This document shows, in pieces, positions 1-37,650 of a DNA stretch of 37,650 nucleotides. The DNA is from Actinobacteria bacterium UBA7524 (GTDB lineage Bacteria; Actinomycetota; Coriobacteriia; Anaerosomatales; UBA912): contig DLMY01000044.1 in NCBI GenBank assembly GCA_002478275.1, forward strand, positions 1-37,650, in the 5' to 3' direction. Position 1 is the first letter of the stretch; the number at the start of each line of letters is the position of its first letter. The position numbers and the translations under genes are program-made. The notes under the pieces are model-generated. The model searched no databases. It worked only from the letters and a program-made list of their open reading frames with translations, and was not told where the DNA came from.

Positions 1-27
1 TTCGAGGTCACGGTCGAGGTGGAGTAG
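1..27 (+). CDS. 3' end of a CDS running in from the left edge (FEVTVEVE*)
   Basis: Frame-1 codons with GC-rich third positions ending in TAG at 25-27; too short to assign a function. Confidence 0.3.
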   Translation, partial: FEVTVEVE

Positions 28-58
28 CGGCACGCGGCGAGACCCGCCCAGCCCGACC

Positions 59-1525
59 CTACCGCACGCGCCACACGTGCACGACTGGCCGGGCCTCCTC
101 GGCGAACAACTCGAGAAGGTACACGAGCCCGTTAGCCCGGTCGAACGCAACGTCGCCGATTCGGAACCGCCGATGCACGCCCGTGCCGAGCATCTCGGCT
201 TCTATGCCGGATGGGTTCGCAAACAGGTGCTCGTCCACTCCGATGTGCGCGTAGGGCTGCGGCTCCCACGGTTCCATCTCGCCGGTCGCCACACGCGCGA
301 GATCAGCCGGATCGTAGAGGATGAAGCGCGCCTCGAACCGCGAGCTCCACCACCCGCGCTCGGAGGCCGGGTTGCCGCACGTGAGGCTCGCCTCGTCGGG
401 ACAGGGCGTGCCGTCGGCGAGACGGCAGGCCACGAACTCCCCGATCGACGCAGGCTCCACGCACGGATGCTCGGGACCGGCCGGGTTGATCCACCCGTAC
501 CAATACCGCTCGCCCACGCCTTTCGTACCCGCGAACATGACCGCCGAGGAACCCCGCGAAGTCGTGAGCCACGCGCCCCCGCCCCACTCATCCGGGTGCT
601 GGTAGTCATCGAGGCACTGCTCGATCGCATCGGTCTCGTTGGCCTTCGCGTATGCCAGCAACACCGTCTCAGAAAGCCGCGTACCCGCCGTGGGCGGCTC
701 GCCCCCGTCGTCCCAGGGGCGGTAGGCGTACAGCGATGGTCCCATCCCCGACCAGCCGCCGTCGCGGAAGCGTCCGGTCGCGAGGCGTCGGCCACCCGTG
801 TACCGTTCGGCCCACTCGGCAGGTATCTCGAAGAGGTAGTCGTTGACGCTGTAGAGCGACTGCTCGCCGATCCACCACGGACCGGCCACGCTGCCGCACG
901 CCGCGAAATCCGGCGACACGGACGCGTGCGTGGGCGTCTGCGTACGCTCCTCGTCGTGGAAGTGCTGCCCCCACGCGACGTGCAGCCGCGGTCCGGTCTC
1001 CTGCGTGTCGAGGTACTCCAGGCCCACCCGCGGCAGTTCATCGTACGCGTCGAACATCCCGTACGAGATGTCGCTGAACCCCTGCACGAACTCCGCCTGG
1101 CCCAGAAGGTCCGGCGAATCGACGATCACCGGCGCCGGTATGGTGATCTCGGCTACCTGGTTGCCGTCGGGAACCTCACCATAAGGGATCCGGTTGTGCC
1201 CTACGACGAACAGCGAGCCGGGAAACCCATCATCCGGCCCTTCGGGATCGCCCACCGGGTTGAACGTCATCGCCTCACCGCCATACGCGAAGGCACGCGG
1301 GCGCTCGCCGTCATCAGGAAGCCTGAATGCGCCGAGATACTCGAAGTCATCAGGGCCGAGGAGATCCTCCGCGATCACCGCAGCGGGTGACGTCTGCGAC
1401 GAAGGCGCAGCGACATCGGGAGCCCCCTCGGACAGCCCGCCTCCCTGCCCGCAGCCTGCGGCGAACACCGCCAGCGACACCGCGAACAGGACCGCACCTG
1501 CAAGATGCGATCGCCGACGCACCAC
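59..1525 (-). CDS. Secreted lipoprotein of unknown function, 488 aa
   Basis: Basic N-terminus, hydrophobic stretch and lipobox FAAGC; Trp/Gly/Asp-rich body; GTG start directly after the TAG of the upstream DUF1801 gene. Confidence 0.75.
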   Translation of the reverse strand: MVRRRSHLAGAVLFAVSLAVFAAGCGQGGGLSEGAPDVAAPSSQTSPAAVIAEDLLGPDDFEYLGAFRLPDDGERPRAFAYGGEAMTFNPVGDPEGPDDGFPGSLFVVGHNRIPYGEVPDGNQVAEITIPAPVIVDSPDLLGQAEFVQGFSDISYGMFDAYDELPRVGLEYLDTQETGPRLHVAWGQHFHDEERTQTPTHASVSPDFAACGSVAGPWWIGEQSLYSVNDYLFEIPAEWAERYTGGRRLATGRFRDGGWSGMGPSLYAYRPWDDGGEPPTAGTRLSETVLLAYAKANETDAIEQCLDDYQHPDEWGGGAWLTTSRGSSAVMFAGTKGVGERYWYGWINPAGPEHPCVEPASIGEFVACRLADGTPCPDEASLTCGNPASERGWWSSRFEARFILYDPADLARVATGEMEPWEPQPYAHIGVDEHLFANPSGIEAEMLGTGVHRRFRIGDVAFDRANGLVYLLELFAEEARPVVHVWRVR

Positions 1526-1912
1526 CTAGCCCATCGCCTTCGTGATGAGCGCCTCGATCCGCGCCTCTTCTGCATCGCCTAGCTCGACCAGCGCGAACGC
1601 GGTGGGCCACATCGCGCCATCATCGAGCGCGGCGATCTCCTCGAACCCGAACGTCGCGTAGCGAGCTCCGAACTTCGATGCGGCCTGGAAGAAGCAGAGC
1701 ACTTTGCCGTCCTTTGCCCAGGCAGGCATCCCATACCAGAGCCTGGGCTTGAGTCCGGGTGCCGCCAACTCGACGATCGCGTGGAATCGCTTCGCCATCT
1801 CGCGGTCGCCTTCGGGCATCGCAGCGATGGTGTCGAGCACTTCCGTAAGACCGTCGACCTTCTTCTTACCTGATGCGCGCGGGCGCTTCGACTTCACCGC
1901 GTCTTCGGCCAT
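1526..1912 (-). CDS. YdhG-like / DUF1801 domain protein
   Basis: Motif LWYGMPAWAKDGKVLCFFQAASKF..RYATFGF; ATG at 1912 after an AAAGGGG RBS. Confidence 0.8.
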   Translation of the reverse strand: MAEDAVKSKRPRASGKKKVDGLTEVLDTIAAMPEGDREMAKRFHAIVELAAPGLKPRLWYGMPAWAKDGKVLCFFQAASKFGARYATFGFEEIAALDDGAMWPTAFALVELGDAEEARIEALITKAMG

Positions 1913-2066
1913 GACGACCAACCCCTTTCCGGGTACAAGCTCTCATTCGAGGATTCCCTTCGCGATGCCGTTCGCCACACACGGCACGAAGGTGCGTGCG
2001 GTATCCTCGGCAAAGGAGCGCAAGGCGGCGTCGCGCGGCGGAGCGAACATCGAGGAGGCCGGAGCT

Positions 2067-2300
2067 GTGACGGAGTTCAACCGACAGGAAGCTCGCACCT
2101 TCATCGATGCCATGCGCGTGACCCTGGCCGGCAAGACCGGCTTCCGTTGGTTCGTCGAGCGGCTCTCCGGCCTGATCGACTATGTCGATTCGCTTGCCGA
2201 GGAGAACGAGCAGATACGCGAATTCCTCGGCCAGCGTGGAGAACTGGAGGAGTTCGCGGCGTTCCGCGAGAGCACATCGGGGAAAGTAGAACACACCTGA
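2067..2300 (+). CDS. Small hypothetical helical protein, 77 aa
   Basis: GAGGAGG RBS before GTG 2067; typical codon usage; precedes the next gene on the same strand. Confidence 0.6.
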   Translation: MTEFNRQEARTFIDAMRVTLAGKTGFRWFVERLSGLIDYVDSLAEENEQIREFLGQRGELEEFAAFRESTSGKVEHT

Positions 2301-2323
2301 GGGTTCTTCCGAAGGAGACTCCG

Positions 2324-2692
2324 ATGCCGAGCCGCCCGACCGCAGCGTCCATCGACGACTACCTCGCCGACTTCCCACCCGAGACCCGCGCGAAGCTCGA
2401 GCGACTGCGCACCATCATCGCCGAGGAAGCGCCCGGCGCGACCGAGACCATCAGCTACGCGATCCCGACATTCGACCTGGGCGAGAAGCACCTCGTGCAT
2501 TTCGCCGGGTACGACGCGCACATCGGGCTCTACCCCACGCCGAGCGGCATGACCGAGTTCGCCGAGGAACTCGCCCCCTACAAGCACGGCAAGGGCACCG
2601 CGCGGTTCTTGGTCGACGGCCCGCTGCCCGAAGACCTCGTCCGGCGGATCGTGAGATTCCGCGTAGGCGAGGTCACCGGGTCTAGCGGGTAG
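2324..2692 (+). CDS. YdhG-like / DUF1801 (iron-chaperone-like) protein
   Basis: SIDDYLA..P..TR.KL..LR..I...AP.ATETISYAIPTF..HFAGY..HIGLYP..KGTARF; AAGGAG RBS before ATG 2324. Confidence 0.85.
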   Translation: MPSRPTAASIDDYLADFPPETRAKLERLRTIIAEEAPGATETISYAIPTFDLGEKHLVHFAGYDAHIGLYPTPSGMTEFAEELAPYKHGKGTARFLVDGPLPEDLVRRIVRFRVGEVTGSSG

Positions 2693-3434
2693 CGTTGGCG
2701 GCGATCGCGTCGCGCATCCAGCGGGCCATGCCCGGGCGAATCTTCTCGTAAGTCGCGGTGAAGCGCGGGTCGGCGATGTACATCTCGCCGAGGTTCGCGT
2801 GCATCTCGCGCGAGCACGGGTAGAACCACTGGTCGATCTGGAGCCGGGCGCGCTCGACCGCATCCATCGCGCGGGCGTCGTCGGGCGCCACGCCCTCGTC
2901 GATGAGCGCCGCGATCGCGGTGTTTATCTCCTCGGCTTCGTCTTTGAAACGCTGCCAGTCGGCCTTGGTGTAGCGGGCGGTACGGCGGGCGGACTCCTTG
3001 TAGGCGTCCGTCTCGCCCCAGCGCTCCTTGACCTCGGCCTCGTACTCTGTCGGATCGAAGTCACCGAAGACCTCGAACATCTCTTCTTTGCTCAACGCGA
3101 TTCCTCCGTTCTCAGCTGCGACCGTGCGGTCAATGAGGTCGAGCATGGCCTCTAGCTGGCTCACGCGACTGGTGATCAGCCCTCGCTGCTGCTGCAGCGC
3201 CTCACTCCGGTCGAACCCCGGATCGCCGAGTGCGTCGGCGATCTGCTCGAGCGAGAAGCCGAGCTCTTTGTAGAAGAGCACCTGCTGGAGCTGCGCCAGA
3301 TCGGCGTCGGTGTAGAGCCGGTAACCCGACTCGCTACGCCCCGAGGGCTCGAGGATCCCGAGTTCGTCGTAGTGGTGCAGGGTGCGTACGCTCACGTGCG
3401 CGAGCCGCGCGACTTTGCCGACCGTGTAGGCCAT
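2682..3434 (-). CDS. tipA: MerR-family regulator with TipAS antibiotic-recognition domain (TipA/Mta-like)
   Basis: YTVGKVARLAHVSVRTLHHYDELGIL.P...GYRLY helix-turn-helix; C-terminal EY.AEVKERWGETDAYKES..LGEMYIADPRF; AAGGAGG RBS. Confidence 0.9.
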   Translation of the reverse strand: MAYTVGKVARLAHVSVRTLHHYDELGILEPSGRSESGYRLYTDADLAQLQQVLFYKELGFSLEQIADALGDPGFDRSEALQQQRGLITSRVSQLEAMLDLIDRTVAAENGGIALSKEEMFEVFGDFDPTEYEAEVKERWGETDAYKESARRTARYTKADWQRFKDEAEEINTAIAALIDEGVAPDDARAMDAVERARLQIDQWFYPCSREMHANLGEMYIADPRFTATYEKIRPGMARWMRDAIAANATR

Positions 3435-3457
3435 GTCATCCACCTCCTTCAGTGCCG

Positions 3458-3488
3458 AGGATAAACCCTGACGTTACGTCAGGGTCAA
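3458..3488 (-). promoter_or_regulatory. MerR-type promoter and operator of tipA
   Basis: Minus strand TTGACC (3488-3483), 19-bp spacer, TATCCT (3463-3458); perfect dyad ACCCTGACGT-T-ACGTCAGGGT at 3465-3485 across the spacer. Confidence 0.9.
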
Positions 3489-3526
3489 GGGGGTGTGGCG
3501 GTGGTTTCGCCAGCCGCCCCGGCTGC

Positions 3527-3931
3527 TCACGCGCCGATGAGCCGTACGCCCGGATGTGTGCCGTGCGCACGGGTGTCGGCCGAGTAGAGCGGCGCGTCTA
3601 GTAGTGTCGCAAGCCCGGCGGCGAACGCGTCGTAGAGCGCGCATCCGAGCGACTCGCGTGCGTTCGCGGCGGCGCGCACGAGCTCCTCACCGAGCGGCAC
3701 GGTGACGAGCTCCAGGCGTTCGAGGTCATGGTGGACGCGCATAGCGTCGACGGGGCGATGGTCACGAGACGCCGCGCGCAGCACCTCATAGGCGAAGAGC
3801 GTGTCGACCGCGATCACGATCCGGCCGGCGATGTGCTCGGCGAGCACCGCGCGCGCCTCCTTGGAACCCGGCTCGTCGCGGAACCACTTCACGCCCACCG
3901 AGGCGTCGAGCACACACACCGGCGCGCTCAC
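3527..3931 (-). CDS. vapC: PIN-domain toxin (VapC family)
   Basis: VLDASVGVKWF..E, YEV, LYDAFAAGLA, LYSAD acidic PIN motifs; start overlaps the antitoxin stop (GTGA). Confidence 0.9.
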   Translation of the reverse strand: MSAPVCVLDASVGVKWFRDEPGSKEARAVLAEHIAGRIVIAVDTLFAYEVLRAASRDHRPVDAMRVHHDLERLELVTVPLGEELVRAAANARESLGCALYDAFAAGLATLLDAPLYSADTRAHGTHPGVRLIGA

Positions 3932-4227
3932 TCGCCCACTCCCCGCCCCTCGGCACGCAGCGCGCGGAGTTTCTCGAGGGAGGAGGGTTCGAGCGCAGCG
4001 ACAGGATCGGCGTGGTACTCGGCAGCGAACGCCTTCATGTCCTCGAGTGCGAGCGTGGCTTCGCGCCGGAAGCGCTCCTCGCCCTCGCGGGCGCGGCGGC
4101 GCACCACGTAGTCGGCCACGGCCTCCTCGACGAGCGCGCTGCGGCTCACGTGCGACAGCGCGGCGGCCTCATCCAGCTCGCCGAGGAGCCAATCGGAGAT
4201 AGCGACGGCGACCTTCTTCTTGGGCAT
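3928..4227 (-). CDS. vapB: Ribbon-helix-helix antitoxin (VapB-like)
   Basis: KKVAVAIS..LL.ELD..A....VSRSALVEEAV RHH pattern directly upstream of the PIN gene. Confidence 0.8.
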   Translation of the reverse strand: MPKKKVAVAISDWLLGELDEAAALSHVSRSALVEEAVADYVVRRRAREGEERFRREATLALEDMKAFAAEYHADPVAALEPSSLEKLRALRAEGRGVGE

Positions 4228-4263
4228 GGTTGGGCTCCCATCGTGCCGCAGGCAAACAAACGC

Positions 4264-4304
4264 TCATACCGTTTGTTCATACCGCCGGAAGCCGGCGCAG
4301 TCAA
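4264..4304 (-). promoter_or_regulatory. Putative TA promoter with direct-repeat operator
   Basis: Minus strand TTGACT-17-TATGAA; TCATACC repeated at 4264 and 4277 (13-bp period) over and below the -10. Confidence 0.55.
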
Positions 4305-4317
4305 GCGCGATCCACGA

Positions 4318-4376
4318 ACTCGGAATCCTACTCGGAAGTACTTGCGCTTCCGGCCCTTCCGAGTAGGTTTCCGAGT
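4318..4376. repeat. Inverted repeat / hairpin, 21-bp arms with 1 mismatch, 17-nt loop
   Basis: ACTCGGAATCCTACTCGGAAG (4318-4338) vs CTTCCGAGTAGGTTTCCGAGT (4356-4376); each arm carries two ACTCGGAA units. Confidence 0.9.
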
Positions 4377-4593
4377 GAAGGGCGAACAGGCGCAATGGGT
4401 CCGCCTCTCAGATGCGCTCGATGCGCAGCGAGAGGAGCTATCCGCCGAGGGCTTTGAGCTCGATGTACCGAGCACTGGCGGTTGGATGACGCACGGCACC
4501 GCCGCAATCGAAGCCGCGATACTCCAGATAGCCGAACGCTGCCGCGTGCTCGCCGGACACCTGTAGGCTGGCGCGTTGGCGGGCGGGCACGGC

Positions 4594-5610
4594 TCACTCG
4601 AGCGCAGCCAGCCTTCGCTGTAGCTGCTCGCGCGCCTCATGCGTCAGATACTGGGCCGCCCGCACGTCACCGGAGTCCAGGCCGAGAAGCTCGACCTGCT
4701 GGGCGCCCTTGCGTGCGCACAGGATGATGCCCACCGGCGACTCCTCTTGTGGCAGCCGCTCGTACCGGTCGAGCCAGCGCAGGTAGAGCGTCATCTGGCC
4801 GTAGTCTCCTGGTTCGAGGTCGCGCGTCTTGAGCTCGATTGCGACTAGACAGCGCATGCCCCGGTGATAGAAGAGGAGATCAAGATGGTAGTCCTTGCCG
4901 TCGACGATTACGCGTTTCTGCCGGCCGACGAACGTGAAGCCCGCTCCCAGTTCGAGCATGAAGCGCTCGACCTCGTCGAGAATCGCCCGCTCGAGCTGCG
5001 ACTCGCTGTGTTCGGGTGGCAGGTCGAGGAAGTCGAGTACGTAGGGGTCGCGAAACACGATCGCAGGCGTCATCGCACCCTTCTTCGCGAGAGCCTCGAT
5101 GTCAGCCTCGACCCCCTCCGCCGAGCCACGCGCTGCCACGGTGCGTTCGTAGAGCTTGCTCGACACGCGACTGCGAAGCGTGCGCTTGGTCCACCCTTCA
5201 TGCGCGCACATCGCAAGGTAGAAGTCGCGTTTGGGCTGCTCGGAGATGGTGAGAAGCTCGCCTATGTTGGTCCACGTCAATTTGCCCGCCAATGGCGAGC
5301 ATTTCTGGATGTCTGGAATCCATTCAGCGAATCTCATCATCCGCTCGATGTTCTGCCTACTCCATCCCCGCCCATAGCACTGCGTCAATTGCTCCGACAG
5401 CCGCTGAACCGTCCGAGAGCCGTACTCTGCCCGCTCACCACCGAGCACATCTTCGCGGACGCGTCTCCCGATACTCCAGTAGAGCATCACCAGCTCCGTG
5501 TTGACCGCCGAAGCAGCGCGAGCTCGTGCACGCTCGATCAGTTCCGTGACATCGCCGAACAGCGCGTCGCTAGCGACATCGGGACTCGGGTCGGTGCTTC
5601 CATCCGGCAC
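4594..5610 (-). CDS. yhcG: YhcG / DUF1016 family PD-(D/E)xK nuclease, full length, 338 aa
   Basis: N-terminal VN.EL..LYWSIG..RAEYG; C-terminal FRDPYVLDFL, LELGAGFTFVGRQKR, DLLFYHR..RCLVAIELK, GQM.LY, PVGIILC; AGGAGG RBS. Confidence 0.9.
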   Translation of the reverse strand: MPDGSTDPSPDVASDALFGDVTELIERARARAASAVNTELVMLYWSIGRRVREDVLGGERAEYGSRTVQRLSEQLTQCYGRGWSRQNIERMMRFAEWIPDIQKCSPLAGKLTWTNIGELLTISEQPKRDFYLAMCAHEGWTKRTLRSRVSSKLYERTVAARGSAEGVEADIEALAKKGAMTPAIVFRDPYVLDFLDLPPEHSESQLERAILDEVERFMLELGAGFTFVGRQKRVIVDGKDYHLDLLFYHRGMRCLVAIELKTRDLEPGDYGQMTLYLRWLDRYERLPQEESPVGIILCARKGAQQVELLGLDSGDVRAAQYLTHEAREQLQRRLAALE

Positions 5611-5700
5611 TTGTCGCCTCCTGTCTCAGGTTCAGGCGTGCTGCAACTGAACCGAGAGTACGCGCGAGGGCTTACCGGACTCTATACGAGGTCTAACCGC
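5422..5700. repeat. Direct repeat copy A (5' part of yhcG plus ~90 bp upstream), near-identical to 7484-7762
   Basis: Base-by-base alignment at offset 2062 with only scattered substitutions; looser in-frame homology continues to about 5255/7317. Confidence 0.95.
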
Positions 5701-5734
5701 CGAACGGAAGTGGCTCCGCATTCGATCCTGAGAG

Positions 5735-5823
5735 ATTTGGTCGCCACTGGCGGCCAATGTTTGGGGCGGTGTCCAGCACTGCATGTGGGCGCCACAGGAT
5801 ATTCTCGCCAGTGGCGAGAAAAT
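5735..5823. repeat. Pair of odd-centred palindromes upstream of yhcG
   Basis: TTGGTCGCCA-C-TGGCGGCCAA (5737-5757) and TTCTCGCCA-G-TGGCGAGAA (5802-5820); the two are also inverted relative to each other (TCGCCACTGGCG / CGCCAGTGGCGA). Confidence 0.85.
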
Positions 5824-5934
5824 GTCCGGGTCGGAACCCACTCACCGCGCGTGGTACACGTCCGCGCGGTGCTCGTTGCGGACGACGCCGACAGTGCGCT
5901 CGCCCTGCGGCCGATCGCATCTCCACGGGGTCGC

Positions 5935-6978
5935 CTATCCGACGAGATCCCGAACGCTCTGCCCCGCGAGGGGCGAGACGCGATCCAGCGCGGCGACGGA
6001 CTTCCTCACCCGATCGACCCATGACTTCCCCCGAACAGCGAGTACCTCCCACGCAAGCACGAGATCCCCCGGCCGATCTTCATGCAGCACCTCGAGTATC
6101 TGCGCCGCCTGCGAGAGGTCCTTCTCCCGCTTCGAGTGCATCGCAGCCGGGCGCTCCCCTGCGATTATCAACTTGTGGAGCGCGAACCGCGCCGCATCAG
6201 GCACGTTCACTGCGACCACCCCGCCATCGATCACTGCCGCCTTCGCGGGCTTCTCGATGAGGTAGTCCAGGAACCTCAAGGGCCGTGCCACAGCGGCGAA
6301 CCTGGGCAAGCTCACCGGACGCGATCGTTCCCTGACGGACGGCGTCAGAAGGTCCACCCGTAGACTCTGCCCCCGAACCTTGAACGAGGTGGACGGGCTC
6401 TTGGGATCGAGACCAGGAACCGGCAGGAAGCCCATCTCCAGGCTGTCCAGCGCTGAAGGAACGTCAGCATTGGTGCCCGGAACCGCAACATCAAGCCCGG
6501 GATCAGCTGCGATATCGACATCCTGTGTCCGCAGAGAGGTGCTCCAGCGGACCCCGAGGAGATTCCCGAGTACGATGAACGCGTGAGTCCCGACCAGGAC
6601 TCCGCCAGCATGGAACACCCCCGCGTCCGCAAGCGCGCGAAGCACACGGGCCGATGGCGCATCGGTGACCATAGCGCCGCCCGCCCGCAGCAGAGCCGCC
6701 AGCCGCTCGATCGATCGTTGGTCATCGGCGACATTCGCCCTACCCCTGGCGAACCGATCGGCCAACTCGTCGAGCGAAGCGTCCCGTCGACCCAGATAGG
6801 TCTGGCTCTTAGCTGCGCCGGGCCCCACCTGCTGGAAGTAGTAGTATTCCTGGCCCTTTACCGTCTTCGTGACGAAAGAGCCCGCAGTATGCCCGATGGT
6901 GCGCGAAGCCTCGTAAGCAGCGATCTGCTCAAGCAGCTCGGCATAGATGGTCTGGACCTCAAGCGGCTGTCGCTCCAC
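5935..6978 (-). CDS. GSU2403-like nucleotidyltransferase-fold protein, 347 aa
   Basis: AGGAGG RBS before GTG 6978; G.F..K.VKG.EY.Y.Q N-domain; GGVLVGTHAF, RTQDVD, VDLLTP, PLRFLDYL, VPDAARFALHKL, KREKDL.QA. Confidence 0.85.
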   Translation of the reverse strand: MERQPLEVQTIYAELLEQIAAYEASRTIGHTAGSFVTKTVKGQEYYYFQQVGPGAAKSQTYLGRRDASLDELADRFARGRANVADDQRSIERLAALLRAGGAMVTDAPSARVLRALADAGVFHAGGVLVGTHAFIVLGNLLGVRWSTSLRTQDVDIAADPGLDVAVPGTNADVPSALDSLEMGFLPVPGLDPKSPSTSFKVRGQSLRVDLLTPSVRERSRPVSLPRFAAVARPLRFLDYLIEKPAKAAVIDGGVVAVNVPDAARFALHKLIIAGERPAAMHSKREKDLSQAAQILEVLHEDRPGDLVLAWEVLAVRGKSWVDRVRKSVAALDRVSPLAGQSVRDLVG

Positions 6979-6994
6979 CTGCACACCTCCTATT

Positions 6995-7032
6995 GTTATA
7001 CGCACACTACACCGATACTGCGTATAACGCAA
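6995..7032 (-). promoter_or_regulatory. Promoter with dyad operator for the nucleotidyltransferase gene
   Basis: Perfect 10-bp inverted repeat GTTATACGCA (6995-7004) / TGCGTATAAC (7019-7028); minus strand TTGCGT-17-TAGTGT. Confidence 0.65.
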
Positions 7033-7094
7033 GCAAGCCTCAGCTACGCTTTCCATCACGTGCCGAGGAGACAAGAGCCGCGCGCTCCAGAGCA

Positions 7095-7192
7095 TCGAGG
7101 TACTCGAGCCCCACCCTCGGCAGCTCGTCGCAAGCGTCGAGCATCCCGTGCGAGATGTCGGAGAACCCCTGCCCGAACTCCGCCCGGCCGAG
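7095..7192 (-). pseudogene. Diverged internal fragment of the 59-1525 lipoprotein gene
   Basis: Aligns to 1008-1105 (offset 6087); translates LGRAEFGQGFSDISHGMLDACDELPRVGLEYLD vs LGQAEFVQGFSDISYGMFDAYDELPRVGLEYLD. Confidence 0.9.
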
Positions 7193-7206
7193 GAAATCTG
7201 CCGGGT

Positions 7207-7290
7207 TGCCAGCTGCACCCGGGGTGCTGACTTAGGGAGCGAAGGCGTCGGGAGCGGAGGGCTGATCAGCTGCCGGGGTGCAGCTGGCAA
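7207..7290. repeat. Hairpin with 15-bp perfect outer arms
   Basis: TTGCCAGCTGCACCC / GGGTGCAGCTGGCAA plus inner GCTGA/TCAGC pairing. Confidence 0.8.
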
Positions 7291-7672
7291 GCACGGCGCT
7301 GATTGATAGCGTAGGAAGCTCCGCGATGTTGGTCCAGGTCAATTTTCTCGCCAATGGCGAGACAATCTCGGGATCCGGGTACAGCTCGGCGAACTTCAAC
7401 ATCCGGAACAGGTTCTGCCAGCTGTATCCGCGACCGTAGCGCTCGGCCAGACGCGTCGCCAGCCGTTGCACTACGACCTTCCGGTACTCTGCCCGCTCAC
7501 CACCGAGCACATCTTCGCAGACGCGTCTCCCGATACTCCAGTAGAGCATCACCAGCTCTGTGTTGACCGCTGAAGCAGCGCGAGCTCGTGCACGCTCGAT
7601 CAGTTCCGTGACATCGCCGAACAGCGCGTCGCTAGTTACATCGGGACTCGGGTCGGTGCTTCCATCCGGCAC
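7232..7672 (-). pseudogene. yhcG: Truncated second yhcG / DUF1016 allele (N-terminal domain only)
   Basis: First ~62 codons near-identical to 4594-5610, then ~58 divergent but homologous codons, then unrelated read-through into the hairpin; no nuclease domain. Confidence 0.85.
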
Positions 7673-7762
7673 TTGTCGCCTCCTGTCTCAGGTTCAGGCG
7701 TGCTGCAACTGAACCGAGAGTACGCGCGAGGGCTTACCGGACTCTGTACGAAGTCTTACCGC
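7484..7762. repeat. Direct repeat copy B of 5422-5700
   Basis: Alignment at offset 2062. Confidence 0.95.
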
Positions 7763-7856
7763 AGGCTCCGCGGTGCATCTCCACGAAGACGGCAATCATC
7801 TCTCTGCAAGAACGGAGGCTGGCCGGGAATCCTCCGTGCCGAAAGCGGCAATCGCC

Positions 7857-8807
7857 TCATGCAACCGCGCTCGCCGCCCGATGTCGCTCCAACGCCTCGA
7901 CACTTGGTCGTACACTCGCGTCTCGTGGCAGCAACAGCCGCCGCCCCTCGTACGGCTCGTACTTTGTGTCAGCCAGACTGCCCGCCAATCGAAGCCGCAT
8001 CGAGTCTGTATCAACGGCCACGAGCCCCAAGTCGAACAGATCGTGCATGTCCGCGCGCAACAGCAGTCCGTTTGCAGGATGGTTCGTCTGCGGCCCTCGG
8101 TACGGAACAATGTGTGCCGCTTCGAGAGCGGGCGGTGCGTCATAACCCGTCATCGCACAACGACCCTCGTAAGCACGCAGCAGCGCTCTGCGGAAACGAG
8201 GTGCGCCCTGTCGCCGCTTGACCTCGGCCAGCACCGTGAGCCGGTTGTCTTGATCCGCATCTGGATCGAAATCACCCAGAGGCAGTCCCACAAGGCTGGC
8301 CGCGACAACATCCCCCTGCTCCATGCCCACGTCTGCTCCAAGAACGGCACCGATTGAAACTGGTCCAACAAGCTGGAAATACCCGAAGTCATGGCCCATC
8401 ACCAGCGCGAGCCCAAGCACCTGATACCCACGACCATCCACGGCCGGTATCACAACACCAACGGGCACCCCGTCATCGCGGCATCGGGCAAGTGCTGTGT
8501 TCGCAAAATGACGAGAGGGATCCTTCAGATCTTCTGGCGACTTACCCTGCTGATGGTAGTAATACGTCCACGTGTCCTCGGACTCGTTGGGAATCGGGTC
8601 GAAGTCCGCGTAGATTCCCTTGTGCGTCTGAACAACGCTTACCGCATACGGTGTCGCTGCTGGCTTCCAGATGCCCTTCTGCAGCGAGGTCACCTTGATC
8701 GGCAGTCCGACATCGAACGGTCGACGGGCAAACGTGCGCCCCGCGTTGGCCTCGAACCACTCCAACGCTTGTCTGTGCCAGCTCGGAAGTTGATACAAGA
8801 CCGACAC
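7857..8807 (-). CDS. HNH endonuclease with putative SRA/PUA-like N-terminal domain (type IV restriction-like)
   Basis: C-terminal RQG..RFR..LL.AY.GRCAMTG...LEAAHI.PY.....NGLLLR.DMH.LFD.G; N-domain GIWKP...Y.D....TYYY...N.AL..C..DG.PVGV...Y.VLGLA recalls the SRA fold (inference). Confidence 0.8.
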   Translation of the reverse strand: MSVLYQLPSWHRQALEWFEANAGRTFARRPFDVGLPIKVTSLQKGIWKPAATPYAVSVVQTHKGIYADFDPIPNESEDTWTYYYHQQGKSPEDLKDPSRHFANTALARCRDDGVPVGVVIPAVDGRGYQVLGLALVMGHDFGYFQLVGPVSIGAVLGADVGMEQGDVVAASLVGLPLGDFDPDADQDNRLTVLAEVKRRQGAPRFRRALLRAYEGRCAMTGYDAPPALEAAHIVPYRGPQTNHPANGLLLRADMHDLFDLGLVAVDTDSMRLRLAGSLADTKYEPYEGRRLLLPRDASVRPSVEALERHRAASAVA

Positions 8808-8863
8808 TCGCGCGCATCCTCCCTTACGAATAGCATAGTCGAAAAAGGCCGCGAGGAGGGCAC

Positions 8864-9250
8864 GTGAAGCAGGTCACTGCCGCAGTAATCATCGAGGAAG
8901 GGCGGCTCTTCATTACCCGTCGTCCGCCCGGAGATCCACTTGCGGGCCTCTGGGAGTTGCCCGGGGGCAAGGTCGAGTCTGGCGAGACCCCCGAGCAATG
9001 CCTCGCGAGGGAACTGGTCGAGGAATTGAACATGGTGATTTCGGTAGGCGGCGTCGTCGCCCACACTACATACCACTACGACCACGGATCGTTCGAGATG
9101 CTCGCACTAACAGCCACTCGACTCTCGGAGTTCGAACTGCGAGCTCATGACGAGTTCGCCTGGGTTCCTCTGTCAGAGCTGGCCAGATACTCGCTGGCCC
9201 CTGCAGATGTGGAGCTGGTGCAGCAGATAATCGCTCGTCAGGCGGATTAG
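8864..9250 (+). CDS. MutT/NudG-like Nudix hydrolase
   Basis: Nudix box WELPGGKVESGETPEQCLARELVEEL; C-terminal LAPAD; GAGGAGG RBS. Confidence 0.92.
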   Translation: MKQVTAAVIIEEGRLFITRRPPGDPLAGLWELPGGKVESGETPEQCLARELVEELNMVISVGGVVAHTTYHYDHGSFEMLALTATRLSEFELRAHDEFAWVPLSELARYSLAPADVELVQQIIARQAD

Positions 9251-9323
9251 CTGAACGTATACCAGCCCAAATGAGTTCAGTGCTAGGCGTTCAAGGTCTG
9301 GTAATCCTGCGGCCAACGGGACT

Positions 9324-9788
9324 TCAGAGGTTGATCTGATACTGCGTGCGCTTAGTCCGGATCAACGGCTCCAGCTCCTCCAAGGTCAACAGCTGGTAGC
9401 CCATCGATTCAGGATGCAAACACACGAAACAGAACTTGTACCGATCACCAAGCTTGCGAGCAAGATCGAACTCGTTCTCTGTTGCCCCGAAGAAGAACCC
9501 CCTCGGCAACTCAGGAAGAAGCTTTCTCGTGGTCTTCAGTTCAATGAGACTGACGGAGTCGATCTCCTCGACGCTCAGCCCAGAGCCCACGTCGAATGGC
9601 TTCTGTACGCGCACCAGATCAAATGCGCGAGAGAAGGAGCGTGACAGTCCCAGTTCATCGAGCACCAAACGACGGGATGCTGGCGTTGGTACCCAGAGCC
9701 GCGGATCCTGGGCCATGACATAATCAATGGCCGCTTTCTCAGTGCGGTTGTTGCTCAGGGTAATCGAATAGGAGTGGTCCGAAGCCAT
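9324..9788 (-). CDS. Stand-alone PD-(D/E)xK nuclease-like protein (DUF3883-like), 154 aa
   Basis: TEKAAI..., AFDLV, LIELKTT, FFFGATENEF..A..LGDRYKFCFV pattern; ATG at 9788. Confidence 0.6.
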   Translation of the reverse strand: MASDHSYSITLSNNRTEKAAIDYVMAQDPRLWVPTPASRRLVLDELGLSRSFSRAFDLVRVQKPFDVGSGLSVEEIDSVSLIELKTTRKLLPELPRGFFFGATENEFDLARKLGDRYKFCFVCLHPESMGYQLLTLEELEPLIRTKRTQYQINL

Positions 9789-9929
9789 GCGCTCACAATC
9801 GACAGCTATGCTTCCGGGACCGATGCGCCATCCACGCAACGCAGCGGGGTTCCATTTGAAGATCGCACGGGGGACTCCATAGATCAAGATCTGGGACAAT
9901 ACCTACAACCCCCGAACAGGAGCTCCCAC

Positions 9930-10463
9930 ATGCTGCACATCACAGAAGCCACCGCCTCCGACCTCGATGACGTGCTCGCCGTCGAGCGACTGGCCTTCGG
10001 ACAGGACGAGGAGGCGGAGCTGGTCCGCGATCTCCTCGGCGATCCTACGGCGCAGCCACGGCTGTCGCTGCTGGCGCGCGAGGATGGGGAAGCGGTGGGC
10101 CACATCCTGTTCACCTCGGCGAGCATCGAAGGCGCCCCTGGCGACATCGCGGCCTCGATACTCGCGCCGCTTGCGGTGATCCCCTCGGCCCAGCGCCAGG
10201 GAGTCGGCGGCCGCCTGATCGAGCGCGGGGTCGAGCTGCTTGCCGCATCCGGCGTCGCGCTCGTCTTCGTGCTGGGGCACCTGGAGTACTACCCGCGCCA
10301 CGGCTTCGAGCCTGCGTGCCCCCACGGTCTTCGGCCGCCGTACCCTGTCGATCCCGAGGAGGCGTGGATGGTCCGCGCGCTCGCGCCGGACGTGCTCGGC
10401 AGGGTGCGTGGGCAGGTCGCGTGCGCCGAGGCGATGCGTCGACCCGAGTACTGGCGCGAGTAG
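9930..10463 (+). CDS. GNAT N-acetyltransferase (YhbS-like)
   Basis: AFG..EEAELV..L, VGHILF, LAPLAV.P..QRQGVG..LI, VFVLGH..YYPRHGF; AGGAG RBS. Confidence 0.9.
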   Translation: MLHITEATASDLDDVLAVERLAFGQDEEAELVRDLLGDPTAQPRLSLLAREDGEAVGHILFTSASIEGAPGDIAASILAPLAVIPSAQRQGVGGRLIERGVELLAASGVALVFVLGHLEYYPRHGFEPACPHGLRPPYPVDPEEAWMVRALAPDVLGRVRGQVACAEAMRRPEYWRE

Positions 10464-10631
10464 GGGGCGTTAAGAGCGGGTTCGGTCCTGGGTAAGACGC
10501 GCGACTACACTCGGTCCGTCGGGCAGATGCCAGATGCGAACCGAGGGCAGGGTCATGGGCGTGAGCGGCGAGGACGACGCCATATCGCGAGATGTCGAAG
10601 AGGGCCTTCGCGTACGCCTCTCCTGACCACC

Positions 10632-10660
10632 CGATTGTCGCGACACTGTCGCGACAATCG
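10632..10660. repeat. Perfect 29-bp odd-centred palindrome
   Basis: CGATTGTCGCGACA-C-TGTCGCGACAATCG; also a tandem of the self-palindrome TGTCGCGACA. Confidence 0.95.
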
Positions 10661-10726
10661 AGCCAGAGTCACCCCACCCGCAATACACAACCGATTCTGG
10701 GTACGAACGCCAAGGGGTGATGCACG

Positions 10727-11455
10727 ATGGAATCGATACTCGTGGTCTACGCAACGAAGTACGGCTCGACCAAGGAGGTCGCCGAGGCGATTGCAGAGAC
10801 CCTGCGAACTCACGGCCTCGAAGTCGACGTACGTGCGGCGGGCGACCCAGTCGACCCGAGCGATTACTCGGCGGTGGTGGTCGGGGGTGCGTTCTACTAC
10901 TTCCGCTGGCTCAAAGCCGCGCACAAGTTCATCCGCAGCCACCGCGGCGCGCTCGAAACGCTGCCGGTGGCCGTCTTCGGCATGGGGCCATGGAGCGAGG
11001 ATCCCGCCAAATTCGCCGAGGAACTCTCTGACGTTCGCACGCATCTCGACAAGGCGCTCGCGAAGCACGAGTGGTTGGCGCCCGTCGCGGCTACGGTGTT
11101 CGGCGGGGCGTTCTTCCCCGACAGACTCAAGTTCCCCGACAACAATCCTGCGATGCGACAGATACCCACGGCAGATGCCCGCGATTGGGAGACCATCCGG
11201 GCGTGGGCCGAAAGCCTGCCCGCCGCGTTCGGGCTCGAACCCTCGGGCACAGGCGGCTCTGAAACTTACATCGTCGGGCCACTCGATGCCGACCAGGCCC
11301 GCGTAGAACGCTCCGAACGCATCGAAACGGCGATCAGCAAGATGCGTGAGGCTGCCGAGCACATGCCTGAGGGCACCGACGAAACGCCCGTCATCCGCCG
11401 TTTTCGGGACGCGCCAGAACCCTGGGTCACACCGAGCGCGGAGGAAGACGAATGA
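10727..11455 (+). CDS. HemG-like flavodoxin (Flavodoxin_5) with an extra ~65-aa C-terminal tail
   Basis: ILVVYATKYGSTKEVAEAIA, YSAVVVGG..Y, PVAVF, FGG, DARDWETIRAWAESL; tail begins after about 11255. Confidence 0.85.
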   Translation: MESILVVYATKYGSTKEVAEAIAETLRTHGLEVDVRAAGDPVDPSDYSAVVVGGAFYYFRWLKAAHKFIRSHRGALETLPVAVFGMGPWSEDPAKFAEELSDVRTHLDKALAKHEWLAPVAATVFGGAFFPDRLKFPDNNPAMRQIPTADARDWETIRAWAESLPAAFGLEPSGTGGSETYIVGPLDADQARVERSERIETAISKMREAAEHMPEGTDETPVIRRFRDAPEPWVTPSAEEDE

Positions 11456-11495
11456 GCGACACCGTCCGCCCTGCGATCAAGCTGCTGGCGTAGCC

Positions 11496-12110
11496 ATGAC
11501 GCCCACCTTCCGCATCGTGCGTGGCATCCCGCCCGAGCTTGTCGACGCGACCGCAGAGCTGCTCTACGAGGCGTTCGAGCAGAAGATCGCCCACGAACTC
11601 AGGCCCGACACCCCCGAACAGGCGCTGCGGCTCATCGCACGAAGCCTCGACCCGACCCTCGGCTGGATGGCGGTCGACGAGAGCGGATCTCTCCTCGGCG
11701 TAGCGGGGGTCGCATGGCGCGGACGCCACTTCTCGCTAATGACGTACCGCCTGCTCGCCGAGGAGTTCGGCGCGATCGGCGCACTTCGCAGGTGGCTGCT
11801 CGCGACACTGGAGCGGGTCGTGTCCCGGCCGAGGAGACATCAGTGGCGCATCGAAGCCCTCGCGGTGGGCGCGCAGGCGCGCGGCAAGGGCATCGGTACG
11901 GCGCTTCTAAACGCGGTGATCGAGGATGCGCGGCAAGCGGGCATGCGCTCGGTGGGCCTGGAGGTGGTCGACGTCAACGACCGCGCGCTACAGCTCTACG
12001 AGCGCGTGGGGTTCCGGTCCGTCGCCAACCTGCGCACTGGCTGGCTGACCGCAGGCGGAGGGTATCGCGCAGTGCGCTTCATGCGGATCGAACTCGACGA
12101 GCGACACTGA
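11496..12110 (+). CDS. GNAT acetyltransferase
   Basis: IEALAV...ARGKGIGTALL, VGLEVVDVN.RA..LYERVGF. Confidence 0.88.
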   Translation: MTPTFRIVRGIPPELVDATAELLYEAFEQKIAHELRPDTPEQALRLIARSLDPTLGWMAVDESGSLLGVAGVAWRGRHFSLMTYRLLAEEFGAIGALRRWLLATLERVVSRPRRHQWRIEALAVGAQARGKGIGTALLNAVIEDARQAGMRSVGLEVVDVNDRALQLYERVGFRSVANLRTGWLTAGGGYRAVRFMRIELDERH

Positions 12111-12196
12111 CCCTCCCCGCGACACCGCGCGTGCTATCGTATGCAGGTTGACCGGCATCTCATGCATATCGGCCGGCAGTCACGAGAAGAGCACCG

Positions 12197-13447
12197 ATGT
12201 TGTACCGAAGAAACCTCATGCGCGTCGTTGCCGCCCGGTTCCTGTCACGCGCCGGCAGCGAGGCCGCGTTCTTCATAGGCGTGTGGGGCAAGGCCGCGTT
12301 CGAGCTCCAGGCGACCGCCACGCAGCTCGCCGTGGTCATGTTCGCGCTCAGCATGGCGCTCATCATCGGTAGCGCCGCAGGAGGCGTGCTCGTCGACCGC
12401 TACGGGCCCAAGAACGTCCTCATCTACTCGCACGTGCTGTTCGTACCCGCGGCCCTGGCCGTCGTGCTCGCCGATTCCATCCCGCGCCTCGTGGTGCTCG
12501 CGGGCATCTGGGGCCTCGTCGGAGCCCCCGTGCTGACCGCCGGCGCGTCGTTCGCCCCCTTCCTGACCTCACATGCCGAGGAGCTCAAGAGAGCCAACGC
12601 GCTCATCGAAGGCGCGGGTTCGGCAGCGTTCGTGCTGGGTCCCGCACTCGGCGCGATAATCGCGCGCTACGCGACAGTGGACCTCGTGTTCTACGTCGAC
12701 GCCGGCGCCTCGGTCGTAGCTGCGATCATCGCCTGGAGCATCGTGCTACCCCCTCACGTGCCCTCCCCGAAGAGCGGCGGTGCGTTCGCCGAGGCCACCC
12801 GGGGTCTGCGTGTGACCTACTCGATCCCGAGCGTGCGCTTCTACGTGCTCGCCGGAACCACCGTATGGCTGGGCTTCGGCGTGTTCGGCGCGCTCGAACC
12901 GCTCTTTTTCCGCGACGTGGTCGGCGTGGGCGTGGAGATGATCGGGTGGATGAACTCGCTCGTAGGACTCGGCTTCGTCCTCGGGGCGTTCGCGTTCGAC
13001 CGGCTACCAGGCTCGACCGTCTCGGCCAAGGCTCTGACGCTCAGTATCGGCGCGATCGGCCTGGGCGCAGTCCTGTACGTGCTCACCCCGCGCATCGCCG
13101 TCATCGCGATGGGCGCACTCGCACTCGGAACGGCGGCCGGTGTGTTCTCGCCGCTCCAACGCACCCTCATCCACCGGGACACGCCGCACGAGTACCTCGG
13201 CCGCGTGATCGGCGCTTCGGAGGTGCACCATCGCGGCGGCGAGCTGTTGCCGCTCGCGTTCGCACCACTGCTCGCGGCGACGTTCGGGGTTCAGCCGACG
13301 CTCATCGCCGGCGGCCTAGGCATGGTCGTCATCGCGCTGGCCGCGCTGATGGCCGCAACGCGCCTCGACCGCGCGATGCCACCGGGACCGGTCGAGCTCG
13401 CTCACGCGAGCGTCACCACCGACGAGCCGATCTCACCGAACCCGTAG
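12197..13447 (+). CDS. MFS transporter (probable efflux)
   Basis: About 12 hydrophobic segments; motif A GGVLVDRYGPK; VLGPALG; P.EYLGRV.G. Confidence 0.9.
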   Translation: MLYRRNLMRVVAARFLSRAGSEAAFFIGVWGKAAFELQATATQLAVVMFALSMALIIGSAAGGVLVDRYGPKNVLIYSHVLFVPAALAVVLADSIPRLVVLAGIWGLVGAPVLTAGASFAPFLTSHAEELKRANALIEGAGSAAFVLGPALGAIIARYATVDLVFYVDAGASVVAAIIAWSIVLPPHVPSPKSGGAFAEATRGLRVTYSIPSVRFYVLAGTTVWLGFGVFGALEPLFFRDVVGVGVEMIGWMNSLVGLGFVLGAFAFDRLPGSTVSAKALTLSIGAIGLGAVLYVLTPRIAVIAMGALALGTAAGVFSPLQRTLIHRDTPHEYLGRVIGASEVHHRGGELLPLAFAPLLAATFGVQPTLIAGGLGMVVIALAALMAATRLDRAMPPGPVELAHASVTTDEPISPNP

Positions 13448-13469
13448 CACCCGCCCAACCTCAACCGCG

Positions 13470-13883
13470 TCAGGGACCTGCGCCGAGAATGACCGCTCCG
13501 TCGAATCGCGCGTGCGCCCGCGCGTCCGTCGAATACAGCGTCGCTCCCAGGCGGTCGGCGAGCGCCGGCGCCAACGCGTCGTAGAACGAACAGCCCAGTA
13601 AGCGGCACTGGCCGAACGAGTCGGCGGCGAGTGTATCGTCGAGCCCGATCACTGTGAGGTCGGCGTTCCGCAGGCCCGCCCACGTGAGTTCACCCAGCCT
13701 GGGCCCTCCGTGCCTCACGGCGACGCCGACCACCTCGTGCACGAAATGTGTGGCAACGACCAGCCTGATGCGGCCCTCGCGGTGCTCTTCGAGCAGGGCG
13801 AGCGCCTCTTCCCGTCCCGGCTCGGGCTTGATCCATTTCACACCGACCGAGGAATCCAAGACCGCGAATCCACGCTCATTCAT
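13470..13883 (-). CDS. vapC: PIN-domain toxin (VapC family), paralog of 3527-3931
   Basis: VLDSSVGVKW..EPG, HEV, SFYDAL..ALA, LYSTD.RAH. Confidence 0.9.
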   Translation of the reverse strand: MNERGFAVLDSSVGVKWIKPEPGREEALALLEEHREGRIRLVVATHFVHEVVGVAVRHGGPRLGELTWAGLRNADLTVIGLDDTLAADSFGQCRLLGCSFYDALAPALADRLGATLYSTDARAHARFDGAVILGAGP

Positions 13884-14211
13884 CGGAAGCGCCCATGTCC
13901 CGGTCGACCCACTCACCAGCGGGGCCGGTCACATCGTCAACGCTGTCCTCAGCCCGAAGGCGGCGCAAGTGCTCGAGAGAGGTCAGACCGTCCTCGCCCC
14001 AGCTCGAAGCCACTTCCTCGAAGCCGGCAAGCGCCGAGTCGATCCGCTCCCGCCGTACGCGATCGCGTGCCGCCGCCTTACGCGAAGCGACGTAGGTGGC
14101 TGCAGCCTCCCGTATCACGGCGCTGCGCGACAGACCATCGGCGTCCGCGATCTGTTCGATGTCGTTCGCAAGGTCCTGTGGCAGTGAGATGCTGAACTTG
14201 TCGACCCCCAT
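13876..14211 (-). CDS. vapB: Ribbon-helix-helix (CopG-like) antitoxin
   Basis: KFSISLP.DL...I..IA..DGLSRSAVIREAA; overlaps the toxin start. Confidence 0.85.
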   Translation of the reverse strand: MGVDKFSISLPQDLANDIEQIADADGLSRSAVIREAAATYVASRKAAARDRVRRERIDSALAGFEEVASSWGEDGLTSLEHLRRLRAEDSVDDVTGPAGEWVDRDMGASDE

Positions 14212-14230
14212 GACTGCTCACCCGCATTCG

Positions 14231-14262
14231 GTCGTACCAGCGAGTCGTACCGATAGTACGAC
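14231..14262 (-). promoter_or_regulatory. Putative RHH operator
   Basis: GTCGTACC at 14231 and 14244 (13-bp period) plus inverted GTACGAC at 14256. Confidence 0.55.
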
Positions 14263-14301
14263 CAGTAGCGTTGCGATGCAACTTGGGGCTGGTCAGAGCA
14301 C

Positions 14302-15153
14302 TCAGTAGACCTTCGGCACGAACGTCTGCGTGTCGATCGGCGGGCGGATGTAGGCGTTGCTCGCCGGAGCACGGGGCGGCAGCTCGATGGGTTCGGGCAC
14401 GACGTCCTGGTAGGGTATCTGCGTGAGCAGGTGGTGGATGCAGTTGAGACGGGCGCGCTTCTTCTCCTCGCCGTCGACCACCCACCACGGGCACTCCTTG
14501 GTGTCGGTGTACTTGAACATCTCGTCTTTGGCGCGGGAGTACTCCTCCCACCTGTCACGACCCTCGATGTCCATCTCGGAGAGCTTCCAGAACTTCGCCG
14601 GGTTGTTGATGCGGTCGCGAAAGCGGCGGTCCTGTTCCTCGTCGGAGACTGAGAACCAGTACTTGATCACCACGATGCCGCTGCGAACCAGCATGCGCTC
14701 GAACTCGGGGCAGTCGCGGAAGAACTCGGCCACCTGCTCCTCTGTGCAAAACCCCATGACCCGCTCGACGCCGGCGCGGTTGTACCACGAGCGGTCGAAC
14801 ACCACGATCTCACCGGCCGCGGGCAGGTGGGAGATGTAGCGCTGGAAGTACCACTGCGAGTCCTCGCGCTCGGTCGGCGCCGGCAGAGCGACGACGCGGC
14901 AGACGCGAGGATTGAGAGCCTCGGTGATCCGCTTGATCGCCCCGCCCTTGCCGGCGGCGTCGCGTCCCTCGAACACCACGACCACCTTGAGGCCCTTGAG
15001 CTTGACCCACTCCTGCAGCTTCACGAGCTCGATCTGGAGTCTGGAAAGTTCCTCGAAGTAGAAGGACTTGTCGAGTTTGCCGCGCTTGCGTTCCTCGACA
15101 TCTGCAGCGACGAACTGCGCGGGCGCGCCTTCGGCCTTGGGGTTTTTCGACAT
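14302..15153 (-). CDS. ppk2: Polyphosphate kinase 2
   Basis: FEGRDAAGKGG P-loop, QWYFQRY, FDRSWYNRAGVERVMGFC, KKRARLNCI. Confidence 0.97.
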   Translation of the reverse strand: MSKNPKAEGAPAQFVAADVEERKRGKLDKSFYFEELSRLQIELVKLQEWVKLKGLKVVVVFEGRDAAGKGGAIKRITEALNPRVCRVVALPAPTEREDSQWYFQRYISHLPAAGEIVVFDRSWYNRAGVERVMGFCTEEQVAEFFRDCPEFERMLVRSGIVVIKYWFSVSDEEQDRRFRDRINNPAKFWKLSEMDIEGRDRWEEYSRAKDEMFKYTDTKECPWWVVDGEEKKRARLNCIHHLLTQIPYQDVVPEPIELPPRAPASNAYIRPPIDTQTFVPKVY

Positions 15154-15317
15154 CGAGGCCCTCCTCGGCGAATCGGGACACTGGTGTGTTCGTTCCCTCT
15201 ATCGGTCATCGTAGCAGCGAAAGCAAGGGGCCGGGGCGGGGAAACGGGTAGATAGTCACCGAGCGCGCGCGACCGGGGTGGCGCGTGGCCGGGCGGCGCC
15301 GACAAACGAGGGACCTC

Positions 15318-15479
15318 ATGGCGAAAGACAAGGGCGGCGCGAAGAAGTCCGGCAAGAAGGACTCCGCGCCCGTGTGCGCGATGTGCAAGAACTACCGGCC
15401 GGGCAAGAAGATGTGCGCCAAGCGCGACAAGAAGCGCGCGCCTGACGACAAGGCATGCGACAGCTTCAAGCGCCGCTGA
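15318..15479 (+). CDS. Small Lys-rich four-Cys protein, 53 aa
   Basis: GAGGGA RBS before ATG; Lys codons are AAG-dominated; CxxC-x9-C-x13-C. Confidence 0.7.
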   Translation: MAKDKGGAKKSGKKDSAPVCAMCKNYRPGKKMCAKRDKKRAPDDKACDSFKRR

Positions 15480-15546
15480 CACGCGACCGGCGCCGCGCGG
15501 TGCCGCTGACGCACCGCGGAACGCAACGACAACGGAAGGACCATGC

Positions 15547-16044
15547 ATGACCAACGCGACGACGAGGCTGTACTTCTACCGCCACGCCCCCGCTCTTTCG
15601 CGCTCCGAATGGGACGGGCCCGACAGCGACCGGCCGCTGAGCGACGACGGCATCGCGACGGCGCGGCGTGTGTCGAAGGCGATCGCGAAGATGCACCTCG
15701 ACATCGGCGCGATACTGGCGAGCCCGTACGCCCGCGCATGGCACACCGGCGAGATCCTGGAGGAAGCCCTCGGCTCACCGGGACTGCTTGTCGCCGAGCG
15801 TGGACTCGAACCCTCGGCGTTCGACATCGCCGCCCTCGATCGGATGCTTGCCGCGCACCCCGACGCGCCATCGCTCATGCTGATCGGCCACGAGCCGTCG
15901 ATGACCGAGGTCATGAGTGACGTGATCGGCGGAGGAGAGCTCGTCCTCAAGAAGGCCGGATTCGCGCGCATCGACCTGGCGTACGGCGCCTCGCACGCCA
16001 CCGGGATGCTGCGCTGGCTGATGCCGCCGCGGCTGTTGGGGTAG
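15547..16044 (+). CDS. sixA: Phosphohistidine phosphatase SixA
   Basis: LYFYRHA, DSDRPLS..G, SPY.RA..T, LIGHEP, LKKAG. Confidence 0.9.
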   Translation: MTNATTRLYFYRHAPALSRSEWDGPDSDRPLSDDGIATARRVSKAIAKMHLDIGAILASPYARAWHTGEILEEALGSPGLLVAERGLEPSAFDIAALDRMLAAHPDAPSLMLIGHEPSMTEVMSDVIGGGELVLKKAGFARIDLAYGASHATGMLRWLMPPRLLG

Positions 16045-16057
16045 CGCCCGCCCCGCG

Positions 16058-18374
16058 TCACCCCCGCTTGCGCGCGTGCTCCAGGAACCACTCCTGCGCA
16101 TCGAGCCGTTTGTCGCCATCGCGCGCCTCGACCCTGCGGTACGTGCCGTCCGGCATCATCTCGCGCGCCTTGACGTTATCGGCCAGGTACGTCTCAAGCA
16201 CCTCGTTGCGCAGGCGTTCCCTGATACCGGCATCGAGCACCGGGGCGAGCACCTCGACGCGCCGGTCGAGGTTGCGGGTCATCAGGTCGGCGCTGCCGAC
16301 CAGGCAAACCGGCTCACCTGCGTTCTCGAAATGGTAGATGCGCGAGTGCTCCAGGAAGCGCCCGACCACACTGCGCACGGTGATGTTCTCGCTCACGCCC
16401 TGGACACCCGGGCGCAGACAGCACACCCCGCGCACCAGCAGGTCGACCCGCACACCCGCCTGTGAGGCCTCGTAGAGCAGCTCGATGATCGGGCCGTCCG
16501 TCAGTGAGTTCGTCTTGAAGATCATCCGCGCCGGCCTTCCCGCCGCCGCGTGCTCGATCTCCTGGCGGATCAGACGCTCGATGCCCTCGCGGATTCCTCC
16601 CGGCGAGACCAGGAAGTGCCCGTACTCCACGTCGGCCGCGTAGCCGGTCAGGAGGTTGAACAGCTGAGAGGCGTCCTCGGCCATCTGCTCGTTGGCGGTG
16701 AGCAGGTCCAGATCGGTGTATTGCGTCGCGGTCGAGGTGTTGTAGTTGCCCGTCCCCACGTGCACGTAGCGCCTGATGCGCTTGTCTTCGCGCCGCACGA
16801 CCAGCGCGACCTTCGAATGCGTTTTCAGGCCGAGGAGCCCGTACACCACATGCACGCCCTCCTGCTCCAGGGCACGCGCCCAGTCGATATTGCTCTCCTC
16901 GTCAAAACGGGCTTTGAGCTCGACGAGTACCGTGACTTCCTTGCCCTCGCGAGCGGCCTCCAAGAGCGCCTCGACGATCGCCGAGTTCCTGCCCACCCGA
17001 TACAGCGTCATCTTGATGGCCAGCACGTCGGGGTCCTTGGCGGCGAGCCGGACCATGCGCACGACCGGGTCGAAGGACTCGAAGGGGCGATGCAGCAGGA
17101 TGTCGCGGTCCTTGATGACGTTGAACAGATCCACACCGGCGACCGACTGAAGCACCTCGGGCATGGCGGGCACGAACGGGGGGTACTTGAGGTCCGGACG
17201 GTCGAGGTCGCCGAGCATCATCAGGTCGCTGCCGCCCAGAGGCGGGGTGAGCACGACCAGATCGGCGTGTTCGACCTCAAGATTATCGCGCAGGATGGCG
17301 AGCACGGATTCGGGAGTGTCCGGGGTGACGGTCACGCGAACCACGTCGCCGAAACGCCGCCTGCGCACGCCCTCCTCTATGGTCAGCAGCAGGTCGTCGG
17401 CCTCGAGCTCCTGTATCTCGAAATCGGCGTCGCGGGTGACGCGGAAGGGATGCGACTCGACGACCTGCATACCGGGGAACAGCGAGGGAAGATGTGCCGC
17501 GACGATCTGGTCGAGCCACACGAAGTACCGCTCGCGTCCGCGACGCAGTGCCTGGAAGGGCTTGAAGCCGCCACCCGGCGCACCGACATCCACCAGGCGC
17601 GGGAGGACCTTGGGTATCTTGATGCGGGCGAAGTGCTCGTCACCGTCGGCGCTCTGGACGAGCACAGCGAGATTCAGACTCAGGTTCGAGATGTGAGGAA
17701 AGGGCCTGCCCGGATCGAACGCGAGCGGGGTGAGCACGGGGAAGGCAGACTGCTCGAAGTAGTCGTCGGCGGCCATGCGCTGCGCGGTATCCAACGAGTC
17801 GTAATCGAGCAGATGGATGCCTTCCGCGGCCAGTTCGGCAGCCAACTGCGTGTAGACGACACGGCTGCGACGAAGGATCTCCGGTGCCACACGACGCACC
17901 TCGTCGAGCTGCTCCTGGGCGGTACGCCCGTCTTTGGAGACATCCGTGACGTGCGCCTCGACCATCTGACGCAGCCCGGCCACGCGGACCATGTAGAACT
18001 CCGCCATGTTCGAACCGACGATGGCGAGGAACTTCGCACGCTCCAAGAGCGGATTGTCCGCATCCGCCGCCTGGTCCAGCACGCGTTCCTGGAACTTCAG
18101 CAACTCCAACTCGCGGTTCAGGTAAAGCGAGGGGTCGCTCAGGGGAATCGGCTCGGCAGCGGCGCCCNNNNNNNNNNNNNNNNNNNNNNNNNNNNNNNNN
18201 NNNNNNNNNNNNNNNNNNNNNNNNNNNNNNNNNNNNNNNNNNNNNNNNNNNNNNNNNNNNNNNNNNNNNNNNNNNNNNNNNNNNNNNNNNNNNNNNNNNN
18301 NNNNNNNNNNNNNNNNNNCCCTGCCCCGCCTCGGCGGACCCCACTGCCTGCTCCTGCAATCCCTCATCGGCCAT
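16058..18374 (-). CDS. ppk1: Polyphosphate kinase 1 (N-terminus spans an assembly gap)
   Basis: YLNREL..L.FQ.RVL, LTPLAFDP..PFP.ISNLSLN, AIKMTLYR, ELKARFDEE.NI, KTH.K, HVGTGNYN, GRFLEHSR, SADLM.RNLDRRVE. Likely start is ATG 18374 (MADEG.., GGAAGAGG RBS); the frame offset across the N-gap is probably a gap-size artefact. Confidence 0.95.
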
Positions 18375-18483
18375 CGCGCCAACCTCTTCCCGTCGCCAGA
18401 CAACGTGCAGCCGAGGTCAACCCCGACACCCCTGTCATCCTGTATCTTCCCGAACCTGACGCCGCAGCTCACAGTGGCGCAGA

Positions 18484-19530
18484 CTACCCTGCAGCCGGAA
18501 GCTCCAGCGCAGCGCGCAAGACGTGCGGTGGGTGCTCCTGCGCCAGACGCTCGAACGCCGCGAAACGCTCAGCGGCCCGCGAGTCAAGGAGTGCTTCGAC
18601 CTCAACGAGGCCCTCAGCGCTCACGCCGGCGAGACGCGCGGCCTCCGCGCGCTGCGCATCATGCACCATGCCGAGGAACACGTGCAGATCATGCAACTCC
18701 CCGAGGCTGTCCTGGAAGCTCGTGAGGAGAGCGTGCAGCTCGTCGAAGCGCTCCTCGTAGCAGGGAGCGAAGGTCTCGAGCGCGTAGCGCAGGCGCTTGT
18801 AGTCGATGCGCAGTTCGTGCTGACGGTCGTGAGCGGCTTTTCCGAGTGCGGCGGGCTGCGCTTGGGTCACGACCGCGACCCGCTTGACGACCTCAGCCTG
18901 CGCGAANNNNNNNNNNNNNNNNNNNNNNNNNNNNNNNNNNNNNNNNNNNNNNNNNNNNNNNNNNNNNNNNNNNNNNNNNNNNNNNNNNNNNNNNNNNNNN
19001 NNNNNNNNNNNNNNNNNNNNNNNNNNNNNNNNNNNNNNNNNNNNNNNNNNNNNNNNNNNNNNNNNNNNNNTCACGAGCGACTTGAGTTCGCGCCGGCTGG
19101 CCTTCAGGTCGAGTGCGGCAAGACGTTCGTTGAGCGCGCGCAGCTCGTACTCGCGCTGCCCCATGCGGTAGCCCACGAAGAACGTCACCGCCCGACGGCC
19201 TGCCTCATCCAGTTCGGGCTCCATCCGCATGAACGCTTCGATGAAGACATCCGCGTCGCGGACCGGACCGAGCGCACGGGTGATGGCGCGGACACTGCGG
19301 TACCAGGCGCGAAAAGGCTTTCGCGGATAGAGCGGCTCGACCAACCGCATGGCCTCGCGCAGCCTCCGGGAGGCGACGCGCATGTCATGCACGGCGTCGG
19401 CATCCGCACCGGCGCGGGCACGAGCCTCAAGCTCGAACAGTGGCTTCGCTTTGGCAAGCAACAGCCGTGGAGCCGCCTCGGCCATCGGCGTGTGCGCGTT
19501 GACGCCCTCTATCACGTAACGAGATTCCAT
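18484..19530 (-). CDS. CHAD-domain polyphosphate-binding protein (spans an assembly gap)
   Basis: VHDMRVASRRLR, LGPVRDADV, HELRIDYKRLRYALE, QDSLGELHD. Confidence 0.93.
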   Translation of the reverse strand: MESRYVIEGVNAHTPMAEAAPRLLLAKAKPLFELEARARAGADADAVHDMRVASRRLREAMRLVEPLYPRKPFRAWYRSVRAITRALGPVRDADVFIEAFMRMEPELDEAGRRAVTFFVGYRMGQREYELRALNERLAALDLKASRRELKSLVXXXXXXXXXXXXXXXXXXXXXXXXXXXXXXXXXXXXXXXXXXXXXXXXXXXXXXXFAQAEVVKRVAVVTQAQPAALGKAAHDRQHELRIDYKRLRYALETFAPCYEERFDELHALLTSFQDSLGELHDLHVFLGMVHDAQRAEAARLAGVSAEGLVEVEALLDSRAAERFAAFERLAQEHPPHVLRAALELPAAG

Positions 19531-19575
19531 ACCGCGATGGTACCCGCAAGCAGTCGCTTCATCGCGCACCGCGAG

Positions 19576-19706
19576 CTGTGGATTCTGGGGATACTGTGGA
19601 TAATCACCGCAGCTCAGACCGGTCGAATGCCACAACCGACCGCTCGTCACAAAGTCACAAGAAGTTCGCGAATTGGTGTTGATTCTTGTGTGCGATGGAG
19701 CATAAT
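19576..19706 (+). promoter_or_regulatory. DnaA-box-like tandem plus sigma70-type promoter
   Basis: CTGTGGATT-CTGGGGATA-CTGTGGATAA, with a perfect TGTGGATAA at 19595-19603; TTGATT (19679)-16-CATAAT (19701). Confidence 0.6.
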
Positions 19707-19712
19707 CCCTAT

Positions 19713-19789
19713 TGCGAGGTCGTTGAAGAACTCGGATGGGCCAGCAGCCGCAAGGTGAAGGTTCGCTCGGGAGATGCAGCGGCCTCGCA
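19713..19789 (+). ncRNA. Candidate ~77-nt structured small RNA, copy 1, family not recognised
   Basis: Starts 6 nt after CATAAT; 13-bp closing stem UGCGAGGUCGUUG/CAGCGGCCUCGCA; inner helices capped by a GCAA tetraloop with an AGCA/GAA internal loop; followed by CCTTTGTGT. Confidence 0.65.
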
Positions 19790-19832
19790 CCTTTGTGTGG
19801 GGGTCACGTAGCGCGTGAAGTCGAGTCCTCAC

Positions 19833-20384
19833 TCACCTTTCTCGCGAGAGCTCGCTCAAGAACCCAGGCAGTTGACGGCCAAGTTTGCTCAAATACTCCT
19901 CGACAGACATCGGCGGGTTCCGAAGTGCCCGGACCGCCGCATTCACTGCCGACTGGACGCCCTCTAGGTCCTCCCGCAGTAGTTCGAGCAGAAAGCGGTC
20001 GGGCGAGAGGACACTTGCAGATGTCACCCGCCGGCAGAGGTCTTGCGGGAAGTCGCTCAGATTCAACGTCACCAGCACATCGGCTGACGTGGCCACCGCC
20101 ACGGCGAGCACGTGCTCGTCGTCCCGGTCCGGAAGGTTCGCGGCCGTGACACAGGAGGGCTCGACCATCGCATTCGGAAACGCCTCGACCATCAGCGCCT
20201 TGAGTCGGATCAGCCTGTCAGGCGGGATATCAGGTCTCGTGCGTGCCAGAGCATGCACCATCTCATCGAGTATCCGATCGGACCACCGAAGCGACAGCAG
20301 CCCCGCCTCCCCACAGCGCAGCAGAAGATCTCGCAGGGCGGCCGAGTAGAGCACGCACGCATCGGGCACAACAACCCGAGCCAT
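19833..20384 (-). CDS. PIN-domain protein (VapC50-like toxin)
   Basis: VVPDACVLY...LRDLLL, WSDRILDE, LPD.DD.HVLA.A, LVTLNLSDFP, L.NPPMS. Confidence 0.88.
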   Translation of the reverse strand: MARVVVPDACVLYSAALRDLLLRCGEAGLLSLRWSDRILDEMVHALARTRPDIPPDRLIRLKALMVEAFPNAMVEPSCVTAANLPDRDDEHVLAVAVATSADVLVTLNLSDFPQDLCRRVTSASVLSPDRFLLELLREDLEGVQSAVNAAVRALRNPPMSVEEYLSKLGRQLPGFLSELSRER

Positions 20385-20770
20385 CAGTACAATCCGAGAT
20401 CCTGGGACTCCGCAGATAACTGAGCGAGGGCGCGCCTTCGCTTGTAGGCGAGGACGTCCTCAACGCTGACTCTCCGGTGGCTGCCAACCCTGTAGAAAGG
20501 CATCTGACCCATCTCAAGCAGCTTGATCAGATGCGGGCGCGAAACCCCCAGTAAGTCAGCTGCCGCCTGAGTACTGAGGTCGTGGTCGAGCTCTATTACC
20601 GCAGCCTCGCCCCCCTCGGCCACGATCGACAGGACTTCGCGGGTGAGGCGGTATACATCTGCAGGGGCATCAATCGGACGCCCTTCATCGTCTGCCAGCG
20701 TGATTCGTAAGCCCTCGATACCGGGCTTCTCTCGTCTATCGTCTTTGACGCGATGCCGGGCGCTCATCAC
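20384..20770 (-). CDS. Excisionase-like HTH protein, putative antitoxin
   Basis: LSTQAAADLLGVSRPHLIKLLE.G..PF.RVGSHRRV..EDVLAYK..L..L..ESQDLGLY; coupled to the PIN gene. Confidence 0.88.
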   Translation of the reverse strand: MMSARHRVKDDRREKPGIEGLRITLADDEGRPIDAPADVYRLTREVLSIVAEGGEAAVIELDHDLSTQAAADLLGVSRPHLIKLLEMGQMPFYRVGSHRRVSVEDVLAYKRRRALAQLSAESQDLGLY

Positions 20771-20795
20771 CTAGACTCCTTCGGCTCATAATCAC

Positions 20796-20836
20796 ATCAT
20801 ACGCAATAACCGAACTCAACGCAATATCCGCAATTA
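20796..20836 (-). promoter_or_regulatory. Promoter covered by four 9-bp tandem repeats
   Basis: Minus strand TTGCGT-17-TATGAT; ACGCAATAA/CCGAACTCA/ACGCAATAT/CCGCAATTA at 20801-20836. Confidence 0.7.
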
Positions 20837-20916
20837 GAGACTGAAGGGAAACCTCGCCCTGTGACAGCGCGGGTATATACATCCTGCTACCTACATGGCT
20901 ACTGAAGGGAGGAGCC

Positions 20917-21906
20917 ATGTCTGCGCGCAAGAGAGCTGGACAGATCGCTCTTGCCGTCGCGCTCTTCACCCTGTCGGTCACTCCGGCCATCGCCGCTCCG
21001 CGAGCATCCACCGGGGTCATCGCTCTCGAGGTCCAAGGCACCGACGGACTGCCCGTCGAAGGCGCATCGGTCAAGGTGAGTGAACTGAAGGGGCGTCAAT
21101 ACAAACCCGTGGCCGAAGTACTCTCGAACGCCGAAGGCGAGGTCGAACTCGCCGTGAAAGCGGGTTCGTACGAGCTCACAATCGATGCTCCCGATGCCGA
21201 TACCGCGGTGCTATACACACAGGTGCAGCGCCAGGAGAGCACCTCTCTCGAGGTCACACTTCAGTCCTACGGTGGCGTCGCCGGAACGCTTGCTGACGCC
21301 GAGACCGGAGATCCCATCGTCGGCGCGATCGCGGAGTTCTACCTCCAAGACACGGACGGCTCGTGGTCCGATACGCCGACCTTCACCGTGACGGCCACGG
21401 ATGGCACCTACTCGACCGGACCGATCCCGGCCGGATCGTACCGGGTCCGAGGAACAGCGTCCGGGTACGCACCCCGGTACTTCGACGGTGTGGGCCTGGG
21501 TTCGCCGACGGTCGTCGTGAACAGAGGTGACGAGATCACCGGCGTGGACATCTCGCTCACGCGCCTTGCGGAGAGCGGGCGCATCTCCGGTCGGGTGGTT
21601 TCGGGAGCATCCGAGACACCGCTCGCTTCGGCCTACGTGCTGATCTACAAGCAGAACTCCGACGGCAGTTGGCCGGCGACCACTCCGGGCTGGGGAACCA
21701 CGTTCCATGCGGTGCAGACCGGCCCCGCAGGCACGTACGAGACGGGCGATCTGCCGTTCGGCAACTACAAGGTGCGCTTCTTCACGGTACACACGGGCAG
21801 CCAGTGGTGGGAGTACGTCGCTACGGTCGACCTTGCGACAGTTCTGACCATCGACACGGCGGAACAGAGGCTCGATGGGATCGACGGCTGGTTCGGCAAG
21901 CCCTGA
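20917..21906 (+). CDS. Secreted protein with three carboxypeptidase-regulatory-like beta-sandwich repeats
   Basis: Signal peptide ending PAIA; repeated G.I.G.V....G.P..GA.V ... G.Y....P.G.Y.V pattern; GGAGGAG RBS. Confidence 0.8.
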   Translation: MSARKRAGQIALAVALFTLSVTPAIAAPRASTGVIALEVQGTDGLPVEGASVKVSELKGRQYKPVAEVLSNAEGEVELAVKAGSYELTIDAPDADTAVLYTQVQRQESTSLEVTLQSYGGVAGTLADAETGDPIVGAIAEFYLQDTDGSWSDTPTFTVTATDGTYSTGPIPAGSYRVRGTASGYAPRYFDGVGLGSPTVVVNRGDEITGVDISLTRLAESGRISGRVVSGASETPLASAYVLIYKQNSDGSWPATTPGWGTTFHAVQTGPAGTYETGDLPFGNYKVRFFTVHTGSQWWEYVATVDLATVLTIDTAEQRLDGIDGWFGKP

Positions 21907-21912
21907 TCGCCC

Positions 21913-22135
21913 CTGTGGATTCTGGGGATACTGTGGATAATCACCGCAGCTCAGACCGGTCGAATGCCGCAAGCGACCGCCCGTCACAAAGTCGCGATGA
22001 CTTCGCCAATTGGTGTTGATTCCTGCTCGGGTCGGAGCATAATAACTCTTGCGAGGTCGTTGAAGAACTCGGATGGGCCAGAAGCCGCAAGGTGAAGGTT
22101 CGCTCGAGAGACACAGCGGCCTCGCACCTTTGTGT
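21913..22135 (+). repeat. 223-bp non-coding element, copy 2
   Basis: Colinear with 19576-19798. Confidence 0.95.
22050..22126 (+). ncRNA. Candidate ~77-nt structured small RNA, copy 2
   Basis: 4 differences from copy 1: three in loops and one U-G to U-A pair change. Confidence 0.65.
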
Positions 22136-22228
22136 CCGCTGTCCGCAACTCGCCCGCGAATGGGCGCGGAGCGCGCGAGGCGTGACCGCAGATCCTCCCG
22201 CAGCGCATTCCCCTCGTCGACCCATCTC

Positions 22229-22257
22229 TCAGCATATCTGATATTCTGATATACTGA
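22229..22257 (+). promoter_or_regulatory. Putative operator and -10 of the AbrB-PIN operon
   Basis: ATATCTGA-TATTCTGA-TATACTGA 8-bp periodic repeats containing TATACT, with an inverted TCAG upstream. Confidence 0.5.
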
Positions 22258-22277
22258 CGCCGAAGCGAGGTGATCCG

Positions 22278-22574
22278 ATGACCGAGTACATCCGCATGGG
22301 CAAGCGCGGCACGATCGTCGTACCTGCAGACCTGCGGCGCCGGTATGGCCTGGACGAGGGCGAGATGCTGGCGATGGAGGTCTGCCCCGAGGGCCTACTT
22401 CTCAAGCCAGTCCGCGCCCTGGAAGTCGAGGTCTACACGCCCGAGCGCTCCGCCGAGTTCATCCTCAACAGCGCGGTCGATGCGGCAGAGTACGATGCGG
22501 CGCTCGAAGAGGTGCGTTCGATGGGGATCGATCCCGACACTATCCCGCATCAGCCTCGGCCGGCTTCGAAGTAG
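22278..22574 (+). CDS. AbrB/MazE/SpoVT-type antitoxin
   Basis: MGKRGTIVVPADLRRRYGLDEGE.L......GLLLKP. Confidence 0.88.
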   Translation: MTEYIRMGKRGTIVVPADLRRRYGLDEGEMLAMEVCPEGLLLKPVRALEVEVYTPERSAEFILNSAVDAAEYDAALEEVRSMGIDPDTIPHQPRPASK

Positions 22575-22580
22575 GGCCGG

Positions 22581-22979
22581 ATGGAGCGGGTCTTCCTCGA
22601 TGCGAACATCTTGGTCTCGGCGGCCCTGAAGCCCGATTCCGGGATCGCAGGACTCTGGAGGCTGAAGGGAGTCCGCCTCATCGCCTCACCCTACGTACTC
22701 GCCGAGGCGCGACGGAACGTCCACTCCCCGGAGGCCGCAGACAGACTGGAGTCCTTCATCGCGGACCTGGCCGTCCTGCCGAGCGAACCTGCGGACTTCC
22801 CGCTCGACGAGGACCCCGGCCTACCGGACAAGGACCTCCCCGTCCTGCTCGCGGCGATCGTCGCCCACGCAGACTACCTGCTGACCGGGGACTTGTCGCA
22901 TTTCAGCACATGCATGGGTCGCGCCATCCAGGGAGTGACGACTCTGCTGCCAGGCGACTACCTCAGATCGCGCCGATAA
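22581..22979 (+). CDS. PIN-domain toxin
   Basis: RVFLDANILVSA, LAEA.RN, LPDKD.PVL.AA...ADYLLTGD..HF. Confidence 0.88.
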   Translation: MERVFLDANILVSAALKPDSGIAGLWRLKGVRLIASPYVLAEARRNVHSPEAADRLESFIADLAVLPSEPADFPLDEDPGLPDKDLPVLLAAIVAHADYLLTGDLSHFSTCMGRAIQGVTTLLPGDYLRSRR

Positions 22980-22994
22980 ACACACACGCCGAGG

Positions 22995-23033
22995 AAAGCA
23001 AACAGGCCGGAGAGCCCGTAAGCCTCCGACCTG
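22995..23033 (-). terminator. Intrinsic terminator of the tRNA
   Basis: Minus strand CAGGTCGGAG...CTCCGGCCTG stem followed by TTTGCTTT. Confidence 0.7.
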
Positions 23034-23042
23034 AGAATTCCT

Positions 23043-23119
<77 letters not shown>

Positions 23120-23246
23120 CCGTTCGATCTGCGCCTTGCGGCGAACGCACACGATAACACACCCGCTTTGGCCGTCGCAAGCGAAACCGCCGCCGTTTCG
23201 AACCGGCACTCGCGCTGCCGCAAGATCACTCCGCGGCAGAGCCGGG

Positions 23247-25190
23247 TCACTTCGCCGCGGCCTCGATACCGTCGAAGCGGAACACGAACCGCACGTCCCC
23301 TGTCGCGCCTTCGGGCTTGCCCAGGAACGTGTCGTACGCCGTAACGTCATCCTCCATCGCGGCGATGACCTTCTTGCCGAACTCCGCGTCGCTCAACCCG
23401 TCTCCCAGGCCCGATGCGGCGGTACCGAGCGCTTCTGCGGTGGTATCGACCCCGGGCAGATAGGCGCCGCCCAGCGTGCCGCCCTGCTTGAGCGCGAGGA
23501 GCGTCGCATGCAGATCGCCGAGGAGATCCGACAGTTCCGCCAGGCCGCCGAGCCCTTCGGCCGCCTCACCCACACCCTCACCCGCAGCCTCGAGCCCGTC
23601 ACCGATGCCGTACAGCCCGTCGCGAGAGGTCACCAGGCCGGGTAGCACGTGGCCCTGCACCGTGCCTCCGTCGCGCAGGACCGTGAGTGCCGAAGCGATC
23701 GACTCGAAGCCTGCGGGTAGCCCGGCGAGCGGGGCGGAGCCTGCGGCGATGGCCTGGAGCCCGCCGAGCGTCTGACCGAGCCCATCCGAGATCTGCTCCA
23801 GGGAATCGCGCGTGTCCGCTATGCCCAGCGGCAACATGAACACGGGGTCACCGTCGCGCAGCGCGGCCAGCATCATCTGCTGCTGGGCCAGGCCTGCGGC
23901 GAGGGCCGTAGTGGTCGCATCGGGCGACGCGCTTACAAGCGTGCTCGCGGTGGCGAGCAGCCCGGCGTTCGAAGCGGAGACGGCGTCGAGCATCTGGACC
24001 TGGCCGTCGAGCAGGGCGACCAGACCGTCGACGCCATCCTTGGTCGCCCCGATGCCACCAGCGAGAGTGTCGAGTGCTCCGGGTAGCGACGCGATGGCGG
24101 AGTAGTTCTGCGAGCGGAGGCCGGCGATGATGCCGTCAAGATACGCGATCTGGCCTTCGGTGAGTCTGCCGAGATCGGTCGCACCGGTCTCGAGCTGTAC
24201 GAGCCCCGCCTGCAGCTGCCCGAAGCCCTCGCCCGCTCCCGCGAGCTCCGAGAGGTCCGCGCCCCCCAGCCCGCCGGCGAGCGCGGCGAGCACCTGCTCG
24301 TGCCCGCGAGAGAGCTGCTCGAGTCCCTGTAGGCCGTCGTAGAGCTCGGCTAGACCGTCGGTCACGCTGAAGTCCGGCGAACCGGCGAGTTTGGGAAAGA
24401 CGCTGACCACGATGGGTTCGAGTTCGATGCCGGAGCCGTCCATCTCGATCGTCACCGTCTGCTCTGGCTGCGGGAACGTCATGAACGTGTGGCTCACGAC
24501 AGAGCCCGTGATGTTGCGGATCTCCGGGTCGGCCTCGATGTTGGTGAAGATGCGCCCGTCCACGTCGATCTTGACCGGAGCCAGCAAGGGGGCGGAGTAG
24601 GTGGCCTCACGCGAGCGCAGGATACCGTCGATGCCCTCGTAATCGAGCGTCCTCTCAAGTTCGATGAGGTTGCGCACGGTCACGTCGATGCGCAAGCGGC
24701 CGCTCGCTCCGGCAAGCTCTTCGGGCGAGGACTTCACTCCATCGAGTGTGTACACGATGTCGACCTCCACCGGCAGTTGCTTGTCGGTCTCGGCCCGGTA
24801 GAAGAAGTCGCGCGCACCATCGACGGAAAGCTCCCAGCGTACGCCGTCGCCGGTGAGCTGCGGTTCCAGGTCATCGGTGAGGGACTCGGCGGCTGTCACG
24901 GGTCCTGGATCGAGGATCTCTCCAGAGCCCGAGCCGGTCAGCTTCAGCCAGTCGATGACCACCACGTCTCGCGGCTTGCCGTTCGGATCACCCGTGACGT
25001 AGACGGTCTCCTCGTCATGGACACTGAAGGCCGACGTGCCCGATGTCGTGCTTGCCGTGGGCACAGACCCCTCGGTCGCGGTGACGGACAGCGGGTTTCC
25101 GCCGGCGATCAGCGCGATGACGGCGATCACCATCGCGGCCAGCACGACCCAGGCCGCGATCGGGCGTAGGCGGGAGGTCGCTTCAGGCAT
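23247..25190 (-). CDS. Membrane-anchored YhgE/Pip-like protein with xxxLxxG heptad repeats
   Basis: N-terminal TM; ETVYV..D..G, LPV.V.I.Y.LDG....PEELAG.SG.L.I; long L..G helical repeats; YDTFLG..EGATG.VRFV C-terminus. Confidence 0.8.
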   Translation of the reverse strand: MPEATSRLRPIAAWVVLAAMVIAVIALIAGGNPLSVTATEGSVPTASTTSGTSAFSVHDEETVYVTGDPNGKPRDVVVIDWLKLTGSGSGEILDPGPVTAAESLTDDLEPQLTGDGVRWELSVDGARDFFYRAETDKQLPVEVDIVYTLDGVKSSPEELAGASGRLRIDVTVRNLIELERTLDYEGIDGILRSREATYSAPLLAPVKIDVDGRIFTNIEADPEIRNITGSVVSHTFMTFPQPEQTVTIEMDGSGIELEPIVVSVFPKLAGSPDFSVTDGLAELYDGLQGLEQLSRGHEQVLAALAGGLGGADLSELAGAGEGFGQLQAGLVQLETGATDLGRLTEGQIAYLDGIIAGLRSQNYSAIASLPGALDTLAGGIGATKDGVDGLVALLDGQVQMLDAVSASNAGLLATASTLVSASPDATTTALAAGLAQQQMMLAALRDGDPVFMLPLGIADTRDSLEQISDGLGQTLGGLQAIAAGSAPLAGLPAGFESIASALTVLRDGGTVQGHVLPGLVTSRDGLYGIGDGLEAAGEGVGEAAEGLGGLAELSDLLGDLHATLLALKQGGTLGGAYLPGVDTTAEALGTAASGLGDGLSDAEFGKKVIAAMEDDVTAYDTFLGKPEGATGDVRFVFRFDGIEAAAK

Positions 25191-25191
25191 C

Positions 25192-27273
25192 TCAGTCCCT
25201 CTCCTTCGAAAGACGCGGCCAGCCTATGCTGAGCCGCTCTAGTACTGGCTGTGCCATCACGAGCACGGATGGCATCAACATGATCACGACGAAGAAGCTC
25301 ACGACCGCTCCCCGGGCGATGAGCAGCGTCAGGTCGCTGATGGTGGAGACGCTCGAAAGGAACACCAGCCCGATCGTCGCGGCGAACATCGTGCTCGCGC
25401 TGACCAGGATGGACGGCCCGGCGCCGCCGAGCGCCTCGCGCATCGCACTCTCGCGGTCACCGGATCGAGTGAGTTCCTCCTCATAGCGGCCGGTAAGCAG
25501 GATCGCGTAGTCGACCGTGGCACCGAGCTGGATGGCGCCGATAGCGAGCGTCGCGATGAAGATGACCTCACCGGAGCTGAAGACGGCAAGGCCCTGGTTG
25601 AAGTAGATGGCAAGCTCGATGGCCGCCAGAAGGATGGCCGGCACGGCGAGCGAGCGGAACACGAGCGCCACGATGATCGCGATGGCGACGACCGACAGCG
25701 TGTTGACCCGCCCCACGTCGCCTTTGGACGTCTCCTCCAAGTCGTTGAACAGAACGCTTTGCCCAGTGACGTACGCGGTGCCCGGGTACTCTTGCGCGAC
25801 ATCGCACAGGTCGGCCATGACCTGATCGGTCCTGGGATCGGTGAAGCCGAACGAGACATCCGCGTTCAAGTACGTGTAGCCGGTCTTGAAGAAGTTCTCG
25901 CGGGCCTTCTCGGGGATGAACTCGGCAGGTATGAGCGGCGAGACCATGCTGACGTACGAGGTCACCTCGGTGACGCCCTCGATCTGTCCGACGGAGTCGG
26001 CCAACGCGTCGAGCTGCGCGATGCGCCCGGTGTCCTCGGCCACGATGAAGAAGCTCTGGGCGCGTCCGAACTCCTCGGAGAGTCTGTCCGAAGCGGTCAT
26101 GGACGGCAGGTCCTCGGGCAGGGCGCTGTCCAGGTTGTAGCTGAGTTCCACCTGGTTGTAGAGCCACAGCGAAGGCACGAACATCAGCGCGAACACGAGG
26201 GTCATCGGCTTGGCGTGGCGGGCGAGCCACCCGCCGAGACGGTGGAAGTCGGGCAGGCGGACCTTGTGGGCGAAGCGCCGGATCGGCGCGTCGAAGGTGA
26301 GAAGCAGCACCGGGAGGATGGTCAGGACGGCGATCACGGTGATGAAGACGCCGCGCGCGAGCGTCACGCCCATGTCCTCGCCGAAGCCCAGTCGCATCAC
26401 GATGAGCGCCAGGAAGCCGGCGATGGTCGTGAACGCCGCCGCCGAGATGGACTTGAACGTCGACGTGATCGCGGTGGCCATCGCCGACTCGTTGTCCGGA
26501 GCTTTGGCGCGTTCCTGTTCGTAGCGGTGGTACAGGAACAGCGCGTAGTCCATGGTCACAGCGAACTGGAGTGCGAGCACGATCACGCCGGTCAGGTACG
26601 AGACCTCCTGACCGATGTAGTACGACAGGCCCAGGTTGTAGACCACGGCCAGGCCGATGGTGACCACGAACAGCAGCGGCACGATCACCGAAGGGACCGT
26701 CAGAAGCAGCGCGATCGCGACGAGCAGAAGAGCCGCACCCGCCAGCACGCCCCGCTCGCGGTTGATGACGTCTTCGAGCTCGAGCTGCTGGATGCCTGCG
26801 ATGTGATACTCGGCATCGCCGAGGATATCCCGCATCTGTTCGACGGCCGCTCGCGTGGACGGGTCGTTCGCCGAGCCCGTGAAGTTGACCTGGAAGAACG
26901 TCGAGTCATCGGAGTAGAAGGAGTCCGCCAGGTCGGTCTCCCAGAACTCGCGGACCACGGTGAACTCCCCGAAATCGTCCACCCAACCGACCTGGTCCAC
27001 GCCCTCCACGGCCTCGATGCGCTCGACGATGTCGGCGACCTCACGGTCGGGCATCCCGGTCACCAGCACCTGGGCCGAGTTGCCGAGACGGAACTCCTCG
27101 GTAAGCAGATTGAAGCCTTTGACCGAATCGAGGTCATCCGGGACATAGGAGAGCATGTCGTAGTTGATGCTCGCGTTCAGCAGACCCCAGACTCCGAACA
27201 CGAGCAACAGCGCGGCTATACCGAGCACGCCGCGACGGTTACGGACAACGAGCCGGGCGAACCGCTTCAGCAT
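25192..27273 (-). CDS. MMPL / RND-superfamily transporter
   Basis: INYDMLSYVP, LQFAVTMDYALFLYHRY, IQLGATVDYAILL..RY; two TM clusters with extracytoplasmic loops. Confidence 0.92.
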   Translation of the reverse strand: MLKRFARLVVRNRRGVLGIAALLLVFGVWGLLNASINYDMLSYVPDDLDSVKGFNLLTEEFRLGNSAQVLVTGMPDREVADIVERIEAVEGVDQVGWVDDFGEFTVVREFWETDLADSFYSDDSTFFQVNFTGSANDPSTRAAVEQMRDILGDAEYHIAGIQQLELEDVINRERGVLAGAALLLVAIALLLTVPSVIVPLLFVVTIGLAVVYNLGLSYYIGQEVSYLTGVIVLALQFAVTMDYALFLYHRYEQERAKAPDNESAMATAITSTFKSISAAAFTTIAGFLALIVMRLGFGEDMGVTLARGVFITVIAVLTILPVLLLTFDAPIRRFAHKVRLPDFHRLGGWLARHAKPMTLVFALMFVPSLWLYNQVELSYNLDSALPEDLPSMTASDRLSEEFGRAQSFFIVAEDTGRIAQLDALADSVGQIEGVTEVTSYVSMVSPLIPAEFIPEKARENFFKTGYTYLNADVSFGFTDPRTDQVMADLCDVAQEYPGTAYVTGQSVLFNDLEETSKGDVGRVNTLSVVAIAIIVALVFRSLAVPAILLAAIELAIYFNQGLAVFSSGEVIFIATLAIGAIQLGATVDYAILLTGRYEEELTRSGDRESAMREALGGAGPSILVSASTMFAATIGLVFLSSVSTISDLTLLIARGAVVSFFVVIMLMPSVLVMAQPVLERLSIGWPRLSKERD

Positions 27274-27875
27274 CGGCACAACCCGTTCAGGAACAGGCGC
27301 GCGATGAACCCGGCAAGTTCGTCGGCGTCACTGGCGATACGCCCGGAGTACGGAGCGTCGAGCGCGCCCGCGACCACTCGTGTGTGCAGAAGCGCGAACA
27401 GCGACTCCGCGGCGGCGTATGGGTTGACCGGCTCGAACTCCCCCGCCTCGATGCCCGTCTCTATGACGTGCGCGATGGCCTCGACGCTTTCCGCGACACC
27501 GGCGAGCACCTCTGTGGCGAGCGCACCCTCCGGGTCGGTGAGCGGCCGCATCAGGATCCTCACCAGGTTCTGATGTGCGAGTGCGATCCGCACGCGAGTG
27601 TCGATGAAGGCCCGGAGACGGTCCGCAGCGGACCCGGCGCCCTCAAGCGTGTCTCGGGTGGGTGGCCCGAACAGGTCGCTCGCACGCTCGATCAGTGCCC
27701 GGAGCAGGGATTCCTTGTCCTTGAAGTGGTAGTAGATCAGCCCGGTCGACACACCGCTGGCGTGCGCGATGTCGGCGATGCTCGCGGCGTCGTAACCACG
27801 CCGCCCGAAGACCTCCTCGGCGCTCTCGAGTATGCGCTCGCGCGTGCTGGCGGCGGTGGTGTCGGTCGCGTCCAT
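27267..27875 (-). CDS. TetR/AcrR family regulator
   Basis: TRERILESAEEVF..RGY..ASIADIA..SGVS.GLIYYHFKDKESL. Confidence 0.95.
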   Translation of the reverse strand: MDATDTTAASTRERILESAEEVFGRRGYDAASIADIAHASGVSTGLIYYHFKDKESLLRALIERASDLFGPPTRDTLEGAGSAADRLRAFIDTRVRIALAHQNLVRILMRPLTDPEGALATEVLAGVAESVEAIAHVIETGIEAGEFEPVNPYAAAESLFALLHTRVVAGALDAPYSGRIASDADELAGFIARLFLNGLCRC

Positions 27876-27901
27876 CCGGGCTCCCAGGCAGGGCCGACTG
27901 C

Positions 27902-27923
27902 GCTGACTGAACGTTCAGTCAGC
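27902..27923. promoter_or_regulatory. TetR operator
   Basis: Perfect 22-bp palindrome GCTGACTGAACGTTCAGTCAGC just upstream of the tetR start; minus-strand TTGACG about 30 bp further upstream. Confidence 0.85.
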
Positions 27924-28127
27924 ATCATCGCGCTCGTCGCGCGCCCGCGTCAAGACCTTGTTGGTCCAACGCCGAACTGAGCGGAAGGTTGAGCCTATGA
28001 GCTTCTTCTTCACGCGTCTGGGGAATATCCCTCCTGTGGGGAACCAGCGCCGCCGGCGTATCTTGCGTCGTACATCCACAGTAGCGAGTCAATCGCTGTA
28101 TCAGCCGTCTACGATTCTGGTGATCGA

Positions 28128-30872
28128 TTGAGCGCCGACGACGACACTGCCCTGGATCAGGGGCTCACGACGACAGCTACCGGTATGCGCGGTGCTGGCT
28201 GGGATCTGACACTCGACGACCTCATCGACGTGCCCATGCTCCAATCGATGATGGATGACTTCTACAGACTCACACGCATCCCGATGTCGCTCATCGGACT
28301 CGACGGAACCGTCGTCGTCGGCGCGGGATGGCAAGAGGCATGTACACACTTCCATCGCGTGAACGCCGAGACATGCGCGGCCTGCATCGAGAGTGACACG
28401 CTTCTCACGGCGGGCATACCGCCCGGTGAGATGAAGCTCTACAAGTGCAAGAACGGCATGTGGGACGCAGCGACACCCATCCTCATCGGCGGTAGGCGCA
28501 TCGGCAACCTCTTCACCGGTCAGTTCTTCTTCGAAGACGAAGACATCGACGAGGAGTTCTTCCGCGATCAGGCGGACCGATGCGGATTCGACGAGCTCGA
28601 GTACCTCGCCGCGATAGGCTCCGTGCCGCAACTGAGTCGGGAAGCGGTCGAGACAGGTCTTGCTTTCCTGACCAAACTCTCGCACATGATCTCTCAGCTC
28701 GCCTTCAGCAACAGGGAGCGAGCGCTGGCCCAAACCCGCCTGCAGGCGACGCTTGACACACAGACCACCCTGACCGAAGTGCTGTCGACCGAGCACGAGA
28801 TCCTGCGAGCGGTCATGGAGAACACTGACACTGCCCTCGTGTACCTGGACTATGAGTTCAACTTCGTGGCGGTGAACTCCACGTATGCTAGCGGGTCGGG
28901 ACATGAAGTGAACGATCTGATAGGCAAGAACCACTTCGACCTGTTCCCGAACGAGGAGAACCAGGCCATCTTCGAGAGCTCGCGCGAGACCGGCCAGGCC
29001 GTGGAGTATCGCGCCAAGCCGTTCGAGTTCGCCGACCAACCGTGGCGAGGAGTGACGTACTGGGACTGGCGCCTCACGCCTGTGAAAGACCCTGACGGCG
29101 ACGTGCAGGGCTTCGCGTTCTCCCTGCTCGACGTCACACGGCCGGTTCGCCAACGGGCCTTCAGTGAGTCGATCAACCGACTCAACGAGATCATCCACTC
29201 GAATCTCGATTTCTCGGGCATCCTCAAGCAGGTCGTTCCCGAACTGGCCGAGGTGGTCGGCTGCGAGTTCGTTGGCGTCGCCCTGCAGTCCCCCGGACAT
29301 GAGTGGCGACTCTCTGAGGCTATCGGTCTACCCGATAGCCTCAGAGATCGGCAGTTCTCCGGCGGGCAGATCCCCGGAGCCGAGGAAGCGCTCGAACGTG
29401 GCCGTCCGATCATCCTCACGAGAGAGCAGGACGCTGCATTGACCGATGGTGTCCTCGGCGAACTCGGAGTCCAGTCGATGGCCGTCGTGCCACTGTCCGT
29501 TCCCGGCCAGCCTGCTGCGGTGGCGTATGGGTACCTTTCCGGACCCGGTGTGTTCGAGGACGATGTGATCGACTTCGCGACAAAGATCTCATCATCACTT
29601 TCCCTCGCACTCAGCAACTCACTTCTGTTCCACGACGCCATGCGATCGGCCCGCCTGTCAGGAACCCTAGCAAAGGTCGATGAGGCGTTACTGTCGGCAC
29701 TGACGCTCGACGACGTCGTGGCGAAACTCGTTGAGGAAGCCTCGAGAGCCGCCGGGGCTGACCGGGCTCTCGTCATCCGTGTGGACGGGCACTCCTACAC
29801 GATCACCCATGTGCGCGGGATCGCTGACGACCTGGTCGGCGTGTCACGCGAGGACTCCTTCTATCCGGCGTTCGCGATCGCCGCCACCGAACGCCAGCCC
29901 GTACTCGTCTCCGACACCTGGAACGACCCGCGCACGAACAAGGAATTCGTGGTGCCTAACAACCTGAGGGCGTTCCGACTACTCCCGCTGACTACCCAGG
30001 GGGAGGTGACCCACGTGCTCGCCTTGGTGAACGACGAGCCACGCCAATTCGACGATGCGGACCGGCAATCTGCTCAGCGAATGGCCGCTGCGATGTCGTT
30101 AGCGCTCACAAACGCTTACCTCTACGAGCGTGAACGCCGCATCGCCGATCAGCTTCAGGATGCTCTGCTGGCGCTCCCCGATGAGATTCCCGGAGTCGAG
30201 TTCTCACACGCCTATCACTCGGCGGCCGACGCAGCGCGTGTCGGTGGGGACTTCTACGACATCTTCGACCTGGGAGACTCTCTCATCGGCATCACGGTCG
30301 GCGACGTGGCCGGCAAGGGCCTGGACGCCGCCGTGCTCACCTCTCTCGCAAAGAACACCGTGCGGGCGCACGCAAGCGAGCGCGGCAAGACCCCGGCCCA
30401 GGTCCTGACGCTCACCAACGATGTCATCTACGGCGCGACGTCCCCAGAGTCGTTCATCACGCTGTTCTTCGGCGTGTTGGACTGCCGAAGCGGTCGACTC
30501 ACCTACGCGAACGCAGGCCACACCACAGCGATGGTGGTGTCTCCTGACGCGAAACCGGGCAGGCTCTCGGCCACAGGGACCCTTCTCGGGGCATTCGCAG
30601 GCGTCGAGTACTCCGAACTCGAAGTCGTGATCGAACCCCGTTCGCTGCTCTTCCTCTACACCGATGGTCTGACCGAGGCACGGGGTGGCAATGGCCTCTA
30701 CGGCGAAGACCGCCTGTCCGACTTCCTGGCGGCGGCGCATGTCAGCAACACGAGTCAACTGGTGGAAGACGTGGTCATCGAGGTGCTCTCCTATAGCGGC
30801 GGCACGCTCGGAGACGACCTCGCCATCCTGGCGGTGCAGCGCCTAGAGCCTGCCGGCGATGAGCTGAGCTGA
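28128..30872 (+). CDS. SpoIIE/PP2C phosphatase with PocR, PAS and two GAF sensor domains
   Basis: PocR: GWQEACTHFHR...C.ESD...YKCKNGMWD..TPI..G..IG.LF.GQF; PAS; two GAF-like blocks; PP2C VGGDFYD, GDVAGKG..AA, NAGH, LYTDGLTEA, DDLAIL. Confidence 0.92.
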   Translation: MSADDDTALDQGLTTTATGMRGAGWDLTLDDLIDVPMLQSMMDDFYRLTRIPMSLIGLDGTVVVGAGWQEACTHFHRVNAETCAACIESDTLLTAGIPPGEMKLYKCKNGMWDAATPILIGGRRIGNLFTGQFFFEDEDIDEEFFRDQADRCGFDELEYLAAIGSVPQLSREAVETGLAFLTKLSHMISQLAFSNRERALAQTRLQATLDTQTTLTEVLSTEHEILRAVMENTDTALVYLDYEFNFVAVNSTYASGSGHEVNDLIGKNHFDLFPNEENQAIFESSRETGQAVEYRAKPFEFADQPWRGVTYWDWRLTPVKDPDGDVQGFAFSLLDVTRPVRQRAFSESINRLNEIIHSNLDFSGILKQVVPELAEVVGCEFVGVALQSPGHEWRLSEAIGLPDSLRDRQFSGGQIPGAEEALERGRPIILTREQDAALTDGVLGELGVQSMAVVPLSVPGQPAAVAYGYLSGPGVFEDDVIDFATKISSSLSLALSNSLLFHDAMRSARLSGTLAKVDEALLSALTLDDVVAKLVEEASRAAGADRALVIRVDGHSYTITHVRGIADDLVGVSREDSFYPAFAIAATERQPVLVSDTWNDPRTNKEFVVPNNLRAFRLLPLTTQGEVTHVLALVNDEPRQFDDADRQSAQRMAAAMSLALTNAYLYERERRIADQLQDALLALPDEIPGVEFSHAYHSAADAARVGGDFYDIFDLGDSLIGITVGDVAGKGLDAAVLTSLAKNTVRAHASERGKTPAQVLTLTNDVIYGATSPESFITLFFGVLDCRSGRLTYANAGHTTAMVVSPDAKPGRLSATGTLLGAFAGVEYSELEVVIEPRSLLFLYTDGLTEARGGNGLYGEDRLSDFLAAAHVSNTSQLVEDVVIEVLSYSGGTLGDDLAILAVQRLEPAGDELS

Positions 30873-30925
30873 ACCTCGCGCCAAAGCGTGCGCTGCCTGA
30901 CCCGATGACACACCTGTGTGATGCG

Positions 30926-31522
30926 CTACTCGAAGAGTCGCATCTCCCGGGCCGTCGAGAGTATGTAGACGCGCGAGACCCCGGTGCCGAAGACCATGTA
31001 GCTCGTAGCACCGTCGGCTGCGAGAACCGCCTCACCGGGAGCGCCGTAGAGCTCCGACTCGGGATCCACAAGGTAGCCGATACTCCCGTAGAGCTTCGCG
31101 TCCAGCGGACCGAATGTGGCGCTGATGCCTGAGACCTCCGTCGGTCCATCACCGATATCGAACGAACCCTGCATCACCAAGAGACGAGAGTCGTCCAACG
31201 CGAACACGATACTCGAGCCATCGGGACCAAAGGCAGACTCTTCCGGCGCGAAGTCGAAATCTGGCGGAAGCTCAGAAGGTACGTAGAAGGTGTAGTTCAC
31301 CTGCGCTGCCGCTTGCGCCAGGAACTCGTCGTAATCCTCGGGCACGGCAGGGCGCTCGGCATCAGGGGTCTCTTCGGCAGACTCGATGGCAGGATCTGGT
31401 TCGGGCGCGGGAGTCTCGATCGGTCGCTCGGCGGGGGTCTCCTCGCCCCTGCTGCAGCCGGTAGCACCGAACAAGACAAGGGCTGCTGCCAGCACAAACA
31501 GCACAGTATGACGGATGTTCAT
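30926..31522 (-). CDS. Lipoprotein of unknown function
   Basis: Signal peptide with GATGC lipobox, Pro/Glu linker, YVPSELP..F motif; AGGGGG RBS. Confidence 0.75.
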   Translation of the reverse strand: MNIRHTVLFVLAAALVLFGATGCSRGEETPAERPIETPAPEPDPAIESAEETPDAERPAVPEDYDEFLAQAAAQVNYTFYVPSELPPDFDFAPEESAFGPDGSSIVFALDDSRLLVMQGSFDIGDGPTEVSGISATFGPLDAKLYGSIGYLVDPESELYGAPGEAVLAADGATSYMVFGTGVSRVYILSTAREMRLFE

Positions 31523-31582
31523 GATGATTCCCCCTGTGAGCGTACCGTTATCGCGGCTTCAGCTTCCTCCGCTGACTATACC

Positions 31583-31963
31583 TCACTCCGCAGGCTCCGA
31601 GTCTTGAGGCGGGGGCGGAGGGGCGTCTCCCGCCTCTGGCTTCCCCACGATGCGCTTCCCGAAAGCCACGGCCGCCTCACCGGCCTTGCGCGCAGCTTCA
31701 CCCGCACTCGCTGCCGCCTCCTTCGCGCTCGGTTCGGCTTCCTTCCATGCCTCTTTGATCACCGATCCCGCATCTTCAAGCACGTCACCGGCGTCCTCGG
31801 CGGCCTGTTTGAGAACGCTACCGGCCTCCTTGAGCGGATCGCGCTTAGGTTCGGTCTCGTAGACGTTGGACACGAACGAAGCGTCGTGGCCGTCGACGCA
31901 ACCGCCGTCCTCGGCAAGCCACGCGTTGCGGCCACACTGTGCACACCATCCGGCCTTCGGCAT
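31583..31963 (-). CDS. Small protein with CxxC..CxxGH Zn-ribbon-like N-terminus and Ala/Glu/Lys helical repeats
   Basis: AAGGAG RBS before ATG 31963; MPKAGWCAQCG..GGCVDGH. Confidence 0.7.
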   Translation of the reverse strand: MPKAGWCAQCGRNAWLAEDGGCVDGHDASFVSNVYETEPKRDPLKEAGSVLKQAAEDAGDVLEDAGSVIKEAWKEAEPSAKEAAASAGEAARKAGEAAVAFGKRIVGKPEAGDAPPPPPQDSEPAE

Positions 31964-32298
31964 CTTCACTCCTTCTCCACATGCGGCGACTACACTGAGG
32001 ACGGTACCCGAACAGACGTCCCGTCTCCCTGTCGACTCGGCACCGCGTTTGCATGGTGAGGCAAGGTTTCGTTCACATTCTGGTACGAGGCTGTTTCGAC
32101 CGCAACGGCACACTGCAACACGACCGTTCGGTGAGGTGGCCGCCGCGAGGCACGACCGCTCAGACCGTGCCCGCGACCGTAGGTCAGATATCGCTTTGAC
32201 CTGCGGATTGATGGTACGATACATAATTGGGTTCGTCTCGCTCCCTTTCTACCGAGGAGAGATTCGAATCCCGAAGGCGAAACAACGAGAGGCAGGGC

Positions 32299-33582
32299 AT
32301 GACCGGCAGGCGACTCACAGCGACTGCACGAAGAGGCGGGGCGCTCGCTCTGGTTTTCGTGATGCTCGCCGTCGGCCCGGTCTACGCGGAGCCGAGCACG
32401 CAGACCACACCCACACCCGCTCCCGCTCCCGCGCCGGCTCCTGCGCCCACACCGGAGACTCCTGCACCGGCAGACCAGGTCGACCCTATCCGCACACCTC
32501 CCTCAACCGACGAAAGCCTGCCGATCCGGGTACCGGTCGACCCTGAGACTCAACGGTTCCGCGAGGAACTCGCGCGCAAGCAGGCACTCCTCGATGAATT
32601 CCTCGCGCAACTCGACGAACTCGATCGCGAACTCGCGCTTGCCGCGGAGGCCTACAACGCAGCCGTCGACAAGCTCGCGATGACACGGCAGAAGGTCGAC
32701 CAGACCGAGCAGGACCTCGACGATGCGAAGCTCGCCTACGCCCAACAGATGGAGCTGCTCAACGACCGCGCCGCGGTCATCTACAAGAACGGCGCCTACA
32801 GCGCGATCGAGGTGATTCTGAGCTCTAAGTCGTTATCCGACTTCATCGCTCGCGTGAAGTTCCTGAACACCATGGGCATCGCGGATGCCGACATCGCCAA
32901 GTCCCTTAAGGCTCAACAGGAGTTCGTGCAGCAGGTCGCCGACGACCTGCAGGAATCCGAACGGAAGGCCGAGGCGCTCGAGTTCGAACTCAAGGCACGC
33001 CAGATCGAGGTCATGATACGGATCCAGGAACGCCAGGAGATGCTCGCCAACGCCCAGGCCGAGCTGCTCGAGCTACTCGACAGCGAAGCAGCCAGGCGAC
33101 AGCACGAGGAAGCGGCCTTGCTCCGCACCATCCTCTCCGACGCGGACCGTTCGGGCATCGCGATCGAGCCCGGCTCTCCGGTCGAGACGGCCTTCGCATA
33201 CTATGGCGTACCCTACCTCTGGGGCGGCGAGAGTCCCGCCGGATTCGACTGCTCCGGTTTGGTGCTCTACGTCTTCAAGCAGCATGGTGTGAACCTGCCG
33301 CACTACTCGGGCAGCCAGTTCCTACTCGGCGAGAAGGTCGCGCCGGCGGCCATACAGCCGGGTGATGTGGTGTTCTTCGGCTCTCCCGTCTATCACGTCG
33401 GTATCTACGTCGGTGGCGGGTACTTCATACACGCCCCCCGCACCGGGGACTTCGTCAAGATCTCGCCGCTGGCCACGCGCCGCGACTACGCAGGAGCACG
33501 ACGCTACAACTGGGTTACTCGCACAAGCCCTCCTGTGGGAGTGAGAGTCGACCCTACCGATCCACTGTCGAACCTGCGCTAG
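32299..33582 (+). CDS. Secreted NlpC/P60 peptidoglycan hydrolase with coiled-coil (CwlO/PcsB-like)
   Basis: Signal peptide, Pro-Ala linker, long coiled coil, GVPYLWGG.SP.GFDCSGL, PGDVVFFG...HVGIYVG.G.FIHAP. Confidence 0.95.
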   Translation: MTGRRLTATARRGGALALVFVMLAVGPVYAEPSTQTTPTPAPAPAPAPAPTPETPAPADQVDPIRTPPSTDESLPIRVPVDPETQRFREELARKQALLDEFLAQLDELDRELALAAEAYNAAVDKLAMTRQKVDQTEQDLDDAKLAYAQQMELLNDRAAVIYKNGAYSAIEVILSSKSLSDFIARVKFLNTMGIADADIAKSLKAQQEFVQQVADDLQESERKAEALEFELKARQIEVMIRIQERQEMLANAQAELLELLDSEAARRQHEEAALLRTILSDADRSGIAIEPGSPVETAFAYYGVPYLWGGESPAGFDCSGLVLYVFKQHGVNLPHYSGSQFLLGEKVAPAAIQPGDVVFFGSPVYHVGIYVGGGYFIHAPRTGDFVKISPLATRRDYAGARRYNWVTRTSPPVGVRVDPTDPLSNLR

Positions 33583-33589
33583 GAGCCGA

Positions 33590-35035
33590 ATGAGGGGCTG
33601 CATATCCGCGGCGCTCGACGCCGCAACGCTCGCCGGGGCAAGCTACGTGGATGCTCGGATCGTCGATACGCGCTCCGAGAGCATCTCCATCGCCAACGGC
33701 CGCATCGAAGGTGTCGAGTCTTCGGCCTCCTTCGGCCTCGGAGTCCGCGTCATCGCCAACGGGTCTTGGGGCTTCGCTGCATCTGCAACGGTCACCGAGG
33801 CTGAAGCGGTACACGTGGCCCGCCAGGCAGTCGCTATCGCCAAGGCCTCCGCCCTGTGCCCCGGCTCAAAGCCCGTCACGCTTGCCCCGCTCGACCCGGT
33901 CGAAGCCCAGTGGGCGGGGCTGTGTGAGATCGATCCATTCGACGTACCGCTTGCCGACAAGCTCGAATTGCTGTCCTCGGCGGAGGAGGGACTTCGCAGT
34001 GAACCTGCAGTCAAGCTCACCAAGGCCGACCTCGGATTCCAACGCACGCGCAAGGTCTTCGGCTCCAGTGAAGGTGCGTTCATCGAGCAGCAGCATGTCG
34101 AATCCGGAGCAGGGCTGACCGCGTGGGTCATCGCCGATGGTGAAGTGCTGTCGCGCTCGTATCCGAACTCACATGGGGGGAACTGGATCCAGGCCGGGTG
34201 GGAGGCGATCGAACGTCTGGACCTTACAGGAAACGCGCCTCGTGTCGCAGCCGAGGCCGCTGCACTCCTTACCGCCGAACCGTGCCCGACGGGCACGTAC
34301 GACATCATCATCGGCTCGAGCCAGCTCGCACTCCAGGTACACGAATCGATCGGGCATCCCACCGAGCTCGATCGCGTGCTCGGGGACGAAGCCGCGTTCG
34401 CGGGAACCTCGTTCCTGGGCCTTGGCGACATAGGCGCTCTGCGCTACGGTTCGTCGCATGTCACGGTCACTGCGGATGCGACCGTGCCTGGCTCGATCGG
34501 AAGCTTCGGCTACGACGACGAGGGAGTTCCCGCGCAGCGAGACCACCTCATCATGAACGGGCTGTTCACCGGATTCCTCACCTCGCGTGAGTCCGCGCCC
34601 GAGATCGATCGCACCAGCAATGGATGCATGCGGGCAGACGGGTGGAACCGCATCCCGCTGATCCGCATGACCACCGTCTCCCTCGAGCCCGGGGATTGGG
34701 AGCTTGACGACCTGATCGCGGACACCGACCGGGGGATCCTCTTCGACACGAACAGCTCCTGGTCCATCGACGACAGGCGCCTCAACTTCCAGTTCGCGTG
34801 TGAGACCGGCTGGCTGATAGAGAACGGCGCGCTCACCAAGATGCTCAAGAACCCCAACTACACCGGGATCACGCCGCAGTTCTGGAACTCCTGCGACGCC
34901 GTGTGTTCGGACAGACACTGGCAGGTCTGGGGCATCCCGAACTGCGGCAAAGGCGAGCCGATGCAGGTGGCACACGTCGCCCATGGCGCCGCTCCGGCGA
35001 GGTTCCGCGGAGTAGAGGTAGGTGTCGGGCGATGA
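33590..35035 (+). CDS. tldD: TldD metalloprotease subunit
   Basis: GLGVRV...GSWGFA, HESIGHPTELDR (HExxGH), GS.GYDDEG, PLIRMT, CGKGEP. Confidence 0.93.
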   Translation: MRGCISAALDAATLAGASYVDARIVDTRSESISIANGRIEGVESSASFGLGVRVIANGSWGFAASATVTEAEAVHVARQAVAIAKASALCPGSKPVTLAPLDPVEAQWAGLCEIDPFDVPLADKLELLSSAEEGLRSEPAVKLTKADLGFQRTRKVFGSSEGAFIEQQHVESGAGLTAWVIADGEVLSRSYPNSHGGNWIQAGWEAIERLDLTGNAPRVAAEAAALLTAEPCPTGTYDIIIGSSQLALQVHESIGHPTELDRVLGDEAAFAGTSFLGLGDIGALRYGSSHVTVTADATVPGSIGSFGYDDEGVPAQRDHLIMNGLFTGFLTSRESAPEIDRTSNGCMRADGWNRIPLIRMTTVSLEPGDWELDDLIADTDRGILFDTNSSWSIDDRRLNFQFACETGWLIENGALTKMLKNPNYTGITPQFWNSCDAVCSDRHWQVWGIPNCGKGEPMQVAHVAHGAAPARFRGVEVGVGR

Positions 35036-36387
35036 GACACCATAGCGAAACCGCCCGCCGGCTGGCCTCCGCGACACTGTCCGCCGCGCTCGAAGCCGGC
35101 GCAGAGCAGGCCGAGGTGATCGCCACTGCGGGCACGACCGCGCTGACCCGTTTCGCCGGAAACCGCATCCACCAGAACGTGGCAGAGAGCGGGACAGAGA
35201 TATCGGTGCGTGCGGTACTCGGCAACTCGATCGGCGTCGCCTCCACGAACCGGACCGACGATGTTTCGCTGGCCGATTGCTGCGTCGCGGCGGTACGGGC
35301 CGCTTCGGTCGCTCCTGCAGACAACAGCTTCCCCGGCCTTCCGGGCCCGGCCTCTGTCGAGATAGCGGACCGCGCGGCGAAAGCTACGAGGTCTTTCGAC
35401 GCCGAGGACCGCGCGAAGGCCGTACGCACCATCGTCGAGCACTCAAGGCGTCACGACCTGGTCGCGGCCGGAGGGATCAAGGTCACAGACCAGGGAATAG
35501 CCGTTGTGAACTCGCTGGGTGTAGACGTCGCACAAGACATCACCGGACTGCGTGCCACCGCCCTTTCTATGGACGAGCACGAAGGAGGGGGTTCGGGCTG
35601 GTCTTCGTTCGTCTGTGCAGATGCGGGTGAGTTCGATGCGGAGAAGGTCGGTGAGCGCGCCGCGTTCCTGGCACTGCGTTCCAGGTATCCCAGGGAGTTG
35701 CCTTCCGGTGCCTACCGGGTCGTGCTGGCACCTGAAGCCGTAGCCGACCTCGTCGAGTTCCTGGGCTGGCTTTCGTTCGGCGCCAAACCGGTCCACGAGG
35801 GCCGCTCGCCCCTGTCGGACAAGATAGGCGAGCCGATAGTGAGCCCACTGGTCACCATCACGGATGATGCCACCGCCGCCGACGCGATGGGCCTGACGTT
35901 CGACTTCGAAGGCCAGCCTCGCTCGCAGGTCTCGCTGATCGAAACCGGCGTCGCCCGCGGCTTTGTGACCGACTCGTACTGGGCGGCGCGTCTGGGCACG
36001 GCGAACACCGGCCACGCACTCCCGGCACCCAACAGCTACGGTCCCCTGCCCCTGAACCTTCAGATGGCACCCGGGGATTCGACGCTCGAAGAACTCATCG
36101 CACAGACAGAGCGCGGTGTGTTCGTTACGCGCTTCCACTACGTCAACGTCGAGGACCCCGTTCCGGTCACGCTCACCGGCATGACACGAGACGGGACATT
36201 CCTGATCGAGGAAGGCAAGCTGTCTCACCCTCTGAAGAACCTGCGATTCACCCAGAGCGTGATCGAGGCGCTGGGCAACGTTGTGGCGCTCACCCGCGAC
36301 CGGGAGTACATCGGATCCGAGACGAACCCCGTTCTCGTACCTGGCATGCTGGTCGACGGGTTCAACTTCACCGGTCAGACTCGCTAG
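35032..36387 (+). CDS. tldE: TldE/PmbA subunit
   Basis: ATGA overlap with tldD; TRFA.N.IHQN, G.Y.VVLAPEAV, FDFEG, TGMTRDGTFLIE.G...P.KNLRF; no HExxH. Confidence 0.9.
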   Translation: MRHHSETARRLASATLSAALEAGAEQAEVIATAGTTALTRFAGNRIHQNVAESGTEISVRAVLGNSIGVASTNRTDDVSLADCCVAAVRAASVAPADNSFPGLPGPASVEIADRAAKATRSFDAEDRAKAVRTIVEHSRRHDLVAAGGIKVTDQGIAVVNSLGVDVAQDITGLRATALSMDEHEGGGSGWSSFVCADAGEFDAEKVGERAAFLALRSRYPRELPSGAYRVVLAPEAVADLVEFLGWLSFGAKPVHEGRSPLSDKIGEPIVSPLVTITDDATAADAMGLTFDFEGQPRSQVSLIETGVARGFVTDSYWAARLGTANTGHALPAPNSYGPLPLNLQMAPGDSTLEELIAQTERGVFVTRFHYVNVEDPVPVTLTGMTRDGTFLIEEGKLSHPLKNLRFTQSVIEALGNVVALTRDREYIGSETNPVLVPGMLVDGFNFTGQTR

Positions 36388-36396
36388 AAGACCCCC

Positions 36397-36540
36397 CGCA
36401 CACTCGAGCCCCGGCTGTCTTCCGACGCCGGGGCCCGGAGGGGCACAGCCACCAAAACCGTGGAGGGGCGCCACTGCTAGGTGCTGACCCGTGTTGTCAG
36501 GAGGCTCGTGTTCCCGACACCCGGTATATCGGAGCGTGCG
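36397..36540 (-). ncRNA. Candidate ~145-nt multi-branched structured RNA, family not recognised
   Basis: Minus strand: TAAAGT -10-like box 7 nt before the closing stem CGCACGCUC/GAGUGUGCG, which encloses three hairpins, one with a GGAA tetraloop; G-U pairs form only on this strand. Confidence 0.5.
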
Positions 36541-36603
36541 ACCCGGGACTTTAGACCGTTGGGCGATTTCGCACTGTGCGCTTCATCACAATCGTGCTCA
36601 GCG

Positions 36604-37248
36604 TCACTTCGCTTCTTCGCGTGCCTCTTGCGCTGCGATGATGTCTTTGACCTTCATCAGCCGTGTGAGATTGGAGCGCTCGGCCTCATCGAGCTTCATC
36701 CCGATGTCACGAATCGTCTCGTTGAGCTGGGGGATGAGCACATGCTCAAGAGCGTTGACGCGCCTTCGCGTCCGCTCGATCTCCGCCGCGAGAAGCTCTA
36801 TCGCTTTCTCCCGCTCCGCGAGCTCCAGCATCCTTGGCGCGACAGCGCTGAGCGCGCCCAGTGCCGAGTCCAGGACCGCTGGCGTGGACGCGTACGAGTA
36901 GCCTCCCGGAACCGGCATCTCCAGCACCGAGAACTCGGGGATACGTACGCTCATGACGTTGCGCCCAGCCACATCCACCAGCCGCACGGGTTCCCCGGCA
37001 GAAAGCGCCTGCGCTATCACCGCCGGTCCGGCCTGTGCCCGGGCCACCACGAGCAGCCCGTACGCGCCGACCAGGTCACGTTCGACCGCCGCTCGCACCT
37101 TGCGTGTCTCGCCGATCCTGCCGAGGAACTCCTTCATGAGCTCATCGAGTTTGTCCTTGAGCAGCTTGTGACCGCGCCGCGCGACATCACGCCGACGGCG
37201 GAGCTTCAGAAGCTCCATACGATTGGGGTTCACGCGCATCTTGGTCAT
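36604..37248 (-). CDS. ntpD: V/A-type ATP synthase subunit D
   Basis: VNPNRMELLKL......RGHKLLKDK.DEL, NVMSV.IP, EIERTRRRVNALEH..IP, LDE.ER....RL. Confidence 0.96.
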   Translation of the reverse strand: MTKMRVNPNRMELLKLRRRRDVARRGHKLLKDKLDELMKEFLGRIGETRKVRAAVERDLVGAYGLLVVARAQAGPAVIAQALSAGEPVRLVDVAGRNVMSVRIPEFSVLEMPVPGGYSYASTPAVLDSALGALSAVAPRMLELAEREKAIELLAAEIERTRRRVNALEHVLIPQLNETIRDIGMKLDEAERSNLTRLMKVKDIIAAQEAREEAK

Positions 37249-37251
37249 CGC

Positions 37252-37393
37252 TCAGCCCACCAGCCTGGTGTAGACGAGCCAGACCATCAGCCCCACCACC
37301 GCCACCAGGTTCACGATCCNNNNNNNNNNNNNNNNNNNNNNNNNNNNNNNNNNNNNNNNNNNNNNNNNNNNACGCGCAGCGCGGGCACGTCAC
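37252..37393 (-). CDS. Small membrane protein interrupted by an N-gap (C-terminus IVNLVAVVGLMVWLVYTRLVG*)
   Basis: Hydrophobic frame ending TGA at 37254-37252, 3 nt before the ntpD ATG; start uncertain (possibly a GTGA overlap at 37393). Confidence 0.45.
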
Positions 37394-37578
37394 CTCACCC
37401 ACTCGACGAACGCGTAGGCCACAAGCGCTATGACGGCTACCGTGTTGACCGCACGCAGCGCCACAACAGTACCCGAGGGCTCCACACCCCACTCCCGCAG
37501 TGCCCGCACGCCCCGTGACTGCAGCCACACCAGGGCTACGCACAAGACCGCTACCGCTATCCAGAGCAAGCCGCTCAC
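37390..37578 (-). CDS. Small two-TM membrane protein, 62 aa
   Basis: GTGA overlap with the ntpB stop, GGAGG RBS, two hydrophobic helices. Confidence 0.7.
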   Translation of the reverse strand: MSGLLWIAVAVLCVALVWLQSRGVRALREWGVEPSGTVVALRAVNTVAVIALVAYAFVEWVR

Positions 37579-37650
37579 GAGCGCGCAGCCTCCGTCTCCT
37601 CTTCACGCAGGTACTTGTCGACGAACTCGTCCTTGATGCGCTTGAGCTCC
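37575..37650 (-). CDS. ntpB: V/A-type ATP synthase subunit B, 3' end only
   Basis: ELKRIKDEFVDKYLREEETEAARS* matches the typical subunit-B C-terminal ELKRI....I.KY; lies upstream of subunit D. Confidence 0.75.
   Translation of the reverse strand, partial: ELKRIKDEFVDKYLREEETEAARS

Follow-up and report, generated by a model that had tools for sequence, protein, structure and literature searches.

The window analysed here is a 37,650-nt stretch of Actinobacteria bacterium UBA7524. It holds a full-length yhcG gene, a truncated second copy, a 2,062-bp block and five short palindromes (dyads), arranged as follows.

4594..5610, minus strand: full-length yhcG, 338 aa, with a DUF1016_N helical domain and a YhcG_C PD-(D/E)xK nuclease domain
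5253..7314, minus strand: 2,062-bp block, comprising the yhcG 5' part and upstream region, two dyads, an NTP_transf_8 gene and a hairpin
5280..5304, no strand: in-gene dyad of the full yhcG, codons 103-110, 3 of 12 arm pairs mismatched
5422..5700, minus strand: copy A of a 279-nt direct repeat, covering the upstream region and 63 initial codons, with 97% identity to copy B (7484-7762)
5704..5835, no strand: two-dyad module of ~130 nt upstream of yhcG, occurring as a unit or not at all
5735..5759, no strand: intergenic dyad, 3 of 12 arm pairs mismatched
5799..5823, no strand: intergenic dyad, 1 of 12 arm pairs mismatched, matching 7342-7366 at 22 of 25 positions
5935..6978, minus strand: NTP_transf_8 nucleotidyltransferase gene (PF12281, 2e-55), cargo of the block
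7206..7290, no strand: inverted repeat at the 3' end of the truncated copy, arms of 25 nt, 88% complementary, loop of 35 nt
7232..7672, minus strand: N-terminal ORF of a truncated yhcG, 146 aa, with homology to full-length residues 1-123
7342..7366, no strand: in-gene dyad of the truncated yhcG copy, 1 of 12 arm pairs mismatched
7484..7762, minus strand: copy B of the 279-nt direct repeat, from the repeat search and ungapped comparison
10632..10660, no strand: orphan dyad, perfect as 14-1-14, with a GNAT gene on one side and a flavodoxin gene on the other

The full-length protein matches the Pfam domains PF17761 (4.4e-42) and PF06250 (4.9e-46). The truncated ORF, which matches PF17761 over positions 1-100 of 137 (E 5.1e-29), is 76% identical to the full protein across residues 1-123 and retains residues 10-79, the predicted dimer interface. 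The two copies sit on either side of the inserted block, which is flanked by a mosaic direct repeat of the target gene of about 458 nt; the offset is 2062 without indels, and homology stops near 5250/7312. In another run, X2, one contig (250 nt, depth 2, ~93% identical) joins 7315 to 5252, omitting the block. Homologues of the NTP_transf_8 cargo adjoin yhcG pieces in two other genomes (G136, with 80% amino acid identity, and G135, as a remnant), and the relative G030 has the order PIN-RHH-yhcG, homology to the upstream NUDIX region, one yhcG and no NTP_transf_8 gene. The two-dyad module occurs in G135 with the same 64-bp dyad spacing and is missing from L087 and G030 despite aligned flanks. 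All yhcG fragments located in the surveyed loci are oriented like the full gene that shares their locus.

The five dyads proposed in a first-pass annotation of the window were all recovered (3, 3, 1, 1 and 0 of 12 arm mismatches in order of position, the last for the 25-nt core 10634-10658 of the orphan dyad), and the identities it gave were reproduced: 18/25 between the full gene's dyad and 5735, and 22/25 and 19/25 between the truncated copy's dyad and 5799 and 10634, respectively. The two in-gene dyads do occupy the same codon position, both covering codons 103-110 at an offset of exactly 2062 with no indels. The description of the intergenic copies as matched to the two alleles holds for 5799 and the truncated copy, but not specifically for 5735 and the full gene, whose dyad matches 5735 (18/25) no better than it matches 5799 (18-20/25) or the dyad of the truncated copy (19/25). 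The annotation also overlooked the inserted block that the full gene and the truncated copy flank.

Dyads with at most one mismatch number 3 in the window, against a mean of 0.07 and a maximum of 1 in 30 first-order Markov simulations. The 1.81-Mb genome contains 28 of them of any sequence, only 3 of which belong to the yhcG-dyad sequence type, all in the window; in total, the source genome holds five dyads of the yhcG type, and all stay at the yhcG locus. Gene-like scores of the flanks were not above the null at 5735-5759 (9 and 10 of 21), at 5799-5823 (13 and 12 of 21, with a 99th-percentile null of 14) or at the orphan dyad (13 and 13 of 21). A direct match of 34 nt at 82%, detected by the repeat search (family D2), extends beyond the upstream edge of 5799-5823. 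Letter for letter, the orphan core matches the dyad inside yhcG alleles of other genomes: G141 has this 25-mer within a full yhcG, and G097, G121 and G129 have it in fragments or on its own.

A family-wide palindrome at one codon position

The dyad at 5280-5304 occupies the homologous position of a 12-1-12 palindrome found family-wide at one fixed codon position of YhcG/DUF1016 genes, being perfect in 34 of 76 genes and having at most one arm mismatch in 56. Arm mismatches at this reference codon averaged 1.17 over the 76 genes, compared with 9.04 in a background of 25,313 other codon-phase windows; synonymous re-coding of the same peptides, drawn from each gene's own codon usage, gave 6.94 mismatches and a fraction of 0.0003 with at most one. 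The symmetry noticed in the two window alleles is thus in large excess over coding constraint across the 76 genes. When the best of 19 positions round the homologous codon was taken in 80 loci, which span an archaeon and many phyla, 63 had at most one mismatch. The dyad is also carried by yhcG of E. coli K-12 and by 7 of 9 genes of distant DUF1016_N relatives (0-3 mismatches), and at the homologous codon it persists across phyla and the archaeon at 31-88% protein identity. We found no description of a yhcG palindrome in the literature, and the results suggest that the 25-base palindrome is an undescribed DNA site travelling with the YhcG gene family.

In the in-gene dyads, arm pairs 4-10 change Watson-Crick type yet remain paired, and the sixth encoded residue is R, S, I, M, W, V, A, L or C as its complement demands. 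Since the arms co-vary symmetrically, the DNA in part dictates the amino acids. The outer triplet and the inner core are conserved outside genes too, and dyads within a locus share the inner core of their clade. The proposal that intergenic dyads co-vary with the local allele was borne out, in that dyads lay nearer to the dyad of the local gene (mean distance 8.97) than when loci were shuffled (11.03 +/- 0.34; none of 5000 shuffles gave a mean as low), a comparison confounded by local duplication and shared ancestry. Several different cores are common within a single locus, so that one protein cannot read the variable positions, and dimer binding alone leaves their strict symmetry unexplained.

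Dyads outside genes and at rearrangement junctions

The dyad is linked to yhcG only and forms no genome-wide repeat in the source genome or in K-12. Within the source order, 76 sites were found in 37 of 146 genomes, and a reversed-pattern control gave 0. Perfect symmetry is seen in 33 of the 60 family dyads that lie outside full genes, and 40 of the 60 lack a gene-like flank; most extra copies beside genes are bare 25-bp units with sharp edges. A Clostridia locus has GC-rich palindromes in AT-rich intergenic DNA, a Polyangium gene is preceded by a 37-38-nt array, and tandem arrays with a 37-39-nt period occur in K-12, where the DNA is coding, and in L110, where it is non-coding; some copies lie far upstream of yhcG.

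Dyads are often found where inserted or deleted DNA begins or ends, as at the window block and in E. coli K-12, UM146, 2010C-3347 and CFSAN051542, and yhcG fragments in relatives begin or end at dyads. The K-12 chromosome carries only five yhcG-type dyads, lying within yhcG, whose allele has two extra in-frame 13-codon units, or bracketing the gltF-yhcADEF-yhcG block; in UM146 a single dyad replaces this block. The occupied site has a dyad at each end, and the empty site has one dyad with the flanks exactly joined. Each dyad flanking the K-12 block is symmetric, and their core types differ. N-terminal fragments end 9 to about 15 codons past the dyad depending on the locus; a precise site-specific crossover does not describe these events. 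Of the roles proposed in the first-pass annotation, that of recombination site agrees best with the junctions in E. coli and the window. A search of the UM146 chromosome returned no DUF1016_N match, yet the dyad there is perfect, so its upkeep is not obviously YhcG-dependent.

The agent of such recombination might be foreign to YhcG, with the dyad serving as a hairpin or cruciform site for recombination or insertion by machinery of the host or of another mobile element, and YhcG being a mere carrier. The base and tip of the stem would then be recognised and the middle would need only to pair, in keeping with the strict symmetry of the variable middle, the 40 of 60 dyads that are bare, sharp-edged units, the two states of the E. 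coli site, the arrays in coding and non-coding DNA and the perfect UM146 dyad without a chromosomal yhcG. We consider this explanation rather unlikely: no recombinase, HUH enzyme, transposase or other constant neighbour was consistently found near the dyads or yhcG in the surveyed loci, the dyads never spread across a genome, those flanking the K-12 block are not the hybrids expected of a central crossover, and the junctions in the window and in relatives lie at variable distance from the dyad.

YhcG as a candidate reader of the dyad

An AF2 model of YhcG (pLDDT 81) has a predicted C-domain resembling NucS/EndoMS (2vld; Foldseek E 4.9e-5, VIA Z 10.8). Prediction of a two-copy complex scored 0.70 against 0.00 for the best control. 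Of 30 proteins solved as pairs of one chain, 20 attain that mark, as does 1 of 23 solved as single chains. The runs agree in 97% or more of contacts, the partner has a pLDDT of 75 or above, and the predicted interface is symmetric, formed by residues 10-79 of the N-domain. Modelled alone (pLDDT 91), the N-domain has among its five best VIA matches (Z at least 5) ParB-parS (6.2), Spo0J (5.9) and KorB-operator (5.6 and 5.4), with SopB and VirB DNA complexes ranked lower; the matches are weak (Z 5.4-6.2), and VIA warns that a helical Z below about 13 may mean a common arrangement only. A profile search of the window proteins detected no ParB-family Pfam domain. The predicted dimer, the weak fold matches to ParB, KorB and SopB and the absence of a constant neighbour are compatible with the N-domain reading the dyad.

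We tentatively favour, among the explanations weighed here, the one in which a homodimeric YhcG has the dyad as its cis site and, by acting there, makes the locus recombinogenic. The site would be owned by the YhcG/DUF1016 family and inherited with it. A symmetric homodimer, joined through helical N-domains that may be ParB/KorB-like DNA-binding modules and bearing one NucS-like PD-(D/E)xK nuclease domain per subunit, would recognise the odd-centred 25-bp palindrome by two sets of pairs: the outer three, which are constant, and an inner five to six, which are specific to the clade. A copy of the site lies within codons 103-110 of yhcG itself, and others lie upstream, downstream, or in yhcG as added in-frame units. 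Occupancy of the site could bring about autoregulation, and cleavage or stalling there could cause breaks, repair of which would yield insertions, deletions and duplications at or just beside dyads. In the window, a block carrying the nucleotidyltransferase and a replacement yhcG 5' part would have displaced the original N-terminal part, left behind as a fragment, with three bare dyads remaining. Non-constant positions would probably owe their perfect symmetry to hairpin-templated correction by template switching.

Quasi-palindrome correction is a known mechanism, and it could suffice if the dyad were a selfish or neutral ancestral quasi-palindrome, functionless and tolerated by the protein, that perpetuates itself, is symmetrised by template switching in replication and is occasionally duplicated. 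Residues at the variable positions differ very widely, which points to a tolerant protein segment; the K-12 allele tolerates its extra units, and symmetry persists in UM146, where no chromosomal yhcG is left. Such an origin seems improbable to us given the single codon position kept across phyla and the archaeon at the protein identities given above, the core and outer triplet conserved outside genes as well, the survival of GC-rich copies in AT-rich spacers and the recurrence of copies at rearrangement boundaries.

Least probable of all, in our judgement, is an RNA hairpin (11-bp stem, three-base loop) of the yhcG mRNA and flanks, controlling mRNA stability, 3' end formation or translation. 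All copies are predicted to fold, the perfect ones far outdoing shuffles (z -6.2 at window 10634, z -10.0 in UM146) and 3 of 4 imperfect window copies reaching z -2.6 to -3.0; E. coli copies stand 16 nt past the yhcG and gltD stops, and the UM146 dyad lies between convergent gltD and nanQ with A/T-rich flanks. The mismatches of imperfect in-gene dyads, read on the sense strand, are G-T/T-G in 19 cases and A-C/C-A in 2, a hint of sense-strand folding tempered by the 11 of 19 at the loop-adjacent pair and by a majority (33/54) of non-wobble mismatches. Against an RNA role, a U-tract terminator was called at no window dyad and an Rfam family at no copy, the centre base at the same E. coli site is C in one strain and G in another, and some copies lie far upstream of yhcG.

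Comparison with known systems

The proposed cis site of a dimeric YhcG can be set beside several described systems. The relation of YhcG to DUF91 (NucS/EndoMS) is stated in a passage of PMC1189080. Both have the same C-terminal PD-(D/E)xK fold and are dimeric (YhcG by prediction), but their N-domains differ, and what NucS recognises is a mismatch. To our knowledge, NucS has no cognate palindrome. 'Insertion with long target duplication', a pattern described for restriction-modification gene mobility, resembles the window block flanked by its target-gene direct repeat, but is a rearrangement pattern rather than a mechanism and leaves both the palindrome and its conservation across the family unexplained.

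Rickettsia palindromic elements, of ~100-150 bp and inserted in frame in many unrelated genes, are likewise palindromes in ORFs that add residues in frame, as do the two 13-codon units of the K-12 allele; the 25-bp yhcG unit, by contrast, is bound to one family and one codon position across phyla. DNA invertases use crossover sites within coding sequences (hix, gix and cix), as also occurs in shufflons. The likeness to hix, gix and cix extends to an in-frame site of ~26 bp, two 12-bp half-sites, a location at a domain boundary and partial gene copies nearby, and DUF1016 is enriched beside inversion targets according to a section of PMC9881135. Unlike those sites, the yhcG dyad has a 1-bp centre in place of a 2-bp one, the window encodes no invertase, junctions are imprecise, and the uniform orientation of yhcG fragments in the surveyed loci departs from invertase systems.

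Like yhcG, REP/RAYT systems combine one nuclease-type gene with short adjacent palindromes, the sequence of which varies by gene clade with hairpin symmetry kept. RAYT transposases are HUH/Y1 enzymes, and REPs occupy tens or hundreds of intergenic sites. YhcG, unlike RAYT, is a PD-(D/E)xK protein, and its dyads, unlike REPs, are confined to the yhcG locus (five in the source genome, five in K-12), with the primary copy inside the ORF. A parS site lies inside the spo0J gene, and the KorB operator is odd-centred. In ParB/Spo0J-parS and KorB, as the weak fold matches would suggest for YhcG, a dimeric helical domain reads a short palindrome in or beside its own gene; YhcG differs in having a nuclease domain, no ParB Pfam domain and no ParA partner nearby, and in a site of 25 bp, the inner positions of which are variable but symmetric.

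A palindrome in the codons of yhcG

Proteins of the YhcG/DUF1016 family are very common (7,004 relatives scored at E values up to 1e-10 in one search) and uncharacterised in function. In the passages of the literature consulted, DUF1016 is often placed on mobile elements and within loci of type I restriction-modification systems (PMC9881135; a 2026 bioRxiv preprint), is reported as enriched beside the targets of programmed inversion, and is regarded as an uncharacterised nuclease; those passages describe no dyad or palindrome in DUF1016/YhcG.

The first-pass annotation had placed five dyads in the window, each an odd-centred palindrome of 25 bp with two 12-nt arms (12-1-12), two of them inside yhcG alleles. 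All five were recovered at these positions and the identity figures were reproduced, both coding dyads occupying identical codons in two copies that are offset by exactly 2062.

Features of the yhcG locus and dyads of the window
4594-5610, minus strand: full yhcG (copy 1), DUF1016_N and YhcG_C domains, both Pfam models (PF17761 and PF06250) above cut-off
5280-5304: dyad in the full yhcG, 3 arm mismatches
Between the full yhcG and the NTP_transf_8 gene: spacer of 324 nt
5735-5759: intergenic dyad, 3 arm mismatches
5799-5823: intergenic dyad, 1 arm mismatch
5935-6978, minus strand: NTP_transf_8 nucleotidyltransferase gene
7232-7672, minus strand: truncated yhcG ORF (copy 2), N-domain model only, profile positions 1-100
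7342-7366: dyad in the truncated yhcG, 1 arm mismatch
10634-10658: orphan dyad, 0 arm mismatches

Dyads with at most one mismatch numbered three in the 37 kb, against a simulated mean of 0.07. Genome-wide there were 28 strict dyads, of which three were of the yhcG sequence type, all in the window, and each of the five yhcG-type dyads of the 1.81-Mb genome lies inside it. A genome-wide repeat or the site of a global regulator was considered and rejected: a loose 13-nt core (at most one mismatch) gave 25 scattered matches, and the flanking A/T pairs were confined to the four in the window. The orphan dyad has the same sequence as the in-gene dyad of yhcG alleles in other genomes. The further claim that each intergenic dyad matches one allele stood for 5799-5823 and the truncated copy (22/25), but not for 5735-5759, whose identity with the full copy (18/25) is no higher than that of copy 1's other pairings. 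Judged by eye, traces of coding sequence are visible at the intergenic dyads of the window; an origin as plain yhcG remnants gains no support from their 21-nt flanks, which score 9-13 of 21, under the 99th-percentile null of 14.

The window is an entire contig of 37.65 kb from a metagenome-assembled genome (63% G+C), and the nearest named relatives of its YhcG bear the labels Anaerosomatales or Coriobacteriia. The full gene belongs to the YhcG/DUF1016 family by its Pfam architecture, a helical DUF1016_N domain followed by a PD-(D/E)xK YhcG_C domain. Beyond the truncated yhcG lie genes for an HNH_2 nuclease, a NUDIX protein, a NOV_C-like protein and a GNAT protein, and on the opposite side of the locus an RHH-PIN pair. 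The HNH_2 endonuclease gene (7857-8807), with a long N-terminal region, adjoins yhcG here and in genome G081, and adjoins an orphan dyad in genome G121; outside the window these genes are at 8004-8957 of locus L052 and 4548-5486 of locus L062. PIN-domain toxin-like genes occur at 3527-4227, 13470-13928, 19833-20459 and 22242-22979, two with RHH or MazE-type partners, so that the contig is rich in toxin-antitoxin modules. A PPK2 gene (14302-15198) and a PPK1 polyphosphate kinase gene (16058-18568) lie near each other and bear no relation to the dyad.

Symmetry of the dyad across the family

Relatives from the same order carry perfect 12-1-12 palindromes at the homologous place in their yhcG genes, and when the order was scanned with an IUPAC pattern built on the constant positions, 37 of its 146 genomes contained 76 sites between them; the pattern in reverse gave none. 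A wider survey with one genome per species returned 80 loci, including Coriobacteriia, Acidobacteriota, Clostridia, Myxococcota, Burkholderiales, Bacteroidota, Planctomycetota and Verrucomicrobiota, together with a Bifidobacterium, a Methanobacteriota archaeon and others. With the best-scoring of 19 candidate centres about the expected one chosen, the dyad at the homologous codon was perfect in 37 loci, had one mismatch in 26, two in 10, three in 4 and four to six in 3. At a single alignment column, held constant without any shift, 34 of 76 genes were perfect and 56 had at most one mismatch. The mean of 1.17 mismatches compares with 9.04 in the other codon-phase windows of the same 76 genes (n=25,313; fraction with at most one mismatch, 0.00004) and with 6.94 when the same peptides were re-coded with each gene's codon usage (fraction, 0.0003). 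The recoded control had been proposed in the first-pass annotation, and the observed symmetry exceeds it overwhelmingly, nearly every synonymous version of the segment losing symmetry.

Among nine distant DUF1016_N genes examined, seven had a dyad with 0-3 mismatches at the homologous spot. One of the nine (L010) had no dyad there, and another (L158) showed at that spot only a weak dyad with three mismatches, together with a perfect one 13 codons downstream. Every copy has a one-base centre. A second, weaker in-gene dyad was observed at reference codons 67-74, exactly 108 nt (36 codons) upstream of the main one; it has at most one mismatch in 10 of 76 genes (e.g. at L094 173, L101 4160, L113 4196 and L135 4205) and falls in a helix belonging to the predicted dimer interface of YhcG.

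Position-wise pairing was analysed in a set of 67 different in-gene dyads. The three outermost pairs and the one beside the centre hardly vary, and pairs 4 to 10 change in the Watson-Crick manner with pairing retained. The constant bases fix residues 1-2 (mostly Ile-Val), the central Leu or Val and residue 8 (Gln or Lys); the sixth residue, set by the complement of codons 3 and 4, is Arg, Ser, Ile, Met, Trp, Val, Ala, Leu or Cys. Because the peptide follows the dyad DNA, the N-domain's best-conserved peptide motif is, at least in part, a translated palindrome, and the dyad to that extent accounts for the most conserved peptide motif of the family. An element held at one codon position across phyla, overriding amino-acid preferences, gives a first concrete handle on the targets of YhcG.

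Among mismatches in the imperfect copies, 33 of 54 are not of the wobble type; on the sense strand, G-T/T-G mismatches number 19 (11 of them at the centre-adjacent pair) versus 2 for A-C/C-A. Hairpin-templated correction, a known mechanism, probably keeps the symmetry at the variable positions.

Dyad copies outside genes and at variable junctions

Dyads cluster about yhcG, on either side of it and within fragments of the gene. A Polyangium gene has upstream of it an array of three copies with a 37-38-nt period, common spacers and different symmetric cores, and a Clostridia locus has an array of GC-rich palindromes within an AT-rich spacer. Of the family dyads outside full-length genes, 33 of 60 are perfect; yhcG-like sequence was detected in the 21-nt flanks on neither side in 40, on both sides in 9, upstream only in 4 and downstream only in 7. 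Since most outside copies are without yhcG-like flanks, the dyad unit is a discrete 25-bp element. The first-pass annotation had also expected dyads to co-vary with the local allele, and across 38 loci (65 dyads) they were indeed nearer to the dyad of the local gene than under shuffling (8.97 differences of 25 versus 11.03 +/- 0.34, the observed 8.97 being reached by 0 of 5000 shuffles of locus assignment), a resemblance that local duplication and ancestry alone could yield.

In the window, the full and truncated copies have about 458 nt in common, the first 279 nt being 97% identical and the next 170 nt about 65-70%, and the similarity ends at about 5250/7312, 27 nt beyond the dyad. A relative (G030) has a PIN-RHH-yhcG arrangement with homology to the NUDIX region upstream, a single yhcG and no nucleotidyltransferase gene. 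In another sequencing run (X2), a contig of 250 nt (depth 2, about 93% identical) passes from the dyad region of the truncated copy directly into the full gene's 3' part, with exactly 2062 bases left out; pieces identical to the window form were present in this run as well. From the repeat layout, the relative and this contig, the truncated copy is therefore most simply read as the original 5' part of yhcG, displaced by a 2,062-bp block; on this reading the block carried in the nucleotidyltransferase gene together with a new 5' part and the region upstream of that part.

The layout of an N-fragment plus a full gene recurs in G010 and G018. A precise site-specific crossover at a fixed base was rejected, as the N-fragment ends 9 to about 15 codons beyond the dyad and differs in this among the window, G010, G018 and G116. 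The two intergenic dyads are parts of a module of about 130 nt, which is present with identical 64-bp spacing in G135 and missing from two other relatives with alignable flanks. At the start of the block lies an inverted repeat with 25-nt arms (7206-7230 / 7266-7290; arms 88% complementary, loop of 35 nt), which the truncated ORF overlaps with its 3' tail; the sequence of the repeat is unrelated to the dyad family. ORFs with the DUF1016_N domain and the last ~45 residues, without the nuclease core, were observed in several genomes. In three cases the deletion ends near residues 291-297. Instead of being debris, such ORFs may serve as partners or regulators that lack the nuclease.

Internally deleted yhcG ORFs
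Locus L056, 5709-6290
Locus L056, 12539-13054
Locus L059, 5317-6126
Locus L070, 6513-7264

In Escherichia coli K-12, yhcG holds three in-gene dyads spaced 39 nt, a perfect dyad lies 16 nt past the yhcG stop, and another dyad 16 nt past the gltD stop. A pattern search of the chromosome allowing up to two mismatches returned these five dyads only, all at the yhcG locus, the reversed control giving one match. They bracket an 8.3-kb gltF-yhcADEF-yhcG block, whose flanking dyads differ from each other at six positions. The gltD end was matched in 5,417 E. coli genomes, with a K-12-like continuation in 1,154; of 30 rows sampled at even spacing, 7 resembled K-12, 5 broke off precisely with the final base of the dyad, 17 broke off no more than 2 bases from the gltD stop, and in 1 the match lay wholly beyond the dyad.

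In strain UM146, one perfect dyad comes 13 nt after gltD and is continued by the flank that K-12 has after its right-hand dyad, leading into nanQ; the gltF-yhc block and yhcG are missing, and no DUF1016_N match was found on the chromosome. Strain 2010C-3347 has the order gltD-yhcG-nanQ, with a single in-gene dyad identical to that of UM146 and with a downstream dyad also present, and the annotation of CFSAN051542 includes an N-terminal fragment of yhcG as well as a transposase gene. From these structures and that of K-12, the dyad is therefore a marker of the junctions of presence/absence variation in E. coli. Because it borders variable DNA at the gltD-nanQ hot spot, the dyad may show how certain genomic islands are gained and lost with no recombinase involved. 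The dyad past the yhcG stop has G at its centre in K-12 (8971-8995 of locus L162) and C in 2010C-3347 (5667-5691 of locus L170), with identical arms, the outcome expected if the palindrome had flipped or its centre base had undergone a transversion.

The 26 additional residues of K-12 YhcG correspond to two extra 13-codon (39-nt) dyad units (on comparison of 8131-8233 of L162 with 4905-4929 of L170), and just after them Arg replaces the family's invariant Trp; the laboratory allele of K-12 may therefore be impaired. With five copies in K-12 and natural strains with zero, one and three, every hypothesis considered here is testable by standard genetics.

The YhcG protein, readings of the dyad and known systems

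AlphaFold2 gave an all-helical N-domain and a PD-(D/E)xK C-domain (pLDDT 81; N-domain alone 91), with the dyad-encoded segment predicted as a short helix at residues 101-110. A search by sequence found no solved structure. In structure comparison the C-domain matches NucS/EndoMS, in line with the relation between YhcG and DUF91 stated in PMC1189080. The best VIA matches of the N-domain were ParB-parS, Spo0J and KorB-operator at Z 6.2-5.4, with SopB and VirB lower, values that may carry little meaning for helical proteins; a Pfam scan at E values up to 0.01 gave the two YhcG families only and no ParB family. Modelled as two copies, YhcG was predicted to dimerise symmetrically through residues 10-79, with a score of 0.70 versus 0.00 for the best control; the 0.70 mark was attained by 20 of 30 proteins whose solved structure pairs one chain with itself and by 1 of 23 solved as a single chain; contact agreement between runs was at least 97% and partner pLDDT at least 75. 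The interface is kept in the truncated ORF, so that its product could pair with the full protein.

We tentatively favour the dyad as a candidate cis site of YhcG itself, with autoregulation and breakage-repair as possible consequences, because yhcG is the sole constantly linked gene, the predicted dimer is symmetric and the palindrome has a clade-specific core. The several cores within one locus and the perfect orphan that UM146 keeps with no yhcG on its chromosome count against it, and the symmetry at variable positions needs a cause in addition to it. A structure-specific recombination site used by other machinery is unlikely; the variable junctions of E. coli count for it, and against it no recombinase was found in the window or among 107 neighbouring proteins of 13 of 20 fetched loci. 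A self-perpetuating neutral palindrome, for which hairpin correction and local duplication might be invoked and which would have to be squared with the fixed codon position, seems improbable. An RNA hairpin is slightly more improbable still; the stems of the window dyads do fold, a consensus scan of them found no intrinsic terminator (GC-rich stem with U-tract) and no consensus promoter was found there, and Rfam, at gathering threshold over the window and the K-12 locus, matched solely the tRNA gene at 23046-23119 (minus strand) and nothing at the dyads.

Extending the own-site reading, YhcG/DUF1016 proteins would be nucleases guided by a palindrome, with the recognition site contained in the codons for their own DNA-reading domain and doubling as a portable docking or breakage point for the capture, swap and loss of neighbouring genes; we consider this fuller proposal unlikely. 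If true, protein and site would evolve as one unit, and the exchanged DNA would include the defence and toxin-antitoxin genes of the window and the gltF-yhc fimbrial block of E. coli. It would then constitute an unrecognised, recombinase-free gene-exchange system across Bacteria and Archaea, directly testable in E. coli K-12.

Known systems differ from the dyad in several respects. In REP/RAYT, the associated gene encodes an HUH/Y1 (TnpA_REP) transposase and the palindromes are dispersed genome-wide, whereas here Pfam shows PD-(D/E)xK YhcG domains only, no HUH/Y1 transposase gene was found in the window or the 20 annotated yhcG loci, and the dyads number five in the genome of the window and five on the K-12 chromosome, at yhcG. 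Integrative elements have an integrase and identical end repeats (attL/attR), unlike the block, which has 458-nt repeats of mosaic identity and, by Pfam domains, no integrase in itself or elsewhere in the window. Serine-invertase sites (hix/gix) have the form 12-2-12, crossing over at a core of 2 bp, and are accompanied by a linked invertase gene, in contrast to the one-base centre of the dyad and a window with no recombinase. ParB/KorB-type proteins have a ParB-type HTH fold, to which the YhcG N-domain may be similar, its matches there scoring Z 5.4-6.2.

Follow-up and report, generated by a model that had tools for sequence, protein, structure and literature searches.

A duplicated DnaA-box, promoter and hairpin unit points to a structured small RNA family in a single order of uncultured bacteria of the Coriobacteriia type

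RESULTS

The window, i.e., the whole 37,650-nt stretch of DNA analyzed here, carries a 223-nt unit in two copies (copy A, 19576 to 19798; copy B, 21913 to 22135), which are 90% identical, are offset by 2337 nt, and form the one two-copy family found in a repeat search of the window. Outside the unit, the copies cease to resemble each other on both flanks, and the repeat search found no terminal inverted repeats bounding it. According to Pfam, the cargo separating the copies (19833 to 21906, mixed strands), which lies outside the RNA unit, encodes a PIN_3 (PF13470) protein beside copy A (19833 to 20384, minus strand), an HTH_17 protein (20384 to 20770, minus strand), and a secreted protein with CarboxypepD_reg repeats (20917 to 21906, plus strand). 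A second PIN_3 gene lies beside copy B (22581 to 22979, plus strand), in agreement with the original prediction that each copy adjoins a PIN operon.

Both units are oriented on the plus strand and have the same layout. In copy A, a trimer of head-to-tail DnaA-type 9-mers (TGTGGATTC, TGGGGATAC, and TGTGGATAA; 19577 to 19603) is followed by the motif CCGyTCGnCA (19640 to 19649), about 60 nt 5' of the predicted RNA start, by a predicted promoter (19679 to 19706; TTGATT at 19679 to 19684, a 16-nt spacer, and CATAAT at 19701 to 19706), and by the RNA itself (19712 to 19798; hairpin at 19713 to 19789, U-rich tail at 19790 to 19798). Copy B has the same 27 trimer bases (21914 to 21940), the motif in the form CCGCCCGTCA (21977 to 21986), the same TTGATT-16-CATAAT promoter (22016 to 22043), and the RNA (22049 to 22135; hairpin at 22050 to 22126, plus tail). 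A base count showed that the copies differ at 23 of 223 positions: none in the trimer (0/27), 9/75 between the trimer and the −35 hexamer, none in TTGATT or CATAAT (0/6 each), 7/16 in the promoter spacer, 3/6 in the discriminator, 4/77 in the hairpin (three in loops and one U-G to U-A change), and none in the tail (0/9). This recount exactly reproduced the previously noted copy spacing and the divergence given for the spacer, hexamers, and RNA. Copies A and B are an old local duplication, each copy of which is maintained by selection.

The promoters of copies A and B were the only two sigma-70-like sites found between 19400 and 22400 (mean of 0.5 in shuffled sequences), and the RNA of each copy thus appears to have its own promoter directly 5' of it, as for a stand-alone sRNA gene. 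In an alignment of the upstream regions of 47 unique loci of the family described below, the hexamers were conserved (consensus TTGCA and cAnAAT or TAGTAT) and the spacers were variable. The CCGyTCGnCA motif was conserved family-wide, including in members without the trimer; it is too short for a search elsewhere in the genome to give an informative result. At the 3' end, a conserved CyUUUGUG tail comes after the closing stem and marks the end of conservation. The hairpin was not flagged by a simple terminator scan, the enclosed "loop" being larger than the limit of the scan, and the 13-bp closing stem with its U-tract looks like an intrinsic terminator of the RNA's own. Judged from the promoter and terminator-like features, the transcript would be about 85 nt long.

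On the plus strand, copies A and B folded into one rod (−40.7 and −40.8 kcal/mol; z = −3.5), with 0/200 and 1/200 shuffled sequences, respectively, being as stable. No good fold was obtained for the minus strand (z = −0.6 and −0.4), and the single long rod that had been described was therefore recovered on the plus strand only. The approximately 77-nt rod consists of a G+C-rich, 13-bp closing stem, a purine-rich basal internal loop (consensus AAGAA versus GGAnn), which we read as tandem sheared G-A pairs, an invariant, wobble-rich helix (UGGGC/GUUCG) with a bulged A, and an apical part with a variable A-rich/GA asymmetric loop below a GCAA (GNRA-type) cap. The basal loop was symmetric in 39 of 40 distinct sequences (5×5 in 22 and 4×4 in 17), and its 3' strand often resembles a Shine-Dalgarno sequence (GGAGGA or GGGGGA). 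The longest conserved unpaired run in the RNA is 5 nt. A small open reading frame was rejected, as 1-base indels between copies shift the frame after a near-invariant AUG.

The apical loop was also compared with the sarcin-ricin/loop E (bulged-G) motif, in which AGUA lies opposite GAA. The loop reads AGCA/GAA in copy A and AGAA/GAA in copy B, and some members have AGUA, AGAA, or AGCA opposite (U)GAA, 3 bp below the GNRA cap. Among the 40 distinct sequences, however, the A-G-N-A strand was present in only 18, AGUA in only 6, and the GAA strand in 22, with varying strand lengths. A sarcin-ricin-like loop, as originally proposed, therefore finds no support as a shared feature of the family.

Searching the whole window with Rfam 15 at the gathering score returned only tRNA-Met. 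With all 4227 families, the region from 19400 to 22400 gave three weak matches at E ≤ 10, none of them over the element, and 20 related loci gave a single unrelated 29.6-bit match at E ≤ 1, away from the RNA. The bacterial small SRP RNA (RF00169) is similar in being a rod of about 90 nt with purine-rich internal loops and a GNRA cap; however, the true SRP RNA of this genome was found on contig C10 (84214 to 84307; 68.4 bits), the element had no SRP match at E ≤ 10, and three copies and a patchy spread do not suit an essential RNA. Another short, highly structured, conserved sRNA of Actinomycetota that runs from promoter to terminator is 6C RNA (presumably Rfam RF01066), which has two hairpins with C-rich loops, unlike the one rod with purine-rich loops seen here, over which no Rfam family matched at E ≤ 10. 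A CsrA sponge acting through GGA motifs and a Y-RNA were also rejected, as the genome, which is 83% complete, yielded neither CsrA (PF02599) nor Ro/TROVE (PF05731).

A covariance model of the RNA (R1) scored 97.9 bits for copy A and 102 bits for copy B, and detected a third copy on a different contig of the same genome, making three in total. At E ≤ 0.001, R1 matches were present in 36 of the 146 genomes searched from the order to which this genome belongs, with 1 to 4 copies each, often in tandem. No credible match was obtained in the class and phylum samples outside the order, where two weak matches were plain terminator hairpins and one lay in coding-like DNA; in the samples searched, the family was found only in this one order of uncultured Coriobacteriia-type bacteria. 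Presence was patchy even inside a family, with the RNA missing from 2 of 4 sister genomes. One genome of the order has a short hairpin whose membership is doubtful. All 17 metagenome stretches caught by a strict pattern were R1 matches (72 to 102 bits), and when a looser pattern was applied to genome contigs, 14 of 80 loci among the matches listed had R1 matches (15 matches), the others being chance. Two pattern matches in viral contigs were both spurious by the model, and blastn of the unit against plasmid and phage collections gave no match.

The fold was preserved by compensatory changes. RNAalifold gave 27 pairs, with compensatory change in 10. In alignment A3, 95.1% of cells were paired, compared to only 30 to 45% when the partners were slid, and 13 of 27 pairs had changed on both sides, a level reached by 0/500 shuffles. 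In alignment A4, made of sequences outside the model-building set, 92.4% of cells were paired and 7 pairs had changed on both sides. Antisense model matches (two rows of A3 and one of A4) were kept in these pair counts and removed from the loop counts, and since the two classes of loop size, like much of the covariation, track phylogeny, the number of independent events is lower than the cell counts would imply. The RNA therefore has the conserved, compensated secondary structure of a stand-alone sRNA gene and is itself under selection. Together with the Rfam results, this supports the original prediction of an unrecognized small RNA gene family.

The three DnaA-type 9-mers abut each other with a 9-bp period upstream of each promoter in the window. 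The third box, a perfect TGTGGATAA, occurs five times in the 1.8-Mb genome, twice in the window units and twice upstream of dnaA. Clusters of at least three boxes (≤1 mismatch) within 500 bp were found at two places in the genome, the rpmH-dnaA region and the third RNA copy. The rpmH-dnaA origin region (contig C19) is filled with the same box core, including tandem, 9-bp-spaced pairs, and the putative boxes of the unit thus fit both the DnaA-box consensus and the type present at the organism's own origin. The exact trimer pattern matched 30 times in the 146 genomes of the order, in all 30 cases on the same strand as an R1 match and 100 to 140 nt upstream of it, while a reversed trimer pattern used as a control matched twice. 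No box array without the RNA was found by this search. In a phylum sample of 400 other genomes, the trimer matched five times in five genomes, with no R1 match beside any of them; by our reading, most of these matches lie in coding repeats.

At least three direct boxes were present at 29 of the 47 unique loci, with one lineage having a box spacing of 12 nt, not 9 nt. No DnaA-like boxes were found at 17 of the 47 loci, among them whole families of the order, and DnaA control is therefore not essential to the function of the RNA. The trimer lies far upstream of the −35 hexamer, and the trimer-promoter distances fall into two classes 13 bp apart, which would fit poorly with strict face-of-helix contact.

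The recurrent genomic site of the RNA is argS/lysA-RNA-hom, which is syntenic across many families, and the third copy in this genome lies downstream of argS. Copies away from this site occupy variable spots rich in toxin-antitoxin genes. Over all loci examined, Fic was found near 6 of 41 loci and 1 of 17 metagenome loci, ParE near three loci, DUF6036 near two, and RES near one. In four relatives with paired copies, different, unrelated genes lie in between. Pfam searches found no transposase or integrase domain within 1.5 kb of the 41 loci.

DISCUSSION

We consider it somewhat more likely than not that both 223-nt units are complete, self-contained genes of a new structured sRNA family, one that is probably DnaA-gated and probably protein-binding. 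Transcription would start at a conserved sigma-A/sigma-70-type promoter, 6 to 8 nt before the base of the hairpin. In the larger sub-clade, the three phased DnaA boxes, located 100 to 135 nt upstream, would tie synthesis of the RNA to DnaA occupancy and thereby to replication-initiation status; we are evenly divided as to whether synthesis does depend on DnaA in this way. The association of the trimers with the RNA and the match to the boxes of the rpmH-dnaA region uphold the originally suggested DnaA control as far as sequence goes. The RNA would then bind or titrate a protein rather than seed-pair with mRNAs, a preference that we hold only tentatively, and which stems from the high stability of the RNA and the shortness of its conserved unpaired runs.

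A trans-acting base-pairing sRNA, whose purine-rich loops (AAGAA, the GGAGGA-like strand, and the GCAA cap) or melted central helix would pair with mRNAs, e.g., in pyrimidine-rich leaders, and control their translation or stability, is in our view rather unlikely. The stand-alone promoter/terminator layout is typical of such sRNAs, the 3' strand of the internal loop is often Shine-Dalgarno-like, and there is a precedent in CcnA, a cell cycle noncoding RNA of Caulobacter crescentus, which is located at the origin, is presumably activated by CtrA, and pairs with the ctrA and gcrA leaders (PMC8959179). As with CcnA, synthesis of the present RNA is proposed to be tied to a master cell cycle or replication regulator; however, the present RNA has no sequence relationship to CcnA, its genes lie elsewhere than at the origin and are associated with DnaA boxes, and it looks ill-suited to seed pairing. 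A seed of at most 5 nt within a hairpin of −40.7 kcal/mol argues against pairing, as do loop strands that change length together, which is expected of a structured loop and not of a free seed. Nor did the dnaA leader stand out as a target: by a crude full-length duplex energy, 94% of 400 random windows equaled or surpassed it.

It could also be hypothesized that the unit is mainly a DNA element, i.e., an off-origin site that titrates or remodels DnaA in the manner of DnaA-box clusters, datA, or DARS, where a strong transcription unit modulates DnaA binding, e.g., through supercoiling, and the RNA is secondary. Three boxes of high similarity in a fixed array, identical in copies A and B and exclusive to RNA units among the 146 genomes of the order, would suit such a role. 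It is well established that initiation can be tuned by DnaA sites lying outside oriC (PMC4585315 and PMC12371093). However, covariation maintains the fold of the RNA, whole lineages retain the RNA without boxes, and no box array found in the order lacks it, and we regard this explanation as improbable.

For the gene reading that we prefer, the closest parallels on the DNA side are the DnaA-box clusters (DBCs) and sda of Bacillus subtilis, where boxes lie outside oriC and a promoter is DnaA regulated. To our knowledge, the DnaA regulons known to date consist of protein genes. The units described here share with the clusters and regulated promoters of B. subtilis and Escherichia coli the consensus-like 9-mers in a direct, close array, off the origin and upstream of a promoter, but the target is the gene of a small structured RNA rather than of a protein. 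No DnaA-controlled sRNA was found in the literature searched. DnaA ChIP-seq in E. coli (PMC11317965) indicated a preference for closely spaced box pairs and a compact regulon; compared to the E. coli pairs, with gaps of 2 to 3 bp, the boxes here abut, and the array is placed 100 to 135 nt upstream.

The patchy presence of the unit, its 1 to 4 copies per genome, the pairs that flank unrelated cargo in the window and in four relatives, and the frequent toxin-antitoxin-type neighbors (Fic, ParE, DUF6036, and RES) could be explained by a selfish or mobile repeat that spreads itself, or by a recombination landing pad providing homology for cargo insertion. We give this little credence, as the unit lacks terminal inverted repeats, the 1.5 kb around each of 41 loci gave no transposase or integrase domain, plasmid and phage collections gave no match, the two viral-contig matches were spurious, and the argS/lysA-RNA-hom site is conserved in many families. 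The first three of these points are taken, with the low copy number (≤4 per genome), to argue against the unit being the end of a MITE or of an insertion sequence, the latter of which the original prediction had named as a possible outcome. Mobility of this kind is compatible with a cellular function of the RNA.

That the RNA is a cis-acting leader or attenuator of the gene downstream, either hom or the antitoxin-PIN operon 3' of copy B, seems very unlikely, although its closing stem is terminator-like and, in many genomes, hom follows it in the same orientation (e.g., at seven loci, plus three metagenome loci). Copy A has a convergent gene downstream and none that is co-oriented, every copy in tandem arrays has a separate promoter, and no alternative antiterminator fold was present. 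Where hom follows the RNA, it keeps its own TACAAT/TACACT promoter and a leader hairpin before the start codon, on which ground the hom-leader reading was rejected, and in relatives that lack the RNA, lysA and hom meet at a compact junction containing the same hom promoter. Finally, the originally proposed sarcin-ricin-like or tRNA-sized decoy or antidote RNA against neighboring PIN ribonucleases is scarcely credible: although both window copies adjoin PIN_3 genes and have apical loops resembling the bulged-G motif, PIN domains were found in none of 129 open reading frames around 41 other loci and none of 37 around 17 metagenome loci, so that among the loci examined PIN lies beside the two window copies only, the third copy of the same genome follows argS, the A-G-N-A strand occurs in fewer than half of the distinct members, nothing tested supported a tRNA-sized decoy, and the absence of conserved linkage already largely refutes the idea.

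A stand-alone sRNA gene remains our preferred reading. As the most far-reaching version of it, which we regard as speculative and rather doubtful, the unit would sense replication status and respond through an RNA: DnaA filling the boxes would switch a multicopy, protein-titrating hairpin RNA on or off, feeding back on replication, division, or growth. The RNA family would be a candidate Rfam entry from a little-known, mostly uncultured branch of Coriobacteriia, and its symmetric purine loop and invariant, wobble-rich helix make the RNA a defined bait for its partner. The exclusive, phased coupling of the trimer to the sRNA promoter provides a concrete, testable case of DnaA controlling a regulatory RNA. 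If true, such a sensor would give the DnaA regulon an RNA branch, which was not described in the literature searched, and this RNA output of DnaA would offer a simple way to learn how bacteria without classical cell cycle regulators broadcast their replication status.

The two window copies of the RNA unit

A repeat search located two colinear 223-nt units in the window, copy A at 19576-19798 and copy B at 21913-22135, which lie 2337 nt apart, are 90% identical and lose their similarity at both unit borders. A position-by-position count gave 23 differences, spread as the original prediction had described for a duplicated element with uneven divergence: the 27-nt trimer of TGTGGA-type boxes, the TTGATT and CATAAT hexamers and the 9-nt U-rich tail had none, and all fell elsewhere, with 9/75 from the trimer up to the -35, 7/16 in the promoter spacer, 3/6 in the discriminator and 4/77 in the hairpin (three in loops and one changing U-G to U-A). 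Folding of the plus strand gave a single rod for each copy, at -40.7 kcal/mol for A and -40.8 kcal/mol for B (z -3.5), and the minus-strand fold was unremarkable. Within 19400-22400, the only promoter-like sites were two TTGATT-16-CATAAT pairs, one per copy. The duplicated RNA unit is thereby confirmed as an observation, and both window copies are under purifying selection.

Structure and covariation of the hairpin

The covariation proposed as a check on the RNA was found. RNAalifold returned 27 pairs, 10 of them with a compensatory change. Across 42 distinct rows aligned to R1, a covariance model of the hairpin built from 19 sequences, 95.1% of cells were paired and 13/27 pairs had changed on both sides (92.4% and 7 pairs in the metagenome set), counts that exceed the number of independent events because the alignments were model-fitted and the sequences related. 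The rows included two antisense matches that only add noise. None of 500 shuffles reached the 42-row values, and sliding the partners lowered pairing to 30-45%.

At the base of the rod, a 13-bp closing stem leads into a purine-rich internal loop (consensus AAGAA opposite GGAnn). Above it come a 5-bp helix that covaries, an A that is either bulged or mismatched, and a wobble-rich helix that is invariant (UGGGC facing GUUCG). A variable loop follows, A-rich and facing (U)GA(A), and the tip is closed by a CC-GCAA-GG cap, which 32 of the 40 distinct sequences possess. The internal loop was symmetric in 39/40 distinct sequences (5x5 in 22 and 4x4 in 17) and is interpreted as non-canonical pairs stacked around tandem G-A. 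For the variable loop nearer the tip, the sarcin-ricin-like reading proposed at the outset was not supported. Because family conservation stops after the CyUUUGUG tail, the closing stem and tail would most simply form the RNA's own intrinsic terminator, a hairpin that a simple terminator scan cannot score since the enclosed "loop" is too long. The element's hairpin is conserved, covaries and is specific to one strand, and its promoter, likewise conserved, is its own. Neither the element nor 20 of its relatives matched any family described in Rfam 15, in keeping with the idea of an unrecognised small RNA family.

Distribution of the family

BLAST and R1 agreed on exactly three copies in the window's own genome (1.8 Mb, 83% complete), the third lying on contig C30 directly after argS. 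Within the same order, 36/146 genomes carried R1 matches (E<=0.001), with one to four copies each, often in tandem, scattered across many families; the best-sampled family had none in 44 genomes. One of the 36 carriers (G116) has only a short hairpin and is a doubtful member. Partial matches, namely the sole one in G034 and one of two in G139, were true copies truncated by contig ends. Outside the order, two weak matches in the class sample proved to be ordinary terminators, and the single match among 150 other genomes of the phylum (28.7 bits) was spurious and lay in coding-like DNA. A strict pattern scan of metagenome contigs yielded 17 stretches, all of them true members at 72-102 bits. The family now numbers about 80 sequences. 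Among the matches listed from the genome collection, true members were labelled Coriobacteriia, Coriobacteriaceae or Actinomycetota MAGs, with three labelled Eubacteriales. Plasmid and phage collections gave no match to the element.

Promoter and DnaA-type boxes

Alignment of 47 unique upstream regions revealed a -35 (TTGCA) shared across the family, a -10 of cAnAAT/TAGTAT, promoter spacers that vary and, some 60 nt upstream, the motif CCGyTCGnCA. Three direct DnaA-type boxes were present in 29/47 loci, at -135/-126/-117 or -122/-113/-104; one lineage spaced them by 12 nt, and 17/47 loci, including whole families, had none. The reading of these boxes as DnaA sites draws on three observations. 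The window's genome has just five occurrences of the perfect box TGTGGATAA, two in the window units and two upstream of dnaA. Near-perfect boxes clustered in threes or more only in the rpmH-dnaA region, where tandem 9-bp-spaced box pairs are also present, and at the third RNA copy. Finally, the exact trimer pattern had 30 matches across the order's 146 genomes (2 for the reversed control), every one 100-140 nt upstream of a same-strand R1 match. Elsewhere in the phylum, 400 genomes gave five matches to the pattern, none of them adjoining such an RNA. From this and the 30/30 linkage, the trimer is part of the RNA gene. In a large sub-clade, DnaA-type boxes are linked to the RNA exclusively and in phase.

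The likely origin or dnaA promoter region of this genome lies outside the window, on contig C19 at about 61190-61730, between rpmH (minus strand, read from sequence) and dnaA (PF00308 match at C19:63003-63488). DnaA boxes with a TGTGGA core are numerous there, two tandem pairs among them, and a long ORF separates the boxes from dnaA.

Genomic neighbours of the RNA

The original prediction had offered the RNA as a decoy for PIN ribonucleases. This idea was not supported, as Pfam placed PIN domains only beside the two window copies, with none among 129 ORFs at 41 other loci and 37 ORFs at 17 metagenome loci. The recurrent site was instead the argS-lysA-hom cluster, with one or another of these genes adjoining the RNA in at least 13/41 scanned loci and in 5/17 metagenome loci, usually in the order lysA, one to three RNA copies, hom (homoserine dehydrogenase), all on the same strand. 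A role as hom leader was rejected because hom has a TACAAT/TACACT promoter and a leader hairpin to itself, both located after the RNA, and RNA-less relatives retain the same promoter at a compact lysA-hom junction, where R1 found no match even with filters off.

The hom promoter was conserved between RNA and hom in five loci (L010, about 1605-1690; L011, L012, L014 and L053). In the same loci a G+C-rich hairpin, in many cases with GUUCG at its end, immediately precedes the Shine-Dalgarno sequence and may act as a small leader that regulates hom. A second recurrent site followed the ctc (ribosomal protein L25/TL5)-pth operon, in L049 (G016:C1:196672-199760) and metagenome locus L208.

Other copies adjoined toxin-antitoxin-type or variable genes: Fic at 6/41 loci and 1/17 metagenome loci, ParE/Phd at three loci, DUF6036 at two and RES at one. 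The seven loci with a Fic/DOC-family gene (Fic_N + Fic; L004, L031, L035, L042, L048, L117 and L207) span at least three families of the order, and the gene is mostly divergent, transcribed from just beyond the DnaA-box trimer. This adjacency may be fortuitous, arising from location in variable regions, or may mean that control is shared. Paired copies around unrelated cargo also recurred in other genomes, which suggests that cargo was brought in by local duplication, or by recombination at the unit.

In the window, the RNA copies, two toxin-antitoxin pairs and a tRNA-Met (CAT; 23043-23119, minus strand), directly beyond the second PIN operon, make up a small variable island flanked by polyphosphate genes on one side and an MMPL transporter operon on the other. 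Next after copy B is a MazE-like antitoxin/PIN_3 operon (22278-22979); the AT-rich repeat ATATCTGATATTCTGATATACT just upstream (22228-22256) is likely its autoregulatory operator/promoter. The polyphosphate cluster (14302-19650, minus strand) comprises, by Pfam, PPK2 (14302-15153) and a CHAD-domain protein (18484-19650, start probably later); by eye, the 804-aa ORF between them (16058-18472) looks like polyphosphate kinase 1. Bases are withheld (N/X) at several places in this cluster.

Possible function of the RNA

The unit would be a stand-alone sRNA gene with a product of about 85 nt. Identity with SRP RNA was dismissed, the genome having a normal SRP RNA copy elsewhere. We tentatively favour action through protein binding over seed pairing, since the rod is highly stable, its loops act like structured modules and no unpaired run longer than 5 nt is conserved. 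Two candidate partners, CsrA and Ro, were not found in the 83%-complete genome, and a crude duplex test detected no special complementarity between the RNA and the dnaA leader.

Among known systems, DnaA-box clusters and promoters regulated by DnaA come nearest, together with cell-cycle sRNAs such as CcnA (PMC8959179); E. coli DnaA is reported to prefer closely spaced box pairs (PMC11317965). Full-text literature searches found no DnaA-controlled sRNA, nor any account of a motif like this one from Coriobacteriia. On sequence grounds, the element appears to represent a structured sRNA family that is new and whose distinctive promoter is fronted by DnaA boxes, and we consider the chances evenly balanced that DnaA occupancy would tune synthesis of the RNA.
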